DNA from: an uncultured Ignavibacteria bacterium
GTDB taxonomy: Bacteria > Bacteroidota > Ignavibacteria > Ignavibacteriales > Ignavibacteriaceae
DNA length: 64,000 bases
Reading direction: 5' to 3'
Assembly: GCA_963711455.1 (NCBI GenBank)
Contig: CAVQEH010000002.1
Location: forward strand, 522,756-586,755
Numbering within the stretch: position 1 is the stretch's first letter; each line of letters starts with the position of its first letter. The position numbers and the translations under genes were made by a program. Below the pieces are notes generated by a model, which was given only the letters and a program-made list of their open reading frames with translations, did no database searches and was not told the DNA's origin. This document shows positions 1 to 64,000 of the stretch, piece by piece.

Positions 1-2
1 CT

Positions 3-278
3 GAAAGAACATTAGGGCTTGCTCAAAAAAATAAGTTCACTTTTAATCAGTTAAGAATAAGAAACCAGAAAACAAGATGGGGAAGCTGCTCGACATCAGG
101 GAATATTTCTCTTAATTACAGATTAATGAAATACAGGAAAGAGGTTATTGATTATGTTATCGCTCATGAACTTTGTCATTTAAATGAGATGAACCATTCT
201 AAAAAATTCTGGAAACTTGTTGAAAGGATTATCCCGGATTATAAACTATTAAAAAAGGAATTGAAGTCTGTTCTTTAG
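3..278 (+). CDS. C-terminal fragment of a YgjP/DUF45-type (M48-like) zinc metallohydrolase; 5' end lies outside the window
   Basis: Frame 3 is open from the window edge to TAG at 276-278. The translation ...RNQKTRWGSCSTSGNISLNYRLMKY...VIAHELCHLNEMNHSKKFW carries the HExxH motif and WGSC segment typical of this family. Confidence 0.75.
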   Translation, partial: ERTLGLAQKNKFTFNQLRIRNQKTRWGSCSTSGNISLNYRLMKYRKEVIDYVIAHELCHLNEMNHSKKFWKLVERIIPDYKLLKKELKSVL

Positions 279-1756
279 CTGAAAATTTCAGTGTCAAATA
301 AAGTGCCCATGCCAAGAATAAGATTCAGATCCAGTATTTTTTTTATCTCTGCCATCTTTCTTATATTTTCTTCGCCATACATCATCTTTAAATATTCTGT
401 TTTCAACTTACCAATTCCGTGCTCGGCGGAGATAGTTCCTTTTAAATGAACGGCTTTTTCACAAATCTGCCGGTAGATTTCCTTTCCTTTTTTATATTCT
501 TCTTCATTGTCAGGAAGCATATTTAAATGAAGATGTGAATTTCCGAAATGTCCGTAAGCTATAAATTTTAATCCTGAATCATTGACGATCTTTTTACATT
601 CTTTATAGAAGTCTCTAAAATATTCATCGGGTACAGCCACATCGGTTCCAAGTTTACGGACGTTTTTTTTTGCGATATATTCATTTGCTTTTGCGGAAGC
701 CGAATGACGGAACTCTTCCAGTTTCTTCTTGTCTTTGATTGAAAAGGCAAACCAAGCTGTTTCGGTATTGCCGTTGTGTTTTGCAATTAATGCTGCCCAA
801 TCATTAAATAATTTCTCGTCGGTCTTTTCGGTTGTTTCCTGTTCAAACCAGACTGATGCCCTTGCACCCCCAGGAATTTGCGGGTAATCCTCCCTCAAGA
901 AATTAAGACAGTTTTCATCCATAAATTCCAATGCAAGCGCATCAATGGAATCAGATTTTTGCAGTCTTGTTTTAAATGAAATTTCTCTTGCTTTGTAGAT
1001 GAAAGAGATTGCATCATCTTCCGAATTAAAAAAAATTACTGAAGACAATATATTTTCAGGCATATCTACAAGCTTAAGCTTAATTATTGTAACAAAACCA
1101 AGTGTTCCTTCTGAACCGATGAAAAGATCTACTGCATCCATATCTTTTTTTATATAATAGCCTGATGCATTCTTAACCTGTGGCGTTATTATATCGGGAA
1201 TTTTCAGTTCAAATTTTTTATCTGAGTCCGTTAGTAGTTCAAGATTAAATCCCTTTGCTTTCTGTGCTCCTCTTTTCAATGTGATCTTTTCTCCATCGGC
1301 AAGGACTAATTGCAGCTCTTCCACAAAATTTCTTGTTGGTCCATATTTAAAAGTCTTTTCACCTGAAGCATTAGTTGCAACTGTTCCGCCGATAAAACAA
1401 TTCCATTCCGTAGGATCGGGAGGATAAAGCAAGTTTTGTTCATTTACTTCTTTCTGAAGGTTATCAAGTATTACCCCTGGTTCGACGATTACATATTTTT
1501 CAACTTTATTTATTTCAATTATTCTGTTCAGCTTCTCTGTTGAAATTAATATGCCGCTCATCGGAACGCGCGCACCTGTTAATCCGGTTCCATTTCCTGA
1601 AATTGTTACAGGAGTTTTATCTTTATTAGCCTTTTTTAAAATATCAGGAATTTCATCTATTGATTCAGGAATATACACTGCATCGCACCTGCCTTTGTAG
1701 TTTGAAGCATCACTTAAATAATTTTCTATTTCATCCGGTGAGGTTTTAATTATCAT
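275..1756 (-). CDS. FAD-binding oxidoreductase, GlcD / D-lactate dehydrogenase family
   Basis: 493-aa ORF. It has an N-terminal FAD-binding PCMH-type segment (TPVTISGNGTGLTGARVP, GGTVATNASGEK) and a C-terminal FAD-oxidase segment (HFGNSHLHLN, SAEHGIGKLK). Confidence 0.85.
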   Translation of the reverse strand: MIIKTSPDEIENYLSDASNYKGRCDAVYIPESIDEIPDILKKANKDKTPVTISGNGTGLTGARVPMSGILISTEKLNRIIEINKVEKYVIVEPGVILDNLQKEVNEQNLLYPPDPTEWNCFIGGTVATNASGEKTFKYGPTRNFVEELQLVLADGEKITLKRGAQKAKGFNLELLTDSDKKFELKIPDIITPQVKNASGYYIKKDMDAVDLFIGSEGTLGFVTIIKLKLVDMPENILSSVIFFNSEDDAISFIYKAREISFKTRLQKSDSIDALALEFMDENCLNFLREDYPQIPGGARASVWFEQETTEKTDEKLFNDWAALIAKHNGNTETAWFAFSIKDKKKLEEFRHSASAKANEYIAKKNVRKLGTDVAVPDEYFRDFYKECKKIVNDSGLKFIAYGHFGNSHLHLNMLPDNEEEYKKGKEIYRQICEKAVHLKGTISAEHGIGKLKTEYLKMMYGEENIRKMAEIKKILDLNLILGMGTLFDTEIFS

Positions 1757-1774
1757 TTTATCATTTATATTTGT

Positions 1775-3103
1775 TCAGGAATAAACTCTTAATATTTCAA
1801 GATAATCTTTTCTAACATTTAACGCAGGCAGCTTGCTTTTATCTCTGTCAGGAATCCAGGGAAAATTCATATAACTAAACATTTCATCAAGAGCGTCAAA
1901 CATATTAATTTCGGGAAATCCATTATCTCTTAAATGATGAATGAGCTTTAAAGTTAAGAACCCATCAAACCAGCGATTTTTCTGTACCTTCAATTGTTCA
2001 TCAGTTTTTGAATTCTTTAATATATTTATCATATCATCTTCAAAATTCTGGAAGTAGAGGTAACGTAACAGCTCAGGATGGATATTTTTTGCACCATTCA
2101 AATAAAAATCAATTTCCGTTTTCCCTTGTGAATTTAAAACTTCAAGCCAGTTTTTTAAAATCCGGAAAGATTCAGGGCTATAAAGGGTGTATTCATTTTG
2201 TATCCCCGTAAGAAAACGGGTTACTCTTTGTCCGGTTCCAAAAGGAACCCGCCAGGATCCCCTCTTAGAAGGATAAACAGTAGTTGTTTTAATAGTATCA
2301 ACGCTGGCATTCTTTGCAAGTTTTTCGAGAAAATAAAAATCTTCTGCGGCTTTTCGTTTATTCATGCCTTCGACCTTAATGTAACTTTCATAATCACAAA
2401 CCATTGTCGAACCGATTGTATGAAAGCTGTATGGTGACCGCGCAAATTTTAAACCGAGGACATAATATCTTAAAAATATTTCGTAGCATAACACTGCTTC
2501 CGTAAGGATATCATTCCCTGAGATATCGTGCTTAAAATTAACAACGGCTGCATTAAGGTTGTCTTTATTAAACCGGCTTATTACTTCTGTTAAATAATTT
2601 GGTTCAAAGGTACAGTCAGCATCTGTGGAAAGTATTAATTTTTTTCCCGGCGCGTTGAAATCAAGAATATTCAGAGAGATATCCATTCCTATTTTTCTTG
2701 CTAATCCGACACCTCCATCTTTTTTAGAAACTATTTTTCTTGGAGAGGCAGCATCGACTATACCAATATTAATATCCTTTTCAAGTATTTCTTTACTGAG
2801 AGCATCTTCAGGATTACCACTTACGAGGTTTCTTAAATAAATTAATGTCTGCTGATTATCAAGTTTAATTTCGTCGCTCGATAAATCCATATTATTAATT
2901 ACGAAGATAAGCATAGTCGAATCGAAGTACTTCGGGTCTAAACGAGCAAAGGAATTTAGAAATAATTTTAAGTTATCGAATTCAGCAATAGCAGGAACTA
3001 CAACAGTTGCGGTAATTCCCGAAACAAGAGAAGTTTCAAGATTCCAGTAACTTAATCCGTATTTTTCCAGGTAATCATCGACTATTTTAGGAACATTATA
3101 CAT
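1775..3103 (-). CDS. Glycosyltransferase family 2-like protein
   Basis: 442-aa ORF with an N-terminal Rossmann-like strand (ATVVVPAIAEFDNL) and a DxD-like STDADC motif. Its ATG overlaps the miaA stop by 8 nt (ATGTATAA). The family call is from motif resemblance only. Confidence 0.55.
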   Translation of the reverse strand: MYNVPKIVDDYLEKYGLSYWNLETSLVSGITATVVVPAIAEFDNLKLFLNSFARLDPKYFDSTMLIFVINNMDLSSDEIKLDNQQTLIYLRNLVSGNPEDALSKEILEKDINIGIVDAASPRKIVSKKDGGVGLARKIGMDISLNILDFNAPGKKLILSTDADCTFEPNYLTEVISRFNKDNLNAAVVNFKHDISGNDILTEAVLCYEIFLRYYVLGLKFARSPYSFHTIGSTMVCDYESYIKVEGMNKRKAAEDFYFLEKLAKNASVDTIKTTTVYPSKRGSWRVPFGTGQRVTRFLTGIQNEYTLYSPESFRILKNWLEVLNSQGKTEIDFYLNGAKNIHPELLRYLYFQNFEDDMINILKNSKTDEQLKVQKNRWFDGFLTLKLIHHLRDNGFPEINMFDALDEMFSYMNFPWIPDRDKSKLPALNVRKDYLEILRVYS

Positions 3104-4019
3104 TTATATTTTCCAGCAATAATTGTTTTGCTTTATCAAAGTCAGGTGATTCAATCCAATGGATTTTCATTCCTTCGCGTTCCATTTTCCGAAACCAGGT
3201 CATTTGTCTTTTAGCAAAATCGTGGATAGCACTATTTAGTTTTTGGAACATATCGTTATAATTTAATTCACCTTTTAGATAAAAGCTTATATATCTGTAT
3301 TCCAGCCCAAAGAAATTTAATTTTTCAAATGATAACCCTGAATCAATCAGGTTTTTAACTTCCTCAATCATTCCATTATTTAATCTGTATCTTAATCTTT
3401 CTGTAATTCTTTTTTTTATTATGTCTCTTTCCGGTTTAATTCCGATTATAAAAGAAGTTATATCAGGAGTATATTCAGGTGATCGGGAACCGGATTCAGA
3501 AACAAGTATTGCTTTAATCATTCTATCCCTATCAATGAGATCTGTTGTGTTATGAGTACCGGTTTCTTTTGAGAGTAAAATTCTTTTTAATTCTCCCGAT
3601 TCAAGTTTTTGTAATTCCTTTGCGCGTGCAGAAGAGAAATCAACTTCCTTTAATTTATAATTTTGAAGAATTGCACTCAGGTATAATCCGGTTCCGCCCA
3701 CAAGAAAGGGAAGCTTTTTTTTTTCAAGAATTAAATTAAATGCCGCATAGAATCTTTTTCTGAATTCAAAAAGATTAAATTCTTCCCGGGGATCAACAAT
3801 ATCAATTAAATGGTACTTTATATGAGACTCACCAACAGTATAATCCTGAAGATCTTTACCTGTTCCTATATTCATTCCTTTATAAACCTGGCGGGAATCG
3901 GCAGAAATTATTTCTCCGTTAAATTGATTGGCTAACTCTGCAGCAAGTTTTGTTTTTCCTGTAGCAGTTGCTCCAAGTACAGTAATAAGATTGAATAACA
4001 TCAGGGCAATATTATTCAA
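3096..4019 (-). CDS. miaA: tRNA dimethylallyltransferase
   Basis: P-loop GATATGKT followed by SADSRQVYKGMNIGTGK, the hallmark MiaA N-terminus. The listed start codon is TTG; an in-frame ATG at 4001 is an alternative start. Confidence 0.92.
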   Translation of the reverse strand: MNNIALMLFNLITVLGATATGKTKLAAELANQFNGEIISADSRQVYKGMNIGTGKDLQDYTVGESHIKYHLIDIVDPREEFNLFEFRKRFYAAFNLILEKKKLPFLVGGTGLYLSAILQNYKLKEVDFSSARAKELQKLESGELKRILLSKETGTHNTTDLIDRDRMIKAILVSESGSRSPEYTPDITSFIIGIKPERDIIKKRITERLRYRLNNGMIEEVKNLIDSGLSFEKLNFFGLEYRYISFYLKGELNYNDMFQKLNSAIHDFAKRQMTWFRKMEREGMKIHWIESPDFDKAKQLLLENINV

Positions 4020-6564
4020 ATGATGGAAGAGAAATAATAAATGTAGCTCCCTCCCCGGGTTTGCTTTCTACAGTTAATTCTCCGCCGTGATCTCTTATAA
4101 TTTTTTGAGCTAGCGCTAAGCCTAAACCCGAACTGTTTTCCTTGTTAAAAGATTTGAAAGGCTGAAAGATCTGTGTTTTTATTTCATCTGCAATTCCCGG
4201 ACCGGTGTCACGAAATTCAATATTAATTAAATCGCCGGTTTGCCGGGCTGTTATATAGATGTTACCGCTTTCACCCATTGCATCGCAGGCATTTTTAGCT
4301 ATCTGAAGACAAGCTTGGTAGAAGGCTTTTTTATCAACTTTAATTTTGATTGCTCCTTCTACCTTTTTATACAACGTTACATTTCTTGATTCAACGTATT
4401 CGGCAAGCAGGCCAAGAGTGTTGTCAATTACTTCTTTCAAATCAGTTCCTTCTATCTGTAATGCATTTATGTCCTCAGTAAATGCCAGAGATGAATAAAG
4501 AAAATTCACCACTGAATCTGCCTGGTCCATAAGAACGTTTAATACGGTTTTAACATCGGCAGGAACATTCTTCTTTTTGATTTGTGCCGCATAATATTTC
4601 ATGGTTAAAACCGGTGTTTGAATATTTTCAGTTACAAACTTTGTAAGTGTTGAAAGATGAATATTTTTATTTTCCTCAATCAGCTTCCTGATATTTGCAA
4701 GATTTTGTAAAGTCTGTGAAATATGAGGAACCAGTGAAGCCATAGTTTCTTCATCGGAAATAAGGAACTTTCCCGAGCTGCTGTTTGCCATGCAAATAAC
4801 TGCGATGGCTTCTCTATCATCATTTAATACAGGTACGCAAAGAAGACTTGAACCAACTATTCCACGGATACTATCTACATCTTCGGAGAACCTGAAATCT
4901 TTGATCGGGTCTCTGACATTTATTATTTCACCAGTTTCTGCGGCTAACCCTGTTAATCCATTCCCAAGCGGATAACTGACTTCAATAACACCGTCTTCAG
5001 TCTCCATTTCAGTAATAAGCAGGTTTTTAACATTATCTATAAGGTACAATACACCTGCCTGGGCTTCTGTAAGCATTACAGTTTCACGAATAATATTTGA
5101 ATGAACAATTTGTTCATTTAAGCTGGAATTTATTTTGGAAATTGCCCCAAGAATTTTACTCGTGTTCAGTTCAGTATCATCATATTTTAATTTTTCTTCT
5201 TCAGCTTCAATCTTTTCTTTTTCTTCTTCCGATATTTCCTGTGAAGCTTCTATTTCAGTTTGATTTGTAGTTAAATTTAACCAGGTAGTCTCTTCGTTAT
5301 TTTCTTGTTCTTCAATGGATGTTTCAGCAGATATTTTTGTTGATGGATCGGAAACATCTTTTTTCTCCTCACTGTTCTCTTCAATTTTATCCGGTTCGTT
5401 CCTCACAATATCCGCAGTTTCATTTTCGACAGGTATCGTTGCTTCATCCGCTATCTTTTCATCCGAATGAATTTCTTCTGCCCGACTGATTTCTTCATTT
5501 AAATCATTTACCTGTGTTTCTTCCGTAAGAGTAATTTCTTCTATAGTCTCTTTTTCTTTTTCGTTGGCGAGGATGTTACCCTGCTCTTCCTGTGGTCCAT
5601 CAGGTTCTGTATTAAACCCCGAAATTGTTAAGTTATCTGGTTCACTAACCTGTAAAGGCTCATCCTTTACTTTTGATGTTTCTTCTTCAACATCCTCATT
5701 TACTTTTTTATCCGGTTCAGTTTTTTCTTCTTCAACTATTTCATCAGCAGGTTCCTCTGTTCTGGTCTCCGGATAATTTTCTTCATTTAGATCATTTACC
5801 GGAGTTTCTTCCGGGGGAGTAATTTCTTCTACAGTTTCTTCTTTTGTTTCTTGGACTGCGACCTCAACATGTTCCTGTGGTTCGGCAGGTTCTGTTTTAA
5901 TTTCCGGAGTTATTAAATCATCTGATTTATTTACCTGCAGAGTTTCATCATTTACTACCGATGTTTCTTCTTCGATAACTTCATTTACTTTATGATCCGG
6001 TTCAATTTTTTCTACTTCAAATATTTCATCAGCGGGTTCGTCTGTCTTTTCAGCAGTTTCAGAAGACCCGGTTTCCGGTATATTTTCGGTTTGAGAATCA
6101 ATATAAATTTTATCGGTATCTTTTTTCAGAAGATCGGGATGAATAGTGATATGAAGTTCCGGAATATCAACTTTATTGTATGCAATGATATTATCATTAA
6201 TTATGGGAATTTCAGCAAGAAAAGTTCGCAAATCACTTTTAGATAAAAAATAAAGTATGCAATCGGTATTTGCAACAGCAGCAGAACGGCGGTAAGTATC
6301 TTCCAGTACCTCGATATCACCGAAAAAATCTTTTTCAGTTTTATTCAGTTTTACAGATTTGTTCTCTATATAGACTTTTATTTTAACTTTTCCCGCAAGA
6401 ATAAGATATGCACATTTGCTCTCGTCCCCTCTCTGGAAAATAATTTCCCCTTCCTTCTTTTTTAATATTTGTTCATTGTTGAAGGAAAATTTCAATTCCC
6501 GGGGAGGGATTCCATCGAACAATTTATTATTTTTGATGACTTCTTGAAAATTGTTTTCGGACAT
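4012..6564 (-). CDS. Cytoplasmic multidomain sensor kinase-like protein: cNMP-binding domain, ~320-aa acidic low-complexity linker, GAF domain, DHp-like helix, HATPase_c
   Basis: No TM segments. The N-terminus resembles a cyclic-nucleotide-binding domain (LFDGIPPRELK...FGDIEVL...RSAAVAN). The GAF-like region is around aa 480-625. The ATPase boxes are intact (N box QIAKNACDAM, G1 DTGPGI, F IFQPFKSF, G2 GLGLALAQKII). Confidence 0.85.
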   Translation of the reverse strand: MSENNFQEVIKNNKLFDGIPPRELKFSFNNEQILKKKEGEIIFQRGDESKCAYLILAGKVKIKVYIENKSVKLNKTEKDFFGDIEVLEDTYRRSAAVANTDCILYFLSKSDLRTFLAEIPIINDNIIAYNKVDIPELHITIHPDLLKKDTDKIYIDSQTENIPETGSSETAEKTDEPADEIFEVEKIEPDHKVNEVIEEETSVVNDETLQVNKSDDLITPEIKTEPAEPQEHVEVAVQETKEETVEEITPPEETPVNDLNEENYPETRTEEPADEIVEEEKTEPDKKVNEDVEEETSKVKDEPLQVSEPDNLTISGFNTEPDGPQEEQGNILANEKEKETIEEITLTEETQVNDLNEEISRAEEIHSDEKIADEATIPVENETADIVRNEPDKIEENSEEKKDVSDPSTKISAETSIEEQENNEETTWLNLTTNQTEIEASQEISEEEKEKIEAEEEKLKYDDTELNTSKILGAISKINSSLNEQIVHSNIIRETVMLTEAQAGVLYLIDNVKNLLITEMETEDGVIEVSYPLGNGLTGLAAETGEIINVRDPIKDFRFSEDVDSIRGIVGSSLLCVPVLNDDREAIAVICMANSSSGKFLISDEETMASLVPHISQTLQNLANIRKLIEENKNIHLSTLTKFVTENIQTPVLTMKYYAAQIKKKNVPADVKTVLNVLMDQADSVVNFLYSSLAFTEDINALQIEGTDLKEVIDNTLGLLAEYVESRNVTLYKKVEGAIKIKVDKKAFYQACLQIAKNACDAMGESGNIYITARQTGDLINIEFRDTGPGIADEIKTQIFQPFKSFNKENSSGLGLALAQKIIRDHGGELTVESKPGEGATFIISLPSFE
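5491..6045 (-). repeat. In-frame tandem duplication (two units of about 285 nt / 95 aa) inside the acidic linker of the 4012-6564 kinase
   Basis: Unit 1 (aa 174-262) is TDEPADEIFEVEKIEPDHKVNEVIEEETSVVNDETLQV...ETVEEITPPEETPVNDLNEE. Unit 2 (aa 269-358) is TEEPADEIVEEEKTEPDKKVNEDVEEETSKVKDEPLQV...ETIEEITLTEETQVNDLNEE. Confidence 0.85.
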
Positions 6565-6613
6565 AAATTAATTACTCTTGTTCTATCCCTGGTTTAAAAC
6601 AACTGTAATAATA

Positions 6614-7225
6614 ATGAATTTCAAAGAAATAGAAAACGGAATAACACATATTTATAATAATGATCCTTCACTTGCAAGGATAATTAATATTTCTTCTCCC
6701 TGCAATCTGAAGCCTAAAAGGAAACATTACCTTACATTTCTAAGATCTATTATTAACCAGCAGCTTTCTTCCAAATCGGCTTCGGCTATTTATAAAAGAT
6801 TGCTTGCCTATTACAATAACAATCCTTTACCTGAGAAAATAATCCAAACTCCCGGAAAAGACATTAGAAAATTAGGAATATCTAACCCTAAAATAAAATA
6901 TATACAAGATTTTTCCGAAAAAATTATTAACGGTGAAATCCATTTCAGAGGGTTGAGCAAAAAATCAGATTCTGAAATAATTGAAGAATTCACCAAAGTT
7001 AAAGGAATAGGCGAGTGGACTGTCCAGATGTTTCTGATCTTTAATCTTTGCCGCCTGAATGTTTTGCCCGTCAATGACCAGGGAATAAAACGCGGAGCGA
7101 TGATTACTTATGGTTTAAAAAAGCTGCCGGACGCAAAAAAATTAATGCAGTTGTCTAAAAAATATAATTGGGCACCATATAACAGCATTGCCAGCTGGTA
7201 CTTATGGTCGGCATTGGAACTCTGA
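6614..7225 (+). CDS. DNA-3-methyladenine glycosylase II-like (HhH-GPD superfamily) base-excision repair protein
   Basis: HhH-GPD signature region VKGIGEWTVQMFLIFNLCRLNVLPVNDQGIKRG. I prefer the ATG at 6614 (MNFKEIENG) over the TTG at 6578 in the ORF track. Confidence 0.8.
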   Translation: MNFKEIENGITHIYNNDPSLARIINISSPCNLKPKRKHYLTFLRSIINQQLSSKSASAIYKRLLAYYNNNPLPEKIIQTPGKDIRKLGISNPKIKYIQDFSEKIINGEIHFRGLSKKSDSEIIEEFTKVKGIGEWTVQMFLIFNLCRLNVLPVNDQGIKRGAMITYGLKKLPDAKKLMQLSKKYNWAPYNSIASWYLWSALEL

Positions 7226-7274
7226 TTATTTTTCAACAATATGAAACCACAAATACTGAAATGCATCTTACATT

Positions 7275-7835
7275 ATGGATGAAATAAAATTAATTGAAGA
7301 AGCTAAAAAGGGAAATAGAAAAGCTCTTGCAGAAATAGTTAAAAAATACGAGCAGACTATTTACAATTTTTCTTTTAAAATTTGCCGGGATCCTGAAAAA
7401 GCTGAAAATATAATGCAGGAAACCTTTTACAGCATGGTAAAATCTATCAATCAGTTTGATGGAAATTCAAAACTTTCTACCTGGCTGTACAGAATAGTTG
7501 CCAATCATTGTTTAATGCAGGCAAGAAAACAAAAAGGCAGGAACTATATCTCTCTTGAAAATGATGAAGACCTTTACACTGAAAAAAATATTGCTGACTG
7601 GACTACACTGCCGTATAAAAGCACTGAAAATAAGGAACTGAGAGAAATACTTGATGATGCAATACAAAAGCTTTCACCGGATTACAGGATAATATTTTTA
7701 CTTCGGGATGTTGAAGGCTTATCAACAGAAGAAACAGCCGAAGCCGCAAACATATCTGTTCCGGCGGTAAAATCCAGGCTTCACCGTGCAAGAGCATTTT
7801 TAAGAAAAGAAATTGATGAGGCGTTCAGAAAATGA
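7275..7835 (+). CDS. ECF-type RNA polymerase sigma factor
   Basis: Sigma-70 region 2 (STWLYRIVANHC) and region 4 HTH (LSTEETAEAANISVPAVKSRLHRAR). There is a 4-nt ATGA overlap with the downstream anti-sigma gene. Confidence 0.9.
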   Translation: MDEIKLIEEAKKGNRKALAEIVKKYEQTIYNFSFKICRDPEKAENIMQETFYSMVKSINQFDGNSKLSTWLYRIVANHCLMQARKQKGRNYISLENDEDLYTEKNIADWTTLPYKSTENKELREILDDAIQKLSPDYRIIFLLRDVEGLSTEETAEAANISVPAVKSRLHRARAFLRKEIDEAFRK

Positions 7836-8077
7836 AAAAAGAAATAAAAGTTACCTGTCTTGACGTAATGAGTCACATTTGTGACAGCTTAGGTGAGGAT
7901 CTGAATTCCGACAGATGTAAGGATATTAAATCCCATCTTGAACAATGCCCTGATTGTACCAATTATTATAAATCTGTAAATATGACAATAGATTATTATA
8001 AAAAATATAATGTTGATTTACCGGAAGATGCGCACAACCGCTTAATGTCGTTTCTTGATCTCGATAAAGATGAATAA
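7832..8077 (+). CDS. Soluble zinc-binding (ZAS) anti-sigma factor, RsrA-like
   Basis: 81 aa with no TM segment. It has the HxxxCxxC motif (H35-LEQ-C39-PD-C42) plus an upstream C9. It is translationally coupled to the ECF sigma gene. Confidence 0.8.
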   Translation: MKKEIKVTCLDVMSHICDSLGEDLNSDRCKDIKSHLEQCPDCTNYYKSVNMTIDYYKKYNVDLPEDAHNRLMSFLDLDKDE

Positions 8078-8148
8078 GTATGATGCAGGATACATTTTAA
8101 GTAAAATAACTTTTCAAAATTCAATTCATAAAATTTCAACAAAAAATT

Positions 8149-8586
8149 ATGGAAGATATTCATCACTATAAAATTAATGTTAAATGGGATGAAGGCAGAA
8201 CCGGTACTTTGTCTTCGGATTCTTTCGCTCATATAAAGGTTGCAACACCTCCTGAATTCCCTAAAGGTGTAGCTGGCATTTGGTCGCCGGAACATTTATT
8301 TGTTTCTTCTGTTGCCATTTGTTTAATGACCACTTTTTTAGCAATTGCAGAAAATTCTTCATTGCCTTTTAGCTCCTTCAGTTGTGAAGCAGACGGAAAG
8401 CTGGAAAGAGTAGAAGGTAAATTTATGATATCTGAAATTGAGCTCAGACCCGAAGTTAAGGTTAAGGAAGAAAAATATATTGAAAAGGCCGAACGAATAA
8501 TTGAAAAATCGGAAAACGCCTGTCTTATTTCTAATTCGGTTAAAACAAAAATTATATTAAAGCCGTCTATTTTGGTGAATGCATAA
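8149..8586 (+). CDS. OsmC/Ohr family peroxiredoxin-like protein
   Basis: 145 aa. Size and pattern fit OsmC-like proteins: (W)SPEHLFVSSVAICLMTTF with the first Cys, and C-terminal SENACLISNSV with the second Cys. Confidence 0.78.
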   Translation: MEDIHHYKINVKWDEGRTGTLSSDSFAHIKVATPPEFPKGVAGIWSPEHLFVSSVAICLMTTFLAIAENSSLPFSSFSCEADGKLERVEGKFMISEIELRPEVKVKEEKYIEKAERIIEKSENACLISNSVKTKIILKPSILVNA

Positions 8587-8632
8587 ATAAAAATTATTGA
8601 GTAAACTTATTATATAAAATTCAGGAGCTGGT

Positions 8633-9016
8633 ATGAAAAGACTAATTGGTTTTTTTATTGTTGCATTGTTTTTATCAAATTTTGTGGCTTGTGCACAAAC
8701 AACTGCCCCGGTAAAAAGTATTACAGTGAAGGAGTTGAAACAACAAATTAAAAATGATTCCAGCCTGGTAATCCTTGATGTAAGAACCCCGGCTGAATTA
8801 ACAGGTCCGTTAGGAGAAATTAATGGCGTGATAAATATTCCTGTTCAGGAGCTTGATAAAAGAGTAGATGAATTAAATAAGTACAAGAACCAGGAAATTG
8901 CAGTAATATGCCGTACTGGGCACCGTTCAAGTATCGGCACAAAAATTTTGTTAAAACACGGATTTACAAAAGTTGAAAATGTTGAAGGCGGGATGACCGC
9001 TTATCGTGAGAAGTAA
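8633..9016 (+). CDS. Exported single-domain rhodanese (sulfurtransferase) protein, probable lipoprotein
   Basis: Signal peptide with a lipobox-like FVAC. Rhodanese fold pattern (LVILDVRTPAE) and active-site loop CRTGHRS. Confidence 0.85.
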   Translation: MKRLIGFFIVALFLSNFVACAQTTAPVKSITVKELKQQIKNDSSLVILDVRTPAELTGPLGEINGVINIPVQELDKRVDELNKYKNQEIAVICRTGHRSSIGTKILLKHGFTKVENVEGGMTAYREK

Positions 9017-9031
9017 TATAAAAGATATATG

Positions 9032-9072
9032 AGAGTTGTCATCTTAAAATGAAAAATAAAGATGGCAACTCT
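9032..9072. terminator. Hairpin between convergent genes (possible bidirectional terminator)
   Basis: A 14-bp stem AGAGTTGTCATCTT / AAGATGGCAACTCT (one G-T pair) with a 13-nt loop, lying between the stops at 9016 (+) and 9094 (-). The flanking U-tracts are weak. Confidence 0.45.
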
Positions 9073-9093
9073 TTACAAAAAAACTTCATAAAA

Positions 9094-9858
9094 TTATTCC
9101 AGTTCCTTTAATCTTCTTTCGGCTTTTTTAATGGCAAACTTATCTCTGAAATTTTTCTGGGGATAGGTTAAAAGTTTTTTAAGAAGAATAATCTCATCAT
9201 CTTTATCACCCATAGATTTATAAGTACGCGATAGCTGGAAAGTGGCAACAATAGTATTCGGCTTAACCTGTAAAGCTTTATTTAACATCTCAATTGATTC
9301 GTTAAAAGTACCCTCAGGAACATTCCCGAAGAAAGTATTTGCAAATATCCTTTCAATCCAGCTAAGATCGGCAATCTGCCTGTAATAAATTCCCAGAATA
9401 ATATAAGAAAGATATTGATCAGGATTCATTTGAAGAGATTTTTTTGCATTATCTTCAATTTTATGCGCGAGCTTAATCTTTTCTTTGCCGCCTTCAAACA
9501 ACGCCCGGTTTCCGTAGGATAGTGCGAGATAAGCATAAGATGCGGCACTGTCGGGAAAATCTTTTCCCAGCATTTCAGAATATTCCAAAGCTTTTTTTAT
9601 CATAACTTCAGAACTATCTCTCTCACGGTATTCATAGAATTCTTCACCTAAATCATTATAAGTTCTTGCAAGTCTGAATATTACTTCATAGTTATCGGGA
9701 GAGAGCTTATAAGCCATCAGATAGCTCTTCAGGGCTGAATGGTTATTAAATTCCGAATAATATTGATCGCCTTGTTTAAGATAATCTTTGTATGTCTCCG
9801 AACTGACAGAATAAACCGGGATGAGAAACAAATATAAAAGCACCAGGGAGATTTTCAT
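9094..9858 (-). CDS. Secreted TPR-repeat protein
   Basis: Signal peptide. Repeated roughly 34-aa helical units with A/Y/L spacing typical of TPR (e.g. ALKSYLMAYKLSPDNYEVIFRLARTY). Confidence 0.6.
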   Translation of the reverse strand: MKISLVLLYLFLIPVYSVSSETYKDYLKQGDQYYSEFNNHSALKSYLMAYKLSPDNYEVIFRLARTYNDLGEEFYEYRERDSSEVMIKKALEYSEMLGKDFPDSAASYAYLALSYGNRALFEGGKEKIKLAHKIEDNAKKSLQMNPDQYLSYIILGIYYRQIADLSWIERIFANTFFGNVPEGTFNESIEMLNKALQVKPNTIVATFQLSRTYKSMGDKDDEIILLKKLLTYPQKNFRDKFAIKKAERRLKELE

Positions 9859-9883
9859 TTGCCGTTTCCTCTTAAGTAATCTT

Positions 9884-10711
9884 TTATTTTTTTATCTGCT
9901 TCAAATGGTTATCAAGAAAGACATATATTTCTTTCCAGGCTTTTTCAGTTGTAGATTTATTATAAAGTTTCGAATTGTTAGGATTCATGAAAGCATGTCC
10001 AACGCCGGGGTATATATAGATTTTATTTTTAATCCCAGCTTTGTTCAATGATTCTTCAAATGAATTGACAATTGAGGGAGTTATATTTTGATCATTTTCG
10101 CCAAAGATTCCAAGTACTGACCCTTTTATTTTTTTCAGCGTTTCCACATCATTTATAAGTCTCCCGTAACAAATAACGCAGGCAGACAAATCATTACTCA
10201 ATGCTGCTCTGAGAGAATAGCCTCCTCCCATGCACCAGCCGATAGAACCCATGTTGTTCTTATCAACAGATTTCATATCCTGTAAATAATCAAATGCCGA
10301 GCTTAAATCCATTGCAGACTGTTCAAGGGAAACACTCCCAGAAAGTTTGCGTGCTTCATCCGGTGAAGTCGTTGATTTACCACGGTAAAGATCGATTGCC
10401 AGGGCTACATACCCGCTGTCAGCAAAATCATCAGCATTTTTCTTTACCCAGTCATTTAATCCCCACCACTCATGAATTAAAATAAGAGCGGGGAAAGGAC
10501 CTTTCCCATCAGGGACTGCAAGGTAAGATGATACAGTATCTTTTCCGCTTGTATAATTTACCATTGTTGTTTTTATGCCAGGCATATTAACAGAATTATC
10601 TCCCTTCTCGTTTTTAGTTTGAGCATAAATTTCTTTCCCTCCGGGGTAATGCACGAAAACCGTAGAAATTAATAGAATAGAAAAAAATGTTATTCTATTC
10701 ATAGCATTCAT
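9884..10711 (-). CDS. Dienelactone hydrolase family protein (secreted alpha/beta hydrolase)
   Basis: Signal peptide. PALILIHEWWGLNDW, nucleophile-elbow region GSIGWCMGGGYS and C-terminal GVGHAF are all typical of DLH-family proteins. Confidence 0.85.
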   Translation of the reverse strand: MNAMNRITFFSILLISTVFVHYPGGKEIYAQTKNEKGDNSVNMPGIKTTMVNYTSGKDTVSSYLAVPDGKGPFPALILIHEWWGLNDWVKKNADDFADSGYVALAIDLYRGKSTTSPDEARKLSGSVSLEQSAMDLSSAFDYLQDMKSVDKNNMGSIGWCMGGGYSLRAALSNDLSACVICYGRLINDVETLKKIKGSVLGIFGENDQNITPSIVNSFEESLNKAGIKNKIYIYPGVGHAFMNPNNSKLYNKSTTEKAWKEIYVFLDNHLKQIKK

Positions 10712-10866
10712 TAATTTTTAAAAGATTTTAAACTTAAATATTATTCGTGGTTATATAGTGATACTTAAATCACAAAAGGGATGGAAAGAGAATGACAAAT
10801 AAAAACTAACGGTAATGATTAGTTTAGGAAATGAATTGATTCGTATTTTATTTTTGTCTTTTTACT

Positions 10867-11289
10867 TTAAACGGCAATATTTCTCGGCTTCATTCTTAAG
10901 AGAAGTGAAAGATCCCTGGAAGCTAATATTTTTCTTCCCTGGTATTTATAAACCAGCACGAGAACTTCGTCGAAAGGAGAGCCATCATCTTTGAATATAG
11001 GAAGAATACTATTGAGAGGGACAATTTCTTTGTCAACGCTAATGAAATTTTTGTTCTCAAGATAATCTAAAAGGCTTGTGAATTTTTTAATCTTTTCAAA
11101 GAACCTGTTTTCCTCAACAGGAACTATGATTTCTTCTGTATTAAAGACAACATTAAAGTACCAAAAATGGTTAATCTTGTAACGAACGCGGATGTACGAG
11201 CAGCACTCACTAATAAACGATTCTATATCTTTAACTTTCCCATCAGAAATTTTCTGAATAATTAATTTATCATCTTCATCAAAATACAT
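10867..11289 (-). CDS. Hypothetical protein
   Basis: 140-aa ORF with no motif I recognise. It is called only on ORF length and context. Confidence 0.45.
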   Translation of the reverse strand: MYFDEDDKLIIQKISDGKVKDIESFISECCSYIRVRYKINHFWYFNVVFNTEEIIVPVEENRFFEKIKKFTSLLDYLENKNFISVDKEIVPLNSILPIFKDDGSPFDEVLVLVYKYQGRKILASRDLSLLLRMKPRNIAV

Positions 11290-11499
11290 ACGATCACCTC
11301 AAATGTTTCCGATTTTAGAACAATCAAAATGCCAGAATAAATAATGTTGAATTTGGTAAAAACTACCAGAACCTATGCTTCAATTTTTGGCGTAATTGCC
11401 ATTTGTGGCGGAAAAGAATATCAGAATTTAACTTCTAAAAAGATTTTTTTTACTGGAACGATATATGCGTCTAAAAATAAAGAAAATAAAATTTTATTA

Positions 11500-11928
11500 A
11501 TGAGAAAAGTAAAGATAATATTAAGTGTTGTTATCCCTGATTTCGGAGGGATAGTAATAAATACTATTCCTATGATTCTGTTTTTATCATTAACTAACTT
11601 TTTTGCAGGTGAAACACAAGGGATTCCACTATTGGTAGTAGCAGCCATTCTATTGATGTCCCTCGCTTTATTCCTTATTCCTTCACGACTGATATTAATT
11701 ATTGCCCGGATGTTAAATATGAACCTGGATGAATATGGTACTTTTTCAGTTGCAATAATCGGAGGACTAATAGGGGGCAGCCTTTTCTATTTTTTAATAC
11801 TATCGCACTTCTCTTTAAATTGGCTTAATATACTTGATTATGCTCTACTTGGAGTAATACAAAGTACAATTGTTCAGTTCATTTATCAGTTTATTCCCGA
11901 TAACTGGAAAGTTCAAGCGGCTGAATAA
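11500..11928 (+). CDS. Hypothetical small integral membrane protein (about 4 TM segments)
   Basis: Hydrophobic segments follow MRKVKIILSVV. The ORF-track start at 11344 adds 52 poorly hydrophobic residues, so I prefer the ATG at 11500. Confidence 0.45.
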   Translation: MRKVKIILSVVIPDFGGIVINTIPMILFLSLTNFFAGETQGIPLLVVAAILLMSLALFLIPSRLILIIARMLNMNLDEYGTFSVAIIGGLIGGSLFYFLILSHFSLNWLNILDYALLGVIQSTIVQFIYQFIPDNWKVQAAE

Positions 11929-11960
11929 GTTAATTACTTTTAATTCTGGAAATTCTTCTC

Positions 11961-12725
11961 CTACTCAATCTTAAATTCAAATCTTGATTCTTGCCACGAT
12001 TTAGTCCCTGTATCCAGTGACTTTTCAATAAATAATACTTCATTCATACTATTAATTAAGAGGACGGTTGAGGAGCGGGTACCATAATTTTCACTTTTTA
12101 TAAAAACAGGTGAAACGGCTTTTTCAAGTTCGGAACTTAATCCGGTATCAGGAAGCTGATCATCCGGAGTTTCCGTTTCATCTGATAATATTTTAAATAA
12201 ATCATCTGTTACAATTTCTTCTTCTGAGGTTACTTCAAGAAAAGCTTTTTTGCTTTTTACAACTTTTTGCCAGGGAGTATCAAGCAGGTGATTGCTCAAT
12301 CCATAAACACCTTCGGTTAATTGGGTTAGCTGCTTTGTCTGATTAGAAAAATAGTAAAGTGTTTCAATGTCCGAAAATAAAAGATTGTATCCGTTATAAT
12401 CATCAGCTTTTTCATTTAAACCGTGTCCGTAAATTAAAGGTGAATCTTTTGAAAGAAGGAAATTTGTTACCAATTCGCCTCTGGAAGAAGCATTTTTTTT
12501 CAATGTTCTCATATCGCGGTAATTAGTAACAGCAGCGAATCTTCCGTTTTTTGTAATTCCAAGCCATGTTCCACCTGCTTCAAGATCTTTACCCGCAAGC
12601 AATTTGGGATGATCTTTCCAGAAATGTGCTGTCGCTGTTGGCCGATTATAAAATTCATCCCGGTTTGCTGCAACAATTAAAGGATACTCAGGGTGGTTGT
12701 TGAAAGAAATTAAAAGAAGACACAT
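11961..12725 (-). CDS. NRDE family (DUF833 / TANGO2-like) protein
   Basis: N-terminal MC...VAANRDEFYNRPT motif (Cys2 plus NRDE) is diagnostic of this family. Confidence 0.8.
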   Translation of the reverse strand: MCLLLISFNNHPEYPLIVAANRDEFYNRPTATAHFWKDHPKLLAGKDLEAGGTWLGITKNGRFAAVTNYRDMRTLKKNASSRGELVTNFLLSKDSPLIYGHGLNEKADDYNGYNLLFSDIETLYYFSNQTKQLTQLTEGVYGLSNHLLDTPWQKVVKSKKAFLEVTSEEEIVTDDLFKILSDETETPDDQLPDTGLSSELEKAVSPVFIKSENYGTRSSTVLLINSMNEVLFIEKSLDTGTKSWQESRFEFKIE

Positions 12726-12961
12726 AAATTTTCCGTCTTAAAATTCCGGTTGAATTATTGGTCTAACTATTTTGTCTGATCAAAAATTATTTAGGCCTTT
12801 CAAAATTGTCAATAGCTGGATCAATTTAATTTTGATTTGTGTGTACAAAAAAAAATTATTTATTCATTTTTCATTATGAAAGGGATAGATATACGAAAAG
12901 TTGGAATAAAGGAAATTAACAAAGTTAATACAACCTGCCTGTGGGATAAACAAATTAATCA

Positions 12962-12987
12962 ATAAAAATGCGGGTTGATAAACCCGC
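12962..12987 (-). terminator. Rho-independent terminator of the 13014-13304 gene
   Basis: GCGGGTT / AACCCGC stem (12970-12976 and 12981-12987), followed on the minus strand by ATTTTTATT. Confidence 0.75.
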
Positions 12988-13013
12988 CATAAATTCATAT
13001 AGGGAGAACCTTA

Positions 13014-13304
13014 CTAATAATTATCATCGTCATCTTCATTCATGAAATTGCTTTCATCTTCATTTTCATTTTCATCTTCATCTTCATTCTCTTCCCACAT
13101 TTTATCATTTTCTTCATCAGGATCGGGTTCAAATTCGCTGTCATCAGGATCGTAATTATCTGTATAATAATTTCGGTTATTTAATTTATTTTTTTCAGAG
13201 CGGGAATGTTTAATTTCACTTCTATGTTTTTTATAGTTACGAATCTTTTCTCCTCTTTCACCTCTGGCTTTATTATCTCTTTCATCTCTATCTCTGGAAT
13301 CCAT
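13014..13304 (-). CDS. Small (96 aa) bipolar charged low-complexity protein, function unknown
   Basis: Strong SD (GGAGG) 5 nt upstream of the ATG, and its own terminator downstream. The N-terminal half is basic (R/K/E-rich). The C-terminal half is extremely acidic (D/E/N runs). Confidence 0.6.
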   Translation of the reverse strand: MDSRDRDERDNKARGERGEKIRNYKKHRSEIKHSRSEKNKLNNRNYYTDNYDPDDSEFEPDPDEENDKMWEENEDEDENENEDESNFMNEDDDDNY

Positions 13305-13425
13305 AACAACCTCCCGGCCTATAAAAAAATATTAATTTCAGATAAAAATATTGTCCAATTTTTTAGAATCAAAATAGTACAGCCTGCTTAAAAGCACAAT
13401 GTGATATTTTGCAACAGCATCAAAA

Positions 13426-13707
13426 TTATTGAATTTCTATACCGGGGGAAAAAGCAATGAAACCTTCAATATTTAATTTATTATTCTTAATATCGGGATA
13501 GTACCAGGCTCCATTCCAGTTTATAGCATCACCGACCAGGATATTGTAAAAATTAGCGGTACCGAGATCAGCATCTATATGCCTGGTGTAACTTTTCTTT
13601 AAGAATTCTTTTTTTACCGAACCGGGAGGGAAATAAGTATAACCATTTATGTTCTTTGCTTTTTTACTTTCAGCAATAACCTCACCATTCCAGATAGCTT
13701 TCGCCAT
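13426..13707 (-). CDS. DUF427 domain protein
   Basis: 93 aa. The pattern AIWNGEVIAES...GYTYFPP...ANFYNI...NGAWYYP matches my recollection of the DUF427 consensus. Confidence 0.7.
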   Translation of the reverse strand: MAKAIWNGEVIAESKKAKNINGYTYFPPGSVKKEFLKKSYTRHIDADLGTANFYNILVGDAINWNGAWYYPDIKNNKLNIEGFIAFSPGIEIQ

Positions 13708-14198
13708 ATTTAATCCTCCAATATTACTTGTTGCTTAATATTGCTAATGTTTATTATTTTCTGCGTTTGGTATGCTTTACTATAATATAAAGAATTCAGA
13801 ATGTCAATCCTTCAAAAATTCCCCTCTGGGAGCGTTTTTATTAGTTGATTTTGATTTGAGATTAGGTATTTTAGTACAAATAAAAATTAACAGGTAATAG
13901 AATATAGAAAATTAGTTACCACATATCTTTTAATAATCACAGTTAAAAATTTTCATCACAGAAGAGAGATTAGTGATAATCTAGATTGAGGAATGTTATA
14001 ATTTATTTTTAGAATGATTTGTATTGTTCTTACAAGTGTGTTTCAAAGGTAAGGTTCTGTCATTGATGAAAAATAAAATAAACTCCCAAAGATTTCAGAA
14101 GTAAAAATTGAAGAAGGTAATTATATTCTAATATACCCGGCTATAGTGGACAATGTTTTTAAACTCCTAAAGATGTAATCTAATAAAGGAGAACCTTT

Positions 14199-17033
14199 AT
14201 GAAAAAATTTTTACTGATTTTATGTTCATTTCTTATTGCTGTTTCAATATCATTTGCCGGTTCCACCGGTAAATTATCAGGAAAGATTACAGATAAATCA
14301 ACCGGTGAATCTCTTCCCTTTGTAAATGTGGTTATAATGGGGACAACAACAGGAGCAGCCACTGATGTTGACGGTAATTATAATATTCTCAACATTCAAC
14401 CGGGAACGTATACTGTAAAAGCTTCTGCTATCGGGTACAATAGTATGATTGTTGAGAATGTAAAGATTCAGATTGACCTTACTACCAGGATTGATTTTTC
14501 TCTTTCTCCTACCAGTGTAGAATTGGGACAGGAAGTTGTCGTCATCGCATCCAAGCCTCTTGTTCAAAAAGATTTAACTTCGTCCACTGCGATTATAAAT
14601 GCTCAGGATATTCAGGCTTTACCAATAACAAGTTTTCAGGATGCATTACAACTTCAGGCCGGAATTGTAAAAGATAAAAATGGAGATTTTCATTTTCGTG
14701 GAGGCAGATCCGGTGAAGTTTCATATTGGATTGATGGTGTCCCTGTAACTAATGCTTACGATGGTAGTACAGTAGTTGATATAAATAAAAATTCAATTCA
14801 GGAAATGCAGCTTGTTACGGGTGCTTTCAACGCAGAGTATGGACAAGCTATGAGTGGTATAGTTAATATTGCTACAAAGACAGGTGGTAATGATACCCAC
14901 GGAAATATAACTGCCTATCAGGGAGCGTATTTAACTCAGAATTCGGACGTATTCTATGGCACTCAAAGAGTCAACCCTTTTTTGGGTAGTACAGCAAACA
15001 AAATTAGCTGGCTGGAGGGTTCTTTAAATGGACCAATTTTAAATGATATACTCTTTTATTATGTCGATGCCCGCTACTATTATACCGGCGGGTATTTATT
15101 TGGTCAACGCAGATACAATACTTTTGATATTGCGAACACTGTGGATGTAAGTCCTGCAAACTGGATAATACCGCAAACAGGAGATGGTTCTATTGTTTCA
15201 ATGGCTCCTAACATGGAGGCATATGCTCAGGGGAAACTGACTTTAAAAATTTCTCCGGCATTTACTATTTCGTATGATTACATTCTTGATAATACCCGTG
15301 GAAAAGATTATGACTTTGCTTATAAATATAATCCCGATGGTTTATTAAGCAATTTTAAAAAGGGGTATTTGAATTCGTTGACTATCACTCATGCCGTAAG
15401 CAGTTCAACCTTCTATACTGTAGGATTATCAGATTATTTTACGGATTATAGAGAATATCTTGATGCGAATACTTTTTCACTTTCTGATTTGTTTAATAGA
15501 AAAGATCCTTTCGATCAACAGTATGTGCATACAAAATTGTTATTACCACCAGAGGGTACTTTTCTTACCGGTGGTACAAATATGACTCATAATGTTAGAA
15601 GTACAAATACTTATGTGGCTAAAATTGATTTAACCAGCCAGGTATCTAATAATCATGAAATTAAAACCGGTGCATTATTTAATTATTATACTCTATTTCT
15701 TCATAACATAAATTTACATATGTCCCAGGCAGATAATAATCGTGATCCGGTTGTTGATGGGAAAGCATTTTTACAGGATCCGGTTGTTATCCCTTCGATT
15801 GAAAGTCAGGACAATCAGTTTTATCAGCATAATCCCTGGCAAGCTTCTTTTTATGCACAGGATAAAATGGAGTATCAATCTATTATTGTTAACTTCGGAT
15901 TAAGGTTTGATTATTTTCATCCCAATGGTCAGATCTTAGCAGATCCATCAGACCCCAATATTTATTTACCTTTAAAACCTCAAAATCAGGATAGTGTGGT
16001 TGCACCCGGTGGAACTCATGCAGATGCTGTTGCAAAAAGGATGACATATTGGTATAAAGATGCTACGGATAAATGGCAGGTTAGTCCAAGGCTTGGTGTT
16101 TCTTTTCCGATAACGGATAGAGGTGTTATTCATTTCTCGTACGGTTTGTTTTTCCAGATTCCATCGTTTGAAAGGTTGTTTGAAAATCCAATGTACAAGC
16201 TCCCGGTTACCGGCGGAAGCACAAATCTTGGAATTATCGGAAACCCGGATCTTAAACCGGAACAAACTACCAGCGGTGAATTAGGTGTTCAGCAGCAATT
16301 AACAGATGACATTGCAATAGACATAACCGGGTACTTCCGGGATATTAGAAATTTAGCCGGAACTCTTAATGAAATACAATATGTATTCGGCGGAACAAAA
16401 ATATACAGCCAGTATGTAAATACTGATTTTGGATTTATAAGGGGAATTGTCCTATCCCTAAATAAAAGATTTTCAGATGGAATATCTGCTACTTTAGATT
16501 ATACTTTTCAGATAGCAAAAGGAAACGCATCGGATCCGGCAAGTTCTTTTAATCTTAGAAATACCGGGGTACAGGCAGAGACTCAATTGATTCCTCTCGA
16601 TTGGGATCAGACACATTCTGTTAATGCAACATTTAATTACGTTAACAGAACTGCCGACTGGGGAGGAAGTATTGTTTTAAGATTCAGCACCGGTCAGCCA
16701 TATACTCCGCAGGGAATAACTAATGTTGGCACTCTAGTTTATAACTCGCAGAATATTCCATCAAGTACAGATATTGATTTAAGCCTTTACAAAGATTTTT
16801 CTATTGGTCCTTCAACCATGTCTCTTTTCTTAAGGATTAATAATTTAATAGATACAAAAAACCCGACACAGGTTTATACAGATACCGGTCAGCCTGACTG
16901 GTCGTTGGCTGAACAGCAGCAGCTTAGAATCGGCGGACCACACCCGGTTTCTTCAGTGCAAGACTGGTATACAAAACCAAATTATTATTCAGAACCAAGA
17001 AGAGTTGAGTTAGGTACAACTATTTCATTTTAA
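14199..17033 (+). CDS. SusC/RagA-like TonB-dependent outer-membrane receptor (carboxypeptidase-regulatory-like N-terminal extension + plug + beta-barrel)
   Basis: Signal peptide. CarbopepD_reg-like segment GKITDKSTGESLPFVNVVIMGTTTGAATDVDGNYNILNIQPGTYTVKASAIGY. Plug region (DIQALPITSFQDALQLQAGIV...FRGGRSGEVSYWIDGVPV). Long barrel ending ...ELGTTISF. Confidence 0.85.
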   Translation: MKKFLLILCSFLIAVSISFAGSTGKLSGKITDKSTGESLPFVNVVIMGTTTGAATDVDGNYNILNIQPGTYTVKASAIGYNSMIVENVKIQIDLTTRIDFSLSPTSVELGQEVVVIASKPLVQKDLTSSTAIINAQDIQALPITSFQDALQLQAGIVKDKNGDFHFRGGRSGEVSYWIDGVPVTNAYDGSTVVDINKNSIQEMQLVTGAFNAEYGQAMSGIVNIATKTGGNDTHGNITAYQGAYLTQNSDVFYGTQRVNPFLGSTANKISWLEGSLNGPILNDILFYYVDARYYYTGGYLFGQRRYNTFDIANTVDVSPANWIIPQTGDGSIVSMAPNMEAYAQGKLTLKISPAFTISYDYILDNTRGKDYDFAYKYNPDGLLSNFKKGYLNSLTITHAVSSSTFYTVGLSDYFTDYREYLDANTFSLSDLFNRKDPFDQQYVHTKLLLPPEGTFLTGGTNMTHNVRSTNTYVAKIDLTSQVSNNHEIKTGALFNYYTLFLHNINLHMSQADNNRDPVVDGKAFLQDPVVIPSIESQDNQFYQHNPWQASFYAQDKMEYQSIIVNFGLRFDYFHPNGQILADPSDPNIYLPLKPQNQDSVVAPGGTHADAVAKRMTYWYKDATDKWQVSPRLGVSFPITDRGVIHFSYGLFFQIPSFERLFENPMYKLPVTGGSTNLGIIGNPDLKPEQTTSGELGVQQQLTDDIAIDITGYFRDIRNLAGTLNEIQYVFGGTKIYSQYVNTDFGFIRGIVLSLNKRFSDGISATLDYTFQIAKGNASDPASSFNLRNTGVQAETQLIPLDWDQTHSVNATFNYVNRTADWGGSIVLRFSTGQPYTPQGITNVGTLVYNSQNIPSSTDIDLSLYKDFSIGPSTMSLFLRINNLIDTKNPTQVYTDTGQPDWSLAEQQQLRIGGPHPVSSVQDWYTKPNYYSEPRRVELGTTISF

Positions 17034-17049
17034 GATGCAGGTTTAAAAA

Positions 17050-20000
17050 ATGCGTAAATATTTTATTGTTATTATCCTTTTTGCTTCAACTGTTTTTAGT
17101 TTTGCACAGCAGAATTCCGATTATATTCAATGGGCTAAAACTCATCGCGGCAACAGTTTATATACAAGATTCGGATTGCTTAACGGAAACAGAACTGCAA
17201 TTACCTATAGTAATGATGGCTCTATTGCCGGTACTAATCCTACCGACCTCAGGGGCTATTGGCCATATCCTGCTACACAGGATGGTTACATTGGCGATGT
17301 TACTCCTTTAGTTGGAATAGAACTACCCGCACGGGATTATAATGGTGATGGAATTTTAGACACTCTTCACTCAGTTACTATTACTACAGGTCCGCGTACC
17401 GGACAGGCGGCTAAAACAGATCCTAATGATGGACATTTTCAGGGGTTCGGCCCTGAACCCGGTTATGTTAATACTAATCAGGATACAGTTGCCAAAAACA
17501 CTGTCAGAAATTCCTGGCCGCCTTTTTGGCCTGACAACCCCTCGTGGCTTGATTCAACAGGTAAACCCGTATGGGATGGTTATTTTGGAAAAGGAGTTGA
17601 AAGAGCAGACCAGGAAACTTTTTTTGTTATGGATGATGCCCCGGATAACAATCCTCAGTTCAGAACAAATTTTAAATTCCATCCGGATTCTACCGACACT
17701 ACACGTAACGGAATGGGTCTTCTGGTAAGCGTGAGAGGAATGCAATGGTCTCAGATTCAGGCTCAGGATGTTGTTTTCTGGTTGTATGATATTACGAATA
17801 TCGGAACTACAGATTATACCAAAGTTTGTTTTGGGGAAGTATTAGGAGGCTGTGTTGGCGATGTTGGTCAGGTTTACACTGACTGTAGTGACGACCTGGG
17901 TTATTTCGATCTGAATAATAATCTTACTTATAACTGGGATAGTGATGATCAGACTTCCGATCCGTTATGGATTCCTATTAACCAGGTTCTTACAGGTGTA
18001 AGACGGAATACAGGTTTTGCAGGTTATGCATACCTGGAAAGTCCGGGTAATGGATTTGACGCAATTGATAATGATAATGATGCAGTAGATCCTTCCAGCC
18101 CGGTATTCCAGGAAACTGATTTTCAATTTAATTCAAGCCTTGGTTATATCTCTTCACGTACTCTTCATAAAAGTAATCCCGGTCCGCTTCCAAATTGGCC
18201 TGCAAATAAAATCGTTATTATAGATCCATCAACCTATGAGAGAACAGTAGTTCTCCTTGATACCTTGCTTCATAGTTTAACCGATACTGTTACTATACAT
18301 TCTCAGGGAATAGCTTATAGAATTTATGATGGTGTTACAGTTACCGAGATAGTAAATAACGGAATAGATGATAATCTTAATGGTCTTATTGATGAAAATC
18401 ATGATCTTCACTATAAAAGAATTTTCAAGGATAATAATGGAGTTGTAATAAAGACCGAACTGAGACCTTTGGCATATAGAAATTATTTAACAGGACTTGG
18501 TTCAAATAATACTCTTATAGATGAACGTAGAGATAGTGGTCCGGGTAATATGGTTTCCGGTTATGTTCCTGATTACACACAGCAGCCTGATCCTGTAACG
18601 GGGAAGTATCCTGCTATTGTTAAATCTCACTGGTCAGGTGATGAGAATGGAGACTGGAATCCTTTGAAGGATGATGTTGGCGCCGATGGTTTGGCTGATA
18701 CTCATGATGCGGGTGAAGGCGACGGAATGCCGACATTGGGTGAACCTCACTTTGATAAAACAGATGTAAATGAATCAGACCAGATCGGTTTGACCAGCTT
18801 TAATTTCTTTAACCAGAGTGCTTCCCCGCCAATGAATAATAATGAAATATTATGGAACAGAATGAAACCGGGATATTTTGATGTAATTCCTCTTCTGCCG
18901 CAGGATGGAGACTTTATATATTCATCCGGATATTTTCCGCTTCTTTCCGGACGAACAGAAAGATTTTCTTTAGCACTTGTCTTTGGTGCTGACAGTTCAA
19001 ATATTTTTAAGAATAAAAAAATTGCTCAGAGAATTTATAACTCTAATTATGATTTCCTTAAGCCGCCTCCGAAACCTAAATTAACAATTGTACCCGGTGA
19101 TAAGCAGGCTACATTGATCTGGGATTCAAAAGCGGAAGCTTATGTTTCTTTCCAGGGATATAAAATATACCGTTCAACAGATCCCGGTTTTACTGAAGGA
19201 GGCGGTGAGCCTATTGCTACTTTTGATTTAAAAGATTCGGTAAACGGCTATTTTGTCCCTGCTTCACAGGATCTTGCAGAGCTCCCAAGATTTTACCTGG
19301 GAAGCAACTCCGGGTTGGTTCATACTTTTGTTGATAGAAATCTTCAGAACGGACAGCGTTATTTTTATGCAGTTACTGCCTATACTTCAGGCGATCCTAA
19401 TAGTAATTTTTATCCCGCAGAAGATCCCAAGTATGTTACAATAAATAGTGATGGTTCGGTAAGCACAGATGTAAATACATCAGTTGTTGTTCCCAGATCA
19501 TCTGTAGCAGGGTACCAGGGTCCGAACGCACCGAGTCTTCTTGGTCCTGTTCCGGGAACAGTTCCGTTTGGCTCAGGTAAAGTTTATTTATATGTAGTTA
19601 ACCCGGCTGCGGTTAAAAATAAAACTTACAGGGTTACTTTCTCTGATCAGATAACTAATTATGTTCCTGTTACACAATCATATTACGTTATAGATTATAC
19701 CGGGGGGAGCGCGCAGGATACTTTATTGAAAGTGCCTCTTACTTCAAAGGATACTTTGGTTGGTGATTATGATAAATATGTTTTTGATGGTGTTTACCTT
19801 TCCATTGAAAATGACTGGACTATTAGATACGATACATCAAGGACCAGGTGGAATATTGTTCATCCGATTAAAGATTACAAGATATCTGTTTCACCTTTCA
19901 TATCGGCAAATGTAGAGGAAGTTGGGATTGCTTATCCACATGATATTAATATCGTTTTTGATGATTCGCATACTTCAGCAGATACATCCACGCAACTTGT

Positions 20001-20679
20001 GATTACACGTTATCACGCACCATATACTTTGCCCAAGCTAAATACAAATTTTAGACTAATTGATGCTAAAACAAGTGCACCGGTCAAGTATGCATATCTT
20101 CCCGGATATATAAGTGGTATGTTTTCCTATCAATCACGAATAATCATTTTGCAGGATACTAAAACTGAAAGCGGACAAGATACAACTATCATTACTTGGT
20201 TAGCGCAGGTAGCAGGGGCTGATAGTGTTAGTTATCATCCTACTGCCGGCGATACATTAAAGCTGAGATTTAAAATACCATTTACAAGTCAGGATCAGCT
20301 TCAGATTACAACAACTTCAGCATCGGTAAATAATAAGCTCGCTTCATCACAGTTAGATAAAATAAGGGTTGTCCCGAATCCGTACCTTGCAACAACAAGC
20401 CAGGAAGCACCGTTACCTCCGACTATCACCAGCGGAAGAGGTGAAAGGAAAATATCTTTTATTCATCTTCCGAAGAATTCGAAGATTTATATCTTTACAG
20501 CAAGAGGTGAGCTTGTAAGAACTCTTGATATGCCTGCTAATCAGAGTATTGATGATGGTTCTGTGGATTGGGATTTACGCAGCAGGGAAAATATTGAGGT
20601 TGCTTATGGAGTTTATTTCTATCTGGTAGACGCTCCAAATGTTGGTCAAAAAACCGGTAAACTCGCTATAATTAAGTAA
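17050..20679 (+). CDS. 1209-aa secreted protein of unknown function with Asp-rich Ca-binding-type loops, an FN3-like module and a T9SS/FlgD-Ig-like C-terminal domain
   Basis: Signal peptide (…VFSFAQQ). Asp-rich loops DNDNDAVD, NNGIDDNLNGLIDEN and DDVGADGLADTHDAGEGDG. FN3-like region PPKPKLTIVPGDKQATLIWD...YKIYRS...RYFYAVTAYT. Tail VVPNPY...GVYFYLV...KTGKLAIIK. Confidence 0.8.
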   Translation: MRKYFIVIILFASTVFSFAQQNSDYIQWAKTHRGNSLYTRFGLLNGNRTAITYSNDGSIAGTNPTDLRGYWPYPATQDGYIGDVTPLVGIELPARDYNGDGILDTLHSVTITTGPRTGQAAKTDPNDGHFQGFGPEPGYVNTNQDTVAKNTVRNSWPPFWPDNPSWLDSTGKPVWDGYFGKGVERADQETFFVMDDAPDNNPQFRTNFKFHPDSTDTTRNGMGLLVSVRGMQWSQIQAQDVVFWLYDITNIGTTDYTKVCFGEVLGGCVGDVGQVYTDCSDDLGYFDLNNNLTYNWDSDDQTSDPLWIPINQVLTGVRRNTGFAGYAYLESPGNGFDAIDNDNDAVDPSSPVFQETDFQFNSSLGYISSRTLHKSNPGPLPNWPANKIVIIDPSTYERTVVLLDTLLHSLTDTVTIHSQGIAYRIYDGVTVTEIVNNGIDDNLNGLIDENHDLHYKRIFKDNNGVVIKTELRPLAYRNYLTGLGSNNTLIDERRDSGPGNMVSGYVPDYTQQPDPVTGKYPAIVKSHWSGDENGDWNPLKDDVGADGLADTHDAGEGDGMPTLGEPHFDKTDVNESDQIGLTSFNFFNQSASPPMNNNEILWNRMKPGYFDVIPLLPQDGDFIYSSGYFPLLSGRTERFSLALVFGADSSNIFKNKKIAQRIYNSNYDFLKPPPKPKLTIVPGDKQATLIWDSKAEAYVSFQGYKIYRSTDPGFTEGGGEPIATFDLKDSVNGYFVPASQDLAELPRFYLGSNSGLVHTFVDRNLQNGQRYFYAVTAYTSGDPNSNFYPAEDPKYVTINSDGSVSTDVNTSVVVPRSSVAGYQGPNAPSLLGPVPGTVPFGSGKVYLYVVNPAAVKNKTYRVTFSDQITNYVPVTQSYYVIDYTGGSAQDTLLKVPLTSKDTLVGDYDKYVFDGVYLSIENDWTIRYDTSRTRWNIVHPIKDYKISVSPFISANVEEVGIAYPHDINIVFDDSHTSADTSTQLVITRYHAPYTLPKLNTNFRLIDAKTSAPVKYAYLPGYISGMFSYQSRIIILQDTKTESGQDTTIITWLAQVAGADSVSYHPTAGDTLKLRFKIPFTSQDQLQITTTSASVNNKLASSQLDKIRVVPNPYLATTSQEAPLPPTITSGRGERKISFIHLPKNSKIYIFTARGELVRTLDMPANQSIDDGSVDWDLRSRENIEVAYGVYFYLVDAPNVGQKTGKLAIIK

Positions 20680-20688
20680 GAGGTTTTT

Positions 20689-21693
20689 ATGAAGAAGTTT
20701 TTACTAATGGTAATGATTCTTTTAATCGGAAATATCTATGGGCAGGATAAAGTAGGTACAACTGCAGCACCATTTCTTGGTATTGGCGCCGGTCCTACAG
20801 CTATAGGAATGGGTGGTGCTTTTGTTGCTGTTGCAAACGATCCTTCTGCTTTATACTGGAATCCTGCCGGGATTTCGAGAACAGGTCAAAACCAGTTTCT
20901 TTTCGAGCATACTAACTACCTGATCGGAACAAGCTATAATTATTTTGGAGGTGTTGTAGCTCTGGATGAAGATAATGCAATTGGTTTGAGTATAACCTAC
21001 CTGGATTATGGAAGCGAAAATGTTACAACTATAAATATGCCTGACGGTACAGGTGAAACATGGTCTGCAAAAGATATGTCTTTAGGTCTAACCTATTCGA
21101 GAAATTTAACTGACAGATTTTCAATTGCAGGTACTGCTAAAATGATATTACAGCAAATCTGGCATGAATCGGCAACCGGCTGGGCACTCGATGCAGGACT
21201 TTTGTATATTACGCCGTTCAATGATTTAAAAATAGGTATGGATATTTCTAATTTCGGTACTGATATGAGAATGACGGGTGAAGATCTTTACATAACCCAT
21301 AATCCTGATCAGTCGGTAGCAGGGGATAATAGTAAAATTCCTGCTGAGTATTATACCGATAGTTATCCTTTACCGCTTTTGTTCAGATTAGGAGTATCGA
21401 TGGATGTTATTAAATCTGAAGATAATACGGTTACTCTTGCAGTAGATGCATTGCATCCGAATGATAATGCACAGAGTGTGAATGTCGGCGGACAATATTC
21501 CTGGAATAACACTATTTATGCAAGGGTTGGTTATAAATCGATTGGTATTCCCAGTAGTGAAGAAGGAATAACTTTTGGTTTCGGTCTGGCTTATGAGGTG
21601 ATCGCAAATGTAACTTTTAAATTAGATTATGCTTATGAAAATTACGGCATACTGAGTAATATTCAGAAATTTGCTGTATCGGTTAATTTTTAA
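20689..21693 (+). CDS. PorV/PorQ-family-like outer-membrane beta-barrel protein
   Basis: Signal peptide followed by GTTAAPFLGIGAGPTAIGMGGAFVAVANDPSALYWNPAGI, the N-terminal signature I associate with PorV/PorQ (FadL-like) proteins. Alternating beta-strand pattern, ending in F. Confidence 0.72.
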   Translation: MKKFLLMVMILLIGNIYGQDKVGTTAAPFLGIGAGPTAIGMGGAFVAVANDPSALYWNPAGISRTGQNQFLFEHTNYLIGTSYNYFGGVVALDEDNAIGLSITYLDYGSENVTTINMPDGTGETWSAKDMSLGLTYSRNLTDRFSIAGTAKMILQQIWHESATGWALDAGLLYITPFNDLKIGMDISNFGTDMRMTGEDLYITHNPDQSVAGDNSKIPAEYYTDSYPLPLLFRLGVSMDVIKSEDNTVTLAVDALHPNDNAQSVNVGGQYSWNNTIYARVGYKSIGIPSSEEGITFGFGLAYEVIANVTFKLDYAYENYGILSNIQKFAVSVNF

Positions 21694-21817
21694 ATTAATT
21701 ACGTACATTTTTTTTTATTTATTTTTATTGTTGTTAATTAAAAATAAAATTTTATCCACTATATGAGAAAATCTTAGTATTATCATTAATTGGTTACAAT
21801 TAGAAAGGAGATCTTTT

Positions 21818-23299
21818 ATGATAAGAAGGTTAATAACCATGGCGGCGTTATTGCTTGCTTTTGGTTATACAAATAGTGCACTTGCTACCGTTGATGTTAC
21901 ATTTCAGGTGCATATGGGAATACAGATGCAGTTAGGTAATTTCAACCCCGCAACAGACAGTGTTGTTGTTCAGGGTGATTTCCAGACTATGGTCGGTGAT
22001 ACGGCTAATTGGTATGGAACAATGTTTCTTTTAACAGATACCAATAACGATTCGGTTTACACGATCACTATAACTTTCCCGGATTCATCTGTTACTCACA
22101 GTATTCAATATAAGTTTGGGATTGAACATAATGGTTCATCAACGCTTGAGCAGGGAAGTAATAGGACATATACTATAACTTCGGACCCAACCCAAACTCT
22201 TCCAGTTGTTTATTACAGCAACCTTTCCAATCCTGTGACTGCTAGTATAACTTTTCAGGCGGATATGGCTGAATTATTAAACGAGGGTTTCGTTCCCGGT
22301 TCGGATTCAATGGAAGTAATGGGTGATACCTCACCATTAACCTGGACAACACCGGGAGCTGTCCTGCTTCAGGATCTAATTGATCCAAATTTATTTTCTG
22401 TGACATTGACATTCATTGCGCAGCCTGGTAGTGCTGTTCAATGGAAATTTCATGGTGATCCTGCAAACCATTTCTCAAATGGAGGATGGGAAAGCGGAGA
22501 TAACCATACATTTACATTCCCAAGCCAGGATACAACATTAGCTATGGTTTCTCCAAATGTTCATATTGCTACGCCAACCACATCAGACAATACAGTTTAT
22601 TTCCGGGTTGATATGAACGGTGCGCACGAAAGATACCATAACACCTTAATAACGGGATTAAAAAGTGTTTGGATTGGCGGTGCTGCTTTACCGCTTCAGT
22701 GGCCCTCCAACTGGACTTTCCCTGATACTGCTTCGGGAATTCTCGTAAAAATGTATGATGATGCTAGTCATAGTGATTCAATTGCGGGAGATAATATATA
22801 CTCAAATATGCTCGTTTTTCCGTCAGGAACACCAGGCTTTGTTGAATTTAAATACGGAGCCGTTTTTGATGGTGTTGATACATTAAATGGCGGCGCAAGC
22901 TACCTTGATAATGAAGCAGGTTTTAGTCTTAATCATGGTCTTACACTAAATCTTGCCGGCGGTACGGTTTACAGGATTAATATGTTTGGTGATCAGGCAA
23001 CTGCTATAGAACAGGTGCCGGATAACAATATTCCTAAGACTTACACATTAAGCCAGAATTATCCTAATCCTTTTAACCCCACCACTAATATTGTGTATTC
23101 GGTTCCAAAGAGTGGATTGGTTACCTTGAAAGTGTACAATATTCTTGGACAGCAAGTAACAACATTATTCCGGGGATTCCAGAATACCGGAAAATATATT
23201 GCTACTTTTGATGCATCAAAATTCTCAAGCGGAGTTTATTTCTATCGCCTGCAGGCGGGAAGTACAACTCTTACAAAGAAAATGATGCTGATGAAATAA
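21818..23299 (+). CDS. T9SS cargo protein: three CBM-like beta-sandwich repeats plus a type-A C-terminal sorting domain
   Basis: Signal peptide. Three repeats start at VDVTFQVHMG, ASITFQADMA and TVYFRVDMNG. The CTD is NYPNPFNPTTNI...GVYFYRLQAG...KKMMLMK. Confidence 0.8.
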   Translation: MIRRLITMAALLLAFGYTNSALATVDVTFQVHMGIQMQLGNFNPATDSVVVQGDFQTMVGDTANWYGTMFLLTDTNNDSVYTITITFPDSSVTHSIQYKFGIEHNGSSTLEQGSNRTYTITSDPTQTLPVVYYSNLSNPVTASITFQADMAELLNEGFVPGSDSMEVMGDTSPLTWTTPGAVLLQDLIDPNLFSVTLTFIAQPGSAVQWKFHGDPANHFSNGGWESGDNHTFTFPSQDTTLAMVSPNVHIATPTTSDNTVYFRVDMNGAHERYHNTLITGLKSVWIGGAALPLQWPSNWTFPDTASGILVKMYDDASHSDSIAGDNIYSNMLVFPSGTPGFVEFKYGAVFDGVDTLNGGASYLDNEAGFSLNHGLTLNLAGGTVYRINMFGDQATAIEQVPDNNIPKTYTLSQNYPNPFNPTTNIVYSVPKSGLVTLKVYNILGQQVTTLFRGFQNTGKYIATFDASKFSSGVYFYRLQAGSTTLTKKMMLMK

Positions 23300-23321
23300 T
23301 CCCATCTATAATTGATAATAA

Positions 23322-23347
23322 GGGTCGTTGAAAAACGACCCTTTTTT
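23322..23347 (+). terminator. Rho-independent terminator
   Basis: GGGTCGTT-GAAA-AACGACCC hairpin followed by TTTTTT. Confidence 0.9.
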
Positions 23348-23461
23348 ATATATACACTGAGTTTGTAATTATTAATGCCTGACGGAACAGAAATGAATTT
23401 TATAGTTTATAGAGTGTAATTATTTTTAAGTAGTACAATTTGAAATTTCGGAAAATGACGC

Positions 23462-25252
23462 ATGAGTTTTAAACAGCGCATCTCTATTTCATTCTTTATC
23501 TTTATCACTTTTTTTTCAATTAATAATTTATTTGCACAGCCTGATACTCTGGCAATTGTAAATGGAGAACCGATTACAAGCGATGAGTTTATTGACAGGT
23601 TTGAATTAACTGTTTATCCCGGTAAGGGACTAAATGAAGATCTTCAAAAGGCTAAACAGAATTTTTTATATTCAATGGTTGCCGAAAAACTTCTATCGAA
23701 TGAATCATCTATGTCGTCTTTAGATAAAGACCCGTATGAAGATTATATAAAGAATGAAGTCACTGATATTTTTTTAAGGGATGCACTTTACAGGAAAGAA
23801 GTACTATCTAAAGTAAAAGTCTCCCGGGATGAAATAAAACAGGGTGTAAAATATTCAGGTTATAATTATATAGTTGATGCGTTTTATTTTCCTGATAGTC
23901 TTTGGGCAAATAGTTTTTATCAAAAAATAAATAATAAGCCGGAAAAGTATGTCTATCATATTTCCGATAGTTTAAATCTTTGTCACGACACACTTGAAAT
24001 TGGTTATGGAGAATCGGATGAGACAATTGAAGATGCTTTCTTTAGCAGGGATATAGGCTTTAATTCAAAACCAACAAATACAGTTGATGGCTGGATTGTT
24101 TTCAGAGTTATCAATAAAAATCTTAACAAGAAGTTTTCATCGGTTTCTACTGAAAAAAAATCTAAAATGGTTCATGATATAATTGCATACAGGAAGGGAT
24201 ATAGAATAGCCCGCGACTATATAGATGAAGTGATGAAAGGAATCGAGGTTAACTTAAATTATAGAATATTTAACCCGCTTGTGTATAAGATAAAAAGTAT
24301 CTTATCAACTCATCAGCCTGCAAGCTTTGAAGGAAGATATTATCTAAGCCGTCAAGAGCTTGTTAATTTAAAGGATAATTTTTCATTTGATCCCAGGGCA
24401 CCGATACTGAAATTTAAAGGCGGTGAATTATCTCTTGGATATATTTTCGATAATCTGTCTCTTGCGGGATTTGCCCCAGTCGATACATCGATCCGGCAAA
24501 TTACATTTTCACTTCATAAGGCATTAAAATTTATTGTGCAGAATTATTTTCTTGCCGAAAAGGCTAAAGAGCTTGGTTTGGAATCATCTTCGGAAGTGAA
24601 GTATAATACCCAAACTTTCCTGGATGCATATCGTTCAAACCGTTTTGAAAACGAAATTACAGACACAATAAAAATATCAGCCAAGGAATTAAATAATTTT
24701 TTCGAATCTCATAAGGATGAGGTTTTAAAAGATATTGAGCTGAGGCTGCAAATATTTTCGCCGGACAATATTGATGAAGCAGCCGAAGTCTTAAACAGGT
24801 TAAACATGTCTAAAAATTCACTTGAAGATACAACCGGGGCTGTCTGGTTTCACGCTTATCAGTTAGGAGAAATCGGGGCAGTCATCGCTGAACTGGATAA
24901 CGGAAGTATTTATGGTCCGTTATTTATGAATGGTAAGTATACAATATTCAGGCTTCTTGAAAAAAGATCAAAGATATCACAGAGGGAGATAAGCAAAAGT
25001 ATCCAGGCTGCGCAGGATTTATTGCTTGAGGAAAAAAGAAATGAAGCAATAAATAAATACCTTGCTAAATTAACAACCAGCCAGGCGACTAAAATTTTTG
25101 AATCAAAACTGGATAAAGTTGATGTGACACCTATTCAGATGTTAACATTCAGGTATATTGGATTTGGCGGAAAGATTATTGCGACTCCATCCCTTTATCC
25201 CCGTGAGGACTGGATCAATTATGTAAAAGATAAGAAAAAAATCCTGCCATAA
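23462..25252 (+). CDS. Periplasmic SurA/PpiD-like chaperone with a degenerate parvulin-like domain (putative)
   Basis: Signal peptide followed by LAIVNGEPITSDEFIDRF, typical of SurA-N-like domains. A weak parvulin-like region lies near aa 420-500. The call is tentative. Confidence 0.5.
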   Translation: MSFKQRISISFFIFITFFSINNLFAQPDTLAIVNGEPITSDEFIDRFELTVYPGKGLNEDLQKAKQNFLYSMVAEKLLSNESSMSSLDKDPYEDYIKNEVTDIFLRDALYRKEVLSKVKVSRDEIKQGVKYSGYNYIVDAFYFPDSLWANSFYQKINNKPEKYVYHISDSLNLCHDTLEIGYGESDETIEDAFFSRDIGFNSKPTNTVDGWIVFRVINKNLNKKFSSVSTEKKSKMVHDIIAYRKGYRIARDYIDEVMKGIEVNLNYRIFNPLVYKIKSILSTHQPASFEGRYYLSRQELVNLKDNFSFDPRAPILKFKGGELSLGYIFDNLSLAGFAPVDTSIRQITFSLHKALKFIVQNYFLAEKAKELGLESSSEVKYNTQTFLDAYRSNRFENEITDTIKISAKELNNFFESHKDEVLKDIELRLQIFSPDNIDEAAEVLNRLNMSKNSLEDTTGAVWFHAYQLGEIGAVIAELDNGSIYGPLFMNGKYTIFRLLEKRSKISQREISKSIQAAQDLLLEEKRNEAINKYLAKLTTSQATKIFESKLDKVDVTPIQMLTFRYIGFGGKIIATPSLYPREDWINYVKDKKKILP

Positions 25253-25264
25253 TTTCCCGTTGAT

Positions 25265-26128
25265 TTATTCTTCTTTGAGTAAAGATTTTTTACAGCTTTC
25301 AAGTGCGGCTAATTGTTCTTTTGGCAGAACCGGGTATGACATTTTCAGTTCTTCTAATGTTTCTACAATCACTTCTGATACGGCGTAACGCATATACCAT
25401 TTATGATCCGCAGGTATAATAAACCAGGGAGCGTGCTTTTTGCTTGTAGCTGAAATTGTTTCTTCATAAGCAGCTTGGTATTTATCCCAGAAATTTCTTT
25501 CTTTAATATCCGAAGCAGAAAACTTCCAGTTCTTTTCGGGAGTGTCTATTCTTTCCAGGAATCTTTTTTTCTGTTCTTCTTTGGAAATATGAAGGAAAAA
25601 TTTAATTGTTATTGTCCCGTTTTCATATAAATATTTTTCAAAATCATTTATCTCCCTGTACCTGTTGTTCCATACTTCTTTATTAATTAACTCGGGAGGA
25701 ATGTTCTGGCTTTGTATTAAATCGTGAACACGAACTACCAGGACTTCTTCATAATGTGACCGGTTGAAAATTCCTATCCTTCCTCTTTCAGGAACATTTT
25801 TATGGATTCTCCAAAGGTAATCGTGATCAAGTTCTGCAGTAGAAGGCTGCTTAAAGCTGAATACTTGTGTACCTTGGGGATTCAGCCCGGACATAACATG
25901 CTTGATTGTCCCGTCTTTTCCCGCGGCATCCATTGCCTGGAAGATGATTAATAAAGAATATTTATCGTAAGCATAAAGCATATTCTGAAGGTCTGACATT
26001 TTCTTAATGTTCTTAATCAGAATTTCTTTTGCATCTTCCTTTGATTTGAATGATCCTGTATCTGAAGCACTTGTTTGTGAAAGTAAAACTTTGCTTCCCG
26101 GTTTTATTAGATAGTCTGACTTTTTCAT
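25265..26128 (-). CDS. Polyphosphate kinase 2 (PPK2) family protein
   Basis: LLIIFQAMDAAGKDGTIKHV (Walker A-like), YLWRIHKNVPERGRIGIFNRSHYE and the lid region are characteristic of PPK2. Confidence 0.9.
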   Translation of the reverse strand: MKKSDYLIKPGSKVLLSQTSASDTGSFKSKEDAKEILIKNIKKMSDLQNMLYAYDKYSLLIIFQAMDAAGKDGTIKHVMSGLNPQGTQVFSFKQPSTAELDHDYLWRIHKNVPERGRIGIFNRSHYEEVLVVRVHDLIQSQNIPPELINKEVWNNRYREINDFEKYLYENGTITIKFFLHISKEEQKKRFLERIDTPEKNWKFSASDIKERNFWDKYQAAYEETISATSKKHAPWFIIPADHKWYMRYAVSEVIVETLEELKMSYPVLPKEQLAALESCKKSLLKEE

Positions 26129-26133
26129 TTTAT

Positions 26134-27123
26134 TTAATTCTGTTTCTTAGATGTAAATCTGTCTACTTTGTGATGAATTGGTGGTACAGTCTTTAAGTAA
26201 TCATAGATTGCATTCAGATCTTTATCAGCCATACCTGCATACGAATTCCATGGCATTGGTGTATTGAATTCACCCGGAGTTATAGTAGCATCTTTGTCAG
26301 AATATTGTTCAAACTGGTTTAAAAAATCTTTTCTTGTCCATCTTCCGATCCCGGTTTCAATATCGGGAGTAATATTAACCGACCTGACTATCCCTCCTTT
26401 GATTCTGAATTCTGTTCCTCCGGCAAAGGTCAGCTCATCATCCAGCTTCCCTTCTTTCATAGGAGTATGACAGTTTTTACAGTCTGCAATAGTAACCAGG
26501 TATTTCCCGTATTCAACAGAGTTTGATTCATCTATCGAATTTATCGGATCGTACGATTTTGGTGGAAATGTTTTCACGATCAGGTTCATTGGAAAATTAA
26601 TTGAACTTTGAGGGACTTCGTTTACAATAGGTTGAAGCGTTCTTAAATAAGCGATTATAGAATAAAGATCTTCCAATTTAAGATTGTGGTATTCAAGGTA
26701 AGGCATCAGCGGAAAGAGTACCCTGTTATCCTTTGTAACACCGGTTGTTATCGCCCTTAGCACTTCACCATTTGTCCATTCACCAATTCCCGATGGCGTA
26801 ATGTTGCCGGCATATATAGTTCCAGGCAAACCATCTTCAAATTTTTCTCCGCCCATACCTTCAGTTCCGGGAATAACGGGTCCGGAAAACTTTGTCCAGT
26901 CCCTTGTAGAATGACAGGAAAGGCATACGGTGACGTGATTAACGAGGTAATTTCCCCTTTCAATTCGCTGAACTGTTGGGAAAATTTCAACTTTCGGTGC
27001 CTGAATAGTTTTAGGGTAGTTGTTATTGAAATAAATATATCCACCGATAAGAATTATAATGATAAAGAGAAAAAAATATTTTATAATCCGGTAGATTATT
27101 TTCTTACTCTTTTTTTTGCCCAT
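26134..27123 (-). CDS. Membrane-anchored dihaem cytochrome c
   Basis: N-terminal TM helix. Two CxxCH motifs (CLSCH, CKNCH). Class-I cytochrome c patterns NITPSGIGEWT and NITPDIETGIGRWT. Confidence 0.85.
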   Translation of the reverse strand: MGKKKSKKIIYRIIKYFFLFIIIILIGGYIYFNNNYPKTIQAPKVEIFPTVQRIERGNYLVNHVTVCLSCHSTRDWTKFSGPVIPGTEGMGGEKFEDGLPGTIYAGNITPSGIGEWTNGEVLRAITTGVTKDNRVLFPLMPYLEYHNLKLEDLYSIIAYLRTLQPIVNEVPQSSINFPMNLIVKTFPPKSYDPINSIDESNSVEYGKYLVTIADCKNCHTPMKEGKLDDELTFAGGTEFRIKGGIVRSVNITPDIETGIGRWTRKDFLNQFEQYSDKDATITPGEFNTPMPWNSYAGMADKDLNAIYDYLKTVPPIHHKVDRFTSKKQN

Positions 27124-27360
27124 TTATTTGTTTGACCAAATTTTTAAGATAAAAAGCTCTATAAACCTAATGAAAAATTTGATATGTATAAAGAGAATAA
27201 ACATCGTTTCAAAAAATTAAAAACTATGATTGCGGAAGGACTCTTTTTAATCAGATGAAAATCGTGATAACATTTAAAATGACATTATCTTAATGCTCTT
27301 TATCTCTGATATATTATTCCCTCAATCATCATAACAATTCAGATTCAGCAATTTTCAAAC

Positions 27361-27392
27361 AAAAAAAACCGCCCTTGTTTAATCCGGGCGGT
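27361..27392 (-). terminator. Rho-independent terminator of the 27426-28418 cytochrome gene
   Basis: ACCGCCC / GGGCGGT stem (27368-27374 and 27386-27392), followed on the minus strand by a run of 7 T. Confidence 0.85.
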
Positions 27393-27425
27393 AGAATTAA
27401 TTACATATTATAAAAAAGGACATTT

Positions 27426-28418
27426 CTATTTTTCAGCAGCTTCTTCTGGAGTAAATCGTTTTACAATATGATAAACGGGTTTAACGGTTCTCAGGTAATC
27501 ATAAATTGCACCTAAATCTTCTTTTGACATTCCGGCAAATAATGTCCAGGGCATTACAGTGTTAAAATCATGAGGTCCTACAGCAACATTTTTTGCAGAA
27601 TCGCTGTCGAAAGATTTAAATTGGTTAACGAAATTTTCTTTTGTCCAGTTACCAATACCGGTTTCGGGATCCGGAGTAATATTTGCCGTCCTGATCGTTC
27701 CCCAGGGGAGATGAAATTCCTCTCCGCCGGCAAGGTCCATTCCTGGCAGCGGTTCGCCCTTTTTCGTAGGAGTATGGCAGCCGCTGCAGCTGGCAATAGT
27801 TACGAGATATTTTCCATATTCAACTGAGTTATTTTTATCTTCTGGAGGAGCGGGAGAATATGTTTTTATAGGCATTGTTTTAACAAGCAGATTTAATGGA
27901 AAATCCAATTCACTGTCGGGTACTTTATTTTCTATAGGTTTAAGAGATTTTATGTATGCAACTATCGAATACAGGTCCTCTTGTGTAAGATGATTAAAAC
28001 TATAATATGGCATCAACGGGAACAATGCTTTACCATCCTTATTAACACCCTGCGTTATTGCTCTTATAAGTTCTCCGTCAGTCCAGTTGCCTATTTCAGC
28101 AGGAGTTATATTTTTACTATAAAGATTTCCCGGGAATCCTATTTCCTTTGAATATTTTTCACCGCCCATTCCTCTTGTATCAGCTTTAATCGGACCCGAA
28201 TATTTTGTCCAGTCTCTTCCAGAATGACATTCAATACAACCTGTAACGTGATTTGCAAGATATTCACCTCTTGCAATTCTTTCTGGGGTAATTTCCACTT
28301 TTATGTCCCTGGGTTTACTAACATCGGGATATTTTGAATTGAAGTAAATAAATCCTACTAGAATTACCAGAATTAAAACACCAAGAACAACACCTGAAAT
28401 TTTGAAAATTTTTTTCAT
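27426..28418 (-). CDS. Membrane-anchored dihaem cytochrome c (paralogue of 26134-27123)
   Basis: N-terminal TM helix. CIECH and CSGCH motifs. Long strings shared with the neighbour (NSVEYGKYLVTIA, LFPLMPY, ITPD.ETGIG.WT, AIYDYL). Confidence 0.85.
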   Translation of the reverse strand: MKKIFKISGVVLGVLILVILVGFIYFNSKYPDVSKPRDIKVEITPERIARGEYLANHVTGCIECHSGRDWTKYSGPIKADTRGMGGEKYSKEIGFPGNLYSKNITPAEIGNWTDGELIRAITQGVNKDGKALFPLMPYYSFNHLTQEDLYSIVAYIKSLKPIENKVPDSELDFPLNLLVKTMPIKTYSPAPPEDKNNSVEYGKYLVTIASCSGCHTPTKKGEPLPGMDLAGGEEFHLPWGTIRTANITPDPETGIGNWTKENFVNQFKSFDSDSAKNVAVGPHDFNTVMPWTLFAGMSKEDLGAIYDYLRTVKPVYHIVKRFTPEEAAEK

Positions 28419-28709
28419 AGTACTCCTAAATAAATTTTTATATAAAAATGCCGCCCGGTAAATGAAATAAAGAGGTATTTATTCCATTCAGGTATTATAT
28501 TTTAACTGGTTTTTGGGAATTCAGGTCAAAATCTACAATTGAAAAATGACTGTGTCAATAGTTTTTTTCTAAAAATCAACACCTCCATTTCCCACGGCCA
28601 TAAAACAGGAAAAATTTGCATTCATAATTCAACAATTTGGCAATTTAATTATTATCCATTTGTAGAATTTCAATTTTAGTTTTAATTTAGAAGCAATCAG
28701 GAGATTTAT

Positions 28710-28925
28710 ATGATAAGTAAAGAGCTTCTTGATATATTATGCTGCCCCGAAACAAAAGCCGATCTTGTGCTTGATGGAGAAACACTGGTTTCAACAGATA
28801 AGAATACACGGCGGCGGTACAAAATTGAAGATGACATTCCTATTATGCTTATTGATGAATCGGAACAGTTATCAGTTGAGGAGTGGCAGAAAATAATGAA
28901 GAAACATGGGAAGAAAATTGATTAG
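28710..28925 (+). CDS. Trm112 / UPF0434 (YcaR-like) small zinc-ribbon-like protein
   Basis: 71 aa. LLDILCCPETKADL...YKIEDDIPIMLIDES is the family pattern. Confidence 0.8.
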   Translation: MISKELLDILCCPETKADLVLDGETLVSTDKNTRRRYKIEDDIPIMLIDESEQLSVEEWQKIMKKHGKKID

Positions 28926-28979
28926 CACTTTTTCTTGTTAAAAATATGTCTGATTTTCATTTCACAAAACCTCTCAATT

Positions 28980-29558
28980 ATGGACCCAATTAATATTTTC
29001 GTCGGCTTAAATATAATCGCAACTTTTGGTGCGCACTATTCAGGAGCAAAGAAGGGATTCCGTACTACTGTAGGTGCCTCAAGGGAAAAGCCTAAAAGCT
29101 TTCTGCAGACTGTGCCTGTTTTTTTATCAACCTTATCTCTTGTTGCAATTATTCTCGGTGTATTCAAAATCGGAACGCTTCAGTATTCTTTGTCCTATGA
29201 GACAGTAAGAATAACAGGGATGGTGATTTTTCTTGTTTTCTCCTGGATTCAGATTTTGGCAATTAAAACTCTTGGAGAAAATTATTCGCAGGATATTTTG
29301 ATTCTTAAAGACCATACTCTTGTTACAAAAGGAATTTTTAGGATTGTCAGGCATCCGCAGTATTTATCGCAAATCTTTATGGATCTTGGTGCCGCCCTTG
29401 CATTGCTTAGCTATGTTGTATTACCTCTTGCGGTTATTGAAATTCCTCTCTTAATTATGCGTGGTAAGCTTGAGGAAAAACTGCTTGCAAAATATTTTAA
29501 GAATGAGTTCGCCGGTTATAAAAAGAAAAGTGGTTTTATTCTGCCTTTTATTGGTTAG
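28980..29558 (+). CDS. Isoprenylcysteine carboxyl methyltransferase (ICMT)-family membrane methyltransferase
   Basis: Multi-TM protein with C-terminal LVTKGIFRIVRHPQYLSQIF, typical of the ICMT/PEMT-like family. I prefer the ATG at 28980 over the TTG at 28935. Confidence 0.75.
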   Translation: MDPINIFVGLNIIATFGAHYSGAKKGFRTTVGASREKPKSFLQTVPVFLSTLSLVAIILGVFKIGTLQYSLSYETVRITGMVIFLVFSWIQILAIKTLGENYSQDILILKDHTLVTKGIFRIVRHPQYLSQIFMDLGAALALLSYVVLPLAVIEIPLLIMRGKLEEKLLAKYFKNEFAGYKKKSGFILPFIG

Positions 29559-29571
29559 ATATTTATGGAAT

Positions 29572-31110
29572 ATGTTGAAGAAATTTTTTTTAATAATTAA
29601 TCTGTTTTTATTCCTTCCGCTGCTGCTCCTTGCCCAGACTAATAATGGACTTGCATTGGTTACATCTAACGGGACAAGCTATATTCCGGTATATGAGCGG
29701 CAGGGGATAGCTTATTTTTCAATAAATCATTTTGCTGACGCTGCTTCAACTTCTTACTACATAAATGATGAAACAAAAAAAATTGAGCTGAAATATGCTT
29801 CTCATAATTTAAAAATAACGGGTCAGAATCCATTCATTGTATTAACTTCCAAGGATAATTCAACAGAAGAAATTTACCAGCTTCCGACTTCCACATATAT
29901 AATTAATAATAATATTTTTATTCCTCTCCGCTATTCAATTGATATTTTAAGAAAAGCCTCCGGGCAGGATATCATTGTTGTGAGTGATAAGAAGCTGGTT
30001 ATAAAAGGGAAGCTGGGAAATGAAATTCCTGATGAAACTTCCGAAAAAATTAATATAACAGGTTTGAAAATCGATCAGAAAGCAAATGGTACTTTAATAA
30101 GAGTAAAAACAAATAAAAGAATTCCTTCTTATTACAGCAGCTATAAAAACGGTTTGCTCACAATTATTTTCAGAAAAGTTAATGCCGATGTTAACAGGCT
30201 TTCAAATGTTAATAGCACGGGTTTGGTCCAGAGTATAAAAGTAAAAAATATCGGTCCCGATACTCAGTTTGAATTCAAGGTCAGTAAAGAATATTCAACA
30301 AGTGAAGTTCTTAATGTAGATGGAAGCAAAGACATTCTCATCACTATTCACAACAAGGTTTTTTCTGGTGCGGTAGATAATAATAAAAATAAAGAAAAAT
30401 GGAAGTTTGATGTTATTGTCCTCGATGCCGGGCACGGAGGGAAAGATGCGGGCGCAATAGGCGTTAACGGTGTTAAAGAAAAGGATGTTAATCTTGGAGT
30501 TACACTTGCGCTCGGGAAGCTAATTGAAAAAAATATGAAAGATGTCAAGGTCGTTTATACAAGGAAATCCGATAATTTTGTTGAACTTTATCGCCGAGGT
30601 CAGATCGCAAATGAACAGAACGGCAAATTATTTATTTCCATTCATTGCAACTCTACTCCTGATAAGCCAACAAGTGCAAGCGGATTTGAAGTATATCTTT
30701 TAAGACCCGGAAGAACAAAAGAAGCAATTGCCATAGCTGAAAGAGAAAACAGCGTAATTCAGTATGAGGATAATCCCCAGAGATATAAAAAGCTTACCGA
30801 TGAAAATTTCATTCTTGTAAGCATGGCTCATTCCGCATATATGCGTTACTCGGAAAAGTTTTCCGAGCTTGTGGACAAAGATTATTCATTGGAAACTAAA
30901 ATCCCGTCGCGCGGCGTAAAGCAGGCAGGATTTTATGTCCTGGTAGGGGCTTCAATGCCGAGCGTTTTAATTGAAACAGGATTTATTTCAAACCGTCAGG
31001 ATGCGAAGTATATTTCAAGTTCGAAAGGACAAAAAGAAATTGCAGATGCAATTTTCGATGCAATAAAAAATTATAAGAAATACTACGAATCTACAATTGA
31101 GAATGAATGA
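29572..31110 (+). CDS. N-acetylmuramoyl-L-alanine amidase (Amidase_3, AmiC-like) with an N-terminal AMIN-like region
   Basis: Signal peptide begins at the ATG at 29572 (MLKKFFLIINLFLFLPLLLLAQ). The catalytic domain has VIVLDAGHGGKDAGAIG, ISIHCNS and GFYVL...PSVLIETGFISN. The ORF-track start at 29461 overlaps the previous gene. Confidence 0.9.
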   Translation: MLKKFFLIINLFLFLPLLLLAQTNNGLALVTSNGTSYIPVYERQGIAYFSINHFADAASTSYYINDETKKIELKYASHNLKITGQNPFIVLTSKDNSTEEIYQLPTSTYIINNNIFIPLRYSIDILRKASGQDIIVVSDKKLVIKGKLGNEIPDETSEKINITGLKIDQKANGTLIRVKTNKRIPSYYSSYKNGLLTIIFRKVNADVNRLSNVNSTGLVQSIKVKNIGPDTQFEFKVSKEYSTSEVLNVDGSKDILITIHNKVFSGAVDNNKNKEKWKFDVIVLDAGHGGKDAGAIGVNGVKEKDVNLGVTLALGKLIEKNMKDVKVVYTRKSDNFVELYRRGQIANEQNGKLFISIHCNSTPDKPTSASGFEVYLLRPGRTKEAIAIAERENSVIQYEDNPQRYKKLTDENFILVSMAHSAYMRYSEKFSELVDKDYSLETKIPSRGVKQAGFYVLVGASMPSVLIETGFISNRQDAKYISSSKGQKEIADAIFDAIKNYKKYYESTIENE

Positions 31111-31123
31111 TGAAATTGTTGAA

Positions 31124-31147
31124 CCTGCTCTGCAAAGCAGGCTTTTT
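31124..31147 (+). terminator. Rho-independent terminator
   Basis: CCTGCT-CTGCAA-AGCAGG hairpin followed by CTTTTT. Confidence 0.7.
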
Positions 31148-31325
31148 AATTGTTAAATTGCTGAATAACCTTGGTAATTTATTGTGAACCTTGTAGAAAA
31201 AACTTATTATCTTAACTCTTTTTTCCTGGGATATTGAATGAAGAATAAATATCTGTGGAATTATCTGCAGCTTCTGCAAAGAACTTATTAAAAATTTGAA
31301 AAAGTAAAAAAAAGAGAACTTACAG

Positions 31326-32027
31326 ATGAAAAAACCTATTGGCCAAAAGGACTCCGTCGGAGATGAAATCAGAGCTGATTACCGGCTCTTTATTGATATT
31401 CAAATGGGCAAGTATTTACGCAGTAAAAATAAATCTGAATTCGATAGTGATGATGAGGCAAAATTTATCATGAGTAAAGTAATTGAGGCGTACAATCAAA
31501 AAATTGCTTCAAACTATCTGCGCCTCGATAATCTTAATGAAGCCGCGAAGGTAAGCTGGTTCAATTCAGTTGAGATTGATTTTGAAAATACTCTCAACCA
31601 ATATCTGCCGGTTGAGAATATCCCGTTTATTAATAAAGAAACTCGTGATTTTATTTCATATTATAACAACTTGTTTCCCTTCCTCCCCGAAGGAGCAATA
31701 ATTTATTTAATAAACGCCGGGCCCGCACTGGAAGCTTATGCTTATCCTATGGAGAGGTTCAAAAAGATTATTGAAGGAGAAGAAACTACAGAAATCGAAG
31801 AGGATTTACTTCTTTGGGCTTACAACATTGCATTTGAGGTTTCTCAGTCGTACCTTGAAAAAAATAAAGTTAAGAAAGAAAAGTTGCTTGCAAATTCAAT
31901 AACCATTGCGGAAGAAGAGCTTGATGAAAAAACTGCTCTGAATGTTGTGTCACAGATTTATGCAAATTATAAAGAGAGTTTTACTGAACTGCATAAGAAA
32001 AAGAAGAATAAAAAGAAAAAAAAATAA
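31326..32027 (+). CDS. Hypothetical protein with a C-terminal poly-lysine tail
   Basis: 233-aa ORF with no recognisable motif. It ends in HKKKKNKKKKK, encoded by an A-rich run. Confidence 0.5.
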   Translation: MKKPIGQKDSVGDEIRADYRLFIDIQMGKYLRSKNKSEFDSDDEAKFIMSKVIEAYNQKIASNYLRLDNLNEAAKVSWFNSVEIDFENTLNQYLPVENIPFINKETRDFISYYNNLFPFLPEGAIIYLINAGPALEAYAYPMERFKKIIEGEETTEIEEDLLLWAYNIAFEVSQSYLEKNKVKKEKLLANSITIAEEELDEKTALNVVSQIYANYKESFTELHKKKKNKKKKK

Positions 32028-32222
32028 ACTTGTCTGTCGGTTTAGCCGCCGGATTTATCGTCTATGTCAGATGTCGGCAGACAGGGAAAAATTTTTCCAA
32101 CGGGCCACAGATTTAATATCAAATCAAATCTTCTCTCTGTCAAGTCTGAAAATTTATAATTTTTTTTAATCCGCTGGAAATTGTATACTTAATCAACAGT
32201 AATTCTGCTCTTAAGCTTCTGT

Positions 32223-32277
32223 AAAGCCGTTCCAAAGCCGCTGTCTTGCCGTACAAAAGCCGCTTTAAAGCCGCTTA
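32223..32277. repeat. Five tandem 11-bp units (consensus AAAGCCGCTnn) in a non-coding region
   Basis: The units are AAAGCCGTTCC, AAAGCCGCTGT, CTTGCCGTACA, AAAGCCGCTTT and AAAGCCGCTTA. They start at 32223, 32234, 32245, 32256 and 32267. Confidence 0.8.
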
Positions 32278-32491
32278 TTTGCTTTCAACTTACCTTAACC
32301 ACCCGTAAAAACCAAATTGGTTACTCCAAAGAAATTCTTCCATGGATACTCAAAGACCAAATTAAAAGCTTTTTATTTATGGTTTTTATGAATATAATTT
32401 TCTCTCGTAATCCCGCCTTTTTTAATATTCTTTCAATCGCACGCTTTTTATGTCATTCATCACACAAATTAACCTTTAATCCAAAATTAAT

Positions 32492-32520
32492 TTGACTTGT
32501 ATACCCAATTACCATACATT
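32492..32520 (+). promoter_or_regulatory. Candidate sigma-70-type promoter (TTGACT-17 nt-TACATT)
   Basis: -35 TTGACT at 32492-32497, a 17-nt spacer, and -10 TACATT at 32515-32520. The -10 region also reads TAcaTTTG (32515-32522), matching the Bacteroidota-type -7 element. Confidence 0.45.
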
Positions 32521-32521
32521 T

Positions 32522-32583
32522 GGAAACCGAAAAAACAAATAAAGTTTCCTTTGTGGTTAAAGCAGTAGTTTCTGCTTTTTTTT
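32522..32583 (+). ncRNA. Candidate short structured transcript or 5' leader: hairpin plus intrinsic terminator upstream of the tetR/RND operon
   Basis: Hairpin 1 is GGAAAC (32522-32527) with GTTTCC (32544-32549). Hairpin 2 is AAAGCAG (32559-32565) with CTGCTTT (32572-32578), with the T run continuing to 32583. It sits directly downstream of the candidate promoter and 66 nt upstream of the tetR ATG. Confidence 0.3.
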
Positions 32584-32648
32584 GAAGCTATAAGGAAACT
32601 GAATATACTGATTTAGTATCCTGAAAGGAATTAAAGGAGAAATTAAAA

Positions 32649-33287
32649 ATGCATGAAGAGAAAGAAGTTAAAGAAAGAATATTAAACCATGCTGAACAAT
32701 TATTTCTTCAGTTCGGCTACTCAAAAGTTACTATGGATGAAATAGCTGCCGGCATGGGAATGAGTAAAAAAACATTGTATAAATTTTTTCCCGGAAAAGA
32801 AGCTCTCGTTAAAGAGATTATAACTTCTATGAAATGCGGAATCGATGAGCACATCGATTTAATCTGGGCAAATGAACAAATGGATTTTATGGATAAGCTG
32901 AAATCGGTTATGAATTTTATAGGGAAACAAACTTCAAAGCTGCACGGACCTTTGCTGGAAGATTTACATAAAAATATTCCTGAAGTATGGGAAGAAATTC
33001 ATGATTTCCGTAAAGCAAATGCTGTAAAAAGATTTTCTGTTTTTATAAATGAAGGTGTCGAAAAAGGAGTTTTCAGGAAAGACATAGATAAGCAGTTAAT
33101 CATTCTTTTTTATCTCCATGCAATTCAGGGAATGATAAATCCTGAAACATTAAGCCAGCTTCCATATTCAGCCAACCAGGTTTTTGATTCAATTATCAGG
33201 ATTATCTTTGAGGGAATATTAACTGAAGAGGGGAGAAATGAATATTTATCGTACGATAATGAAGAAATAAGCAAAGGAGAAAATTAA
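32649..33287 (+). CDS. TetR/AcrR family transcriptional regulator
   Basis: N-terminal HTH: ILNHAEQLFLQFGYSKVTMDEIAAGMGMSKKTLYKFF. It is the first gene of the efflux operon. Confidence 0.9.
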   Translation: MHEEKEVKERILNHAEQLFLQFGYSKVTMDEIAAGMGMSKKTLYKFFPGKEALVKEIITSMKCGIDEHIDLIWANEQMDFMDKLKSVMNFIGKQTSKLHGPLLEDLHKNIPEVWEEIHDFRKANAVKRFSVFINEGVEKGVFRKDIDKQLIILFYLHAIQGMINPETLSQLPYSANQVFDSIIRIIFEGILTEEGRNEYLSYDNEEISKGEN

Positions 33288-33288
33288 A

Positions 33289-34611
33289 ATGAAGTCGGGA
33301 TTAATATCGATGCTTATACTCTTGTTTAGCGGGTTTTTAACATTCCCGGGATATTCACAGGAAGTACGCAAACTATCACTTGATGAAAGTATACAATTAG
33401 GATTGCAGAATAGTGAGCTCATTCATTCATCTAAAATGAAAGTTAATTATGCCGAAGCAAAACTTAGTGAAGTGAACACATTCAGACTGCCTTCTTTAAA
33501 ATTAAATGCATCCTATACAAGGTTAAGTGAAGTTGAACCGTTCATTATAAGCATACCGAATTTTGGTTCATTCAATATTTCGCCATCTATTGTAAATAAC
33601 TATAATATAAAGCTTTCACTTCAGCAGCCTTTATTTACAGGTTTTAAGTTATCAAGCAGTTCAAATATTGCTGAATATAATTATGAGTCTCGGAAGCAGG
33701 AATATACCAGGGATGAACAGCAGCTTGTCTTAAATATAAAAAATGCTTACTGGAATTTGTTTAAAGTAATAAAAGTAAAAAGCGCAGTAGATGAAAATGT
33801 TGACTTAATAAAAGCGCATCTTACTGATATTACAAATTTCTTTGACCAGGGACTATCTACTAAAAACGATGTCCTTAAAGTGCAGGTTCAGCTTGCAGAA
33901 GCGCAGTTAAGACAAATAGATGCAAAGAATGGTGTGGAGCTTGCCAAAAGTAATTTGAATAATGTTATAGGACTGCCTCTTTCCACAAACGTTGAAGTTC
34001 AATCCGATGTTTCAATAAATGAAGATACAATTCCCGAGCTTGATCGATTGACAGATGAAGCTATGCAGAACAGACCGGAATTGAAAGCAATGGACTTTCA
34101 GTTAAAAGCCGGCGAAAGCGGTGTTACTCTTGCTGAATCAAATTGGTATCCGCAAATATATCTTACCGGAGACTATTATTACTCAAGACCGAACCAGAGA
34201 ATATTTCCCGCTGAAGATAAATTTAACGGAACATGGGATGTTGGTGTTGGATTATCATGGGATATCTGGAACTGGCTTTCTACAAGTGATCAGACAAAGC
34301 AGGCAGAAGCACAATACGAGCAGGTTAAAGATGGTTACAAAAGTCTGAAAGATGGAATAACCCTCGAAGTAACACAGAACTATTTAAATCTTCTTAAAGC
34401 GAAAGAAAAGATTACTACAGCCAATCAGAGCGTTCACCAGGCTGAAGAAAATTATCGTGTAACAGATGAAACATTTAAAAACGGTTTGAATCTTAATTCA
34501 GATTTGCTGGACGCTGAGTTTTCACTGATGCAGGCAAAAACAAATTACGTTCAGGCGCTGGCAGATTATGAGGTTGCAAAAGCAAGTTTAGAAAAATCAA
34601 TTGGTAAATAA
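33289..34611 (+). CDS. TolC-like outer-membrane efflux protein
   Basis: Signal peptide. Two OEP-type repeats (LSLDESIQLGLQNSELI..., RPELKAMDFQLKAGESGVTLAESNWYPQI...). Confidence 0.9.
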   Translation: MKSGLISMLILLFSGFLTFPGYSQEVRKLSLDESIQLGLQNSELIHSSKMKVNYAEAKLSEVNTFRLPSLKLNASYTRLSEVEPFIISIPNFGSFNISPSIVNNYNIKLSLQQPLFTGFKLSSSSNIAEYNYESRKQEYTRDEQQLVLNIKNAYWNLFKVIKVKSAVDENVDLIKAHLTDITNFFDQGLSTKNDVLKVQVQLAEAQLRQIDAKNGVELAKSNLNNVIGLPLSTNVEVQSDVSINEDTIPELDRLTDEAMQNRPELKAMDFQLKAGESGVTLAESNWYPQIYLTGDYYYSRPNQRIFPAEDKFNGTWDVGVGLSWDIWNWLSTSDQTKQAEAQYEQVKDGYKSLKDGITLEVTQNYLNLLKAKEKITTANQSVHQAEENYRVTDETFKNGLNLNSDLLDAEFSLMQAKTNYVQALADYEVAKASLEKSIGK

Positions 34612-34629
34612 AAATGGAGGGCATATAAA

Positions 34630-35685
34630 ATGAAAAAGTTAAAGTATTATATAATCTCGGTTCTTGTGTTTGTAGTGTTGGTTTTAGTGTTAATAAATAA
34701 CCGTGCGCAGCTTGAAGCCAAAGCAAAGAATGATAAAATAAGTGCTTACCCGGTTACAGTATCAACGGTTGTGCAGAAAGAAGTATCGAATAAGATTGAA
34801 CTTGTTGGAACTATAGTCGGTGATAATGATGTCCAGGTTATTTCTGAAGCCCAGGGAAAAGTAACTGGAATTTATGCGAAGGTCGGTGATTATAAATCAG
34901 CAGGTTCTGTTATCGCTCAGCTTGATGATGAACTGAAAAAAAGCGCCTATGAAACAGCCCAGGTTAATTATGAGAAATCTAAAAAAGATTTTGAGAGATA
35001 TGATGTGTTATATAAGAACAAGTCTGTTTCAGATGTTCAGTATGAACAGGCAAAGCTTGGTTATTACAATGCCCAATCTCAGTACGTTGCTGCAAAAAAA
35101 GATTATGAGGATACGAAAATTACAGCTCCTATATCGGGAATTATAACCTCGCGCAATATAGATATGGGAACTTATGTAAATAAAAATATGCCGGTTGCTA
35201 ATATTGTCGATATATCCAGGCTTAAAGTAAAAGTCGGTGTAGCTGAAAAGGATGTGTTTTCACTTAAGCAGGGCAATAAAGTAACAGTTACGACCAATGT
35301 ATATCCCGGTGTGGAATTTCCCGGAACGATTTCTACGATAAGCGATAAAGGAGATCAAGCTCATAATTATCCCGTAGAAATTTCTTTGATGAATAGTAAA
35401 GAGCATCCTTTAAAATCGGGAATGTTCGGTAAAGTCAGCTTTAAACAAAAATCCAATGAAGCAAAACTCATTGTTTCCCGTGATGCTTTAGTGGGAAGCA
35501 TTAAAAGTCCCCAGGTTTTTGTTGTTGAAAATGGAACAGTCCACTTGAGAGATATCATTATAGGCAATACTTATGATACAAATCTTGAGGTGCTTAACGG
35601 GTTAAAGACAGGGGATAAAGTAGTTGTAAACGGACAAAATAACCTTGAAGAAAATACCGCTGTTTATGTTGTAGACCAGGATTAG
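34630..35685 (+). CDS. RND efflux periplasmic adaptor (membrane fusion protein, HlyD family)
   Basis: TM anchor. Lipoyl/hairpin/beta-barrel pattern (VGDYKSAGSVIAQLDD..., ITAPISGIITSRNIDMGTYV). Confidence 0.9.
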   Translation: MKKLKYYIISVLVFVVLVLVLINNRAQLEAKAKNDKISAYPVTVSTVVQKEVSNKIELVGTIVGDNDVQVISEAQGKVTGIYAKVGDYKSAGSVIAQLDDELKKSAYETAQVNYEKSKKDFERYDVLYKNKSVSDVQYEQAKLGYYNAQSQYVAAKKDYEDTKITAPISGIITSRNIDMGTYVNKNMPVANIVDISRLKVKVGVAEKDVFSLKQGNKVTVTTNVYPGVEFPGTISTISDKGDQAHNYPVEISLMNSKEHPLKSGMFGKVSFKQKSNEAKLIVSRDALVGSIKSPQVFVVENGTVHLRDIIIGNTYDTNLEVLNGLKTGDKVVVNGQNNLEENTAVYVVDQD

Positions 35686-35694
35686 GAGATTAAA

Positions 35695-38600
35695 ATGACA
35701 ATTACAGAACTTGCAATAAAAAGACCATCGTTGATTGTTGTAATATTTGCAGCACTTACAGTTCTTGGAATATATAGTTATACTCAGCTTGATTATGAGC
35801 TTCTTCCTAAAATTACTCCACCTGTTATAACTATTTCAACTGTTTACCCGGGAGCTTCACCAAATGAAGTTGAGACTTCCATAACCAAACCGATAGAAGA
35901 TGCGATATCAACTCTGGATGAAATTGATAATGTTAATTCAACTTCATCTGAAGGTGTATCTTTTGTAATGATTCAGTTCAAGCAGTCTGCCGATGTTGAT
36001 ATTGCTTTACAGAATGCGCAGAGAAAAGTAAATGAAGTTCTGCCGCTGCTGCCTAATGATGCAAAGCCGCCTACAATATCCAAGTTTGCCCTGGATGAAA
36101 TTCCTGTGTTAAGAATGGGTGTTACAAGTAAAATGCCTTCAACTGAATTCTATCAATTTATAAAAGACAGAATTCAACCGAGACTTGCAAAGATTCCGGG
36201 CGTAGGACAAATAACTCTTGTCGGTGGAGATGAAAGAGAAATAAGAGTAAACCTTAACGCTGATAAGCTTAAAGGTTATGGTTTATCAATTTTACAGGTA
36301 ACCCAGGCAATTAAATCTTCAAACCTGGATTTTCCAACGGGAAAAGTTGAAGACAGTAAAGAACAATTGATCGTGAGAATTGCCGGAAAGTTCAGTTCTA
36401 TTGATGCTTTGAAAAATCTTGTGGTTGCCCGTACAAAAGATGGAAGTGATATTCATCTTGACGATGTTGCTGAAGTTTATGATGGGACAAAAGAAATTAC
36501 CATGCTGAACAGGATTAATAATGTTCCTTCTGTGGGCATTCTTGTTCAGAAGCAGACGGATGCAAATGCTGTTGAAGTTAGCAAGCTTGTCCGTGAAGAA
36601 GTTGGTAAAATGGAAACTGATTATAAATCAGAAAATGTCCAATTCAATATTGCCGAGGATGGCTCCCAGTTTACAATTGATGCTGCGAACGGAGTTAAGT
36701 ATGACCTTGCACTTGCCGTAGTGCTGGTAGCGATTGTTATGCTTCTATTCCTTCACAGCTTCCGTGATTCATTCATAGTTATGCTTGCAATACCGGCATC
36801 AATGATTTCAACATTTATAGTAATGTATGCTTTCGGTTTTACTCTTAACCTGATGACTCTCCTCGGTCTTTCATTGATTGTTGGTATACTTGTCGATGAC
36901 TCTATAGTTGTGCTTGAAAATATACATCATCATCTTGAAATGGGTGAGGAGAAAAAAGCAGCGGCTGTTAAAGGACGAAATGAAATTGGGTTTGCCGCAC
37001 TTGCTATTACCATGGTTGATGTAGTTGTTTTCGTTCCGCTTGCATTAACAGGCGGACTGGTTGGAAACATTATTCGTCAATTTGCTGTTGTAGTTGTAAT
37101 TGCAACTCTGCTTTCATTATTCGTTTCTTTTACTGTTACTCCGCTGCTTGCTTCAAGAATAGGAAAGCTTGAAAGGCTTACAAAAGATACAGTCATCGGG
37201 AGATTTGCTATATGGTTTGAAAATATGTTCCATAAGATTGTTGAACATTATTTGAGGGTTTTGAAATGGGCTTTGAACAACAGGTGGAAAGTAATAACTA
37301 TTTCAATTGTATTATTCTTTGCTTCTTTTACTCTTATTCCAATGGGATTTATCGGGAGTGAATTTATAACTCAATCAGACAGAGGTGAGTTTGCAGTTAT
37401 TCTCGAAATGCCCTCAGGCTCTTCAGTGGAGAATACAAATTATGTGACCCAGAGAGTTGAAAAATTTGTAAATAATCTGCCCGAAGTTAAAAACACTTTC
37501 GTTACTGTGGGTGCTTCCAATGAAGGACTTGTTGGTCAATCATCAAACAATGCCTCTGAAATTGATGTAGCGTTGATACCTAAAGAACAAAGAGAAAGAA
37601 GCACAGATGATATAGGTGATTTGATTAAAAAAGAAGCAATGAAAATTCCCGGCGTGAAAGCAAGAGTTAACCCGATAGGAATTTTTGGTACAGCAAATCA
37701 GACTCCTATTCAATTAATCGTCTCGGGTCCGAACAGGGATATTGTTAAAAAAGGTGCTGATATACTTATGTCAACAATGAAAAAGATTCCCGGAACAGCA
37801 GACGTAAGATTATCTTCTGAAGAAGGAAAGCCTGAAACGAGAATTGAAGTTGACCGTGCTAAAATGGCTGAGCTCGGATTAAATGTAGCGGAAGTTGGTT
37901 CAGCTTTAAGAATTGCTCTTACAGGTGATGATGATTCTAAGTTCAGGGACGGCGATGATGATTACGATTTAAGAATTGCTCTCGATAAGTTTGACCGTTC
38001 GCGTATCTCGGATGTAAAGAATCTGACTTTTATGAATAACAAAGGTGAGTTGATTGAACTTCAGCAGTTTGCCGATGTCTATCAGACTACCGGTCCAACA
38101 AAGTTGCAGAGAAGGAACAGGATAAATTCAATAACTGTATATTCCCAGGTTAATGGGAGACCAAGCGGCAGTGTAGGACAGGATATTAAAAATGCGGTAA
38201 GCAAAGGTATTCTTCCAGCCGGTGTATCGGTAGATTATGAAGGCGATTTGAAAAATCAAGCTGATTCTTTCGGAAGTCTCGGACTCGCAATGCTTGCTGC
38301 TATTCTTTTTGTTTATATGGTTATGATTGCTTTGTATGATTCTTATCTCTATCCGTTTGTGGTTTTATTCTCCATTCCGGTTGCAATGGTAGGAGCTTTT
38401 CTTGCACTTGCATTAACAATGAAATCACTTAATATCTTTTCTATACTTGGAATAATCATGCTTGTCGGACTTGTAGGAAAGAATGCCATCCTGCTTGTAG
38501 ACCGTGCTAACCAGAAGAGAAGGGAAGATGGATTAAACACTTTTGATGCACTGATTGAGGCAGGCAAAAGCAGGATAAGACCAATTCTTATGACCACAAC

Positions 38601-38856
38601 CGCAATGGTAATTGGTATGCTACCTCTCGCAATTGCACAGGATTCAGGTTCTGAATGGAAATCTGGACTTGCCTGGGCAATTATAGGGGGTTTAATAAGC
38701 TCTATGTTTCTTACATTAATACTTGTTCCCGTAATTTATATGAGGGCAGAATTGTGGAAGGAAAATATTGCGGCATTCTTCAGGAAGATATTCAGAAAGA
38801 GTAAATCAAAAGAAGAAGTCCTTATTCCTGAAGAGCTGCAGCCTGAAGAAAACTAA
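35695..38856 (+). CDS. RND efflux transporter permease (AcrB/HAE1-like)
   Basis: 1053 aa with 12-TM RND topology. N-terminus is MTITELAIKRPSLIVVIFAAL. Conserved TM4 region GLSLIVGILVDDSIVVLENI. Confidence 0.95.
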   Translation: MTITELAIKRPSLIVVIFAALTVLGIYSYTQLDYELLPKITPPVITISTVYPGASPNEVETSITKPIEDAISTLDEIDNVNSTSSEGVSFVMIQFKQSADVDIALQNAQRKVNEVLPLLPNDAKPPTISKFALDEIPVLRMGVTSKMPSTEFYQFIKDRIQPRLAKIPGVGQITLVGGDEREIRVNLNADKLKGYGLSILQVTQAIKSSNLDFPTGKVEDSKEQLIVRIAGKFSSIDALKNLVVARTKDGSDIHLDDVAEVYDGTKEITMLNRINNVPSVGILVQKQTDANAVEVSKLVREEVGKMETDYKSENVQFNIAEDGSQFTIDAANGVKYDLALAVVLVAIVMLLFLHSFRDSFIVMLAIPASMISTFIVMYAFGFTLNLMTLLGLSLIVGILVDDSIVVLENIHHHLEMGEEKKAAAVKGRNEIGFAALAITMVDVVVFVPLALTGGLVGNIIRQFAVVVVIATLLSLFVSFTVTPLLASRIGKLERLTKDTVIGRFAIWFENMFHKIVEHYLRVLKWALNNRWKVITISIVLFFASFTLIPMGFIGSEFITQSDRGEFAVILEMPSGSSVENTNYVTQRVEKFVNNLPEVKNTFVTVGASNEGLVGQSSNNASEIDVALIPKEQRERSTDDIGDLIKKEAMKIPGVKARVNPIGIFGTANQTPIQLIVSGPNRDIVKKGADILMSTMKKIPGTADVRLSSEEGKPETRIEVDRAKMAELGLNVAEVGSALRIALTGDDDSKFRDGDDDYDLRIALDKFDRSRISDVKNLTFMNNKGELIELQQFADVYQTTGPTKLQRRNRINSITVYSQVNGRPSGSVGQDIKNAVSKGILPAGVSVDYEGDLKNQADSFGSLGLAMLAAILFVYMVMIALYDSYLYPFVVLFSIPVAMVGAFLALALTMKSLNIFSILGIIMLVGLVGKNAILLVDRANQKRREDGLNTFDALIEAGKSRIRPILMTTTAMVIGMLPLAIAQDSGSEWKSGLAWAIIGGLISSMFLTLILVPVIYMRAELWKENIAAFFRKIFRKSKSKEEVLIPEELQPEEN

Positions 38857-38868
38857 AAAATGACTAAC

Positions 38869-38913
38869 GAATTACCGGGTTTGCGGATTGATGAATTCGT
38901 AAATCCGGAATTC
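38869..38913 (+). terminator. Long imperfect hairpin after the RND operon (terminator-like; pairs fully only on the plus strand)
   Basis: GAATTaCCGGgTTTgCGgATT-GATG-AATtCGtAAAtCCGGaATTC. Three positions are G-U wobbles in plus-strand RNA but C-A mismatches on the other strand. There is no clear U-tract. Confidence 0.35.
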
Positions 38914-39062
38914 TTAATATACTTGATCAGATTCGCAATTCAGCAATTAAACATTCAGTCTTTCTCTTGGCTTTCTCCCCCAATAACCGTAATTTTAAAC
39001 TTCTAATTATTGAATTAATGTTTAATCCCCTCCGTTCGGAGTTATTTTCAGGGAGAGATAAA

Positions 39063-40280
39063 ATGAAAAACCATTCAAAACAGGACTTTCAGACCAAATG
39101 CGTTCACGCTGGTATTGATGAATATGAATTTGGTTCGGTTGTTCCGCCAATCTACCAGACATCTACATTTAAATTTGAATCAGCAGAGCATGGTGCTTCT
39201 TTATTTGCAGGAGAACAAAAAGGCTATATCTATACAAGGATGCTTAATCCTACAGTTGAAGCAATGGAAAATGCAATAGCAGAGCTTGAAGGCGGGCATA
39301 AAGCACTCGGCTGCGGCAGTGGTATGGCAGCAGCTCATACTGTTTTTGCAAGCCTGACACAGGCAGGAGATCATGTGGTTTGCTCTTCTTCTGTTTATGG
39401 ACCTACTACTACCTTGTTAAATACTGTAATGAAAAAGTTTGGTGTGGAAACTACTTTTGTTGATACTTCGGATACAGACAATGTTCTTAATGCAATGAAA
39501 AAAAACACAAAAGTTGTTTATGTTGAAACACCCGGTAATCCTACACTTTGTATTTCCGATTTAAAAGCGATTTCAGAAATTGCACATAAGCATAATGCTA
39601 AGGTAGTTGTTGACAATACTTTTATGAGTCCGGCATTACAGAATCCTCTTTCACTTGGAGCAGACGTTGTTTTGCATAGCCTCACAAAGTTCTTAAACGG
39701 GCACGCAGATGTTGTAGGGGGAATAATCGTAGTTAAAAATGAAGAAACTTATGTTTATTTCCGTAAAACATTAAACCAGCTTGGCGGTGTTATAGATCCT
39801 TTCAATTCATTCCTCGTGCACAGAGGATTAAAAACTCTATCATTAAGAATGGAAAGACATTGTACTAATGCACAAAAAATAGCTGAGTGGCTGGAAAAAC
39901 ATCCTTTAATTAAATGGATTAAATTCCCCGGGTTAAAGAGTCATCCTCAATATGAAATAGGACAGAAACAGCACAGAGGTCCGGGAGGAATGATAACATT
40001 TGAACTTGAAGGCGGAATAGAAGCCGGTAGAATGTTGATGAACTCTGTAAAGCTCTGCCAGTTAGCTGTTAGTCTTGGCGGCGTTGAATCCCTGATACAG
40101 CATCCTGCAAGTATGACTCATTTCTCGATGGGTAAAGAAGCGAGGGAAGCTGCAGAAATTTCGGATGGTCTTGTCAGATTATCAGTGGGAATAGAAAATG
40201 TCGACGATCTTATTGCCGATCTTGAGCAGGCGTTAAATAAAGTTAAAAATTCCGAAAAAGTTAAAGCAATGGAAGTTTAA
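39063..40280 (+). CDS. PLP-dependent Cys/Met-metabolism enzyme (methionine gamma-lyase / cystathionine gamma-synthase / O-acetylhomoserine sulfhydrylase family)
   Basis: TKCVHAG...PPIYQTSTF near the N-terminus. PLP-lysine motif HSLTKFLNGHAD. C-terminal GGVESLIQHPASMTH. I prefer the ATG at 39063 (preceded by GGGAGAG) over the TTG at 38967. Confidence 0.88.
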   Translation: MKNHSKQDFQTKCVHAGIDEYEFGSVVPPIYQTSTFKFESAEHGASLFAGEQKGYIYTRMLNPTVEAMENAIAELEGGHKALGCGSGMAAAHTVFASLTQAGDHVVCSSSVYGPTTTLLNTVMKKFGVETTFVDTSDTDNVLNAMKKNTKVVYVETPGNPTLCISDLKAISEIAHKHNAKVVVDNTFMSPALQNPLSLGADVVLHSLTKFLNGHADVVGGIIVVKNEETYVYFRKTLNQLGGVIDPFNSFLVHRGLKTLSLRMERHCTNAQKIAEWLEKHPLIKWIKFPGLKSHPQYEIGQKQHRGPGGMITFELEGGIEAGRMLMNSVKLCQLAVSLGGVESLIQHPASMTHFSMGKEAREAAEISDGLVRLSVGIENVDDLIADLEQALNKVKNSEKVKAMEV

Positions 40281-40284
40281 GGAA

Positions 40285-40307
40285 GGGTGTAACTTTACAC
40301 CCTTTTT
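40285..40307 (+). terminator. Rho-independent terminator
   Basis: GGGTGTA-ACTT-TACACCC hairpin followed by TTTTT. Confidence 0.85.
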
Positions 40308-40416
40308 ATTATTTTATATCTTTGCCTATAACAATTATTTTTATTATTTAATAAAATAGATAAGCAACTTTCTGTGATATCATAAATCTTTTTATTCACT
40401 AATTTCTGGGGAAATT

Positions 40417-43400
40417 ATGAAAAAATTATACGCCCTAATCGTTCTCTTTTCTTTTGTCTCTTTAAATTTAACATTAGCATCTGTGCCCAAAGGAGTTTCG
40501 TTAAACAAAACTTCTGATGGATATTCTATAAATTTTGTGCTTCCTTCATATCAGCTTAATCCGGTTACAGTTGAAAACCAGCAATTTTATACCATTGAAA
40601 TTCCGGATTATGGGACAATTAACGAAGTTGGTCTTCCGGCACTACCGCAGATTTCATTTAATATGTTCATCCCTTACCAGGAAGAAAATCCTTCGGTTAA
40701 TGTTGGCAGAATTAATTCGGAAGTTAAGGAGCTAAAACAAAAAATCTATCCTTTTCAGCAGCCATGGGAAAAAAATAATCCTGTTTCAGAAAGACCATTT
40801 ACAATAAATCAAAGTTATTATAATTCTACCGGAAAAATTTATCCTTCCATTGATATTTCAGAACCATTTATAATTAATGGAGTAAAAGGAATAATTGTAA
40901 CCATTCATCCGTTCAATTATAATCCGATTGAAAATAAACTTACCATAATTAAATCGGGTGAATTCATTTTGAATTTGCATGGTAATGTTTCTCCCGTTTC
41001 GGGTAAATCAGCAATTTTCAACAGCTTCTTTAATAAGATATTTGCCAATTACGAATACACGGGTGAAAGATCCGGTGGTAATTATTTAATTATTACGGCT
41101 CCTGCATATGAATCCGATTTAGCTCCGTTTATAGATCTAAAGAGTGCGTCGGGATTCACGGTAGATGTATTTAATACAAATACAACCGGAACTTCAAACT
41201 CGGCTATTAAAAGTTTTATTCAACTGAGATATGACAACATTGCGACAAGACCCGATTATATTCTTCTCGTAGGTGATGTTGCAAATATTCCTGCCTGGAC
41301 AGGATCGGGAATAGATAATCCTACTACTGACCTGAAGTATGTTCAGCTAGAAGGCGGAGATTATTTTGCTGATGCATTTATTGGAAGATTTTCGGTAACA
41401 AATTCAACTCAGCTTGCAAATGCCATTAATAAATCCATTTTTATGGAATCCTATGTTGGCACTCTGGATTTAAAAAATGTATTTATGGCTTCCAATGATA
41501 ATTATTCAATTACCGAAGGAACTCACAACTATGTTATTAATACTTATTTCGATCCTGCCGGATATACAAATCTGAAGTTGTACTCTCACACTTATAATGC
41601 TACTACAACGCAATTGATTAATGCATTAAATGATAACCAGATATTTGCAATATATTCGGGACATGGTTCTGAAACATCCTGGGCTGATGGACCGCCCCTA
41701 ACTCAATCCCAGGTTAATGCACTAACCAACACCTGGTATCCTTACGTTTATTCTTTTGCGTGTTTAACAGGTTCATTTGCTACCGGTGAATGTTTTGGCG
41801 AGACCTGGCTGCGTACTGCTCACGGTGCCTCTTCGTTTTATGGATCATCGGTTACTTCTTACTGGGATGAAGATGATATACTCGAACGTAATGTAATTAA
41901 ATCAATGTTTGAGGATGAACTTGTAAGAGTTACTCCAATGTTTGTTCAGGGAATGATTTATCTTGTTGATCACTACGGCGGTATAAATGGTACAACCTTA
42001 AGGTATATGGAAATGTATAATCTTATGGGAGATCCTTCATTACCTGTAGTTGAAATGCTTCCGCCATGCCCAGTTGAAACAGCATCCAATCCAAATCCGG
42101 CAGCAGGTGCAACAGATGTTTCTATTAATCTACCTGAAATTACCTGGACGAATGGTGCTGATGCAGTTACAAATGAAACTTATTTTGGAACAAACCCGGC
42201 TTCATTAACCTTAGTTCAATCAGGTACTTTAGCAAATTCATGGACAATTGATCCCGGCTATTTACCTATGGATTATTATACTAATTATTACTGGAAAATT
42301 GTTGAAATAGGTGATACCTGTAGTTCTGCCGCCACATTTAGTTTTAGAACAGTGCAGGATCCAAACCTGGTTACTGTTACTGATACTCTCTACCCACAAA
42401 GTGTTGATTATTGGACAGGAACCTGTAATTCCAGTGCCAAAACCGAGGTAAGTACAATAAAAACAGTTTCTCCTGAACTGGGGTGGATGACTTTTGACAT
42501 AAGTTCAATTCCTGAAGATGCAGAAATATTATCTCTTTCCTTTAACGGTTATGTAAATGCTACTTACTATCCTTATTGGAGTGCTACACCAATGGGAACG
42601 GTTGACCCGGTATCAGGTAATGCCGCTGCTATTTATAACCAGGTAAGCAATAATGCTGATGAGGGAACTGCTTATATTTATTCCGATGAAACATCTTCAT
42701 TCACAACTGGCTGGCATTCATATCCAATGGAAAGTGGTGCCGCACCTGATCTTCAGAATGCATTGGGACAAAGTTGGTTTTCCATTGGTATATTCGATCG
42801 TGATGTCTCTACAACCTACTATATTAATTTTGATGGGTGGAGCGAAGCACATCCACCTTACCTGATCGTTAGCTATCAGTATGTAACTCCTGTAGAACTT
42901 ACCTCATTCGCGGCTACATCAAATGAGGGCAACGTAATATTAAACTGGGCAACTGCGACTGAAACTAATAACAGAGGTTTCGATGTTGAACGCAAATCGA
43001 TGAATAGTGAATACCAGAAAGTTGGTTATGTGGCAGGCTTTGGTACTTCAACAGAACCAAAATCTTACTCTTTTGCGGATAACAATATTAATGCAGGTAA
43101 CTATACTTACAGGTTGAAGCAGATTGATTTCAATGGAAGTTATTCATATTCAAACGAAGTAAATGTAAAAGTAACATCACCATTGCAGTATTCTCTTGAG
43201 CAAAACTATCCTAATCCATTTAATCCGAATACAACTATAAAATATTCAATGCCTGAAGATGGATTTGTAAAGCTTAAAGTATATAATTTGCTCGGTGAAG
43301 AAATAATCTCTCTCGTAAACAATGAACAAAAAGCAGGGAGATACGAAGTTGTATTTGATGCTTCAAGATTTGCAAGCGGTGTTTATTACTATCGCCTGGA

Positions 43401-43446
43401 AACCTCAAAATATACTTCGATAAAGAAAATGATACTGTTGAAGTAA
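40417..43446 (+). CDS. Gingipain-like cysteine peptidase (family C25) with a T9SS type-A C-terminal sorting domain
   Basis: Signal peptide. C25 features include YLIITAPAYESDLAPFIDLK and ILLVGDVANIPAW, a catalytic His region YSGHGSETSW and a catalytic Cys region YSFACLTGSF. The CTD is NYPNPFNPNTTI...GVYYYRLE...KKMILLK. Confidence 0.85.
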   Translation: MKKLYALIVLFSFVSLNLTLASVPKGVSLNKTSDGYSINFVLPSYQLNPVTVENQQFYTIEIPDYGTINEVGLPALPQISFNMFIPYQEENPSVNVGRINSEVKELKQKIYPFQQPWEKNNPVSERPFTINQSYYNSTGKIYPSIDISEPFIINGVKGIIVTIHPFNYNPIENKLTIIKSGEFILNLHGNVSPVSGKSAIFNSFFNKIFANYEYTGERSGGNYLIITAPAYESDLAPFIDLKSASGFTVDVFNTNTTGTSNSAIKSFIQLRYDNIATRPDYILLVGDVANIPAWTGSGIDNPTTDLKYVQLEGGDYFADAFIGRFSVTNSTQLANAINKSIFMESYVGTLDLKNVFMASNDNYSITEGTHNYVINTYFDPAGYTNLKLYSHTYNATTTQLINALNDNQIFAIYSGHGSETSWADGPPLTQSQVNALTNTWYPYVYSFACLTGSFATGECFGETWLRTAHGASSFYGSSVTSYWDEDDILERNVIKSMFEDELVRVTPMFVQGMIYLVDHYGGINGTTLRYMEMYNLMGDPSLPVVEMLPPCPVETASNPNPAAGATDVSINLPEITWTNGADAVTNETYFGTNPASLTLVQSGTLANSWTIDPGYLPMDYYTNYYWKIVEIGDTCSSAATFSFRTVQDPNLVTVTDTLYPQSVDYWTGTCNSSAKTEVSTIKTVSPELGWMTFDISSIPEDAEILSLSFNGYVNATYYPYWSATPMGTVDPVSGNAAAIYNQVSNNADEGTAYIYSDETSSFTTGWHSYPMESGAAPDLQNALGQSWFSIGIFDRDVSTTYYINFDGWSEAHPPYLIVSYQYVTPVELTSFAATSNEGNVILNWATATETNNRGFDVERKSMNSEYQKVGYVAGFGTSTEPKSYSFADNNINAGNYTYRLKQIDFNGSYSYSNEVNVKVTSPLQYSLEQNYPNPFNPNTTIKYSMPEDGFVKLKVYNLLGEEIISLVNNEQKAGRYEVVFDASRFASGVYYYRLETSKYTSIKKMILLK

Positions 43447-43467
43447 TTTCCTGTTAAATTTAAATTT

Positions 43468-43498
43468 ATACCCGGTCAAATTGACCGGGTATTTTTTT
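43468..43498. terminator. Bidirectional rho-independent terminator between convergent genes
   Basis: ACCCGGTC-AAATT-GACCGGGT hairpin followed by ATTTTTTT on the plus strand. The flank is also A/T-rich on the other side. Confidence 0.85.
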
Positions 43499-43994
43499 AT
43501 TTAAAATATCTTTTTGGGTATTCGAAGAATTCTAATTCGCAGGACTGTTCACCGATTTCTTTCCAGTGTTTAACATTAAGTTTTAAAGAGACAACAGCAG
43601 AAGTAGGAATATTCTCAATCCGTTCGTTTGAGATAAAATTAGAAAAATCTGTCAATCCCGGGTTATGTGAAAAAAGCATCAGTGTTTCAATATTACTTTC
43701 AGTCTTTGAAAGAACACTCAGTATATCATTAACACCGGCTTCATATAAATTTTTATCAGTCTTGATTTTCTCTAATGGATATTTCATTTCACCTGCAAAA
43801 TATTTTGCAGTTTCGTAAGCCCTTTTAGCCGTGCTTGAAATAATCAAATCAGGTGTTATCCCTTTTTCATTAATCAGCTTTCCCATAAACGGAGCATCTC
43901 TTTTTCCTCGCTTATTTAAAGGTCTCTCGTAATCATTAAGCTCGGGATTTTTCCAGCTTGATTTGGCATGACGAACCAGGTAAAGCTTTTTCAA
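43497..43994 (-). CDS. Histidine phosphatase superfamily protein (SixA-like phosphohistidine phosphatase)
   Basis: 165 aa with N-terminal LYLVRHAKS (RHG-type motif) and a later SHNPG motif. Confidence 0.8.
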   Translation of the reverse strand: MKKLYLVRHAKSSWKNPELNDYERPLNKRGKRDAPFMGKLINEKGITPDLIISSTAKRAYETAKYFAGEMKYPLEKIKTDKNLYEAGVNDILSVLSKTESNIETLMLFSHNPGLTDFSNFISNERIENIPTSAVVSLKLNVKHWKEIGEQSCELEFFEYPKRYFK

Positions 43995-44000
43995 TTCTTT

Positions 44001-44612
44001 TCACAAAAATTTGTTTTTATCAATTTCCGCAGCTTTTTGTTTAAGCCTGTCTAAGTTGATCTTTCGTGCTGCTCCAAATTTCTTCCTGGCGTACTCAGTG
44101 TGGAAAGAGTTTGCCTCAATAAAATTAATATTTTGTTTTAACCACTCAGAATCAGAATAAGTTCTATTAATTGTACTTTTCCATTCTGTTCTCAGGAGTT
44201 CAATTTTAACCATCAAATTTTCATTTCCAAGATAGACGAGGTCTGCGTCGCACAGGATCTCTTCGGCTATATTTTTGGGACTATGGGGAATCCTGGTAGA
44301 AAGAATCATTCCTTTGATTGAGTTTATTTGATCTAAAGGAAAATTCCTTTCTTTAAGATAAGCTTCAGCAATTTCAGCACTTTTCTCTTCATGGTTTTCA
44401 ACCGATTTAATGTATCCCGTATCGTGAAACCAGGCTGCAATTATTAACAATTCTTTTTCCTCTTCGGATATATCTGAATTTTCTGCTATTTCATTTGAAG
44501 CTGAAACAACATCTCTGGTATGCTGAAAGTTATGGTATACAAAAAAAGAGGGAAGCTGACTTTCAAATAAAACTTTTATGTGATTAGAAATCTCTTCTAT
44601 ATATTTGTTCAT
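44001..44612 (-). CDS. HD-domain metal-dependent phosphohydrolase
   Basis: YHNFQHT...AAWFHDTGY...CDADL is the H..HD..D pattern. Confidence 0.7.
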   Translation of the reverse strand: MNKYIEEISNHIKVLFESQLPSFFVYHNFQHTRDVVSASNEIAENSDISEEEKELLIIAAWFHDTGYIKSVENHEEKSAEIAEAYLKERNFPLDQINSIKGMILSTRIPHSPKNIAEEILCDADLVYLGNENLMVKIELLRTEWKSTINRTYSDSEWLKQNINFIEANSFHTEYARKKFGAARKINLDRLKQKAAEIDKNKFL

Positions 44613-44689
44613 CGTTTCCTGGTATGAGAAGACTTATACCATTTAATTTAAACAAAATGAATTAATTCTGATATGATTTATATGATATT

Positions 44690-45601
44690 TTATGCGGTTA
44701 TTTCAATAGACTGTTTTTGTTTCTTTGCTCCCTTTTTTACGATAATAACCCCAATAATAATTACAGTTGCTGCAAAAATAGTGGTTAGATTAAGTGTTTC
44801 GTTTAGTACAAGCCAGCCAAGAAAAAGAGCAATAACAGGATTTATATATGCGTAAGTAGCCACAAGAGAAAGCGGCAGATGCTCTATCGCATACATATAA
44901 GAACCATACCCGAGAATTGAACCAAATATAACCAGGTAAAAGAATGCACTGATACCTTCCGGATGCAATGAAATTTGAGAAGCTTCTCCTAGTGAAAGGC
45001 CAAGTATTGTTTGCGCAGAACCTGCAATTAACATTTGAATAGCAGCACTCATCAAAGGATGGACACTTACTTTTTTATACTTGGAATAAACTGTTCCGAA
45101 AGACCATGATACAACGGCTCCAAGAATACACAGCACACCAAGCAGGTAAGATGAATTCAGAAGCTGGGCCCAATCGCCGTTAAAAATTAAAGCGACGCCA
45201 AACAAACCCAGGATAAGACCGGAAATTATGAGGTAATTTATTTTTGGGCCAGTTGGAATAACAGATTCCATTCCAACAACCCAGAAAGGAACGGTAGTAA
45301 TCAGCAAAGCAGCAAGACCACTTCCAATAAATTGCTCTCCGGTTACAACTAATCCGTTCCCAATTCCTATCAAAGAAATCCCAACCACTGAAATATGAAT
45401 GATATCTTTTTTCGAAGGTAACTTTTGTCCTTTTAATCTGAGAATAAAAACAAAAATAATTCCGGCAATAATCCATCTTACTCCGGCAAACAACATTGGT
45501 GGAAGATGTTCCACCCCGATCCTGATTGCAAGATAAGTAGTTCCCCAAATTATACATACTGCAATCCATGCCGAATAAGATTTGATATTTTTTGCATCCA
45601 T
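44690..45601 (-). CDS. EamA/DMT-family transporter (10 TM)
   Basis: Two EamA repeats. I prefer the start at ATG 45601 (MDAKNIKSYSAWIAVCIIWGTTYLAI). The 72-aa upstream extension in the ORF track would overlap the divergent MFS gene. Confidence 0.85.
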   Translation of the reverse strand: MDAKNIKSYSAWIAVCIIWGTTYLAIRIGVEHLPPMLFAGVRWIIAGIIFVFILRLKGQKLPSKKDIIHISVVGISLIGIGNGLVVTGEQFIGSGLAALLITTVPFWVVGMESVIPTGPKINYLIISGLILGLFGVALIFNGDWAQLLNSSYLLGVLCILGAVVSWSFGTVYSKYKKVSVHPLMSAAIQMLIAGSAQTILGLSLGEASQISLHPEGISAFFYLVIFGSILGYGSYMYAIEHLPLSLVATYAYINPVIALFLGWLVLNETLNLTTIFAATVIIIGVIIVKKGAKKQKQSIEITA

Positions 45602-45755
45602 AAAATCAACCGGTGGAGTTATTAAACTTTCAAAAATTGAGGTTAAACATACTACTTTTATAGCTAATTCAGGGGAAGAATTAATCACGTCTCGTAATAT
45701 GATTAATAATTCATTATTTTTACAGCCATTGTAAAATTCACCTTTTGAGGAAAAT

Positions 45756-47354
45756 ATGGCGGAAGAAACAGTCCCAACTACAGAGAGTGTATTCAAGCAA
45801 GCTATCAATGAAATCACCCAACCATTTATTGACCTTATAAAAGCACCAAGAGCGTTGTGGGGAGTAATATTAGCTTATGCAATTGAAGGGTTATCCTATT
45901 TTGGTATGCTGACTTATTTAGCAATTTACTTTTCAGACTATGTTTTCCAGGGTGTTGCACATCCCGATATATGGTCTCATGATATGGTAATGGTACTTAC
46001 GGCAGGCATTGCTATATCAATGGTTGTTTTCGGTTTTGTACCCGATAAATTTGGAGTCCGGAAAGCTTTAATTGCATCGTTTGTTTTAATGTTAATCGGC
46101 AGAATAATTTTTTCCGCTGCTCCAACAATTTTGGGACTGACACCCAACGGTCTCTGGTCTGCTTTGCAAATAATTTCTCTACTGGGAATTTTGTTTATAC
46201 TTCTTGGTTATGGAATTTATCAACCTGCAGCCTATACGGCGGTAAGGCAATTCACAACACCCAAAACAGCTTCAATGGGGTATGCAATGTTGTATGCTGT
46301 AATGAATTTGGGTTCTTCACTAGTGATGGGCGCATTTTTATTACGTGACAAAGAATATTTAAACCTTGGGATAACAGGAACATTCTGGATTTTCACAGCT
46401 CTTACCCTGGTTTCGCTGCTGACTACAATTTTTATTCTTTCAAGAAAGACTGTCGAGAAAGCTATCCGGGATGCGAAAGCCGAAACAGCAATACAGGGTA
46501 ATAATGAACAGAAATCAGAAGATGGATCAACTCAGAATGAAGTAATAAAAAAGAATATTACACTGAAAGATGTTCCGATATCTGCCTGGATAATAATGCT
46601 GGGAATATTGATTGCAATTTATTTTCGGGCTTCAGGTCTGGTAAGAATAATTTTAACAATTGTTGTTTTGTTAACTCCTTTTATTATTTCAATACTACCA
46701 ATTGATCGCAGACAAAAAACTCTCAACTGGATTATCAGCCATCCGTTAGCAAACTCAAAATTCTTTTTCTTCATTTTTGCATTAATGCCTGTTCAAACTC
46801 TATTTACTTACAACTGGCTAATACTTCCTCAGTATATATCAAGAGCATATCAAGGTTGGATAGGCAACCAGTTTGAGATAGCTTCAAATTTTAATCCTGT
46901 GCTTATTTTCATACTTGTTCCCGTAATTACAGCAGCAACAAGCAAAAAAAATGTATACAGTATGATGGTTTGGGGAACCCTGGTTATGGGATCTTCAGCA
47001 TTTGTTTTAGCACTTGGACCAACCTTCACAAACTTGTTGATATACCTTGTATTAATGTCTGTTGGTGAAGCGATGTGGTCTGCAAGATTCCTGCAGTATG
47101 CAACTGAAATTGCACCTGAAGGAAAAGCCGGACTATACCAGGGAGTTGCTCAACTACCTTGGTTTTTAACAAAATTTTTAGTGCCTTTACTTTATTCAGG
47201 GCAAATGATGGAATTATATTGTCCTGAGATAGGCAGCAAAGACACATCAATGATGTGGTTAATTTTTGGATTTATTGCAATTTCAACTCCGATAATGTTG
47301 TGGGCTGCAAGAGGATGGATGATGAAAGGATTTAAAACAAGAGCCGAAGCTTAG
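45756..47354 (+). CDS. MFS transporter, POT/PTR2-like
   Basis: 532 aa and polytopic. The N-terminal region LWGVILAYAIEGLSYFGMLTYLAIYF resembles the ExxERFxYY region of peptide transporters. The central hydrophilic loop is typical of 14-TM POT members. The subfamily assignment is tentative. Confidence 0.7.
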   Translation: MAEETVPTTESVFKQAINEITQPFIDLIKAPRALWGVILAYAIEGLSYFGMLTYLAIYFSDYVFQGVAHPDIWSHDMVMVLTAGIAISMVVFGFVPDKFGVRKALIASFVLMLIGRIIFSAAPTILGLTPNGLWSALQIISLLGILFILLGYGIYQPAAYTAVRQFTTPKTASMGYAMLYAVMNLGSSLVMGAFLLRDKEYLNLGITGTFWIFTALTLVSLLTTIFILSRKTVEKAIRDAKAETAIQGNNEQKSEDGSTQNEVIKKNITLKDVPISAWIIMLGILIAIYFRASGLVRIILTIVVLLTPFIISILPIDRRQKTLNWIISHPLANSKFFFFIFALMPVQTLFTYNWLILPQYISRAYQGWIGNQFEIASNFNPVLIFILVPVITAATSKKNVYSMMVWGTLVMGSSAFVLALGPTFTNLLIYLVLMSVGEAMWSARFLQYATEIAPEGKAGLYQGVAQLPWFLTKFLVPLLYSGQMMELYCPEIGSKDTSMMWLIFGFIAISTPIMLWAARGWMMKGFKTRAEA

Positions 47355-47427
47355 TAAGGAAACAATGGAGTAGTGGAATGTTCTCAGAATCCATCATTCC
47401 ATTAATAAAATAATTTAGAGAAAATGA

Positions 47428-48819
<1,392 letters not shown>

Positions 48820-48873
48820 TTTTTTCACAATGAGCTGGTTAAAATACGGCTCAATAAAACTGTTGGGGATTTT

Positions 48874-50256
48874 ATGCCTCTAAATGATCTTCAAAAATGC
48901 AAAGCATTAATTAAAGAACGTAACATTGAAATGATCGATTTGAAAGCAATTGATCTTACGGGAAGACTTCATCACATTTCGCTTCCTGTTTATAATAATA
49001 TACTTGATAAAATGATTAAAGAGGGAGTTGGTTTCGATGGTTCCAGCTATGGCTTTAGAAAAGTTGAGAACAGCGATATGGTGCTCATTCCCGATTTAAA
49101 AACTGCAGTTATCGATCCTTTCAGGGAAGCTCCAACTTTAAGTTTTTATGCACACGTATCTTTAACAGATGAAAAGCGAAGCCCATTTAACCAGGATGGA
49201 AGATATCTTGCAAAGCAGATAAAAGATCTTCTGAAAAAAACTACCGGTGCTGATAGTTCCTGGTGGAGTACAGAATTTGAGTTCTATATTTTTTCTAATG
49301 TAGAGTTTGATACAAGAACTTCTTCATCATATTATAAAGTTGAGCACGCAGAAGAATTTTATAAGAAGGCTTACCACGCTGCCAATCCCCAGGATGAGTA
49401 TGATGATTTCAGGGATGAAGCTAGCAAGCTTCTTCAGAAATTCGGAATAAAAGTTAAATATCATCATCACGAAGTTGGAGAAAGAGGACAGCAGGAAATC
49501 GAAACATATTTTTCCGATTTGCTTACAACTGCCGATAACATAATTACAGCTAAATACATCCTGTTTAACTTTGCGCGACAGAAAAATCTTTTTATTACTT
49601 TTATGCCGAAACCTATGTACCACCAGTCTGGCAACGGAATGCATCTTCATTTTTATCTAACTAAGAATGGCAGGAATGCATTTTATAAAAAAGGTGAATA
49701 TGGAAATATGAATGAACTCGGCAGATTTTTTATCGGAGGTATGTTAAAACACGGTGCAGCTTTATCGGCGTTTACAAATCCAAGTACAAATTCGTATAAA
49801 AGACTGGTGCCTGGTTTTGAAGCTCCTGTTATTTTAACATACGGACAGGGCAACAGGGCTTCGGCAATAAGGATACCAAAATATGTTTCCAATCCTGAAG
49901 AAACACGTTTTGAGTACCGTCCCCCGGATGCAACAGCAAATCCGTATTTATGTTTAATTGCAATGCTGCTTGCGGGTATTGATGGAGTTACAAATAAAAT
50001 TGATCCTTTGAAAGAAGGATTCGGTCCTTACGATAAAAATTTTCTTGAAGATCCTGACAGTAATAAGTTTCAGTTTCTTCCACGGAACCTGGCAGAAGCT
50101 TTAGATGCGCTTGCCGCGGACAACGATTTCCTAAGACACGGTGGAATATTTACAGATGAATTACTTGAGCAATGGAGGAAAATTAAGCTGGATGAAATAA
50201 ACTCAATCGGTACAATGCCTCACCCGTTTGAGTATAAAATGTACTTTAATTTGTAG
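48874..50256 (+). CDS. glnA: Glutamine synthetase (type I-like)
   Basis: Beta-grasp N-domain (DLKAIDLTGRLHHISLP). Catalytic-domain motifs are HHHEVGERGQQEI, KPMYHQSGNGMHLHF, NSYKRLVPGFEAP and RASAIRIP. Confidence 0.9.
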   Translation: MPLNDLQKCKALIKERNIEMIDLKAIDLTGRLHHISLPVYNNILDKMIKEGVGFDGSSYGFRKVENSDMVLIPDLKTAVIDPFREAPTLSFYAHVSLTDEKRSPFNQDGRYLAKQIKDLLKKTTGADSSWWSTEFEFYIFSNVEFDTRTSSSYYKVEHAEEFYKKAYHAANPQDEYDDFRDEASKLLQKFGIKVKYHHHEVGERGQQEIETYFSDLLTTADNIITAKYILFNFARQKNLFITFMPKPMYHQSGNGMHLHFYLTKNGRNAFYKKGEYGNMNELGRFFIGGMLKHGAALSAFTNPSTNSYKRLVPGFEAPVILTYGQGNRASAIRIPKYVSNPEETRFEYRPPDATANPYLCLIAMLLAGIDGVTNKIDPLKEGFGPYDKNFLEDPDSNKFQFLPRNLAEALDALAADNDFLRHGGIFTDELLEQWRKIKLDEINSIGTMPHPFEYKMYFNL

Positions 50257-50267
50257 GTATTAAATTG

Positions 50268-50298
50268 GATTTGCCGGATTTTAAAAATCCGGCAAATC
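50268..50298. terminator. Bidirectional terminator hairpin between convergent genes
   Basis: A 15-bp stem GATTTGCCGGATTTT / AAAATCCGGCAAATC with a one-base tip. Confidence 0.8.
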
Positions 50299-50306
50299 TG
50301 TTGTGG

Positions 50307-51759
50307 TCACTTCAGCAAAATCATCTTTCTTGTTTCCACAAAATAACCTGCACTTAATCTATAAAAATATACGCTGCTTCCAAGCAGACTGTTATCAAAC
50401 GACAAATATAATTTGTATGTTCCTGCCTGTTTAATTCCTTTATCAATGACCTTTATTAATTGACCAAGTGAATTAAATAATTCAACTTTGACATAAGCAG
50501 TGTTCTGTAAATTGTATTCTATCGTAGTAGAAGGATTAAAGGGATTGGGATAATTCTGGTAAAGAATAAATCCTTTATTGTCGGATACAATAGTTGCATT
50601 ACTAAGAAGTTTTATATGCTCTTTGAATAAATCAAACAGATCGGTATTCTGAATTTCATTGAATGCATATTTATCAGCTATGGATGTTAGATCAGGATGA
50701 ACGTAATCCCATATTACTGCTGACCTGGAAGGCGTAGACCTTATTGTCTGAAAATAGATTTTATAATTTTTAATCTTATCATTTATAACACCGAATTCTC
50801 CTAATAGGGCAGGCTTATCATAACTGCCTGAAATTTTAGTATGATTGTTTATCCAGGTATTTCCTGCAAGCACTTCTAATCCCCACCCTTCCGGATATAA
50901 ATGAAATGAAGAGTAATCGATATTTTCGATTGAAGTGTTTTCGACAAAACTTGTCCCCTTGTATCCATCAAATAAAAAATATGAACTGTTGTAAAACAAA
51001 TCCTCATCAGAATAATATTCTTTATGAATATCATAGCCTACTTCCCCTGTAGTAAGAAGATGACTAACATCAATTGATTTAAAATACTCTGCCATTTCTC
51101 TATACCAGGTTTTTAAAATATTTACAGAGAATCCGGTGTTTGATGCTTCATTAATTAATTCGAAACTGAAAATTATTGGTTCATCCTTGTATTGTACGCC
51201 GGTAAAAATATTCCTTCTGTTCAGAATTGAGTTGATATAAAATTTGTACCAGCTTTTTATCGAGTCATCGGTGAAGAAATCACTATGATGATAAATCTTT
51301 CCGGTTTGGGATTTCAATAACAGGTTAGCCCAATAAATATACTGTTCGATTCCCCCAAAATCGCTGAAGTTATTTTCCAGGGTTAAAATAATATTAACAT
51401 TATACTGCTTTGCTTTATAAATTACATAATCGAGTGCTCTTAATCCGGTTTCCTTTAAACCCATAAGGAGAATATCTGATAATCGATTGTTTATTTGAAT
51501 CCGAACCGGAATTAAATCCCCATGTTCTGATTACTTTTATTCCGTTTTGTTGTGCTGTTCTGAATACATCATCTACTATATATTTTTTAGAAGAATCTGA
51601 AGTTATCCATTGTAAGTAATAAGCACTGAATCCTAAAAAATAAAATTCTGAATTTCCCTTATAAAATTTTTTATCCTTACAATAAATAAAATCATTCTGA
51701 GGAAAAGCCGGGTGAATGAATAAAATCATCAGAGATAATATTAACATTAATATTTTCAC
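50307..51759 (-). pseudogene. Glycoside hydrolase family 5 (beta-mannanase/cellulase-like) with a T9SS CTD, split by a 1-nt frameshift near 51450-51465
   Basis: The 51415-51759 ORF carries the signal peptide and first GH5 strands (...VIRTWGFNSG...RYSPYG). The 50307-51464 ORF continues in another frame (LKETGLRALDYVIYKAKQYNVNIILTLENN, acid/base FELINEASN, nucleophile LLGEFG) and ends with the CTD NYPNPFNPSTTI...VYFYRL...RKMILLK. Confidence 0.7.
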
Positions 51760-51995
51760 AACTAAACCAACAACAATCGAAAAAAACTGTTTATTAAAGG
51801 TAGGATTTATTTTTTAGTTGTGCTTTATTTATCTGTTTAACAGAAAATATTTAACATTTTAAATGAATTGCCTTTTCAGGTTTTACATGACAATTCAAAT
51901 ATCAACTTTTATTTTCTTCAAGTCTTCAATAAAATGTTAGCAGCCTGATAGGGGGAGAGACTACCAGGCTGTGCACACAGGGAAAATTGTAATAG

Positions 51996-53636
51996 TTAAG
52001 CGGCTTCTTTTGTTTTTGAACTTGTTGTCCTCATCTTTGTGTACATAACTGAGATTATAAGCAGAATAATACTGACTGCCAAAAATGAAATTACTTTATA
52101 AGTAATGTCGGATGAAGTTATTCCGAAAGCTGCTAAATAAAGGCTCGTTAGTATCAGTGTAGATACTGCCATCATACGGTATTTTTTATTATTAAGGAGT
52201 TTACTCATTAAGTAATAAAGCAGAGCCAGCCCTGCCCACGATAATCCCACAAAGCTTGAAGGCAATACCTGGTAGAGTACATAAGGTAAGATAAAGAAAG
52301 CCATAATCAGGTAAGCAAGCCTGATATAATTAGTTGTCAGTTCTAATCTTGTCTTTTGCCAGTTCAGAATTCTTGCACTTATTAAAGCTGCAAACCCGAA
52401 GCTTATTCCTTCAATGCCAATAACTTTTACGTTGATGAGGTATGAAAGCAGAATACCTCCAAAGATAAAAATGTTTGCCACTATTATAAATTTGGATCTG
52501 AACCATAAAGCAGTAGAGATAACTACTATACTTTGCCAGCATAGAAGTATAAAGAATGCGGGTTCATTATATGAAGCAATAATAGATGCGCTTAGTGCAG
52601 CGTACGCAAACATCGCATAAATAAATGAACCAAACCTGCTTTTTTCTTTTGTCCAGAATAAGATTGCAAGCGTCATTAAAATTGCGAAGGCACCTAAGTG
52701 AACGATTCCAAGATTATTAATTCCGCTCAGGATAGAAATTAAAAGAAACAACCCGTATCCCAATGAGGCATTCATAATTGTAATAAATAATTCATCCAGC
52801 TCCCGTTTTTTATCTTTGATTAGTAATAAACTTCCAATCCCGTAAATCAATAAGTATGCTAATAAAAAAATCAGGTTATACTGAAACCCGGTAGTTATCT
52901 TGAGGTTATATCCAAGTAACGGATTGTTCACGAACCAGAGACAATGAGCAAGGCAAGTGAAAATTATACCAAATACCATAAGGTTGGATGATTTATATTT
53001 TAATGAAAATTGCACGACTGAAAAACTTATTACGGCAAGCATTACGAACATTAACCATGGAACCTCAGTAACAAGTGAGGTCATAATAAAGAACAGTTCT
53101 GCAAGTGCAATTAAATATATCGACTGGCGTTTGAAAGAAATTCCTATGGTTAAAGCACTTACAATCAGCAGCAGGATTACAACAAAAAATCTGCTTGTAA
53201 CTATTGGTTCTGCACTGAAGAAATGAAGACGCAATGTAGTGAGATAAAGCAATGCTGCACCTCCGCCGATTAAAAAACCCGAAATATATTTAAATGATTT
53301 AAGCCAGATTTCGGGAATAACAATCAATGCAATGCTTAGCACAAATCCAATTGCAACAGGAAGCAGCGGGGGATAATTATCTAATGGCTGTGTCATCAGA
53401 AAAAACATACCAAGAAGAAATGCCAGTATTCCGATTTTTGCAAACCAGAATTCCCCGATCGTAAGCTCAAGTGAATCATCTTCTTCCTCCTTCTTTCGTG
53501 CCGGACCTGTTACCTCCTCTGTTTTTGGGTTTTCCCATTTCAGATTCAGTGCATTCTCAACTTCCGTTAATCTCCTTTCAATACGGGTCATCGTATTAAT
53601 GAGGTCTTCAATTAAAGGATTGGATACATCGTTCAT
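51996..53636 (-). CDS. Large polytopic membrane protein, DUF2339-like
   Basis: N-terminal coiled-coil/charged segment (TRIERRLTEVENALN...KKEEEDD) followed by more than 12 hydrophobic helices. The architecture resembles DUF2339. It lies 17 nt downstream of the multihaem cytochrome gene. Confidence 0.55.
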   Translation of the reverse strand: MNDVSNPLIEDLINTMTRIERRLTEVENALNLKWENPKTEEVTGPARKKEEEDDSLELTIGEFWFAKIGILAFLLGMFFLMTQPLDNYPPLLPVAIGFVLSIALIVIPEIWLKSFKYISGFLIGGGAALLYLTTLRLHFFSAEPIVTSRFFVVILLLIVSALTIGISFKRQSIYLIALAELFFIMTSLVTEVPWLMFVMLAVISFSVVQFSLKYKSSNLMVFGIIFTCLAHCLWFVNNPLLGYNLKITTGFQYNLIFLLAYLLIYGIGSLLLIKDKKRELDELFITIMNASLGYGLFLLISILSGINNLGIVHLGAFAILMTLAILFWTKEKSRFGSFIYAMFAYAALSASIIASYNEPAFFILLCWQSIVVISTALWFRSKFIIVANIFIFGGILLSYLINVKVIGIEGISFGFAALISARILNWQKTRLELTTNYIRLAYLIMAFFILPYVLYQVLPSSFVGLSWAGLALLYYLMSKLLNNKKYRMMAVSTLILTSLYLAAFGITSSDITYKVISFLAVSIILLIISVMYTKMRTTSSKTKEAA

Positions 53637-53653
53637 AACTCCTCCGGGTTATT

Positions 53654-55138
53654 TTAATCCTTGGAAGGATTTTGTTTTTCTATTTTCCTGATGTATAAAA
53701 ACAGTACGAGTATCAGAAAACTTATTATTAACACCGATATTCCCAGGCCTACTCTTCTGAAGTAATATTCATGAATTGCCCCTCTTGCTTCTGCTATTAC
53801 ATCTTTTGAAGATGCAAATCCTTTATCGACAACTTCTTTAAATTTTTGTTCATTAAAAGAATGAAGAACTGTTCTTGATTGAAGTTTTGCCTGGTGTATA
53901 TTTCTTAATTCAAATTTTGCTTCTTCAACTTCCATCCCCTTTTGTTCGGCTTCGAAGATAAGGTTGTGAGCCAGTGTGTCCTGTTGCTCAAGGCTGTCAA
54001 GCCAGAATTTCATTTTAGAAGCAACTTTATAACCATTAACATTTTCTGATGATGAATGGCATTTGATACATACTGCACCCGAACTTATCCCAAGAAGACT
54101 ATCCTGGGCAGGAAGAATTTCGTGATGACCATGACACGTTTCACATTCGGGATAATTGTGTTCATCAAATGCTTTCTTGTGCGGACTGCCCGAGAACAAT
54201 TCGGCATTTAAAACATGGCAGGTTCCACAAACTTTTGAAATGGATGTTAACCCGGGTGGCATAGCACCATGATTACCATGACAACTATTGCAGACTGGAG
54301 CGCTTAAATCATTCTTTTCAAATAAAGCTATTCCGTGAGCACTCCTGGAATATTTTTCAAATTGATCTGTCGGTATTCCGTATTGCTTCATATACTCTTT
54401 ATTGCTATGACAGTTGGAACAGGTTTTGGGAATGTTGGTTGGGTATACAGAAGACTGAACATCTTTTGTTGAAAGAATGTTATGGCTTCCATGGCAGCTT
54501 ACACATTGTGCAGGTTTTGGATCTCCTTTTGCATTAAGAATACCATGTTCACTTGTACGGTATTTCTGCAATTGATCAATTGCTATTTCAGGATTGTAGG
54601 AACGCATAAACTTAGCATCACCATGACACTTGTTGCAGGTTTGCGGAATATTTGTAGGATAAACAGGAGACTTGGAATCTTTCACTGAAACAATTCCATG
54701 AGCATTATGACAGGTAATGCATTGAACAATTCTATCAGTTCCGTTTAGACTTAATTTTCCATGCACACTGTTTTTTAATAATTCCAATTGATTCGTTGGA
54801 AGTCTCTTGTTATAGTGTGAAATGAACGAAGAATCGGAATGGCACTTTGCACATATTTCAGAAATTTGGTTTCCCTTCGGAACCCCGATGAAACCTTTGT
54901 TTTTATTCATGGCTTCATCCATATCTTCACTATTATTGTCTCCGCCATGGCAATCAGAACATGATAACCCTGCAAGATGATGAATATCATTTTTAAATAA
55001 TTCCGCAGGTGTGCTTCCTAAATCAGAGTGGCAGGAGAAACATTGGTCCTGTTTTGCAGCATATACTTTTAAGTAACTAAATGTAAGAAAAAATAAAAAT
55101 GTTAAGCAGAATTTCGTTACAGTTTTCACGACAGCCAC
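53654..55138 (-). CDS. Undecahaem c-type cytochrome with a C-terminal membrane anchor
   Basis: Signal peptide. Eleven CxxCH motifs (CFSCH, CSDCH, CAKCH, CITCH, CNKCH, CVSCH, CSNCH, CNSCH, CGTCH, CETCH, CIKCH). C-terminal TM helix [20 protein letters not shown]. The start overlaps the cytochrome b stop by 13 nt. Confidence 0.9.
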
Positions 55139-56226
55139 CCGAGCGTTGTTAAGAGAATGATAAAGATTACGGCAAATAATCCCATATAATTAATCTTCAG
55201 GTTTCGTTCACCTCTTGAGCTTTTGCGATCCCAGAAAGGAACAAGCAGCCAGAGAATACCGGCTATACCGAAAAGAAGAATTCCAACAACTTCTCCTTCG
55301 AAGAAGAAGATATGAGAAGGGAAGTACTTTAAAGTCTGGAACATAAAGAGGAAATACCATTCGGGTTTGATCCCTGCAGGCGCGCTTCCGAAAAGATTTG
55401 CTTTCAACCCGAGTTCAGCAGGAAAGAAGACAGCGAGCACAGCTAAAAGGTTTAATACCAGTAACCATAAAAGAAGATCACGCAGAAAGAAGTTTGGAAA
55501 GAAAGGCATCTTCTTTAATGGTTTTTTTGATTTTTCTGTTTCAAGTGGTTCGCTCATTCCCTGTCTCTGGACAAGAATAAGATGTATTGCAAGGATCATT
55601 GTGAATATTCCTGGCAGAAGTGCTACGTGGAAGCCAAAAAATCTTGAAAGCGTTGCACCTGTTACATCACTGCCGCCTCTGAGGAAAATTTTGATTGGTT
55701 CTCCTACAAAAGGAATTGCACCGGCAATATCGGAACCTACTTTTGTTGCAAAGAAAGCAAGCTGATTCCATGGGAGAAGGTAACCGCTGAATCCGAAAAA
55801 TAATGCGAGGAAAAACATTATTACTCCTGTTAGCCAGGTTAACTCTCTCGGTTTGCGGTATGCTTTTTCAAAATAAACACTAAACATATGAATGAACAAT
55901 GAAAGTATAAAAAGATTTGCCGACCACGCGTGTATTGATCTTACAAGCCAGCCGAACTGTACTTTGGACATTATAAACTGAATGCTCTCGTATGCGAGAT
56001 CCGCACTTCCTTTATAATAAAAAAGGAGAAGTATTCCTGTAACAACCTGTATGATAAAAAAGAAAACAGAAACTCCTCCGAAATAATACCATAATGAATG
56101 TCTGTGAACGGGCACATACTTTTTACTAAAGAATTTAATAAGGTCTTCAAACTGTACCCGTTCGTCTGTCCATTTATAAATTTTTAAAAAGAGATTTTTC
56201 ATTTTTTCACTATGTATTTTTTGCAA
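55126..56226 (-). CDS. Cytochrome b (fused b6 + subunit IV-like) of a Rieske/cyt b complex
   Basis: Helix-B haem ligands are H-x13-H ([15 protein letters not shown]). Helix-D ligands are H-x14-H ([16 protein letters not shown]), which is the b6-type spacing. The Qo-site PEWY motif is present (KPEWYFLF). Confidence 0.92.
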
Positions 56227-56662
56227 TCATTAATTCGTCGCCCTTTATTATGGTTTTATATTTTGTAAGAGGTCTCGGCGGGGGACCGGAAATGTTGCGC
56301 CCCGTTAAATCGTATTTACCGTTATGACAGGCACACCAGATTACATTTTTATCCTTCAAATATTGCACGGTACAATCAAGGTGAGTACACCTTGCTGAAA
56401 GTGCAATAAAGTTATTCTTATCAGGAATAACTATTACCGGTTCATTTCCAAAGCGGATAATCTTAAAGTTCTCTTTTTTCAGATCTTCTATTTTCCCGGC
56501 ACTGACTACAGAGACTTCAACTTCTCTTTGTTTAGGAGGACGCAGAAAAGAAAAAACCGGATATAAAACGGAAGCAGAAAATGCAGTTACTCCGGTTATA
56601 CCAAGAATTTTCAGAAAGCTTCTCCGGTTTGTTTGTTTATTAACTAGATCAGATTTTTCCAT
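56210..56662 (-). CDS. Rieske [2Fe-2S] protein with a twin-arginine signal
   Basis: Tat motif [10 protein letters not shown]. Cluster-binding boxes are CTHLDC and CACHNG. The cytochrome b start overlaps its stop by 17 nt. Confidence 0.9.
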
Positions 56663-56683
56663 AATGAGAATGCTTTTATTACT

Positions 56684-57052
56684 TTATTTATAAAATGAAA
56701 TTGTTGCTGATATTATCTCTTTAATAATTTTGTTGTCGATCGGTTTTTCGGTTAAATTAAATATGCCCTCCTGGTAAAGTATTCCGCCTTCGTTAGGATT
56801 AATTCTTTCATTTAAGATGATCAGCGGGATTCTTGGATTTATTCGCTTAATGATTTTTACCCAGTTATGACATGCAGAAAAACTTTCAGTGCAATCGCAA
56901 ATCACCATGTCGTAATCATTCTCCTGGAGATCAAGAATGAACCCTGCGAATTCTTTTTTCTTAACGAGTGCAATACCAATCTCCGAGCAAATTTCAAAAC
57001 ATTGTGATATTGTATCCTCATCGCTGCTAAGTATTATCCCTCTGAACTTCAT
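56684..57052 (-). CDS. Stand-alone receiver (CheY-like) domain protein with atypical conserved positions
   Basis: 122 aa. Beta1 is GIILSSDED rather than the usual xDD. A phospho-acceptor-like Asp is present in DMVICDC. A KP motif is present in LTEKPID. The position usually held by Thr/Ser reads LIILNE. Confidence 0.5.
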   Translation of the reverse strand: MKFRGIILSSDEDTISQCFEICSEIGIALVKKKEFAGFILDLQENDYDMVICDCTESFSACHNWVKIIKRINPRIPLIILNERINPNEGGILYQEGIFNLTEKPIDNKIIKEIISATISFYK

Positions 57053-57252
57053 AAGCGATACCTTCTATATCTTAAACCTGTGAAGTCATTTATTGTACCA
57101 GAAAAGTATTTATCGGCTTTATTTAGAATTTGAAAGGATTTGGCGGGAATATAATGAGTTGCACCTCCCAAATAAATTGAAGAATGAATGAAAAGTGTAT
57201 CCCTGATGTCACACTAATTGATAATTGTCAATTGTTAATTTATAATTACTAA

Positions 57253-58641
57253 TCACTTCCTGTATTGCTGAGGATCAAGATTATATTTTTTAAGTATGCG
57301 GTGAATATGTCTGCGGGTCATTCCTGCTTCTTCCGAAATTCGGGTAATATTTCCCTTATGCTTATTTAACAAAAAAAGAAAATACTTTTTTTCAACTTCC
57401 TCTACTGCTTTATTCCTTACCTGCGAAAGTGATGTCGTTTTAAAATGAGTTGAGGTCTGTCGTGAAGAAATGAATTGGGAAGGGAGTTCGTTAAGAGTTA
57501 TTTTTTCACCTTTGGAGAGTGCAACTGCACGTTCGACTATATTTTCCATTTCTCTTACATTCCCGGGCCAGTCGTATGCTTCAAATAATTCGATCACAGA
57601 ATCATCAAATCCTTTTATATTCTTTGGAGATGACTTAACCGTCTTAATAAGAAAGTGTTCTGCAAGAAGCCGGATATCTCCTTCACGCTCTCTTAATGGC
57701 GGAACCTGGATGTTAATGACGTTCAGCCTGTAATAGAAATCCTTACGCATTATTTCTCTTTCAAGCGCTTTATTAATATCCTGGTTTGTTGCAGATATTA
57801 ACCTTATATCAGCCTGTAGTAATTCGTTTCCGCCAAGTCGCCTCAACTGCTGGTCCTGCAAGCTTCTTAATAATTTTATCTGGAGATTAACAGGAAGTTC
57901 ACAAACCTCATCAAGAAAAAATGAGCCTCCGTTTGCATATTCAAGCAGTCCTATTTTTCTGTGAGTTGCTCCCGTAAAAGCACCTTTTTCATAACCGAAT
58001 AATTCTGCCTCAAAAAGATTCTCGGGGAAGGCTCCACAATTTACAGGAACAAAAGGCTTAAGCTTTCTTCTGCTGTGAGCATGAATACTGCGTGCTATCA
58101 ATTCTTTTCCTGTACCGCTTTCTCCTGTAATAAGAACATTAGCTTCAGAATCGGCAACGCTTTCAATCATTTCAAAAACTTTTCTTATAGGTTCGCTTTT
58201 ACCAATAATGTTATCAAACCTGTACCTGTCTTCAAGCTGCTTAAGTAAGTTGATTCTTTCTTTATAAAGGTTCCTTTGACGCAAACCTTTTTCTACTAGT
58301 ATTTTCAGGTTCTCGGTTTCAAATGGTTTTTCAATAAAATCAAAAGCTCCCGCTTTCATCGCTGCAACAGCTCTGTCTATTGTGCCGTAAGCTGAAAACA
58401 TAATTACCGGTGTGTTCGGTGCCAGTTTTTGTATTGCATCTAAAACCTGCATTCCATCGAAGTCTGGCATAAGCAGATCACAAAATACTAAATCAAATTC
58501 TTCATCCTGCATCAGACTAATTGCCTGTTTTCCATCAGGAACAGGATAAGGGCTATTACCCAATGCTGAAAGTATTTTCGCACAGCCTTTAAGCATATCA
58601 GGTTCATCATCTATAATCAGGATTTTGTGGTTTGCATTCAT
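57253..58641 (-). CDS. Sigma-54-dependent response regulator (NtrC family: receiver + AAA+ + Fis-type HTH)
   Basis: Receiver domain (ILIIDDEPD, FCDLLMPDFDG). Walker A GESGTGKE. GAFTGA loop. C-terminal HTH GNITRISEEAGMTRRHIHRILKKY. Confidence 0.92.
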   Translation of the reverse strand: MNANHKILIIDDEPDMLKGCAKILSALGNSPYPVPDGKQAISLMQDEEFDLVFCDLLMPDFDGMQVLDAIQKLAPNTPVIMFSAYGTIDRAVAAMKAGAFDFIEKPFETENLKILVEKGLRQRNLYKERINLLKQLEDRYRFDNIIGKSEPIRKVFEMIESVADSEANVLITGESGTGKELIARSIHAHSRRKLKPFVPVNCGAFPENLFEAELFGYEKGAFTGATHRKIGLLEYANGGSFFLDEVCELPVNLQIKLLRSLQDQQLRRLGGNELLQADIRLISATNQDINKALEREIMRKDFYYRLNVINIQVPPLREREGDIRLLAEHFLIKTVKSSPKNIKGFDDSVIELFEAYDWPGNVREMENIVERAVALSKGEKITLNELPSQFISSRQTSTHFKTTSLSQVRNKAVEEVEKKYFLFLLNKHKGNITRISEEAGMTRRHIHRILKKYNLDPQQYRK

Positions 58642-60401
58642 ATTTTAATTCCTTCGCTGCTGTAAGGCAGAGTAATTATAAACCGTGTAAATTTTCCTTC
58701 TTCGCTTTCAACATCAAGTTTACCTCGGTATCTCTGCACTATTGTTCTGGAAATTGATAAGCCCAATCCGGTTCCCTGCGCATCAAGCTTTGTAGAGAAG
58801 AAAGGATTAAAAATTTTGGATAGATTTTCCTTTTTTATTCCCATCCCATCGTCTTCAATTGAAATAAAGATACCATTAATTTTCTTTGATCCGAACGGAT
58901 TTCGATCAATATCATTTTTCCCGGTTTTTATTTTTATTTCTCCGCCATTTGATAATGCATCTATTGCATTGTTAAGTATATTTATAATTACTTGTTCCAT
59001 CTGCCTTTTATCTGCAAGAATCAATGGAAGTGAAGGAGCGTAAAATTTGGTCAAATGTATTTTATTTGCTTTTATACGATGTCCTATAAGATAAACACAT
59101 TCATCTATCAAATCTTCAATGCGAATAGCTTCAGGTTTGAAAGGCATTAAACGGGAATAAGTGAGAAGCGTTCTTGTATAATCGGCTATCCTTCGTGTCT
59201 GGTTCCTTATAATATTCAACTCTTCCCTGATACTATTATATTTCTCGTCTTCAAGCAGAAGCGCATCAGTGTGAGCGGCAATAATTCCTGCAGGCGTATT
59301 CAATTCGTGTGCTACGCTATCAACCAGTTCTCCTATTGAAGCAAGCTTTGAAGCCTGGTTTAACTGTTCCCTGTATTGATGTATTTCTTCGAGATTCCTG
59401 TTAACCTCTTCTGCTCTTATTCTTTTAAGATTAATAAAATATATTAATACGCCAAGAGTAAAAATCACTGCGAGAATAATTAATCCTAAAATAAAAAACA
59501 GTTGAAACCGGCTTCTTAACCCTGTCGTTACTTTAGGAAGCAATGTACTAATTGCAATAATCCATTTTTGGTTTTGAAGCTTCACAGGCACATAAGCCAT
59601 TATTTTATGAGGCTCATTTCCACGCACATAATATTCATCAACAGAAGAATGATTTGATGTAATCATCCTGTTTTGAGTATCGAAATTTACATGGCAGTTG
59701 TTGCATTCATTAGTTGTTCTAAGGATTGATTTAAAAAGCATTTCCTGATGTCTCGGGTGATAAATAAGTCTTCCTTCGCCATCGAGCACCCAGGCGAAAT
59801 CATCACTGCTTAATTTTAATGGCTTAATAAAACGTTTAATGAGAATATCAAAATCAACAAGATAACCAACGAAATAATTATTTTTACTTTTGTCTTTCTC
59901 ATTGAGTCTGATTATCATCAGGAAAGATTCAGGACTGTTCTTAACATTACTATAATCCGGCATTACATCAGAAAAAACATATTCCGAATCGGTTCTGTTT
60001 ATTGATGAAGTTAACCCGGGAATTTTTTTCAGCGACCAGTTTGGAAGGATGTTGCCTATGCTATAAATAACCAGTCCGGAAGAATCAGCCAAAAATATCG
60101 AACGTATAATAGTGCTGTCGTAGTTCTCTTTAAAGAATCTGAAATAAGCATAATTATTTTTTGCAGGGGTAGCAAGTACATCGGGATTATGAGTTAACAA
60201 TTTCATATCTCTAACGAGATGCTCTATAAAGAAATTGATTCCCTGTGCAACAGATTTAGCCATTTCAAGCTGCTGAAGCTGGTGATCATGTTTTGCATCT
60301 TCCAATGTACTGTTATAAATTCTGTTTACCAGAAAAAGGAATATAAAGACGAGCACAATTGTACCGATTGTGACAAAGTATTTTCTTGATTTTCTTTTCA
60401 T
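58638..60401 (-). CDS. Sensor histidine kinase with a periplasmic Cache/PAS-like domain carrying a CxxCH haem-c motif
   Basis: TM1 is about aa 8-29 and TM2 about aa 300-325, enclosing a roughly 270-aa periplasmic domain with C233-NN-C236-H237. Canonical H-box SVAHELNTPAG. HATPase boxes NNAIDA, DDGMGI and GTGLGLSI. There is a 4-nt overlap with the NtrC-type gene. Confidence 0.88.
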   Translation of the reverse strand: MKRKSRKYFVTIGTIVLVFIFLFLVNRIYNSTLEDAKHDHQLQQLEMAKSVAQGINFFIEHLVRDMKLLTHNPDVLATPAKNNYAYFRFFKENYDSTIIRSIFLADSSGLVIYSIGNILPNWSLKKIPGLTSSINRTDSEYVFSDVMPDYSNVKNSPESFLMIIRLNEKDKSKNNYFVGYLVDFDILIKRFIKPLKLSSDDFAWVLDGEGRLIYHPRHQEMLFKSILRTTNECNNCHVNFDTQNRMITSNHSSVDEYYVRGNEPHKIMAYVPVKLQNQKWIIAISTLLPKVTTGLRSRFQLFFILGLIILAVIFTLGVLIYFINLKRIRAEEVNRNLEEIHQYREQLNQASKLASIGELVDSVAHELNTPAGIIAAHTDALLLEDEKYNSIREELNIIRNQTRRIADYTRTLLTYSRLMPFKPEAIRIEDLIDECVYLIGHRIKANKIHLTKFYAPSLPLILADKRQMEQVIINILNNAIDALSNGGEIKIKTGKNDIDRNPFGSKKINGIFISIEDDGMGIKKENLSKIFNPFFSTKLDAQGTGLGLSISRTIVQRYRGKLDVESEEGKFTRFIITLPYSSEGIKI

Positions 60402-60553
60402 TTCTGATTTTATTCACCCCTTAATCAACCATAATAATAGCCGCAGATGAATATACTTAAGAAGAAAGAGTTAAAAAAGGATCATTTTAAGTTTATTTCT
60501 GTAGGGTAATTTTTCTTTGCCGCCTTAAAATAAATGTGAGTGTAGTATTAAAG

Positions 60554-60566
60554 GTCACAGTGTGAC
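60554..60566. promoter_or_regulatory. Perfect 13-bp palindrome GTCACAgTGTGAC (candidate operator) in the divergent intergenic region
   Basis: Located at 60554-60566, with a third GTCACA half-site at 60574-60579. It lies between the kinase operon (minus strand) and the MacAB-like operon (plus strand). Confidence 0.3.
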
Positions 60567-60769
60567 ATAATTAGTCACAACAAAATTAATTGGAATATTT
60601 TTGAATATTAATTCTGATGCACATATATCAAAACCACTAATAATAATTTAAGGTTATTCAATATAATTTTGAAATCACTCACCAGAAATTAACCAAAAGT
60701 TAAAGAGAAATGTCTTTGCTTTATGGATTCAGTTAGTTAATTTTAAAGCTTAAAATTCCCGGGACAGAG

Positions 60770-61957
60770 ATGGAAACAAGTAAAGCCGATTTATCTTCGC
60801 TTAGGATAGATAGGTCTAATAATCATAATCCGAATTCATCGCGAAAAACTGTAATTATTATAGTTGTAATTATTGCTGCGGCGATTTTATTATTTCTTGG
60901 ATATACAATAGGTGGCTCATTATTTAATCCGGCAGAAGAAGTAAAACTTGTCACCGTCACACTTCAATCACCTTCACAGGCAAGTGCAGACCTAGCTGCA
61001 AGCGGCTATGTGGTTGCACAAAGAAAAGCAGCCGTTGCTTCGAAAGGAACAGGACGGTTGGAATACCTTGGAGTTGTTGAGGGAGATAAAGTTAAAAAAG
61101 ATCAGGTCCTTGGGAGATTAGAAGATAATGATATCAGGGCTCAGCTTGAAGAAGCAAACGCTAATCTGAAATTAGCTGAGGCAGATTTAAAAGATTCGGA
61201 AAATAATTACAACAGGCAGAAAGAATTATTAAAATCCGGAGCTACAACCCAAATGGATGTAGATGCTGCCGAAGCGCAATACAAAAGAGTGCTTGCTTCA
61301 ATTGATGTGGCAAAAGCAAATGTAAACTCTGCTCAAGTAGCTTTGGAAAATACTCTTATCCGTGCACCATTTGACGGAACAGTTTTAACTAAAAATGCTG
61401 AAGTAGGTGAAATTGTTGCACCGCTTGGTGCAAGTACGACTTCACGTGGTGCAATCGTCACTATGGCTGATATGAAATCACTTCAGGTGGAAGCAGATGT
61501 TTCGGAATCTTATATTGAACGAATTAAAACGGGACAGAGCTGCGAGATAATTCTTGATGCGTATCCACAAACTTCTTATGAAGGTTTTGTGGATAAAATT
61601 GTTCCGACTGCCGACAGGTCAAAAGCTACAGTACTTGTTAAAGTTGGTTTTAAAAAATATGATAGTAAAGTTCTTCCTGAAATGAGCGCTAAAGTTCTTT
61701 TTCTTTCAGAGCAGTTAACGGCTGAACAGAAAAATGAACCGTCCGTGCTTGTCGTACCTTTTACTTCTGTAGCTAAACGTGATGGACGCGATGTAGCATT
61801 TATGGTTAAAGATGATAAAGCTGTTGAAGTACCTGTTGTGAAAGGGAGAGACCTGGATTCCTTTATTGAAATTAAATCTGGACTTGCTGAAGGCGACAGA
61901 GTTATTGAGAAAGTGAACGATGAAATTAAAGATGGCGTAAAGATAAAAGTTCAGTAG
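60770..61957 (+). CDS. Efflux periplasmic adaptor (HlyD/MacA-like)
   Basis: N-terminal TM anchor. Coiled-coil hairpin (RAQLEEANANLKLAEADLKDSENNYNRQKELL). IRAPFDGTVLTKNAEVGEIV barrel motif. Confidence 0.85.
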   Translation: METSKADLSSLRIDRSNNHNPNSSRKTVIIIVVIIAAAILLFLGYTIGGSLFNPAEEVKLVTVTLQSPSQASADLAASGYVVAQRKAAVASKGTGRLEYLGVVEGDKVKKDQVLGRLEDNDIRAQLEEANANLKLAEADLKDSENNYNRQKELLKSGATTQMDVDAAEAQYKRVLASIDVAKANVNSAQVALENTLIRAPFDGTVLTKNAEVGEIVAPLGASTTSRGAIVTMADMKSLQVEADVSESYIERIKTGQSCEIILDAYPQTSYEGFVDKIVPTADRSKATVLVKVGFKKYDSKVLPEMSAKVLFLSEQLTAEQKNEPSVLVVPFTSVAKRDGRDVAFMVKDDKAVEVPVVKGRDLDSFIEIKSGLAEGDRVIEKVNDEIKDGVKIKVQ

Positions 61958-62017
61958 TGTGTCATCATTCCTTTTAAAAAGAATAATAGATAAATCCCAA
62001 ATTTTACCGGAGTTAAA

Positions 62018-62701
62018 ATGGCAGACATTATAAATGTTTTAAATGTTAACAAATCATACTGGAGGGACAGCCTGGAAATTCCTGTTCTCCATAATATTAC
62101 TTTGAATATTAAGGAAGGTGAATTTATTGCTTTGATGGGACCTTCCGGGTCGGGCAAAACTACTTTGCTTAATTTGTTGTCCGGGATTGACAGGCCTACT
62201 TCAGGCAGCATAACTGTTGCCGGTACTGATATTGCAAAGCTAAGTGAATCATCGCTTGCAAAGTGGCGTTCTGCAAACATTGGGTTTGTATTTCAGTTCT
62301 ATAATTTAATTCCGGTACTTACTGCTTATGAAAATGTCGAACTCCCGTTGTTGCTCACTAATTTGTCTAAGGCTGAAAGAAAAAAACATGTTCAGACTTC
62401 TTTAGAAATAGTTGGACTTGGAGACAGGATATATCACTATCCAAAACAATTATCCGGCGGACAGGAACAGAGAGTTGCAATTGCCCGGGCTATTGTTACC
62501 GATCCGGCGATACTAGTAGCCGATGAGCCGACCGGTGACCTTGACAGAAATTCTGCAGATGATATTTTAACTTTGATGGAAAGACTTAACAAGGAGTTTA
62601 ATAAAACTATTGTTATGGTTACTCACGATCCTCACGCAGCTTCCAAAGCTCACCTTATCCGCAATCTTGAAAAAGGCGATTTAATACCGGAGCTTGTATG
62701 A
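62018..62701 (+). CDS. ABC transporter ATP-binding protein (MacB/LolD-type)
   Basis: Walker [11 protein letters not shown]-loop, signature [14 protein letters not shown], Walker [13 protein letters not shown] and H-loop VTHD. Confidence 0.93.
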
Positions 62702-63858
62702 AAGTATTTAAACTTATTTTCAAAAACGCTCTTCGACACAAATTAAGATCATCTCTTACGATTCTCGGAATCGCTGTTGCAGTAATTGCTTTTGGTCTCC
62801 TTCGTACTGTTGTAACAGCATGGTATGTCGGAGTCGAAGCTTCTTCAGCCGACAGGCTTATAACAAGGCAGGCTGTTTCATTTATATTTCCGTTACCTTA
62901 TGCATACAGAGATAAAATAGCGGCAGTGCCCGGTGTTGATGAGGTTACTTTCGCAAACTGGTTCCAGGGAGTTTATATTGATAAAAATCAGTTCTTTGCA
63001 AGATTAGCTGTTGATGCAAATACTTTTTTAGATGTTTATCCGGAATTTGTTTTATCTCCTATGGAAATAACAAACTTCAAAAAAGAAAAAAACTCATGTG
63101 TAATCGGTGAAAAAATTGCAGAACAATATCACTTAAAGATAGGCGATATGATGGCGATTGAAGGAGATATTTATCCCGGCAGATGGGAATTTGTAATTCG
63201 CGGAATTTATAAACCCAAATATAAAACCACAGATGCAACACAGATGATGTTTCACTGGGATTATGTCGATGACAGGATGAGAGTTGAAATGCCCGGACGT
63301 GAGGGTGATGTTGGCTGGTATGTTATTAAAATTAATGATCCTTCCAGGTCCGCCGAAATATCTGAAAAGATTGATGCATTATTTAAAAATTCTCCTGCTG
63401 AAACTAAGACGGAAACCGAAAGAGCATTCCAGCAGGGTTTCCTGGCATCAACCAGCGCAATAATTACTTCAATGAATTTTCTTTCGTTTGTGATAATAGG
63501 AATTATCATGCTGGTTCTTGCGAACACAATGATAATGGCTGCAAGAGAAAGAACAAGGGAATATGCTGTGTTAAAAACTCTCGGATTTTCCGCTAAACAT
63601 CTGGTTGGTTTAATTATGGGTGAATCTCTTTTTATGGCTTTGCTTGGCGGAGGAATCGGACTGTTAATTACATTCCCTATGGTAAATAGTTTTGCTGCAG
63701 TTATTCCCAAAGGATTTTTCCCGGTATTTGAAGTTGAACCGATAACAATAATTCTTGCAATAAGTGCTGCAGTTATTATCGGGATTGTTTCTGCAATATT
63801 CCCTATACAAAGAGCATTAAGCACACGCATTGTTGATGGATTCAGGTTCGTGGGATAG
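62698..63858 (+). CDS. ABC transporter permease, FtsX/MacB-like
   Basis: N-terminal TM helix, a periplasmic MacB_PCD-like domain and C-terminal FtsX-type helices (REYAVLKTLGFSAKHL). There is a 4-nt overlap with the ATPase gene. Confidence 0.88.
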   Translation: MKVFKLIFKNALRHKLRSSLTILGIAVAVIAFGLLRTVVTAWYVGVEASSADRLITRQAVSFIFPLPYAYRDKIAAVPGVDEVTFANWFQGVYIDKNQFFARLAVDANTFLDVYPEFVLSPMEITNFKKEKNSCVIGEKIAEQYHLKIGDMMAIEGDIYPGRWEFVIRGIYKPKYKTTDATQMMFHWDYVDDRMRVEMPGREGDVGWYVIKINDPSRSAEISEKIDALFKNSPAETKTETERAFQQGFLASTSAIITSMNFLSFVIIGIIMLVLANTMIMAARERTREYAVLKTLGFSAKHLVGLIMGESLFMALLGGGIGLLITFPMVNSFAAVIPKGFFPVFEVEPITIILAISAAVIIGIVSAIFPIQRALSTRIVDGFRFVG

Positions 63859-63885
63859 ATAATTTAATTCTTTAAGGATTTTGAA

Positions 63886-64000
63886 ATGAAAATTCCATTT
63901 AAATACACTCTTAGAAACTTTAAAACAAGAAGACTTACTACAGCCATAACAATCGCCGGTATTGCACTTGTTGTATTTGTTTTTGCTGCTGTTCTTATGA
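63886..64000 (+). CDS. Second FtsX/MacB-like ABC permease; N-terminal fragment that runs off the window
   Basis: MKIPFKYTLRNFKTRRLTTAITIAGIALVVFVFAAVLM matches the typical N-terminus and first TM of FtsX-family permeases. Confidence 0.7.
   Translation, partial: MKIPFKYTLRNFKTRRLTTAITIAGIALVVFVFAAVLM

Follow-up and report, generated by a model that had tools for sequence, protein, structure and literature searches.

A conserved four-gene outer-membrane cluster of Ignavibacteria as a candidate core for SusD-independent glycan capture and import

The window analysed here, 64,000 nucleotides from an uncultured Ignavibacteria bacterium, contains a cluster of four genes that encode a TonB-dependent transporter (gene 1), a large secreted protein (gene 2), a barrel of the PorV/PorQ family (gene 3) and a CBM20-like T9SS cargo (gene 4). 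On balance, we favour a PUL-like system for glycan capture and import that works independently of SusD, of which this cluster would form the conserved core, with an alpha-glucan, i.e. starch or maltodextrin, as the most likely substrate in this orthologue group. More tentatively, the products of genes 1, 2 and 3 may form one stable outer-membrane complex, in which gene 3 permanently tethers gene 2 over the gene 1 transporter. A sequence-only reading of the same DNA had described a self-contained, uncharacterised surface module, and had offered either SusD-independent capture and import or a dedicated cargo with a private PorV-type shuttle as its mechanism. The family matches and the strict synteny reported below fit this description and both mechanisms, which look less like alternatives than like the two halves of a single system. 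We found no published description of the four-gene cluster.

The four genes lie on one strand (Table 1), separated by gaps of 16, 9 and 124 nt, and are preceded by 491 nt of non-coding DNA (13708-14198). The hairpin that follows gene 4 (23320-23343) has ten pairs, five of which are G-C, and runs into TTTTATATAT; a terminator scan of positions 13000-25500 found no terminator-like site in the 124-nt gap before gene 4. The coordinates, gaps, upstream region and terminator put forward by the sequence-only reading were all confirmed. Upstream of gene 1, the motifs TTAGGTA and TTAGTTA stand about 50 nt apart and are the only invariant blocks in an alignment of the upstream regions of six orthologous loci. 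The same pair occurs, with a spacing of 50-54 nt, in loci L006, L008, L009, L022, L045, L048 and L050, and in all of these except L006 a Y_Y_Y sensor kinase and two LuxR-type regulators are encoded directly upstream. Judged from sequence, the pair is a candidate operator for a LuxR-type response regulator.

Table 1 Features of the cluster, in positions of the window.
Feature	Position	Strand	Evidence
Conserved upstream motif pair TTAGGTA / TTAGTTA	13862-13868 / 13912-13918	+	alignment of orthologous upstream regions
Gene 1, TonB-dependent transporter, 944 aa	14199-17033	+	Pfam Plug, barrel, CarbopepD_reg_2 above cutoffs
Gene 2, secreted protein, 1209 aa, unannotated large family	17050-20679	+	ORF, AF2 model, family profile
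Gene 2 signal peptide	17050-17106	+	
Gene 2 N-terminal domain, about 650 aa, Asp-rich loops	17107-19056	+	
Gene 2 FN3-like domain	about 19069-19506	+	model + Foldseek
Gene 2 two variable beta-sandwiches	about 19507-20331	+	
Gene 2 conserved CTD-like tail	about 20359-20676	+	model + Foldseek
Gene 3, outer-membrane beta-barrel, PorV/PorQ family, 334 aa	20689-21693	+	NF033709
Gene 4, T9SS cargo, 493 aa, three CBM20-like repeats + type A CTD	21818-23299	+	Pfam, TIGR04183
Gene 4 repeat A, aa 22-138	21881-22231	+	
Gene 4 repeat B, aa 139-252	22232-22573	+	
Gene 4 repeat C, aa 253-408	22574-23041	+	
Gene 4 CTD, aa 409-493	23042-23296	+	
Intrinsic terminator-like hairpin + T-run, 3' end of cluster	23320-23353	+	top-ranked terminator-like site in 13000-25500

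The synteny of the first three genes, which the sequence-only reading had singled out for a check, proved to be strict across phyla. Gene 1 adjoins gene 2 in 70 of 71 testable loci, the remaining locus having a frameshifted copy of gene 1, and gene 3 adjoins gene 2 in 73 of 74, the exception being a frameshift artefact; i.e. the order and adjacency of the trio are effectively kept in 71/71 and 74/74 testable loci. The median gap between the reading frames of genes 1 and 2 is about 17 nt. Because the arrangement is conserved in the 85 loci fetched for this survey, down to 35% identity in gene 2, it is not a product of chance. A homologue of gene 4 follows gene 3 in 49 of 67 loci and precedes gene 1 in three more, and in every locus examined the fourth position is held by a CTD protein, usually with CBM20. 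The trio is borne by Ignavibacteriota, Kryptoniota and Calditrichota, and at least 444 species-level genomes have the module, whose protein clusters run into the thousands. It is open to direct testing, since the cluster is present, as IALB_0486-0489, in a cultured type strain, Ignavibacterium album JCM 16511.

The proposed substrate follows from gene 4 and from the surroundings of related clusters. Repeat A of gene 4 matches CBM_20 (37.9 bits, cutoff 23.3), the three repeats are mutually homologous in profile-profile comparison (hhalign probabilities of 99.8%, 97.9% and 96.8%) and the CTD matches both TIGR04183 (49.3, cutoff 23) and Por_Secre_tail PF18962 (45.3, cutoff 27), which bears out the earlier view of three CBM-like repeats with a T9SS tail. 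A CBM20-like fold is not proof of starch binding, which is here a prediction. The flanking genes vary in a PUL-like fashion and include GH13 and GH66 enzymes with T9SS tails, LacI regulators (14 loci), Y_Y_Y kinases (10 loci), LuxR regulators (15 loci), SSF symporters (8 loci) and sugar ABC transporters, the last represented in related loci by an SBP_bac_1 binding protein and two BPD_transp_1 permeases. A GH13 gene lies within 7 kb in about 18 of the 85 loci, and close orthologues encode a 1400-aa protein with CBM48, GH13 and a CTD directly after gene 3 or gene 4. On one Kryptoniota contig, two paralogous cores 30 kb apart are accompanied by different enzymes, the one by LacI, a sugar ABC transporter and GH13, the other by an SSF symporter, a 6-hairpin GH and a GH66 with a CTD. 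The full set of transporter, CAZymes, regulator and inner-membrane sugar transporter is found in loci L003, L004, L008-L014, L016, L017, L021, L022, L086 and L087; the cluster in the window and its two closest relatives, L006 and L007, have no adjoining gene for a CAZyme, a regulator or an inner-membrane sugar transporter. The sequence-only reading had held that no substrate could be assigned; the CBM20 match of gene 4, together with the GH13, GH66, LacI and sugar ABC genes of orthologous and paralogous loci, allows an alpha-glucan to be proposed.

Gene 3 had been called PorV/PorQ-like, and the family model NF033709 supports this with 217.7 bits (cutoff 90) in an alignment of residues 24-334 that spans the whole model (positions 1-326 of 326), as does Pfam PorV with 41.8 bits (cutoff 27). 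The equivalog models for PorQ (NF033711, 114.4 bits vs 220) and PorV (NF033710, 77.8 bits vs 250) stay below their cutoffs, and gene 3 is therefore a member of the family that can be placed with neither of these named orthologues; its sole relative in the PDB is PorV (6h3i_F). We propose that gene 3 is the dedicated carrier and anchor for gene 2. Such an arrangement has precedents, as the CTDs of PorZ and PorU are retained, bound to PorQ and PorV (PMC10202324, PMC11285876), and the carrier-protein concept includes type B cargo that remains on its carrier (PMC10994853).

Homologues of gene 2 fill more than 1186 and more than 2305 clusters at 90% identity, and those that are named, the top ones included, are nearly all 'hypothetical', one being labelled in UniRef solely by a FlgD Ig-like domain. 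The AF2 model (full-length pLDDT 85) ends in a C-terminal beta-sandwich. The FN3 module and the CTD-like tail of the earlier reading were both seen in the model and by Foldseek. The tail does not look like a standard type A CTD, as its matches to TIGR04183 (17/29 family tails) are sub-threshold and it most resembles the CTDs that PorZ and PorU retain. All 29 tails of the family match the CTD region of PorZ (best E 1.3e-7) and 23 of them that of PorU, in both cases below the curated cutoff, and further sub-threshold matches are to CHU_C (23/29) and FlgD_ig (10/29). With a mean pairwise identity of 59.8%, the tail is the most conserved part of the protein (N-domain 52.6%, FN3 51.9%, middle 30.4%); the CTD of gene 4 is also highly conserved (55.9%), and a conserved tail is thus not enough to set gene 2 apart. 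The tail contains an invariant loop, E..L......GRG, that AF2 leaves unplaced (pLDDT 43-45), and in the model this is a pattern typical of a segment that may fold on a partner.

These properties could also describe a dedicated T9SS cargo-carrier pair for a large adhesin or surface-layer protein, like SprB with SprF, in which genes 2 and 3 have no import role and genes 1 and 4 are independent of them. A large protein of FN3/Ig-like sandwiches beside a PorV-type barrel mirrors type B cargo with its PorP/SprF carrier, the weak CHU_C matches are to the type B CTD model, and Pfam recognises no glycan-binding domain in gene 2. We nevertheless regard this as unlikely, as the transporter adjoins gene 2 in every testable locus, a constancy not easily accounted for unless the two are linked functionally or physically, as the neighbours are CAZymes, sugar regulators and transporters and not motility genes, and as paralogous copies accompany different glycosidases.

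The N-terminal domain of gene 2 is confidently modelled (pLDDT 90.3, pTM 0.90) and has many invariant Asp, Glu, Arg and Trp residues. The Asp-rich loops noticed in the sequence are located here, and the invariant acidic clusters DGIDNDxD, DNDLDGLIDEN and DEDGDW are read as putative Ca-binding loops. For the full-length protein Foldseek returned only FN3 arrays, and for the N-domain nothing at E<=1e-3 in the PDB or BFVD; a weak resemblance (TM about 0.2, E>=8e-3) is to the carbohydrate-binding beta-supersandwich of the N-domains of GH94, GH149, GH15 and GH116. The conservation of this domain is unusual for a surface glycan-binding protein, and could reflect an enzymatic or a purely structural role. 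Gene 2 might thus be a new surface-bound enzyme, either glycan-active or a Ca-dependent hydrolase, that degrades its substrate at the mouth of the transporter, and the strong conservation of the N-domain with its invariant residues, a sole fold resemblance to N-terminal domains of glycoside hydrolases and phosphorylases, and the lack of any other enzyme in the window cluster all speak for it. We hold this to be rather improbable, because the resemblance is to a non-catalytic supersandwich at the low scores given above, because gene 2 has no catalytic-domain match in Pfam, NCBIfam or the PDB, and because its acidic clusters read as Ca-binding loops. The family profile likewise matched no PDB sequence, and neither sequence nor structure searches tied gene 2 to a characterised enzyme family, a match that would have counted against the sequence-only reading.

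It is very improbable that genes 2 and 3 are this lineage's equivalents of PorZ and PorQ, with a housekeeping role in the T9SS attachment complex. It is true that the gene 2 tail most resembles the PorZ CTD, that PorQ is the best equivalog match of gene 3 (114 bits) and that PorZ 5m11 is among the Foldseek matches of gene 2; but the PorZ model NF052228 reaches 17.6 bits on gene 2 against a cutoff of 260, and on the tail only, the TM to 5m11 is about 0.1 (TMq 0.09), two paralogous clusters with different CAZymes stand on one contig, and the link to the TonB transporter is constant and that to sugar regulators frequent.

Gene 1 is a member of the TonB-dependent receptor superfamily, with plug and barrel above the Pfam cutoffs and an aromatic last residue. 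It consists of a signal peptide, a CarboxypepD_reg extension (aa 26-114), a plug (aa 123-220) and a barrel with a terminal Phe (...TTISF), and carries the TonB-box-like EVVVIAS. CarbopepD_reg_2 (74.6 bits), Plug (46.0, cutoff 23.9), TonB_dep_Rec_b-barrel (89.2, cutoff 27) and OMP_b-brl_4 (61.5) all match above their cutoffs. It had been read as SusC-like, with the SusC/RagA layout; the N-terminal layout of SusC stands, but gene 1 is not a member of the SusC/RagA family: TIGR04056 gives 75.5 bits vs a cutoff of 368.25, confined to residues 25-241 (model positions 2-217 of 981). Among PDB sequences its relatives are generic TonB-dependent transporters only (PfeA/FepA, CirA), with SusC and RagA structures absent from the matches. 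The earlier statement that no SusD/RagB-like lipoprotein follows gene 1 is sound, as gene 2 matches nothing in Pfam at E<=0.01, and hence no SusD model, and as its leader is of the signal peptidase I type without a lipobox Cys. True susCD pairs have been reported in Ignavibacteriae (PMC5753385), so the phyla concerned need not rely on a SusD substitute. The least probable alternative is that gene 1 is an outward export channel for gene 2 or gene 4, like Oar of Myxococcus. For this the CarboxypepD_reg and OMP_b-brl_4 matches and the missing SusD partner can be cited, against plug and TonB-box features that fit import and an export route that already exists, given the T9SS sorting tail of gene 4, the sub-threshold CTD-like tail of gene 2 and the other T9SS cargo encoded in the window.

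For the SusD-independent capture and import that we favour, we propose a series of linked steps. Genes 2 and 4 would cross the outer membrane via the T9SS. The PorZ/PorU-like tail of gene 2 would not be cleaved but would stay bound to gene 3, a carrier barrel of its own, at the extracellular loops, much as PorQ keeps PorZ and PorP/SprF carriers keep type B cargo, and this tethering would hold the large N-domain at the cell surface beside gene 1. Gene 4 would bind the polymer, as SusE/F do, and T9SS-secreted GH13 or GH66 enzymes, whose genes stand in related loci and, in this genome, presumably outside the cluster, would cut it. Gene 2 may then take the part of SusD and capture the oligosaccharides or hand them over, for import by gene 1 with TonB energy. 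A Y_Y_Y sensor kinase and a LuxR regulator, which are adjacent in relatives and not in this window, would probably control expression via the TTAGGTA pair.

What is understood of TonB-dependent glycan uptake in the FCB group comes almost wholly from SusC/SusD pairs and surface lipoproteins. If our proposal is true, there is a second, widespread uptake architecture in which the T9SS delivers and anchors the surface partners. It would extend the carrier-protein concept beyond secretion and gliding, and assign a role to the numerous 'hypothetical' proteins of about 1200 aa in the gene 2 family, the fold of which is confidently predicted but unmatched. The more tentative stable complex of genes 1, 2 and 3 would moreover amount to glycan capture free of lipoproteins and SusD, to the first direct functional coupling of T9SS carriers with TonB-dependent import, and to a PUL architecture that is either ancestral in several FCB phyla or an alternative used by them. 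Ignavibacteriota, Kryptoniota and Calditrichota are abundant in sediments, hot springs and wastewater; PUL prediction based on susCD would be blind to their SusD-less loci, for which the module would provide a marker.

The cluster shares features with four known systems. With Oar-like TonB-dependent receptors that lack SusD it has in common the order CarboxypepD_reg-Plug-barrel and the OMP_b-brl_4 match, although that class is not known for an obligatory giant or for partners of the PorV-like type. As in the type B CTD system SprB/SprF of Flavobacterium johnsoniae, where the cargo stays on its carrier, a large, presumed surface protein is encoded next to its own putative carrier barrel and the family tails weakly match CHU_C, but gene 3 belongs to the PorV/PorQ and not the PorP/SprF family, and the proposed context is nutrient uptake instead of gliding. 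The PorZ-PorQ and PorU-PorV pairs of Porphyromonas gingivalis, with their retained CTD docked on the barrel, resemble genes 2 and 3 in that a secreted protein with an Ig-like, CTD-like tail closest to those of PorZ and PorU is encoded beside a PorV/PorQ-family barrel; the body of gene 2, however, lacks the beta-propellers of PorZ and the peptidase domain of PorU, and the pair exists in more than one copy and keeps company with a TonB transporter and CAZymes, not with the secretion machinery. SusC/SusD PULs likewise encode a TonB-dependent transporter with a CarboxypepD_reg-type extension beside surface proteins, a CBM-rich surface binder (gene 4 corresponding to SusE/F), a secreted GH13 in orthologous loci (corresponding to SusG), LacI or Y_Y_Y-sensor regulators and paralogous loci for different glycans. 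In contrast to these PULs, gene 1 falls outside the SusC/RagA model, the cluster is without SusD/RagB, the partners are predicted T9SS substrates with signal peptides free of a lipobox Cys instead of lipoproteins, and a PorV/PorQ-type barrel is the obligatory third member.

Genes 1-3 of the cluster, encoding a TonB-dependent transporter, a 1209-aa secreted giant and a PorV/PorQ-family barrel, form a trio that is joined in the window by gene 4, a CBM20-like cargo of the T9SS. The observed family identities, secretion signals, strict synteny of the trio and contexts resembling polysaccharide utilization loci (PULs) lead us to favour, by a little, the reading that this is an alpha-glucan capture and import core with T9SS-delivered surface parts, a function that we infer. 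Rechecking of the coordinates bears out the layout described in the sequence-only reading: four co-directional ORFs are separated by gaps of 16, 9 and 124 nt, the non-coding stretch 5' of gene 1, put at about 490 nt, measures 491 nt, the 124-nt gap, claimed to be free of hairpins, contains no terminator-like site, and the terminator placed after gene 4 coincides with the best terminator-like hairpin of the region. The ribosome-binding sites of genes 1 and 4 are strong and almost identical (AAAGGAGA). The window is AT-rich (GC 0.32-0.40) and its composition is continuous across the cluster.

Features of the cluster and of the rest of the window (nucleotide positions of the window, except for gene 2 regions, given as residues of the mature protein in the AlphaFold2 model)
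Feature	Position	Strand	Remarks
Histidine kinase	4012-6564	-	cNMP-binding and GAF domains
ECF sigma factor	7275-7835		
TANGO2-family protein, bacterial	11961-12725	-	266 bits; 1.5 kb upstream of cluster
Small terminator-like hairpin	13819-13832	+	TTCCCCTCTGGGAG, then T-run
TTAGGTA-like box pair	13862-13868 and 13912-13918		About 50 nt apart, 5' of gene 1; conserved
Gene 1	14199-17033		944 aa
Gene 2	17050-20679		1209 aa
Gene 2, beta-rich N-terminal region	residues ~1-650		
Gene 2, FN3-like domain	residues ~655-800		
Gene 2, two more beta-sandwiches	residues ~825-1075		
Gene 2, C-terminal beta-sandwich	residues 1087-1190		
Gene 3	20689-21693		334 aa
Gene 4	21818-23299		493 aa
Terminator-like hairpin	23320-23343		Directly 3' of gene 4
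Gene 5, SurA/PpiD-like peptidyl-prolyl isomerase	23462-25252	+	596 aa; SurA_N_2, Rotamase_2
Cytochrome genes	26134-28418 and 53654-55138	-	Two paralogous c-type (~330 aa), one multihaem
RND efflux operon	32649-38856	+	TetR, OEP, HlyD-type adaptor, AcrB-type pump
C25 peptidase-like protein	40417-43446	+	1009 aa; Propeptide_C25, Peptidase_C25, type A T9SS tail
Protein with type A T9SS sorting tail	50307-51464	-	No other domains recognised

With each species represented by one genome, at least 444 genomes were found to encode a relative of gene 2; the best 80 of these loci, which by record title belong to Ignavibacteriota, Kryptoniota, Calditrichota, one Cloacimonetes record and loosely labelled MAGs, were fetched and, with five loci from other assemblies, make up our synteny set of 85. 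The co-occurrence of the trio envisaged by the sequence-only reading holds across these FCB genomes. Gene 2 is immediately preceded by a gene 1 homologue in 70 of 71 testable loci and immediately followed by a gene 3 homologue in 73 of 74, the exceptions being a frameshifted copy and a frameshifted gene 2, respectively, and the median ORF gaps of the trio are about 17 and 12 nt. The fourth position is more variable: a gene 4 homologue is found after gene 3 in 49/67 loci and before gene 1 in another three, and in the remaining sampled loci the place is taken by another protein bearing a T9SS C-terminal sorting domain (CTD), often with a CBM20 or glycosidase domain. All four genes are present in the cultured type strain Ignavibacterium album JCM 16511, where gene 2 is IALB_0487. 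A homologue of the SurA/PpiD-like gene 5 is close to the cluster in about 21 of the 85 loci, sometimes upstream and in reverse orientation. We rejected gene 5 as an operon member, as a terminator intervenes and its orientation differs among relatives; it looks like part of the conserved neighbourhood, and may encode a chaperone serving the outer-membrane proteins of the module.

The surroundings of the cluster, analysed by clustering the flanking ORFs and scanning cluster representatives, include LacI-type regulators (14 loci), Y_Y_Y/Reg_prop sensor kinases (10), LuxR-type response regulators (15), ECF sigma factors (about 9), SSF sugar symporters (8) and a 6-hairpin glycosidase (7). Strong GH13 matches occur in about 18/85 loci, and in 11 loci of the clade nearest the window (gene 2 identity at least 50%) a protein of about 1400 aa with CBM48, GH13 and a CTD directly follows gene 3 or gene 4. 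On the Kryptoniota contig JBJKPC010000016.1 (52995-106722), two paralogous four-gene cores are separated by 30 kb. One is orthologous to the window cluster and has LacI, a sugar ABC transporter and GH13 as neighbours; its paralogue has an SSF symporter, a sigma-54 two-component system, a GH66 with a CTD and a 6-hairpin GH around it. These two loci (L086 and L087) are a natural comparison pair for the determinants of substrate specificity, which are likely to reside in the middle sandwiches, the variable part of gene 2. The window, like the two loci most closely related to it (L006 and L007), has no CAZymes or regulators adjoining the cluster. Loci that keep their transport and binding genes while enzymes and regulators change, and of which a genome has several, follow the logic of PULs, and the recurring CBM20, CBM48, GH13 and GH66 domains point to alpha-glucans. 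The substrate had earlier been considered unassignable; from these domains across the loci, an alpha-glucan is defensible. That genes 2 and 3 are an adhesin and its carrier, working independently of import, is unlikely, as the adjacency of the transporter is invariant and the contexts are sugar-related.

Since Rfam gives no match in the whole window, the region upstream of gene 1 is without a known riboswitch or leader; promoter-like sites are not enriched over shuffled sequences (52 observed, 48.8 expected), and no upstream motif common to all of 68 loci came out of a k-mer search, which returned only A/T-rich words. Both TTAGGTA-like boxes are kept in the window and L006, and one in L007; in other clades the pair co-occurs with an adjoining Y_Y_Y kinase and two LuxR regulators. 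The pair, a putative regulatory element, is clade- and regulator-specific. A small terminator-like hairpin lies about 30 nt before the first box, with no plus-strand gene end close by. In I. album (L088), the cluster is immediately preceded by the same histidine kinase and ECF sigma pair as is found at 4012-7835 of the window, where some 6 kb of other genes come between pair and cluster; a regulatory link is possible.

Gene 2 is one of a very large family, for which one search gave more than 1186 clusters and another more than 2305, and whose named members are nearly all 'hypothetical protein', UniRef labelling one by its FlgD Ig-like domain only. It matches no Pfam family, and a 58-sequence profile found no PDB match at E<=1. 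The AlphaFold2 model, built with the family alignment, is confident (mean pLDDT 85, pTM 0.73), and more so for the N-terminal 650 residues modelled alone (pLDDT 90.3, pTM 0.90). Foldseek returned nothing at E<=1e-3 for this N-domain against PDB and BFVD; the best matches (E about 0.01, TM about 0.2) were to the N-domains of GH94 cellobiose phosphorylase, GH149, GH15 glucodextranase and GH116, which form a non-catalytic beta-supersandwich. The full-length model retrieved FN3 arrays only (TM<0.1), with PorZ and PorU far down the list via their Ig-like parts. On the predicted structure, the family has an unmatched fold, and the confident hit to an unrelated enzyme family that would have told against the sequence-only reading did not appear in the Pfam, PDB profile and Foldseek searches. 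A new surface enzyme encoded by gene 2 would be compatible with the same module; we regard this as quite unlikely, the fold resemblance being to non-catalytic domains only. Many Asp, Glu, Trp and Gly residues are invariant in the family, and the motifs DGIDNDxD, DNDLDGLIDEN, HWSGDEDGDW and DDVGADG are read as putative Ca-binding loops. Mean pairwise identity is 52.6% in the N-domain, 51.9% in FN3, 30.4% in the middle sandwiches and 59.8% in the tail.

The tail of gene 2 was examined by scanning the C-terminal 125 residues of each of 29 family members, every match being below cutoff. The PorZ CTD segment was the best match in 29/29, with PorU found in 23/29 and the type A Por_Secre_tail in 17/29; among Pfam models, CHU_C was found in 23/29 and FlgD_ig in 10/29. 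The tail looks CTD-like, as had been proposed, but it is not of the standard type A; it most resembles the CTDs of PorZ and PorU. These two, with PorA, are among the few T9SS proteins that keep their CTD uncleaved, and the uncleaved CTDs of PorZ and PorU remain bound to PorQ and PorV (PMC10202324; PMC11285876). An invariant loop in the tail (E..L......GRG; in the window ...EAPLPPTITSGRGER...) is the sole internal segment that AlphaFold2 did not place (pLDDT 43-45), which suggests that it may become ordered on a partner. Identity of gene 2 with PorZ was rejected, as the PorZ body is absent; that genes 2 and 3 are housekeeping equivalents of PorZ and PorQ is very improbable, being contradicted also by paralogy and context.

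Gene 3 is PorV/PorQ-like, as first described, matching the family model over its full length (217.7 bits, cutoff 90); it falls below both the PorV and the PorQ equivalog cutoffs, and its sole PDB relative is PorV. Gene 4 carries CBM_20 and a type A T9SS sorting domain, both over cutoff, its tail matching the ordinary type A model outright, unlike that of gene 2. Its three segments of about 115-150 aa are homologous by profile-profile comparison (99.8%, 97.9% and 96.8% probability), in agreement with the three CBM-like repeats and CTD described earlier; BLAST self-comparison found no repeats, and it took profiles to reveal them.

Gene 1 has CarbopepD_reg_2, Plug, TonB_dep_Rec_b-barrel and OMP_b-brl_4 matches, each over its Pfam cutoff, as expected from the extension, plug and barrel first recognised. 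Its SusC/RagA layout was only partly upheld: the N-terminal layout is SusC-like, but TIGR04056 (cutoff 368) scores 75.5 bits and covers the N-terminal 217 positions only, and a PDB sequence search gave PfeA/FepA and CirA as solved relatives, SusC and RagA being absent. We therefore reject a SusC identity and consider gene 1 a genuine TonB-dependent transporter outside the SusC family. Export by gene 1 in the manner of Oar is hardly credible, and unnecessary because T9SS tails are present.

For the alpha-glucan capture and import core we propose the following series of steps. The T9SS would export genes 2 and 4; the window carries further CTD proteins, and Ignavibacteriota are reported to have T9SS genes (PMC11285876). 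Gene 2 would retain its PorZ/PorU-like tail and stay docked on gene 3 as a private carrier barrel, with precedents in PorZ-PorQ (PMC10202324) and in type B cargo staying on PorP/SprF carriers (PMC10994853); this tethered complex is the step that we propose tentatively, at somewhat less than an even chance. Gene 4 would bind the polymer, T9SS-secreted glycosidases would cut it, and gene 2 would take the functional place of SusD, the lid lipoprotein, beside gene 1, which would import the products. The overall interpretation in the sequence-only reading is largely retained, with corrections to the SusC assignment of gene 1, the class of the gene 2 tail and the unassigned substrate.

Among the other genes of the window, the 1009-aa C25 protein scores 58.8 bits against the PorU sortase model (cutoff 420) and has no adjoining PorV-type gene; it may be a divergent PorU, or else a cargo that resembles gingipains. 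The further protein with a type A tail indicates that T9SS cargo is common in the source genome. The RND efflux operon is complete and ordinary. Both paralogous cytochromes match Cytochrom_C and Cytochrome_CBB3 and are likely dihaem, and the multihaem cytochrome has a doubled CXXCH domain and matches the DmsE-family decahaem model below threshold; a comparable multihaem gene is close to the Kryptoniota cluster. The TANGO2-family gene appears unrelated to the cluster.

The module is described in none of the papers found by literature searches for the trio, the IALB locus tags, a PorV-type barrel with a TonB transporter and T9SS in Ignavibacteria. The 2013 genome paper of Melioribacter roseus describes a 'sus operon' (Mros0764-0758) with SusC, SusD, SusE and a secreted CBM48-GH13 (PMC3534657), which could be a true SusCDE locus or the trio mislabelled by position; M. 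roseus is absent from the best 120 matches listed for a Melioribacteraceae query. PULDB contains true susCD pairs in Ignavibacteriae (PMC5753385), and the module is therefore an alternative to SusCD there and not its replacement. The known kinds of system to which it relates are TonB-dependent glycan uptake loci and T9SS carrier-cargo pairs.

Follow-up and report, generated by a model that had tools for sequence, protein, structure and literature searches.

Seven genes lie one behind the other on the minus strand of the window (the whole 64-kb stretch of DNA analysed here), in the order that a sequence-only reading of this DNA had claimed. From the upstream end they encode a sensor histidine kinase (58638-60401; 587 aa), an NtrC-type regulator (57253-58641; 462 aa), a small receiver-like protein of predicted CheY fold (56684-57052; 122 aa), a Rieske protein (56210-56662; 150 aa), a cytochrome b (55126-56226; 366 aa, TTG start), an 11-haem cytochrome (53654-55138; 494 aa, GTG start) and a DUF2339-like protein (51996-53636; 546 aa). 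The spacings given in that reading also match the ORF coordinates: a 4-nt overlap of the kinase and NtrC genes, a 200-nt gap ahead of the receiver-like gene, a 21-nt gap between the latter and the Rieske gene, overlaps of 17 nt (Rieske/cytochrome b) and 13 nt (cytochrome b/11-haem cytochrome), and a 17-nt gap before the DUF2339-like gene. The 17-nt overlap hinges on the TTG start of the cytochrome b gene. An ATG at codon 9 is an alternative start that would convert the overlap into a 7-nt gap; in relatives the alignment begins at about residue 5-9.

A consensus scan between the receiver-like and DUF2339-like genes found no convincing terminator, as had been claimed. The hairpin reported past the last gene is real (51941-51971, minus strand), and its description as weak was an understatement: it has an 11-bp stem, a folding energy of -22.3 kcal/mol and a z score of -3.1 relative to shuffled sequences, and is followed by a modest U-run. 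The seven genes probably form two transcription units rather than one. The first would comprise the kinase and NtrC genes, and the second would run from the receiver-like gene through the DUF2339-like gene, behind a sigma-54-type -24/-12 element and an upstream TGTGACAT site.

The Rieske/cytochrome b/multihaem core

The Rieske protein (PF00355, 52 bits; weak match to TM_PetC) carries both cluster-binding boxes (CTHLDC and CACHNG) with the disulfide cysteines, a Tat signal (RRSFLK) and a transmembrane anchor, and fits the bc1/b6f type. The cytochrome b (Cytochrome_B, 179 bits; Cytochrom_B_C, PF00032, 43 bits) is a fusion protein: its b6-like part is joined to one resembling subunit IV, which contains the Qo-site motif PEWY (KPEWYFL). 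In the PDB it is matched best by cytochrome b6 (207 bits) and by the cytochrome b of bacterial bc1. In an alignment to the cytochrome b6 of 1vf5_A both His pairs, hence all four haem-ligand histidines in b6-type spacing, are kept. A Tyr aligns with Cys35 of 1vf5_A, and the covalent haem ci/cn ligand of cytochrome b6f proper is thereby missing. The best match after b6 was the NCBIfam model ExtP (NF040969, a cytochrome of selenite/tellurite operons); at 215.4 bits, below the equivalog cut-off of 290, identity with Geobacter ExtP was rejected.

The third gene of the core does not encode a mono- or di-haem cytochrome c1/f. The place of c1/f is taken by a protein with a multihaem-cytochrome domain match, 11 CXXCH motifs, a signal peptide and a C-terminal transmembrane anchor, for which a PDB sequence search found no relative. 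Its orthologues include 90 with 11 haems and 20 with 9; the C-terminus is hydrophobic in nearly all. The core thus shares the Tat-exported Rieske protein, the four histidines and PEWY with bc1/b6f complexes; it differs from b6f in its fused b6 and subunit IV parts, and from both types in its anchored multihaem subunit and in the addition of a DUF2339-like gene and dedicated sigma-54 regulators.

From gene content, motifs, conservation and synteny we infer that the three proteins would form a bc/b6f-type complex. Menaquinol would be oxidised at the PEWY Qo site, and one electron would pass from the Rieske cluster through the 11-haem subunit to periplasmic and outer-membrane multihaem cytochromes. 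Since the two further Rieske/cytochrome b-c fusion complexes of the genome adjoin oxidase-like genes, the complex in the window is a separate branch.

No acceptor gene is adjacent to the core in the window, and only the relatives indicate where the electrons might go. There the core is flanked on one side by CbcL-like, b561 and NapC-like cytochromes and on the other by a tetrahaem/porin-like/14-haem set; it is contiguous with the CbcL-like and NapC-like cytochromes in at least 25 relatives, many of which also have the second set. The genome from which the window derives holds both sets elsewhere (C6:1502496-1509064 and C6:896178-900156). By analogy, the terminal acceptor is most likely an extracellular-electron-transfer conduit encoded elsewhere in the genome. 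It is somewhat unlikely that the complex bypasses any such conduit and delivers its electrons to a soluble reductase of the periplasm (for nitrite, N-oxides, arsenate or selenite), or runs in reverse and passes outside electrons to the quinone pool. The lack of an adjacent acceptor gene, several octahaem cytochromes of unassigned role in the genome, the sub-threshold ExtP match and the Rieske/cytochrome b pair located within a nap/epsilon-Hao cluster in Caldithrix abyssi (PMC5317091) would all be compatible with it, but the contiguity with CbcL-like and NapC-like cytochromes argues for the extracellular route, and at the loci examined the neighbours of orthologous cores included no genes for nitrite or nitrate reductases.

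Geobacter ExtMNOPQS/Cbc-type clusters also combine a Rieske protein and cytochrome b with multihaem partners. To our knowledge, none of the Rieske/b systems of Geobacter, anammox bacteria or Caldithrix has been described with a DUF2339-like partner or with a trio of haem kinase, NtrC and pseudo-receiver. The Geobacter, anammox and nap-linked Caldithrix systems resemble the one in the window in using a b6-like cytochrome b and multihaem c-type cytochromes for anaerobic electron transfer, and differ in their subunit sets (PMC12954380, PMC5317091).

The DUF2339-like protein

The last gene, whose immediate upstream neighbour is the 11-haem cytochrome gene, encodes a protein with an N-terminal soluble helix, an acidic linker and about 17 transmembrane helices. 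Its match to PF10101 is slightly above threshold (36.4 bits; cut-off 33.6) and covers only positions 4-335 of the 659 in the model; the Melioribacter orthologue scores 68 bits. Fold and sequence searches of the PDB, the former with an AF2 model of pLDDT 78, returned no match. No redox ligands are conserved in the protein, and the role proposed for it is a non-redox one.

The claim that this gene is tied to the core holds in one direction. Among 77 informative loci of Ignavibacteria and Calditrichia, the DUF2339-like gene adjoins the Rieske, cytochrome b and multihaem genes in 75, following them in 63 and preceding them in 12. Gaps between the gene and its neighbouring modules range from -14 to about +160 nt, and the adjacency persists through several rearrangements. 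On the cytochrome b tree the link with DUF2339 requires at least 8 state changes, as against 40.9 with shuffled labels. Approached from the core, the association is much looser: of the 38 sampled relatives that have an orthologous core, only 10 carry the gene next to it and 28 do not, 25 of the latter having no DUF2339-like orthologue at all. The core complex must therefore work without the DUF2339-like protein, whose gene is an accessory and not an obligatory part.

The two informative loci lacking Rieske/b neighbours are L044 and L069. At L069 a Mo-oxidoreductase/FeS/NrfD/tetrahaem module stands in place of the Rieske/b genes, and the DUF2339-like gene stays. A similar association recurs in Bacteroidia, where distant members of the subfamily (26% identity, aligning end to end) adjoin a tetrahaem/FeS/NrfD quinol module, presumably of the kind named 'Cbc4-like', in 7 of 9 sampled contexts. 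There the DUF2339-like gene comes after the module. These NrfH/NrfC/NrfD-type modules resemble the core in the role proposed here, transfer from quinol to a periplasmic cytochrome c, and in being followed by the same DUF2339-like subfamily; their membrane subunits and cofactors are unrelated to Rieske/cytochrome b. The remaining two Bacteroidia contexts (L136 and L139) and L044 have no respiratory neighbours of the gene at all.

The DUF2339-like protein would most likely be an optional integral-membrane partner of quinol-to-cytochrome modules in general, either a scaffold subunit or a factor that helps in their assembly or maintenance. We would also suggest, tentatively and as one possibility among several, that proteins of about 550 aa from this family are a dedicated and hitherto unrecognised membrane partner of inner-membrane quinol:multihaem-cytochrome oxidoreductases, interchangeably serving those of the Rieske/cytochrome b type in Ignavibacteria and Calditrichia and those of the NrfH/NrfC/NrfD type in Bacteroidia. 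If so, the Arc3A/DUF2339 family would gain a second role, in respiration; the protein might, for instance, arrange the lipids or quinones around the quinol site or provide a dock for the anchored cytochrome.

The sole DUF2339 protein to have been studied, Arc3A (PA5114) of Pseudomonas aeruginosa, defends against the phospholipase toxin Tle3; it has no obvious catalytic residues and blocks the build-up of lysophospholipids, a protective function known solely from experiments in that organism (PMC8926400). In Gram-negative arc3 loci it is paired with Arc3B (PMC8926400). The protein in the window might accordingly be a membrane-homeostasis factor of the Arc3A type that limits lysophospholipid or lipid damage, being neither subunit nor assembly factor and merely co-expressed with a quinol-oxidising complex that stresses the membrane. 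Membership of PF10101, the lack of conserved redox ligands, the dispensability of the protein to the core in most sampled relatives and the three members without respiratory neighbours all fit this explanation. Arc3A and the window protein are both polytopic, with many transmembrane hairpins and no obvious catalytic residues (PMC8926400). We nevertheless regard it as unlikely. Members of the subfamily fall far short of Arc3A in length (the window protein has 546 aa and some 17 transmembrane helices, Arc3A about 35 helices), and their match extends over only half of the Pfam model; a Pfam search of the ORFs immediately downstream detected no family and no Arc3B-type (PF13163) neighbour; and general stress co-regulation would not predict a link as specific as the adjacency to two unrelated quinol:cytochrome modules. 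The window protein is tied to respiratory modules, Arc3A to anti-phospholipase defence.

Regulatory genes and sites

The kinase contains HisKA and HATPase_c domains, with dCache_1 below threshold, and has the topology of a periplasmic Cache-like domain between two transmembrane helices. This sensor domain bears a single c-type haem motif (CNNCH, residue 233), and the CXXCH is retained in all full-length orthologues, down to 31-33% identity. The second protein (Sigma54_activat, 226 bits; Response_reg, 100 bits; HTH_8) combines a receiver with an acidic pocket, an AAA+ domain with GAFTGA and a Fis-type HTH. It is an NtrC-type sigma-54 activator, and rpoN, for which the sequence-only reading had recommended a search, is present in the genome. 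The pair resembles NtrBC-type systems with periplasmic c-haem sensors, in which a kinase with CXXCH in its periplasmic sensor domain is likewise coupled to a sigma-54 activator.

The 200-nt gap contains a conserved candidate sigma-54-type -24/-12 element, TGGTACAATAAATGAC (57085-57100, minus strand), 34 nt before the start codon of the receiver-like gene. The consensus T.TGGTA.AATAAaTG.C is kept in the intergenic alignment of 15 close loci, and TGGTAY-N6-TGC or AGC is found at loci with just 31-50% receiver identity. The element in the window reads TGGTAC-N6-TGA, with GA in place of the canonical GC at -12; close relatives have GC, GT or GA at this position, the -12 C not being kept in the clade. 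A further conserved site, AGTGTGACATCAGGGATACACTTT (57192-57215, minus strand), precedes the -24 element by about 105 nt and is a candidate enhancer to which the NtrC-type activator could bind. The alignment of the 15 loci has diverged except for three conserved islands, of which this site is one, and TGTGACAT repeats are present also at the distant orthologous loci L021, L031, L033, L037 and L122.

The 122-aa product of the first gene behind this element was described as a stand-alone receiver, which stands as far as the fold is concerned. Its Pfam receiver match is weak (19.4 bits; cut-off 30.2), and the AF2 model (pLDDT 83) gives Foldseek TM-scores of 0.70-0.82, at probability 1.00, to many receiver structures; modelling thus assigns it the (beta/alpha)5 CheY fold. 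The phospho-acceptor chemistry is not conserved among orthologues: the acceptor column holds Asp or Glu (the latter in L052, L114 and L122), and the Lys, Thr/Ser and acidic-pair columns vary. These substitutions point to an atypical or pseudo-receiver with a degenerate active site. RitR (PDB 5u8m), an Asp-less, Cys-based redox sensor, is among the Foldseek matches; the protein in the window differs from RitR-like receivers in having no output domain and in the Asp or Glu at the acceptor position of its orthologues. Asp52 and Lys103 are both present in the window protein, which, with an Asp at the acceptor position, may still be phosphorylated.

The kinase, NtrC and receiver-like genes recur together beside the core in three arrangements. 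The trio lies upstream of the core in loci of the window type and in L021, L031, L033, L037, L052 and L114, and downstream of it in L122. In L122 the receiver-like gene trails the NtrC gene even with no core downstream, which groups it with the regulators and not with the complex. The proposed tie of the two-component system and receiver to the core is borne out by this recurrence, but most of the 38 sampled core relatives have no adjacent two-component system, which is therefore an accessory and not an obligatory part.

The membrane kinase, with its predicted periplasmic haem, might sense the periplasmic redox or ligand state and phosphorylate the NtrC-type activator. The latter would bind the candidate TGTGACAT site and open the putative sigma-54 promoter in the 200-nt gap, driving expression of the receiver-like, Rieske, cytochrome b, 11-haem cytochrome and DUF2339-like genes. 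The small CheY-fold protein would be made first and could feed back on the kinase or the activator, most likely through protein contacts rather than phosphotransfer. On balance, we favour the view that the locus specifies a sigma-54-controlled quinol:multihaem-cytochrome c oxidoreductase with an optional non-redox membrane partner. It is very improbable that the accidents of local history in a single clade brought the seven genes together and that the regulators control other targets: an adjacent trio is found in a minority of loci, 21 of 80 identified through the DUF2339-like gene and 2 of 38 identified through the core, but it recurs in lineages of just 31-50% identity, at different positions relative to the core, and the candidate promoter and upstream site are conserved exactly at the start of the target operon.

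Ignavibacteria, which often occur in sediments, soils, bioreactors and anode biofilms, are suspected of extracellular electron transfer. We know of no account of what connects their quinone pool to the many multihaem cytochromes they possess. Genome papers credit Ignavibacterium album and Melioribacter roseus strains with alternative complex III only (PMC3362086, PMC3534657). The locus in the window and about 100 related loci define a conserved Rieske/cytochrome b complex, its multihaem subunit having 9 or 11 haems, that would provide one such link, with a haem-sensing kinase, a sigma-54 activator and a pseudo-receiver as its probable switch. They also offer a concrete, testable respiratory role for a subfamily of DUF2339, a family found across bacteria.

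The regulatory genes may themselves be subject to control. TGTGAC / GTCACA / TGTGAC repeats upstream of the kinase gene (60554-60579, minus strand) form a candidate operator for autoregulation, and most close relatives have a TGTGAC/GTCACA pair ahead of the kinase gene, at about -155/-142. The 8-mer GTGTGACA has just two copies in the window, one upstream of the kinase gene and the other upstream of the receiver-like gene.

Gene organization and control region

The seven minus-strand ORFs between positions 51996 and 60401 lie where the sequence-only reading had placed them. All of the gaps and overlaps were reproduced from the ORF coordinates, and the domain identities proposed for the products were borne out by Pfam and NCBIfam. 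The kinase has HisKA and HATPase_c domains and a sub-threshold dCache_1 match; its translated sequence contains a single CNNCH motif, at residue 233, between two TM segments, and this CXXCH is present without exception in full-length orthologues, even at 31-33% identity. The NtrC-type activator combines a receiver, a Sigma54_activat domain (226 bits) and HTH_8, with GAFTGA present in the translation. The Rieske protein carries RRSFLK, CTHLDC and CACHNG; cytochrome b is matched in both its N- and C-terminal parts and contains PEWY; and the multihaem cytochrome has 11 CXXCH motifs, a signal peptide and a C-terminal hydrophobic anchor. Two assignments are less firm: the DUF2339-like match is marginal (36.4 bits against a cut-off of 33.6, covering model positions 4-335 of 659), and the 122-aa protein (56684-57052, minus strand) matches the receiver model weakly, at 19.4 bits against a cut-off of 30.2. 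A scan of the stretch that begins with the receiver-like gene and ends with the DUF2339-like gene found no convincing terminator, in agreement with the original observation. The hairpin 3' of the last gene (-22.3 kcal/mol, z = -3.1) has a stem of 11 bp. Directly downstream of the module are two overlapping minus-strand ORFs (50307-51759), one of 114 aa (51415-51759) and one of 385 aa with a T9SS sorting tail (50307-51464), which look like a single secreted glycoside hydrolase split by a frameshift.

A sigma-54 gene was sought genome-wide, and rpoN is present. When the spacer between the NtrC-type and receiver-like genes was aligned in 15 close loci, it proved diverged apart from three conserved islands: AGTGgGACATcaGGGATACACTTt (57192-57215), T.TGGTA.AATAAaTG.C (57085-57100) and a leader, AAAGGTATCGCTT, before the ATG. 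In loci whose receiver-like protein is 31-50% identical, TGGTAY-N6-TGC or AGC is retained at equal distance, and one or two TGTGACAT sites are retained upstream. This pattern of conservation fits a predicted sigma-54 -24/-12 promoter with a candidate enhancer some 105 nt upstream. The -12 dinucleotide is GA in the window and GC, GT or GA in close relatives. Sites of the form TGGYAY-N5-NTGM, counted across the whole genome, were not clearly enriched upstream of ORFs; the promoter call therefore derives from phylogenetic footprinting and not from a genomic consensus. Within the 64-kb window there are just two copies of the 8-mer GTGTGACA, one in this spacer and one upstream of the kinase gene. 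The region upstream of the kinase gene also contains a TGTGAC/GTCACA pair that the close clade retains, and it yielded no -24/-12 element. With a predicted sigma-54-type promoter in the spacer and none found ahead of the kinase, two transcription units are therefore read: a kinase-NtrC unit, which may be autoregulated, and a sigma-54 unit that we take to run from the receiver-like gene through the DUF2339-like gene. Divergent from the kinase gene is a MacAB-like efflux operon (60770-63858, plus strand) comprising a 395-aa RND-type adaptor, for which Pfam gives confirmation, and two more ORFs (227 and 386 aa); a 368-nt region with TGTGAC repeats is common to this operon and the kinase gene.

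The 122-aa protein is predicted to adopt a CheY fold (pLDDT 83) and matches many receivers in Foldseek, at TM-scores of 0.70-0.82. Either Asp or Glu occupies the acceptor position in its orthologues, which do not conserve the Lys, the Thr/Ser or the acidic pair. Its gene always follows the NtrC gene directly, also at a relative's locus (L122) where the kinase, NtrC and receiver-like genes stand downstream of the core and are followed by a 5-haem cytochrome gene. We read the protein as an atypical or pseudo-receiver belonging to the regulatory unit, in which it is probably a feedback modulator acting via protein contacts. Cys18 is invariant in nine aligned orthologues, the window's protein has three further Cys around the acceptor Asp (CDC...C), and one Foldseek match is RitR (5u8m), an Asp-less, Cys-based redox sensor, so that a thiol switch is conceivable. 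Neither the receiver-like nor the DUF2339-like protein has a paralogue in the window's genome.

The core enzyme and its electron sink

Rieske/cytochrome b complexes with multihaem partners are an already known kind. What is new here are the DUF2339-like companion, the control unit of haem kinase, NtrC-type activator and pseudo-receiver, and the link to NrfCD-type modules described below; no description of the module was found in literature on DUF2339 or on Ignavibacteria or Melioribacter with Rieske or multihaem proteins. Cytochrome b6 from solved b6f complexes aligns with residues 15-228 of the window's cytochrome b (207 bits), and bacterial bc1 cytochrome b aligns with the entire protein. 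Residue-by-residue alignment showed that both His pairs are retained and that the haem-ci Cys of b6f is replaced by Tyr, which identifies the protein as a cytochrome b of the fused b6/subunit-IV type that lacks haem ci. The 11-haem protein, for which no sequence relative was found in the PDB, resembles cytochrome c1/f in gene position and in topology, with a C-terminal anchor. The anchor is retained in nearly all orthologues, and the haem count is 11 in 90 of them and 9 in 20.

The 4.8-Mb genome of the window's organism encodes two further Rieske/cytochrome b sets with c-type haem fusions; the complex in the window is thus a third, separate branch. These sets are divergent gene pairs on contig C6 (862808-871298), whose cytochrome b-c haem fusions have 647 aa with two CXXCH and 471 aa with one. 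They adjoin haem-copper-oxidase-like genes and probably represent the genome's aerobic bc-type complexes. According to their genome papers, I. album and M. roseus have only alternative complex III (PMC3362086, PMC3534657).

In relatives, the genes upstream of the core encode a multihaem-b561 fusion (CbcL-like), more multihaem proteins, a b561-like protein and a NapC/NirT-like 6-haem protein. Downstream of the core, loci that lack the DUF2339-like gene encode a c554-like tetrahaem protein, a porin-like protein of 437 aa, 14-haem and 4-6-haem proteins and a CcmF-like haem lyase. The window's genome contains a tetrahaem/porin-like/14-haem/6-haem set (C6:896178-900156) and a 13-haem-b561/19-haem/b561/6-haem NapC-like set (C6:1502496-1509064), which are contiguous with the core in relatives and dispersed here, as well as giant cytochromes with 20 and 43 haems (C10:52370-57153). 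The occurrence of the relatives' cluster sets elsewhere in this genome supports the view that electrons would be delivered towards an outer-membrane conduit, the terminal acceptor being judged from relatives. Porin-cytochrome clusters and many multihaem cytochromes have been reported in Ignavibacteria (PMC7399161, PMC4245776). The large TM protein that ends the extended cytochrome cluster in DUF-less relatives (766 aa; L102:16703-19003, also at loci L089 and L096) was considered as a diverged DUF2339 protein; this was ruled out, as it is the CcmF-like haem lyase. The presence of a dedicated lyase may mean that one of the cluster cytochromes has special requirements for haem attachment.

Association of the DUF2339-like gene with the core

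The DUF2339-like protein has many relatives, and the organism-named records among them are labelled Ignavibacteria or relatives. A scan with one genome per species gave 262 loci, the best 80 of which were kept, searched locally by tblastn with the seven window proteins and classified. Among these 80, collected through the DUF gene and hence biased towards its presence, the order Rieske-cytochrome b-multihaem-DUF was found in 63 and the order DUF-Rieske-cytochrome b-multihaem in 12 (records labelled Melioribacter, Caldithrix/Calditrichaceae or Bacteroidetes); two (L044 and L069) had adequate flanks and no core, and three were too short to judge.

The converse approach took the core genes as its starting point. 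In an even sample of the phylum (301 genomes), 38 relatives had an orthologous cytochrome b (at least 56% identity), and all 38 had Rieske and multihaem genes alongside it; the DUF2339-like gene was adjacent in only 10. The whole-genome search had found the DUF2339-like protein in only 14 of the 301 genomes, with a first-look filter that seemed insensitive to so hydrophobic a protein. The regions around every orthologous cytochrome b were checked by tblastn, and 28 negative genomes were then searched with a profile. Few candidates had passed the filter, yet nothing near the cores proved to have been missed; such a low return for a hydrophobic protein means that negatives need a local check of this kind. 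The profile search of the 28 genomes without an adjacent copy found an orthologue elsewhere in three, each at a contig end, two on contigs of about 4 kb and one with an in-frame stop. At G145:C25:28715-30345 (L127), in a relative whose core lacks an adjacent copy, the orthologue is split in two by an in-frame TGA and may be a pseudogene.

On a cytochrome b tree of 101 rows, the three locus states require at least 8 changes, compared with 40.9 when labels are shuffled, and both gene orders occur on either side of deep branches. From the adjacency counts and these state changes, the DUF2339-like gene is therefore accessory; its place next to the core has survived several rearrangements, and it has been lost on several occasions. 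The functional tie to the Rieske/cytochrome b/multihaem complex put forward by the sequence-only reading is thus supported by comparative genomics, as a putative and one-sided association: the gene keeps to the core in both orders, and most core relatives do without it.

The DUF2339-like subfamily and its possible role

At E <= 1e-30, a subfamily profile recovered 312 representatives out of 1.84 billion. Gene contexts were looked up for nine of the more distant members, most of which came from relatives of P0352, a protein that aligns end to end with the window's DUF2339-like protein (26% identity, common motifs); some of these relatives are labelled Lentimicrobiaceae, Bacteroidales or Mariniphaga. 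An NrfD gene immediately precedes the DUF2339-like gene in six of the nine. Four of these six loci reach far enough to reveal an operon of membrane-anchored tetrahaem cytochrome, NrfC-like FeS protein and NrfD, the spacing to the DUF2339-like gene ranging from -14 to +115 nt. In one further context the tetrahaem, NrfC-like and NrfD genes are divergently adjacent, and the remaining two have unrelated neighbours. Closer to the window, the core-less locus L069 carries a Mo-oxidoreductase/4Fe-4S/NrfD/c554-like tetrahaem set before the DUF2339-like gene (175-7031) in place of the Rieske/b genes. Its DUF gene and downstream genes are the same as in 80%-identical relatives (L128-L130) that have Rieske, cytochrome b and multihaem genes, so that L069 has the appearance of one module exchanged for another at a fixed position. 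Together, the NrfD-type contexts and L069 indicate that the subfamily accompanies two unrelated kinds of quinol-to-cytochrome module.

Haem or metal binding by the DUF2339-like protein was rejected, H231 and C366 being its only near-invariant His and Cys; a redox function is unlikely, since no pair of His or Cys is conserved. Most of the residues that never vary are Trp, Arg, Lys, Asn, Ser or Tyr and lie near loops, in motifs that include ALWFRSK and LISARILNWQK. In the structural model (pLDDT 78), a soluble helix at the N-terminus is followed by a disordered acidic linker and then by about 17 TM helices. Against the PDB, the best Foldseek matches were designed helical toroids (TM-scores 0.17-0.31) and a profile search gave no match, so that no structural analogy can be claimed. 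Tentatively, the protein may be a physical partner or scaffold of the complex. A part in assembly or maintenance is a more doubtful proposition, and we consider it unlikely that the protein is unrelated to the complex. No more probable than the last is a co-regulated membrane-homeostasis protein; the only studied DUF2339 member, the 35-TM Arc3A of Pseudomonas aeruginosa, prevents lysophospholipid accumulation under phospholipase toxin attack (PMC8926400).

Follow-up and report, generated by a model that had tools for sequence, protein, structure and literature searches.

Gene organization of the locus

The stretch of DNA analysed here (64,000 nucleotides, hereafter the window) comes from an Ignavibacteria-like bacterium and carries, on the minus strand, a three-gene operon for a complex III-type quinol-oxidising respiratory enzyme. 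The operon encodes a Rieske [2Fe-2S] subunit of 150 amino acids (56210-56662), a seven-helix cytochrome b of the fused b6 plus subunit IV type (55126-56226; 366 amino acids when read from the TTG at 56226) and an undecahaem c-type cytochrome (53654-55138; 494 amino acids when read from the GTG at 55138). Judging from the sequence, the one-haem cytochrome usual in complex III-type enzymes is replaced here by a membrane-anchored protein with eleven haems. A preliminary description of this DNA had reported the same three reading frames, all of which we found at these coordinates and on this strand. It had also reported overlaps of 17 and 13 nt between them, which are true solely for the longest open reading frames, starting at TTG 56226 and GTG 55138. 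With the ATG at 56202 as its start, cytochrome b has 358 amino acids and is separated by 7 nt from the end of the Rieske gene; if the undecahaem cytochrome starts at the GTG at 55129, its gene shares just the 4 nt GTGA with that of cytochrome b. The equivalents of these two starts were picked by the gene caller in an 86%-identical relative. We consider the ATG at 56202 a more probable start for cytochrome b than the TTG, and the arrangement with the 7-nt gap and the 4-nt overlap likelier than the one given by the longest frames. With either choice of starts, the three genes are tightly packed.

Downstream of the operon, a gene for a polytopic membrane protein of the DUF2339 family (Pfam; 546 amino acids, 51996-53636, minus strand) starts 17 nt past the stop codon of the cytochrome gene, behind a GGAGGAG ribosome-binding site. 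Given this spacing and this site, it is probably co-transcribed with the operon. A DUF2339 homologue adjoins the operon in 28 of the 80 related genomic loci that we surveyed, whose multihaem proteins go down to 51% identity. Upstream, the gene for a small receiver-domain-like protein (122 amino acids, 56684-57052, minus strand, with a weak match to Pfam Response_reg) ends 21 nt before the Rieske gene; the protein is also found in the closest relatives, and its gene is probably the first of the transcription unit. A candidate sigma-54 -24/-12 promoter element, TGGTACAATAAATGA (57086-57100, minus strand), ends 33 nt upstream of the ATG of this small gene, and similar TGGYAY-N5/6-TG elements, degenerate and positionally conserved, lie upstream in 10 related loci. 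Scanning the whole window with the strict sigma-54 consensus gave matches at chance level, so TGGTACAATAAATGA can be put forward as a promoter only tentatively. Promoter and terminator consensus scans of 51700-60800 did no better than shuffled sequences.

Further upstream, and also on the minus strand, are the genes for a sigma-54-dependent response regulator of the NtrC family (462 amino acids, 57253-58641) and a sensor histidine kinase (587 amino acids, 58638-60401). The kinase has one CxxCH motif between its two transmembrane segments (residues 8-26 and 302-320), in a region that is presumably periplasmic; the corresponding region of a close relative is annotated as a dCache domain. The CxxCH motif is kept in 12 of the 14 kinase orthologues of related loci and, on sequence grounds, the protein is probably a haem-c sensor of redox state or of a ligand. 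A sigma-54 response regulator is linked to the operon in 13 of the 80 related loci. In the lineage of the window, expression of the operon is probably under the control of these two neighbours, the haem-c sensor kinase and the sigma-54 activator.

The Rieske protein and cytochrome b

The Tat signal and the cluster boxes ascribed to the Rieske protein are all in place, with RRSFL at residue 13, CTHLDC at residue 92 and CACH (within CACHNGKY) at residue 110. A putative twin-arginine signal/anchor spans residues 12-21, with a hydrophobic segment at 19-37. The boxes CxHxxC and CxCH, including the two disulfide cysteines, are kept in the homologues, and the protein matches the Pfam Rieske model with an E-value of 4.9e-14. 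Its nearest relative of solved structure is the Rieske protein of Chlorobaculum tepidum, 8hn2 (E = 1.1e-16), and the second best is that of Kuenenia, 9rk4. The residues after CxCH form the G-Y signature; by a rule quoted in PMC4122944, the potential predicted from it is about +200 mV, as in the Chlorobi/NC10/Acidobacteria clade of menaquinol oxidases.

Regarding cytochrome b, two histidine pairs, H99-x13-H113 in helix B and H200-x14-H215 in helix D, and the Qo motif PEWY (residue 288) are present in one protein, as expected from its earlier description as a fusion of b6 and subunit IV. The four histidines align with the haem ligands His86, His100, His187 and His202 of b6 (1vf5_A), and Pfam recognises Cytochrome_B at residues 37-223 and Cytochrom_B_C at 281-365. 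Six helices (A, C, D, E, F and G) rose above the threshold in a hydropathy scan; counting helix B, which bears H99 and H113, there are seven, and the protein ends at helix G. PEWY is kept in 76 of 77 cytochrome b homologues, and also in three operons from other phyla. The proposed label of ‘b6-type’ fits the spacing in helix D, a feature of strict b6f complexes, and the 4+3 layout of the helices, but it does not extend to haem c_n: a tyrosine (in WYYFGG) aligns with Cys35 of b6, the haem c_n cysteine of the CxGG motif. This position is a tyrosine in 72 homologues, and tyrosine or phenylalanine in other phyla.

The undecahaem cytochrome

The third gene had been said to encode eleven CxxCH motifs, and we counted exactly 11, starting at residues 33, 60, 96, 140, 168, 212, 240, 283, 304, 332 and 357 (by our own estimate, about 0.001 would be expected by chance in a protein of 494 amino acids). 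They account for 22 of the 23 cysteines, the 23rd being in the signal peptide. Four motifs (140, 212, 283 and 332) have the form CxxCHxxH, in keeping with the paired arrangement noted before, and there is no CxxCK motif in the protein. Matches in Pfam and NCBIfam were to multihaem families only, including Paired_CXXCH and DmsE-like models. The topology also agrees with the preliminary description: the N-terminus is signal-peptide-like, with a predicted Sec signal peptide, and a single strongly hydrophobic segment, at residues 463-481, corresponds to the C-terminal transmembrane helix. The internal duplication reported for this protein is clear as well, with a local score of 191 between residues 139-211 and 211-282 against a mean of 25 for shuffled sequences (z = 35).

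The protein is made of repeated two-haem modules of about 72 residues, followed by three long C-terminal helices and the transmembrane anchor. Its AlphaFold model is confident (pLDDT 89) and presents a haem-rich domain atop a three-helix stalk that continues into the membrane anchor. In the alignment of homologues, 10 histidines outside the motifs are invariant, versus 11 haems, and conserved methionines are possible ligands. A juxtamembrane/anchor motif, Y-F-R-R-x-G-L, shows no variation among the Ignavibacterial sequences and can still be recognised in the diverse family as a whole. Such conservation would not be expected of a passive anchor.

Conservation of the module and origin of the eleven haems

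Cytochrome b lies directly upstream of the multihaem gene in all 80 related loci, and the Rieske gene is found upstream in 76 of them, the remaining four being interrupted by contig ends. The preliminary description had named as a refutation that the multihaem gene is not conserved beside Rieske/cytochrome b homologues in relatives; in these loci, it follows them wherever the contig extends far enough to tell. All 11 haem motifs are kept in 79 of the 80 homologues. Besides, cytochrome b, four extra helices and the multihaem domain are joined, in this order, in a natural fusion of 1012/1018 amino acids that comes from two independent sources and is topologically consistent; one of the fusion genes sits directly after a Rieske gene. 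The cytochrome b-multihaem fusion P0144, which has 7+1 helices before the haem domain and would thus place its haems in the cytoplasm, was dropped as a probable assembly or frameshift artefact.

We consider it likely that the three genes give rise to a single membrane complex of the Rieske/cytochrome b superfamily, in which the 11-haem subunit receives the Rieske electron. Gene order, the fusion and the topology support the earlier proposal of a quinol oxidase with a multihaem c-type subunit. In its position in the operon, signal peptide, periplasmic haem domain and single C-terminal transmembrane helix, the protein resembles the cytochrome c1 of bc1 and the cytochrome f of b6f complexes, and a similar role as acceptor of the Rieske electron is presumed for it. 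One could object that it is a separately anchored periplasmic protein that has no more than a transcript in common with a Rieske/cytochrome b module of two subunits, given that green sulfur bacteria encode the cytochrome c partner of theirs elsewhere (according to PMC10172866, it is the monohaem cytochrome c-556, encoded apart as CT0073). Such a separation is highly improbable in view of the strict gene order across phyla, the 4-nt overlap, the existence of the fusion and the conservation of the anchor motif.

At E<1e-30, the multihaem family of this proposed subunit comprises 565 clusters (at 50% identity), mostly of about 420 amino acids with 9 haems, and at least 588 species-representative genomes were matched. 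Full-length homology, haem motifs, anchor motif and operon position all identify a nona/undecahaem subunit family that is widespread, normally has 9 haems and apparently has no prior study. We found 9-haem homologues in the same operon in Thermoanaerobaculaceae (Acidobacteriota), in Candidatus Binatia and in a third genome, where cytochrome b and the multihaem gene overlap by 4 nt; the taxonomy of this 9-haem clade derives from a single-sequence search. A profile search with the 9-haem sequences returned chiefly 11-haem proteins, because the extra repeat adds score. Relative to the 9-haem members, the 11-haem protein has one 72-residue insertion. Its eleven haems are an Ignavibacteria-specific expansion of a 9-haem subunit, through tandem duplication of a two-haem module of 72 residues. 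The partner had been called unusually large; eleven haems are above the norm of its own family, and 10- and 12-haem cytochrome genes are already known to adjoin a Rieske/cytochrome b pair in Geobacter (PMC2825233, PMC5877670).

Cultivated carriers of the module include at least Stygiobacter electus 09-Me (locus L064), in which kinase, sigma-54 regulator, Rieske protein, cytochrome b, 11-haem protein and DUF2339 are arranged as in the window. It is not universal in the class, since the genome analysis of Ignavibacterium album reported alternative complex III alone and no cytochrome b-Rieske complex (PMC3362086). Our literature search returned no description of a Rieske/cytochrome b/nona- or undecahaem complex, and a Rieske complex is not mentioned in the Melioribacter multi-omics paper.

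Comparison with known complexes

By its signatures, the complex of the window appears Chlorobi-like. With the Chlorobi-type Rieske/cytochrome b complex it shares the long fused cytochrome b with PEWY and the H-x14-H helix D, an xxGG relic of the CxGG motif from which the cysteine is absent, and the low-to-middle-potential G-Y signature of the Rieske protein, for which 8hn2 is the nearest solved structure. Kao & Hunte 2014 (PMC4122944) have this type in their Chlorobi/NC10/Acidobacteria clade, and Dibrova et al. 2017 (PMC5600118) in their subfamily J. In contrast to it, the operon of the window encodes a C-terminally anchored multihaem cytochrome.

This last feature has a parallel in the anammox complexes Kuste4569-4574 and Kustd1480-1485, where a membrane-anchored hexa- or octahaem cytochrome c replaces cytochrome f (PMC12954380). 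These also combine a Rieske protein (Kuenenia 9rk4 being the second-best solved match) with a b6-like cytochrome b. However, their cytochrome b6 and subunit IV are split and have haem c_n, whereas the cytochrome b of the window is fused and has no c_n cysteine. Moreover, the anammox complexes carry an NAD(P) oxidoreductase subunit, while the window complex has eleven haems and no such subunit: we found no NAD(P) oxidoreductase gene by the operon, whose neighbours are the receiver-like protein, DUF2339 and the two-component system. For lack of this subunit in the operon, we rejected an anammox-type classification.

In Geobacter, ExtO (Rieske), ExtP (cytochrome b) and ExtQ are found with ExtM (12 haems) and ExtN (10 haems) (PMC2825233, PMC5877670). 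The Ext module thus has a Rieske/cytochrome b pair whose neighbours are very large multihaem cytochromes and a porin-like protein, and its role is unproven. Unlike ExtP, which is short and comes with a separate membrane subunit, the cytochrome b of the window is fused; it scored 215.4 bits on the NCBIfam ExtP model, below the equivalog cut-off of 290, and classification as ExtOPQ was rejected on this basis. The 11-haem cytochrome gave no match to an Ext-named NCBIfam model at E <= 0.001, in a library that may hold no such models. Classification as a bc1 complex was rejected because cytochrome b has seven helices and not eight, helix D has x14 and not x13, and there are 11 haems versus a monohaem c1. 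The absence of the c_n cysteine and of a cytochrome f, together with a single cytochrome b of 358/366 amino acids, likewise led us to reject b6f. Cytochromes c1 and f have one haem versus eleven, and neither is related to the 11-haem protein in sequence or fold.

In its overall layout, the 11-haem model weakly resembles HAO, octahaem nitrite reductase and NrfA, which also have a compact haem domain and then long C-terminal helices. This group provided the only solved structures recovered by Foldseek. The best match was Kuenenia HAO 4n4j (E = 0.015, probability 1.00), a weak alignment with a TM of 0.36 over 409 columns, and octahaem nitrite reductase, NrfA and MccA were among the others. Phmmer gave weak matches to octahaem nitrite reductase, with E around 0.01. 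From these matches, from the 10 invariant histidines available for 11 haems, and from the precedent of a proposed anammox Rieske/cytochrome b complex with an HAO-like subunit (PMC12954380), one might take the protein for an enzyme of this kind with one catalytic haem of open coordination, the complex then being a quinol:substrate reductase for nitrite, hydroxylamine, sulfite or similar. We find this unlikely. Both the fold and the sequence matches are weak, and the protein differs from the HAO group in being membrane-anchored, with no CxxCK and no identified catalytic residues. The conserved methionines could be the missing haem ligand, and two-haem repeats with Paired_CXXCH and DmsE-like matches are typical of electron-transfer wires.

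Electron sink and proposed mechanism

Taking the 11-haem subunit as such a wire, clues to its electron sink come from the gene neighbourhoods. Further multihaem genes flank the operon in 39 of the 53 long related loci, and a porin-like protein gene is present in 18 of these 53. The neighbours in relatives include a NapC/NirT-like 6-haem protein, a CbcL-like multihaem plus b-type cytochrome, a 4-haem c554-like protein, the porin-like protein and 14-haem genes; porin-cytochrome clusters and homologues of ImcH and CbcL are known from Ignavibacteria (PMC4245776, PMC6295460, PMC7399161). Within the 64-kb window, the 11-haem protein is the sole multihaem cytochrome, and we detected neither a porin nor a terminal reductase, the operon being accompanied instead by the haem-sensor kinase, the sigma-54 regulator and DUF2339. 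The 9-haem operons of Acidobacteriota, Binatia and the third genome stand alone among housekeeping genes, with no genes for extracellular electron transfer (EET). As the window and these operons from other phyla are devoid of EET genes, extracellular transfer is not general to the family. The earlier suggestion that electrons travel toward outer-membrane or extracellular acceptors is therefore backed by the loci of relatives, but not by this window.

The enzyme could also be an ordinary complex III whose multihaem subunit feeds cbb3/caa3 oxidases or periplasmic nitrogen-oxide reductases, that is, the same enzyme with a different sink. The isolated operons of the window, Acidobacteriota, Binatia and the third genome agree with this, as does the need of a Rieske/cytochrome b Q cycle for a high-potential acceptor, with the G-Y signature at about +200 mV (PMC4122944). 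Several oxidases and nitrite or nitrous-oxide reductases occur in Ignavibacteria (PMC3362086, PMC6828613). The multihaem and porin-like neighbours of the long Ignavibacterial loci argue against it, and 9 to 11 haems far exceed what is needed to reach a soluble monohaem carrier; overall, this sink seems possible, if rather doubtful. Regarding the direction of flow, Rieske/cytochrome b complexes are reversible in principle and iron oxidisers also use multihaem and porin neighbourhoods, which would fit a complex that mainly takes up electrons (from a periplasmic or extracellular donor, for instance Fe(II) or a cathode) through the multihaem subunit into the quinone pool, or that works by reverse bifurcation. 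We give this very little credit: the sequence gives no sign of direction, neighbours that resemble ImcH and CbcL, both quinol oxidases, speak for outward flow, and the Ignavibacteria known in culture live as organotrophs on the reduction of Fe(III), arsenate or nitrate (PMC7399161).

From gene content, motifs, conservation, gene fusion and family structure, we infer a quinol-oxidising complex whose subunits would be in contact and would run a Q cycle with outward electron flow. Menaquinol would be oxidised at the PEWY Qo site of cytochrome b. One electron would return, by way of haems bL and bH, to a site near the cytoplasmic face where quinone is reduced, in a Q cycle operating without haem c_n, and the second would travel with the mobile Rieske cluster to the 11-haem subunit. 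This subunit would stand in the place, and with the membrane topology, of cytochrome c1 or f. Projecting into the periplasm, it would relay or store several electrons and pass them on to periplasmic carriers. The sink is most likely an extracellular or periplasmic high-potential acceptor, which the window itself does not fix.

Ordinary bis-His haems usually lie well below 0 mV, and a Rieske cluster at about +200 mV is a poor donor to them. The entry haems of the 11-haem subunit would thus need unusually high potentials. On a bolder reading, which we hold to be less likely than not, Ignavibacteria, Acidobacteriota, Binatia and others would share a phylogenetically broad type of complex III that has so far gone unrecognised, and its dedicated nona- or undecahaem subunit would couple a proton-motive Q cycle straight to electron transfer in the periplasm or outside the cell. 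In Ignavibacteria, such a complex would be an energy-conserving ‘high-potential gear’ beside the ImcH-like and CbcL-like quinol oxidases that adjoin it in many relatives, and the step from the Rieske cluster into the haem chain would be made by a conserved entry haem, either of the His/Met kind or of high potential for another reason.

Significance

To our knowledge, the exit from the menaquinone pool and the energy yield in the respiration of minerals, electrodes or periplasmic acceptors have been studied in depth only in a few proteins of Geobacter and Shewanella, and among these we know of no Rieske/cytochrome b enzyme whose role is proven. The three-gene module described here is abundant and has a fixed architecture, and Ignavibacteria and Acidobacteriota are common inhabitants of sediments, soils, bioreactors and anode biofilms. 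If the module is indeed a Q-cycle enzyme that feeds a haem wire, it would offer a tractable case for the coupling between an iron-sulfur cluster at +200 mV and a chain of many haems, and the estimates of energy yield for the anaerobic respiration of Ignavibacteria and Acidobacteriota would change.

Operon and gene products

The three open reading frames lie on the minus strand exactly where the preliminary description had placed them, and the Rieske boxes, histidine spacings, PEWY motif, eleven CxxCH motifs, signal peptide and C-terminal hydrophobic segment that it reported were all found. The first gene (56210-56662, -) encodes a 150-aa Rieske protein (Pfam Rieske, E = 4.9e-14) with, according to sequence motifs and hydropathy, a hydrophobic segment at residues 19-37 after the N-terminal motif and the boxes CTHLDC and CACHNGKY. 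The product of the second (55126-56226, -) matches Pfam Cytochrome_B at residues 37-223 (E = 1.5e-52) and Cytochrom_B_C at 281-365. A hydropathy scan of this cytochrome b gave six helices above threshold, to which helix B, carrying H99 and H113, adds a seventh; the last helix is the end of the protein. By alignment, H99/H113 (H-x13-H) and H200/H215 (H-x14-H) coincide with the four histidines that ligate haem in cytochrome b6; PEWY stands at residue 288. The third gene (53654-55138, -) encodes a 494-aa cytochrome whose 11 CxxCH motifs hold 22 of its 23 cysteines, with a signal peptide, four CxxCHxxH motifs, no CxxCK and, by hydropathy, a single strongly hydrophobic C-terminal segment (463-481).

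The overlaps of 17 and 13 nt reported for these genes hold with the longest ORFs, but not with the alternative starts: an ATG at 56202 puts cytochrome b 7 nt behind the Rieske stop codon, and a GTG at 55129 gives the multihaem gene a 4-nt GTGA overlap with cytochrome b. In a relative of 86% identity, the gene caller picked the equivalents of these two starts.

Class of complex

Two familiar classes were ruled out. A b6f complex is incompatible with a Tyr in place of Cys35 (the haem c_n ligand in b6), the fusion of b6 with subunit IV and the lack of a cytochrome f, and a bc1 complex with a seven-helix cytochrome b, the x14 spacing in helix D and the lack of a cytochrome c1. Against the NCBIfam models 'cytochrome b6' and Geobacter ExtP, the window's cytochrome b scored 243 and 215, below the cut-offs of 325 and 290. 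Its features match those of Chlorobi subfamily J of Dibrova et al. 2017 (PMC5600118), that is, a long cytochrome b keeping the two glycines of CxGG with the cysteine gone, a likeness by description. Among solved Rieske structures, the closest come from Chlorobaculum tepidum (8hn2) and Kuenenia (9rk4). Since the window's Rieske protein has G two and Y four positions after CxCH, a published rule (PMC4122944) predicts a potential of about +200 mV; the same work places the Rieske proteins of the Chlorobi/NC10/Acidobacteria clade in the same low-to-middle range.

The multihaem subunit

An AlphaFold2 model of the 11-haem protein, built with 89 homologues, was confident (pLDDT 89, pTM 0.76) and shows helices 367-399, 405-427 and 430-489 C-terminal to a haem-rich region, with the third helix continuing into the anchor. 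Foldseek found no close solved structure, the best matches being Kuenenia HAO (E = 0.015, TM 0.36), octahaem nitrite reductase, NrfA and MccA. Regarding profiles, Paired_CXXCH_1 and cytochrome c3/c7 matched, with DmsE-type decahaem below the cut-off. The internal duplication described earlier is real: residues 139-211 against 211-282 score 191, versus a shuffle mean of 25 (z = 35), and weaker copies flank the pair on both sides. Alignments show ten invariant histidines outside the motifs (53, 126, 147, 198, 219, 268, 290, 320, 339, 426) for eleven haems, along with several invariant methionines (77, 250, 376, 402), so one haem may be His/Met-ligated or open.

Conservation of the gene order

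Loss of the multihaem gene from beside Rieske and cytochrome b genes had been named beforehand as grounds for rejecting the proposed complex. Scanning one genome per species, we obtained at least 588 matches, and analyzed the neighbourhoods of the best 80 (51-80% identity). No such loss was seen: cytochrome b lies directly upstream of the multihaem gene in all 80, and the Rieske gene upstream in 76, the other four being interrupted by contig ends. All 11 haem motifs are kept in 79 of 80 homologues (the single exception is truncated) and PEWY in 76 of 77 cytochromes b; the Rieske boxes of the related loci are also conserved. These 80 loci come from MAGs and isolates labelled Ignavibacteria or Bacteroidota, with a few labelled Chlorobi or Chitinophagales, and include the isolate Stygiobacter electus 09-Me.

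A wider family of 9- and 11-haem subunits

When all 1.84 billion cluster representatives were scanned, 3452 clusters matched at E <= 0.001, of which 565 passed E <= 1e-30. Of the 100 proteins within the best 150 matches that measure 380-520 aa, 87 carry nine CxxCH motifs and only 6 carry eleven. Pairwise alignment of the window's protein with three 9-haem members gave one 72-residue gap each time, so that it amounts to the 9-haem form extended by a single duplicated two-haem module. The named members with nine haems belong to Thermoanaerobaculaceae (Acidobacteriota) and Candidatus Binatia. Three genomes with a 9-haem gene have the same operon, in which a Rieske gene (150-158 aa) is followed by those for cytochrome b (360-369 aa) and the multihaem protein, these two overlapping by 4 nt. 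The cytochromes b of these operons share 53-55% identity with the window's, together with PEWY and the x13 and x14 spacings, and have no cysteine at the haem c_n position.

Fusions of 1012 and 1018 aa, from two independent sources, link cytochrome b through four extra helices to the multihaem domain, and the gene for the 1018-aa form is directly 3' of a Rieske gene. Because the extra helices are even in number, the haem domain is predicted to stay periplasmic. Another apparent fusion with a 9-haem domain, P0144 (related locus L086:333-2705), was not used: with one extra helix, its haem domain would end up cytoplasmic, and the signal peptide of the cytochrome itself is still there in frame behind helix G; a frameshift or misassembly in the metagenome record is the probable origin. 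The motif Y-F-R-R-x-G-L at the anchor start is invariant in the Ignavibacterial alignments and recognisable as R-R-x-G-L across the diverse set, which favours an anchor that packs specifically over one that is a passive tether. Other family members carry 13-16 CxxCH motifs, and some carry 18 (P0125 and P0271, 760 aa; P0252, 654 aa), P0125 being two tandem 9-haem units in one polypeptide; haem number is thus evolutionarily labile in the family.

Genomic context

Upstream of the window's operon are a small receiver-like gene (56684-57052, -), a sigma-54-dependent response regulator (57253-58641, -) and a sensor histidine kinase (58638-60401, -). The kinase has one CxxCH (NECNNCH, around residue 233) between two transmembrane segments, in a presumably periplasmic segment called dCache_1 in a close relative. 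The motif's conservation in 12 of 14 kinase orthologues of related loci suggests that the kinase senses redox state or a ligand through a periplasmic haem c and acts via the adjacent sigma-54 activator. A candidate sigma-54 -24/-12 element, TGGTACAATAAATGA (57086-57100, -), ends 33 nt before the ATG that starts the receiver gene. Similar TGGYAY-N5/6-TG sequences precede the operon in related loci L001-L003, L008, L021, L064, L080, L055 and L018; the -12 GC is not conserved, and a sigma-54 consensus scan was at chance level. Downstream, 17 nt from the cytochrome gene and behind a GGAGGAG site, a gene for a 546-aa DUF2339 polytopic membrane protein with many predicted helices (51996-53636, -) is probably co-transcribed. 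In 28 of 80 related loci a homologue adjoins the operon, in some cases on the upstream side; the protein might be an accessory subunit or aid in assembly.

This arrangement recurs in the closest relatives and Stygiobacter electus, and differs from that of most other relatives. Fifty-three of the loci span 11 kb or more. [quoted passage not shown] Across the 80 loci, genes for several other cytochromes recur nearby. One of these, CbcL-like, has 13-19 haems and an FdnI/HydC-type b cytochrome either in the same polypeptide or encoded after it; the others are a 4-haem c554-like protein, a 14-haem cytochrome and lipoprotein cytochromes. Large multihaem islands surround the operon in many relatives (L004:699-11467; L013:8131-9429; L005:652-2664; L006:3822-4379), with the CbcL-like and NapC/NirT-like genes upstream and the remaining cytochromes, plus a porin-like beta-barrel, downstream. 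Three different quinol-oxidase types thus stand side by side.

The window has a G+C content of 32-40%, a PorV-like gene and genes for type IX secretion cargo; with the labels of the related loci, these features assign it to a bacterium of the class Ignavibacteria. The window's only other c-type cytochromes are two paralogues of about 330 aa (26134-27123 and 27426-28418, -), each with an N-terminal hydrophobic segment and two CxxCH; both match Pfam Cytochrom_C, one also Cytochrome_CBB3, and they might accept or donate electrons. A gene for a GH5 mannosidase-like protein with a type IX secretion tail (50307-51759, -) is split into two overlapping ORFs (51415-51759 and 50307-51464); its counterpart in the 86%-identical relative (L081) is a single gene of 482 aa. 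The window's copy is frameshifted, either as a pseudogene or through a sequencing error. On the plus strand (14199-23299 and 40417-43446) are genes for a TonB-dependent receptor, the PorV-like protein and a 1209-aa protein without Pfam match, as well as for a CBM20 protein and a C25 peptidase that both bear type IX sorting tails; such a set is typical of polysaccharide- and protein-degrading Bacteroidota/Ignavibacteria.

Proposed electron transfer

From established knowledge of Rieske/cytochrome b enzymes, we infer that menaquinol would be oxidized at the Qo site, one electron passing via bL and bH to the quinone-reducing site and the other from the Rieske head to whichever haem of the multihaem subunit lies closest, along the subunit's chain and on to periplasmic partners. 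The subunit has the topology of cytochromes c1 and f. The relatives' neighbourhoods point to periplasmic and outer-membrane cytochromes as the sink; for stand-alone operons, as in the window and other phyla, oxidases or periplasmic reductases would fit equally. Thermodynamics is the main difficulty: a cluster near +200 mV donates poorly to ordinary bis-His haems, so the chain would need high-potential haems, or only high-potential acceptors would serve.

Comparison with known systems

Multihaem partners of Rieske/cytochrome b complexes are known or predicted in Kuenenia (hexa- and octahaem subunits, PMC12954380) and Geobacter (10- and 12-haem genes beside ExtO and ExtP, PMC2825233, PMC5877670), so the concept is not new. 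The 11-haem partner, first described as unusually large, is at the large end, yet the Geobacter genes are a precedent as neighbours. For Ignavibacteria, porin-cytochrome clusters and ImcH/CbcL homologues are known (PMC4245776, PMC6295460, PMC7399161), and the Ignavibacterium album genome paper gives that organism alternative complex III only (PMC3362086); the literature searched contained no description of a Rieske/cytochrome b/multihaem complex in the group. What appears to be undescribed is a very widespread module combining a long cytochrome b without haem c_n and a C-terminally anchored 9- or 11-haem subunit, and it can be tested in a cultivated carrier.
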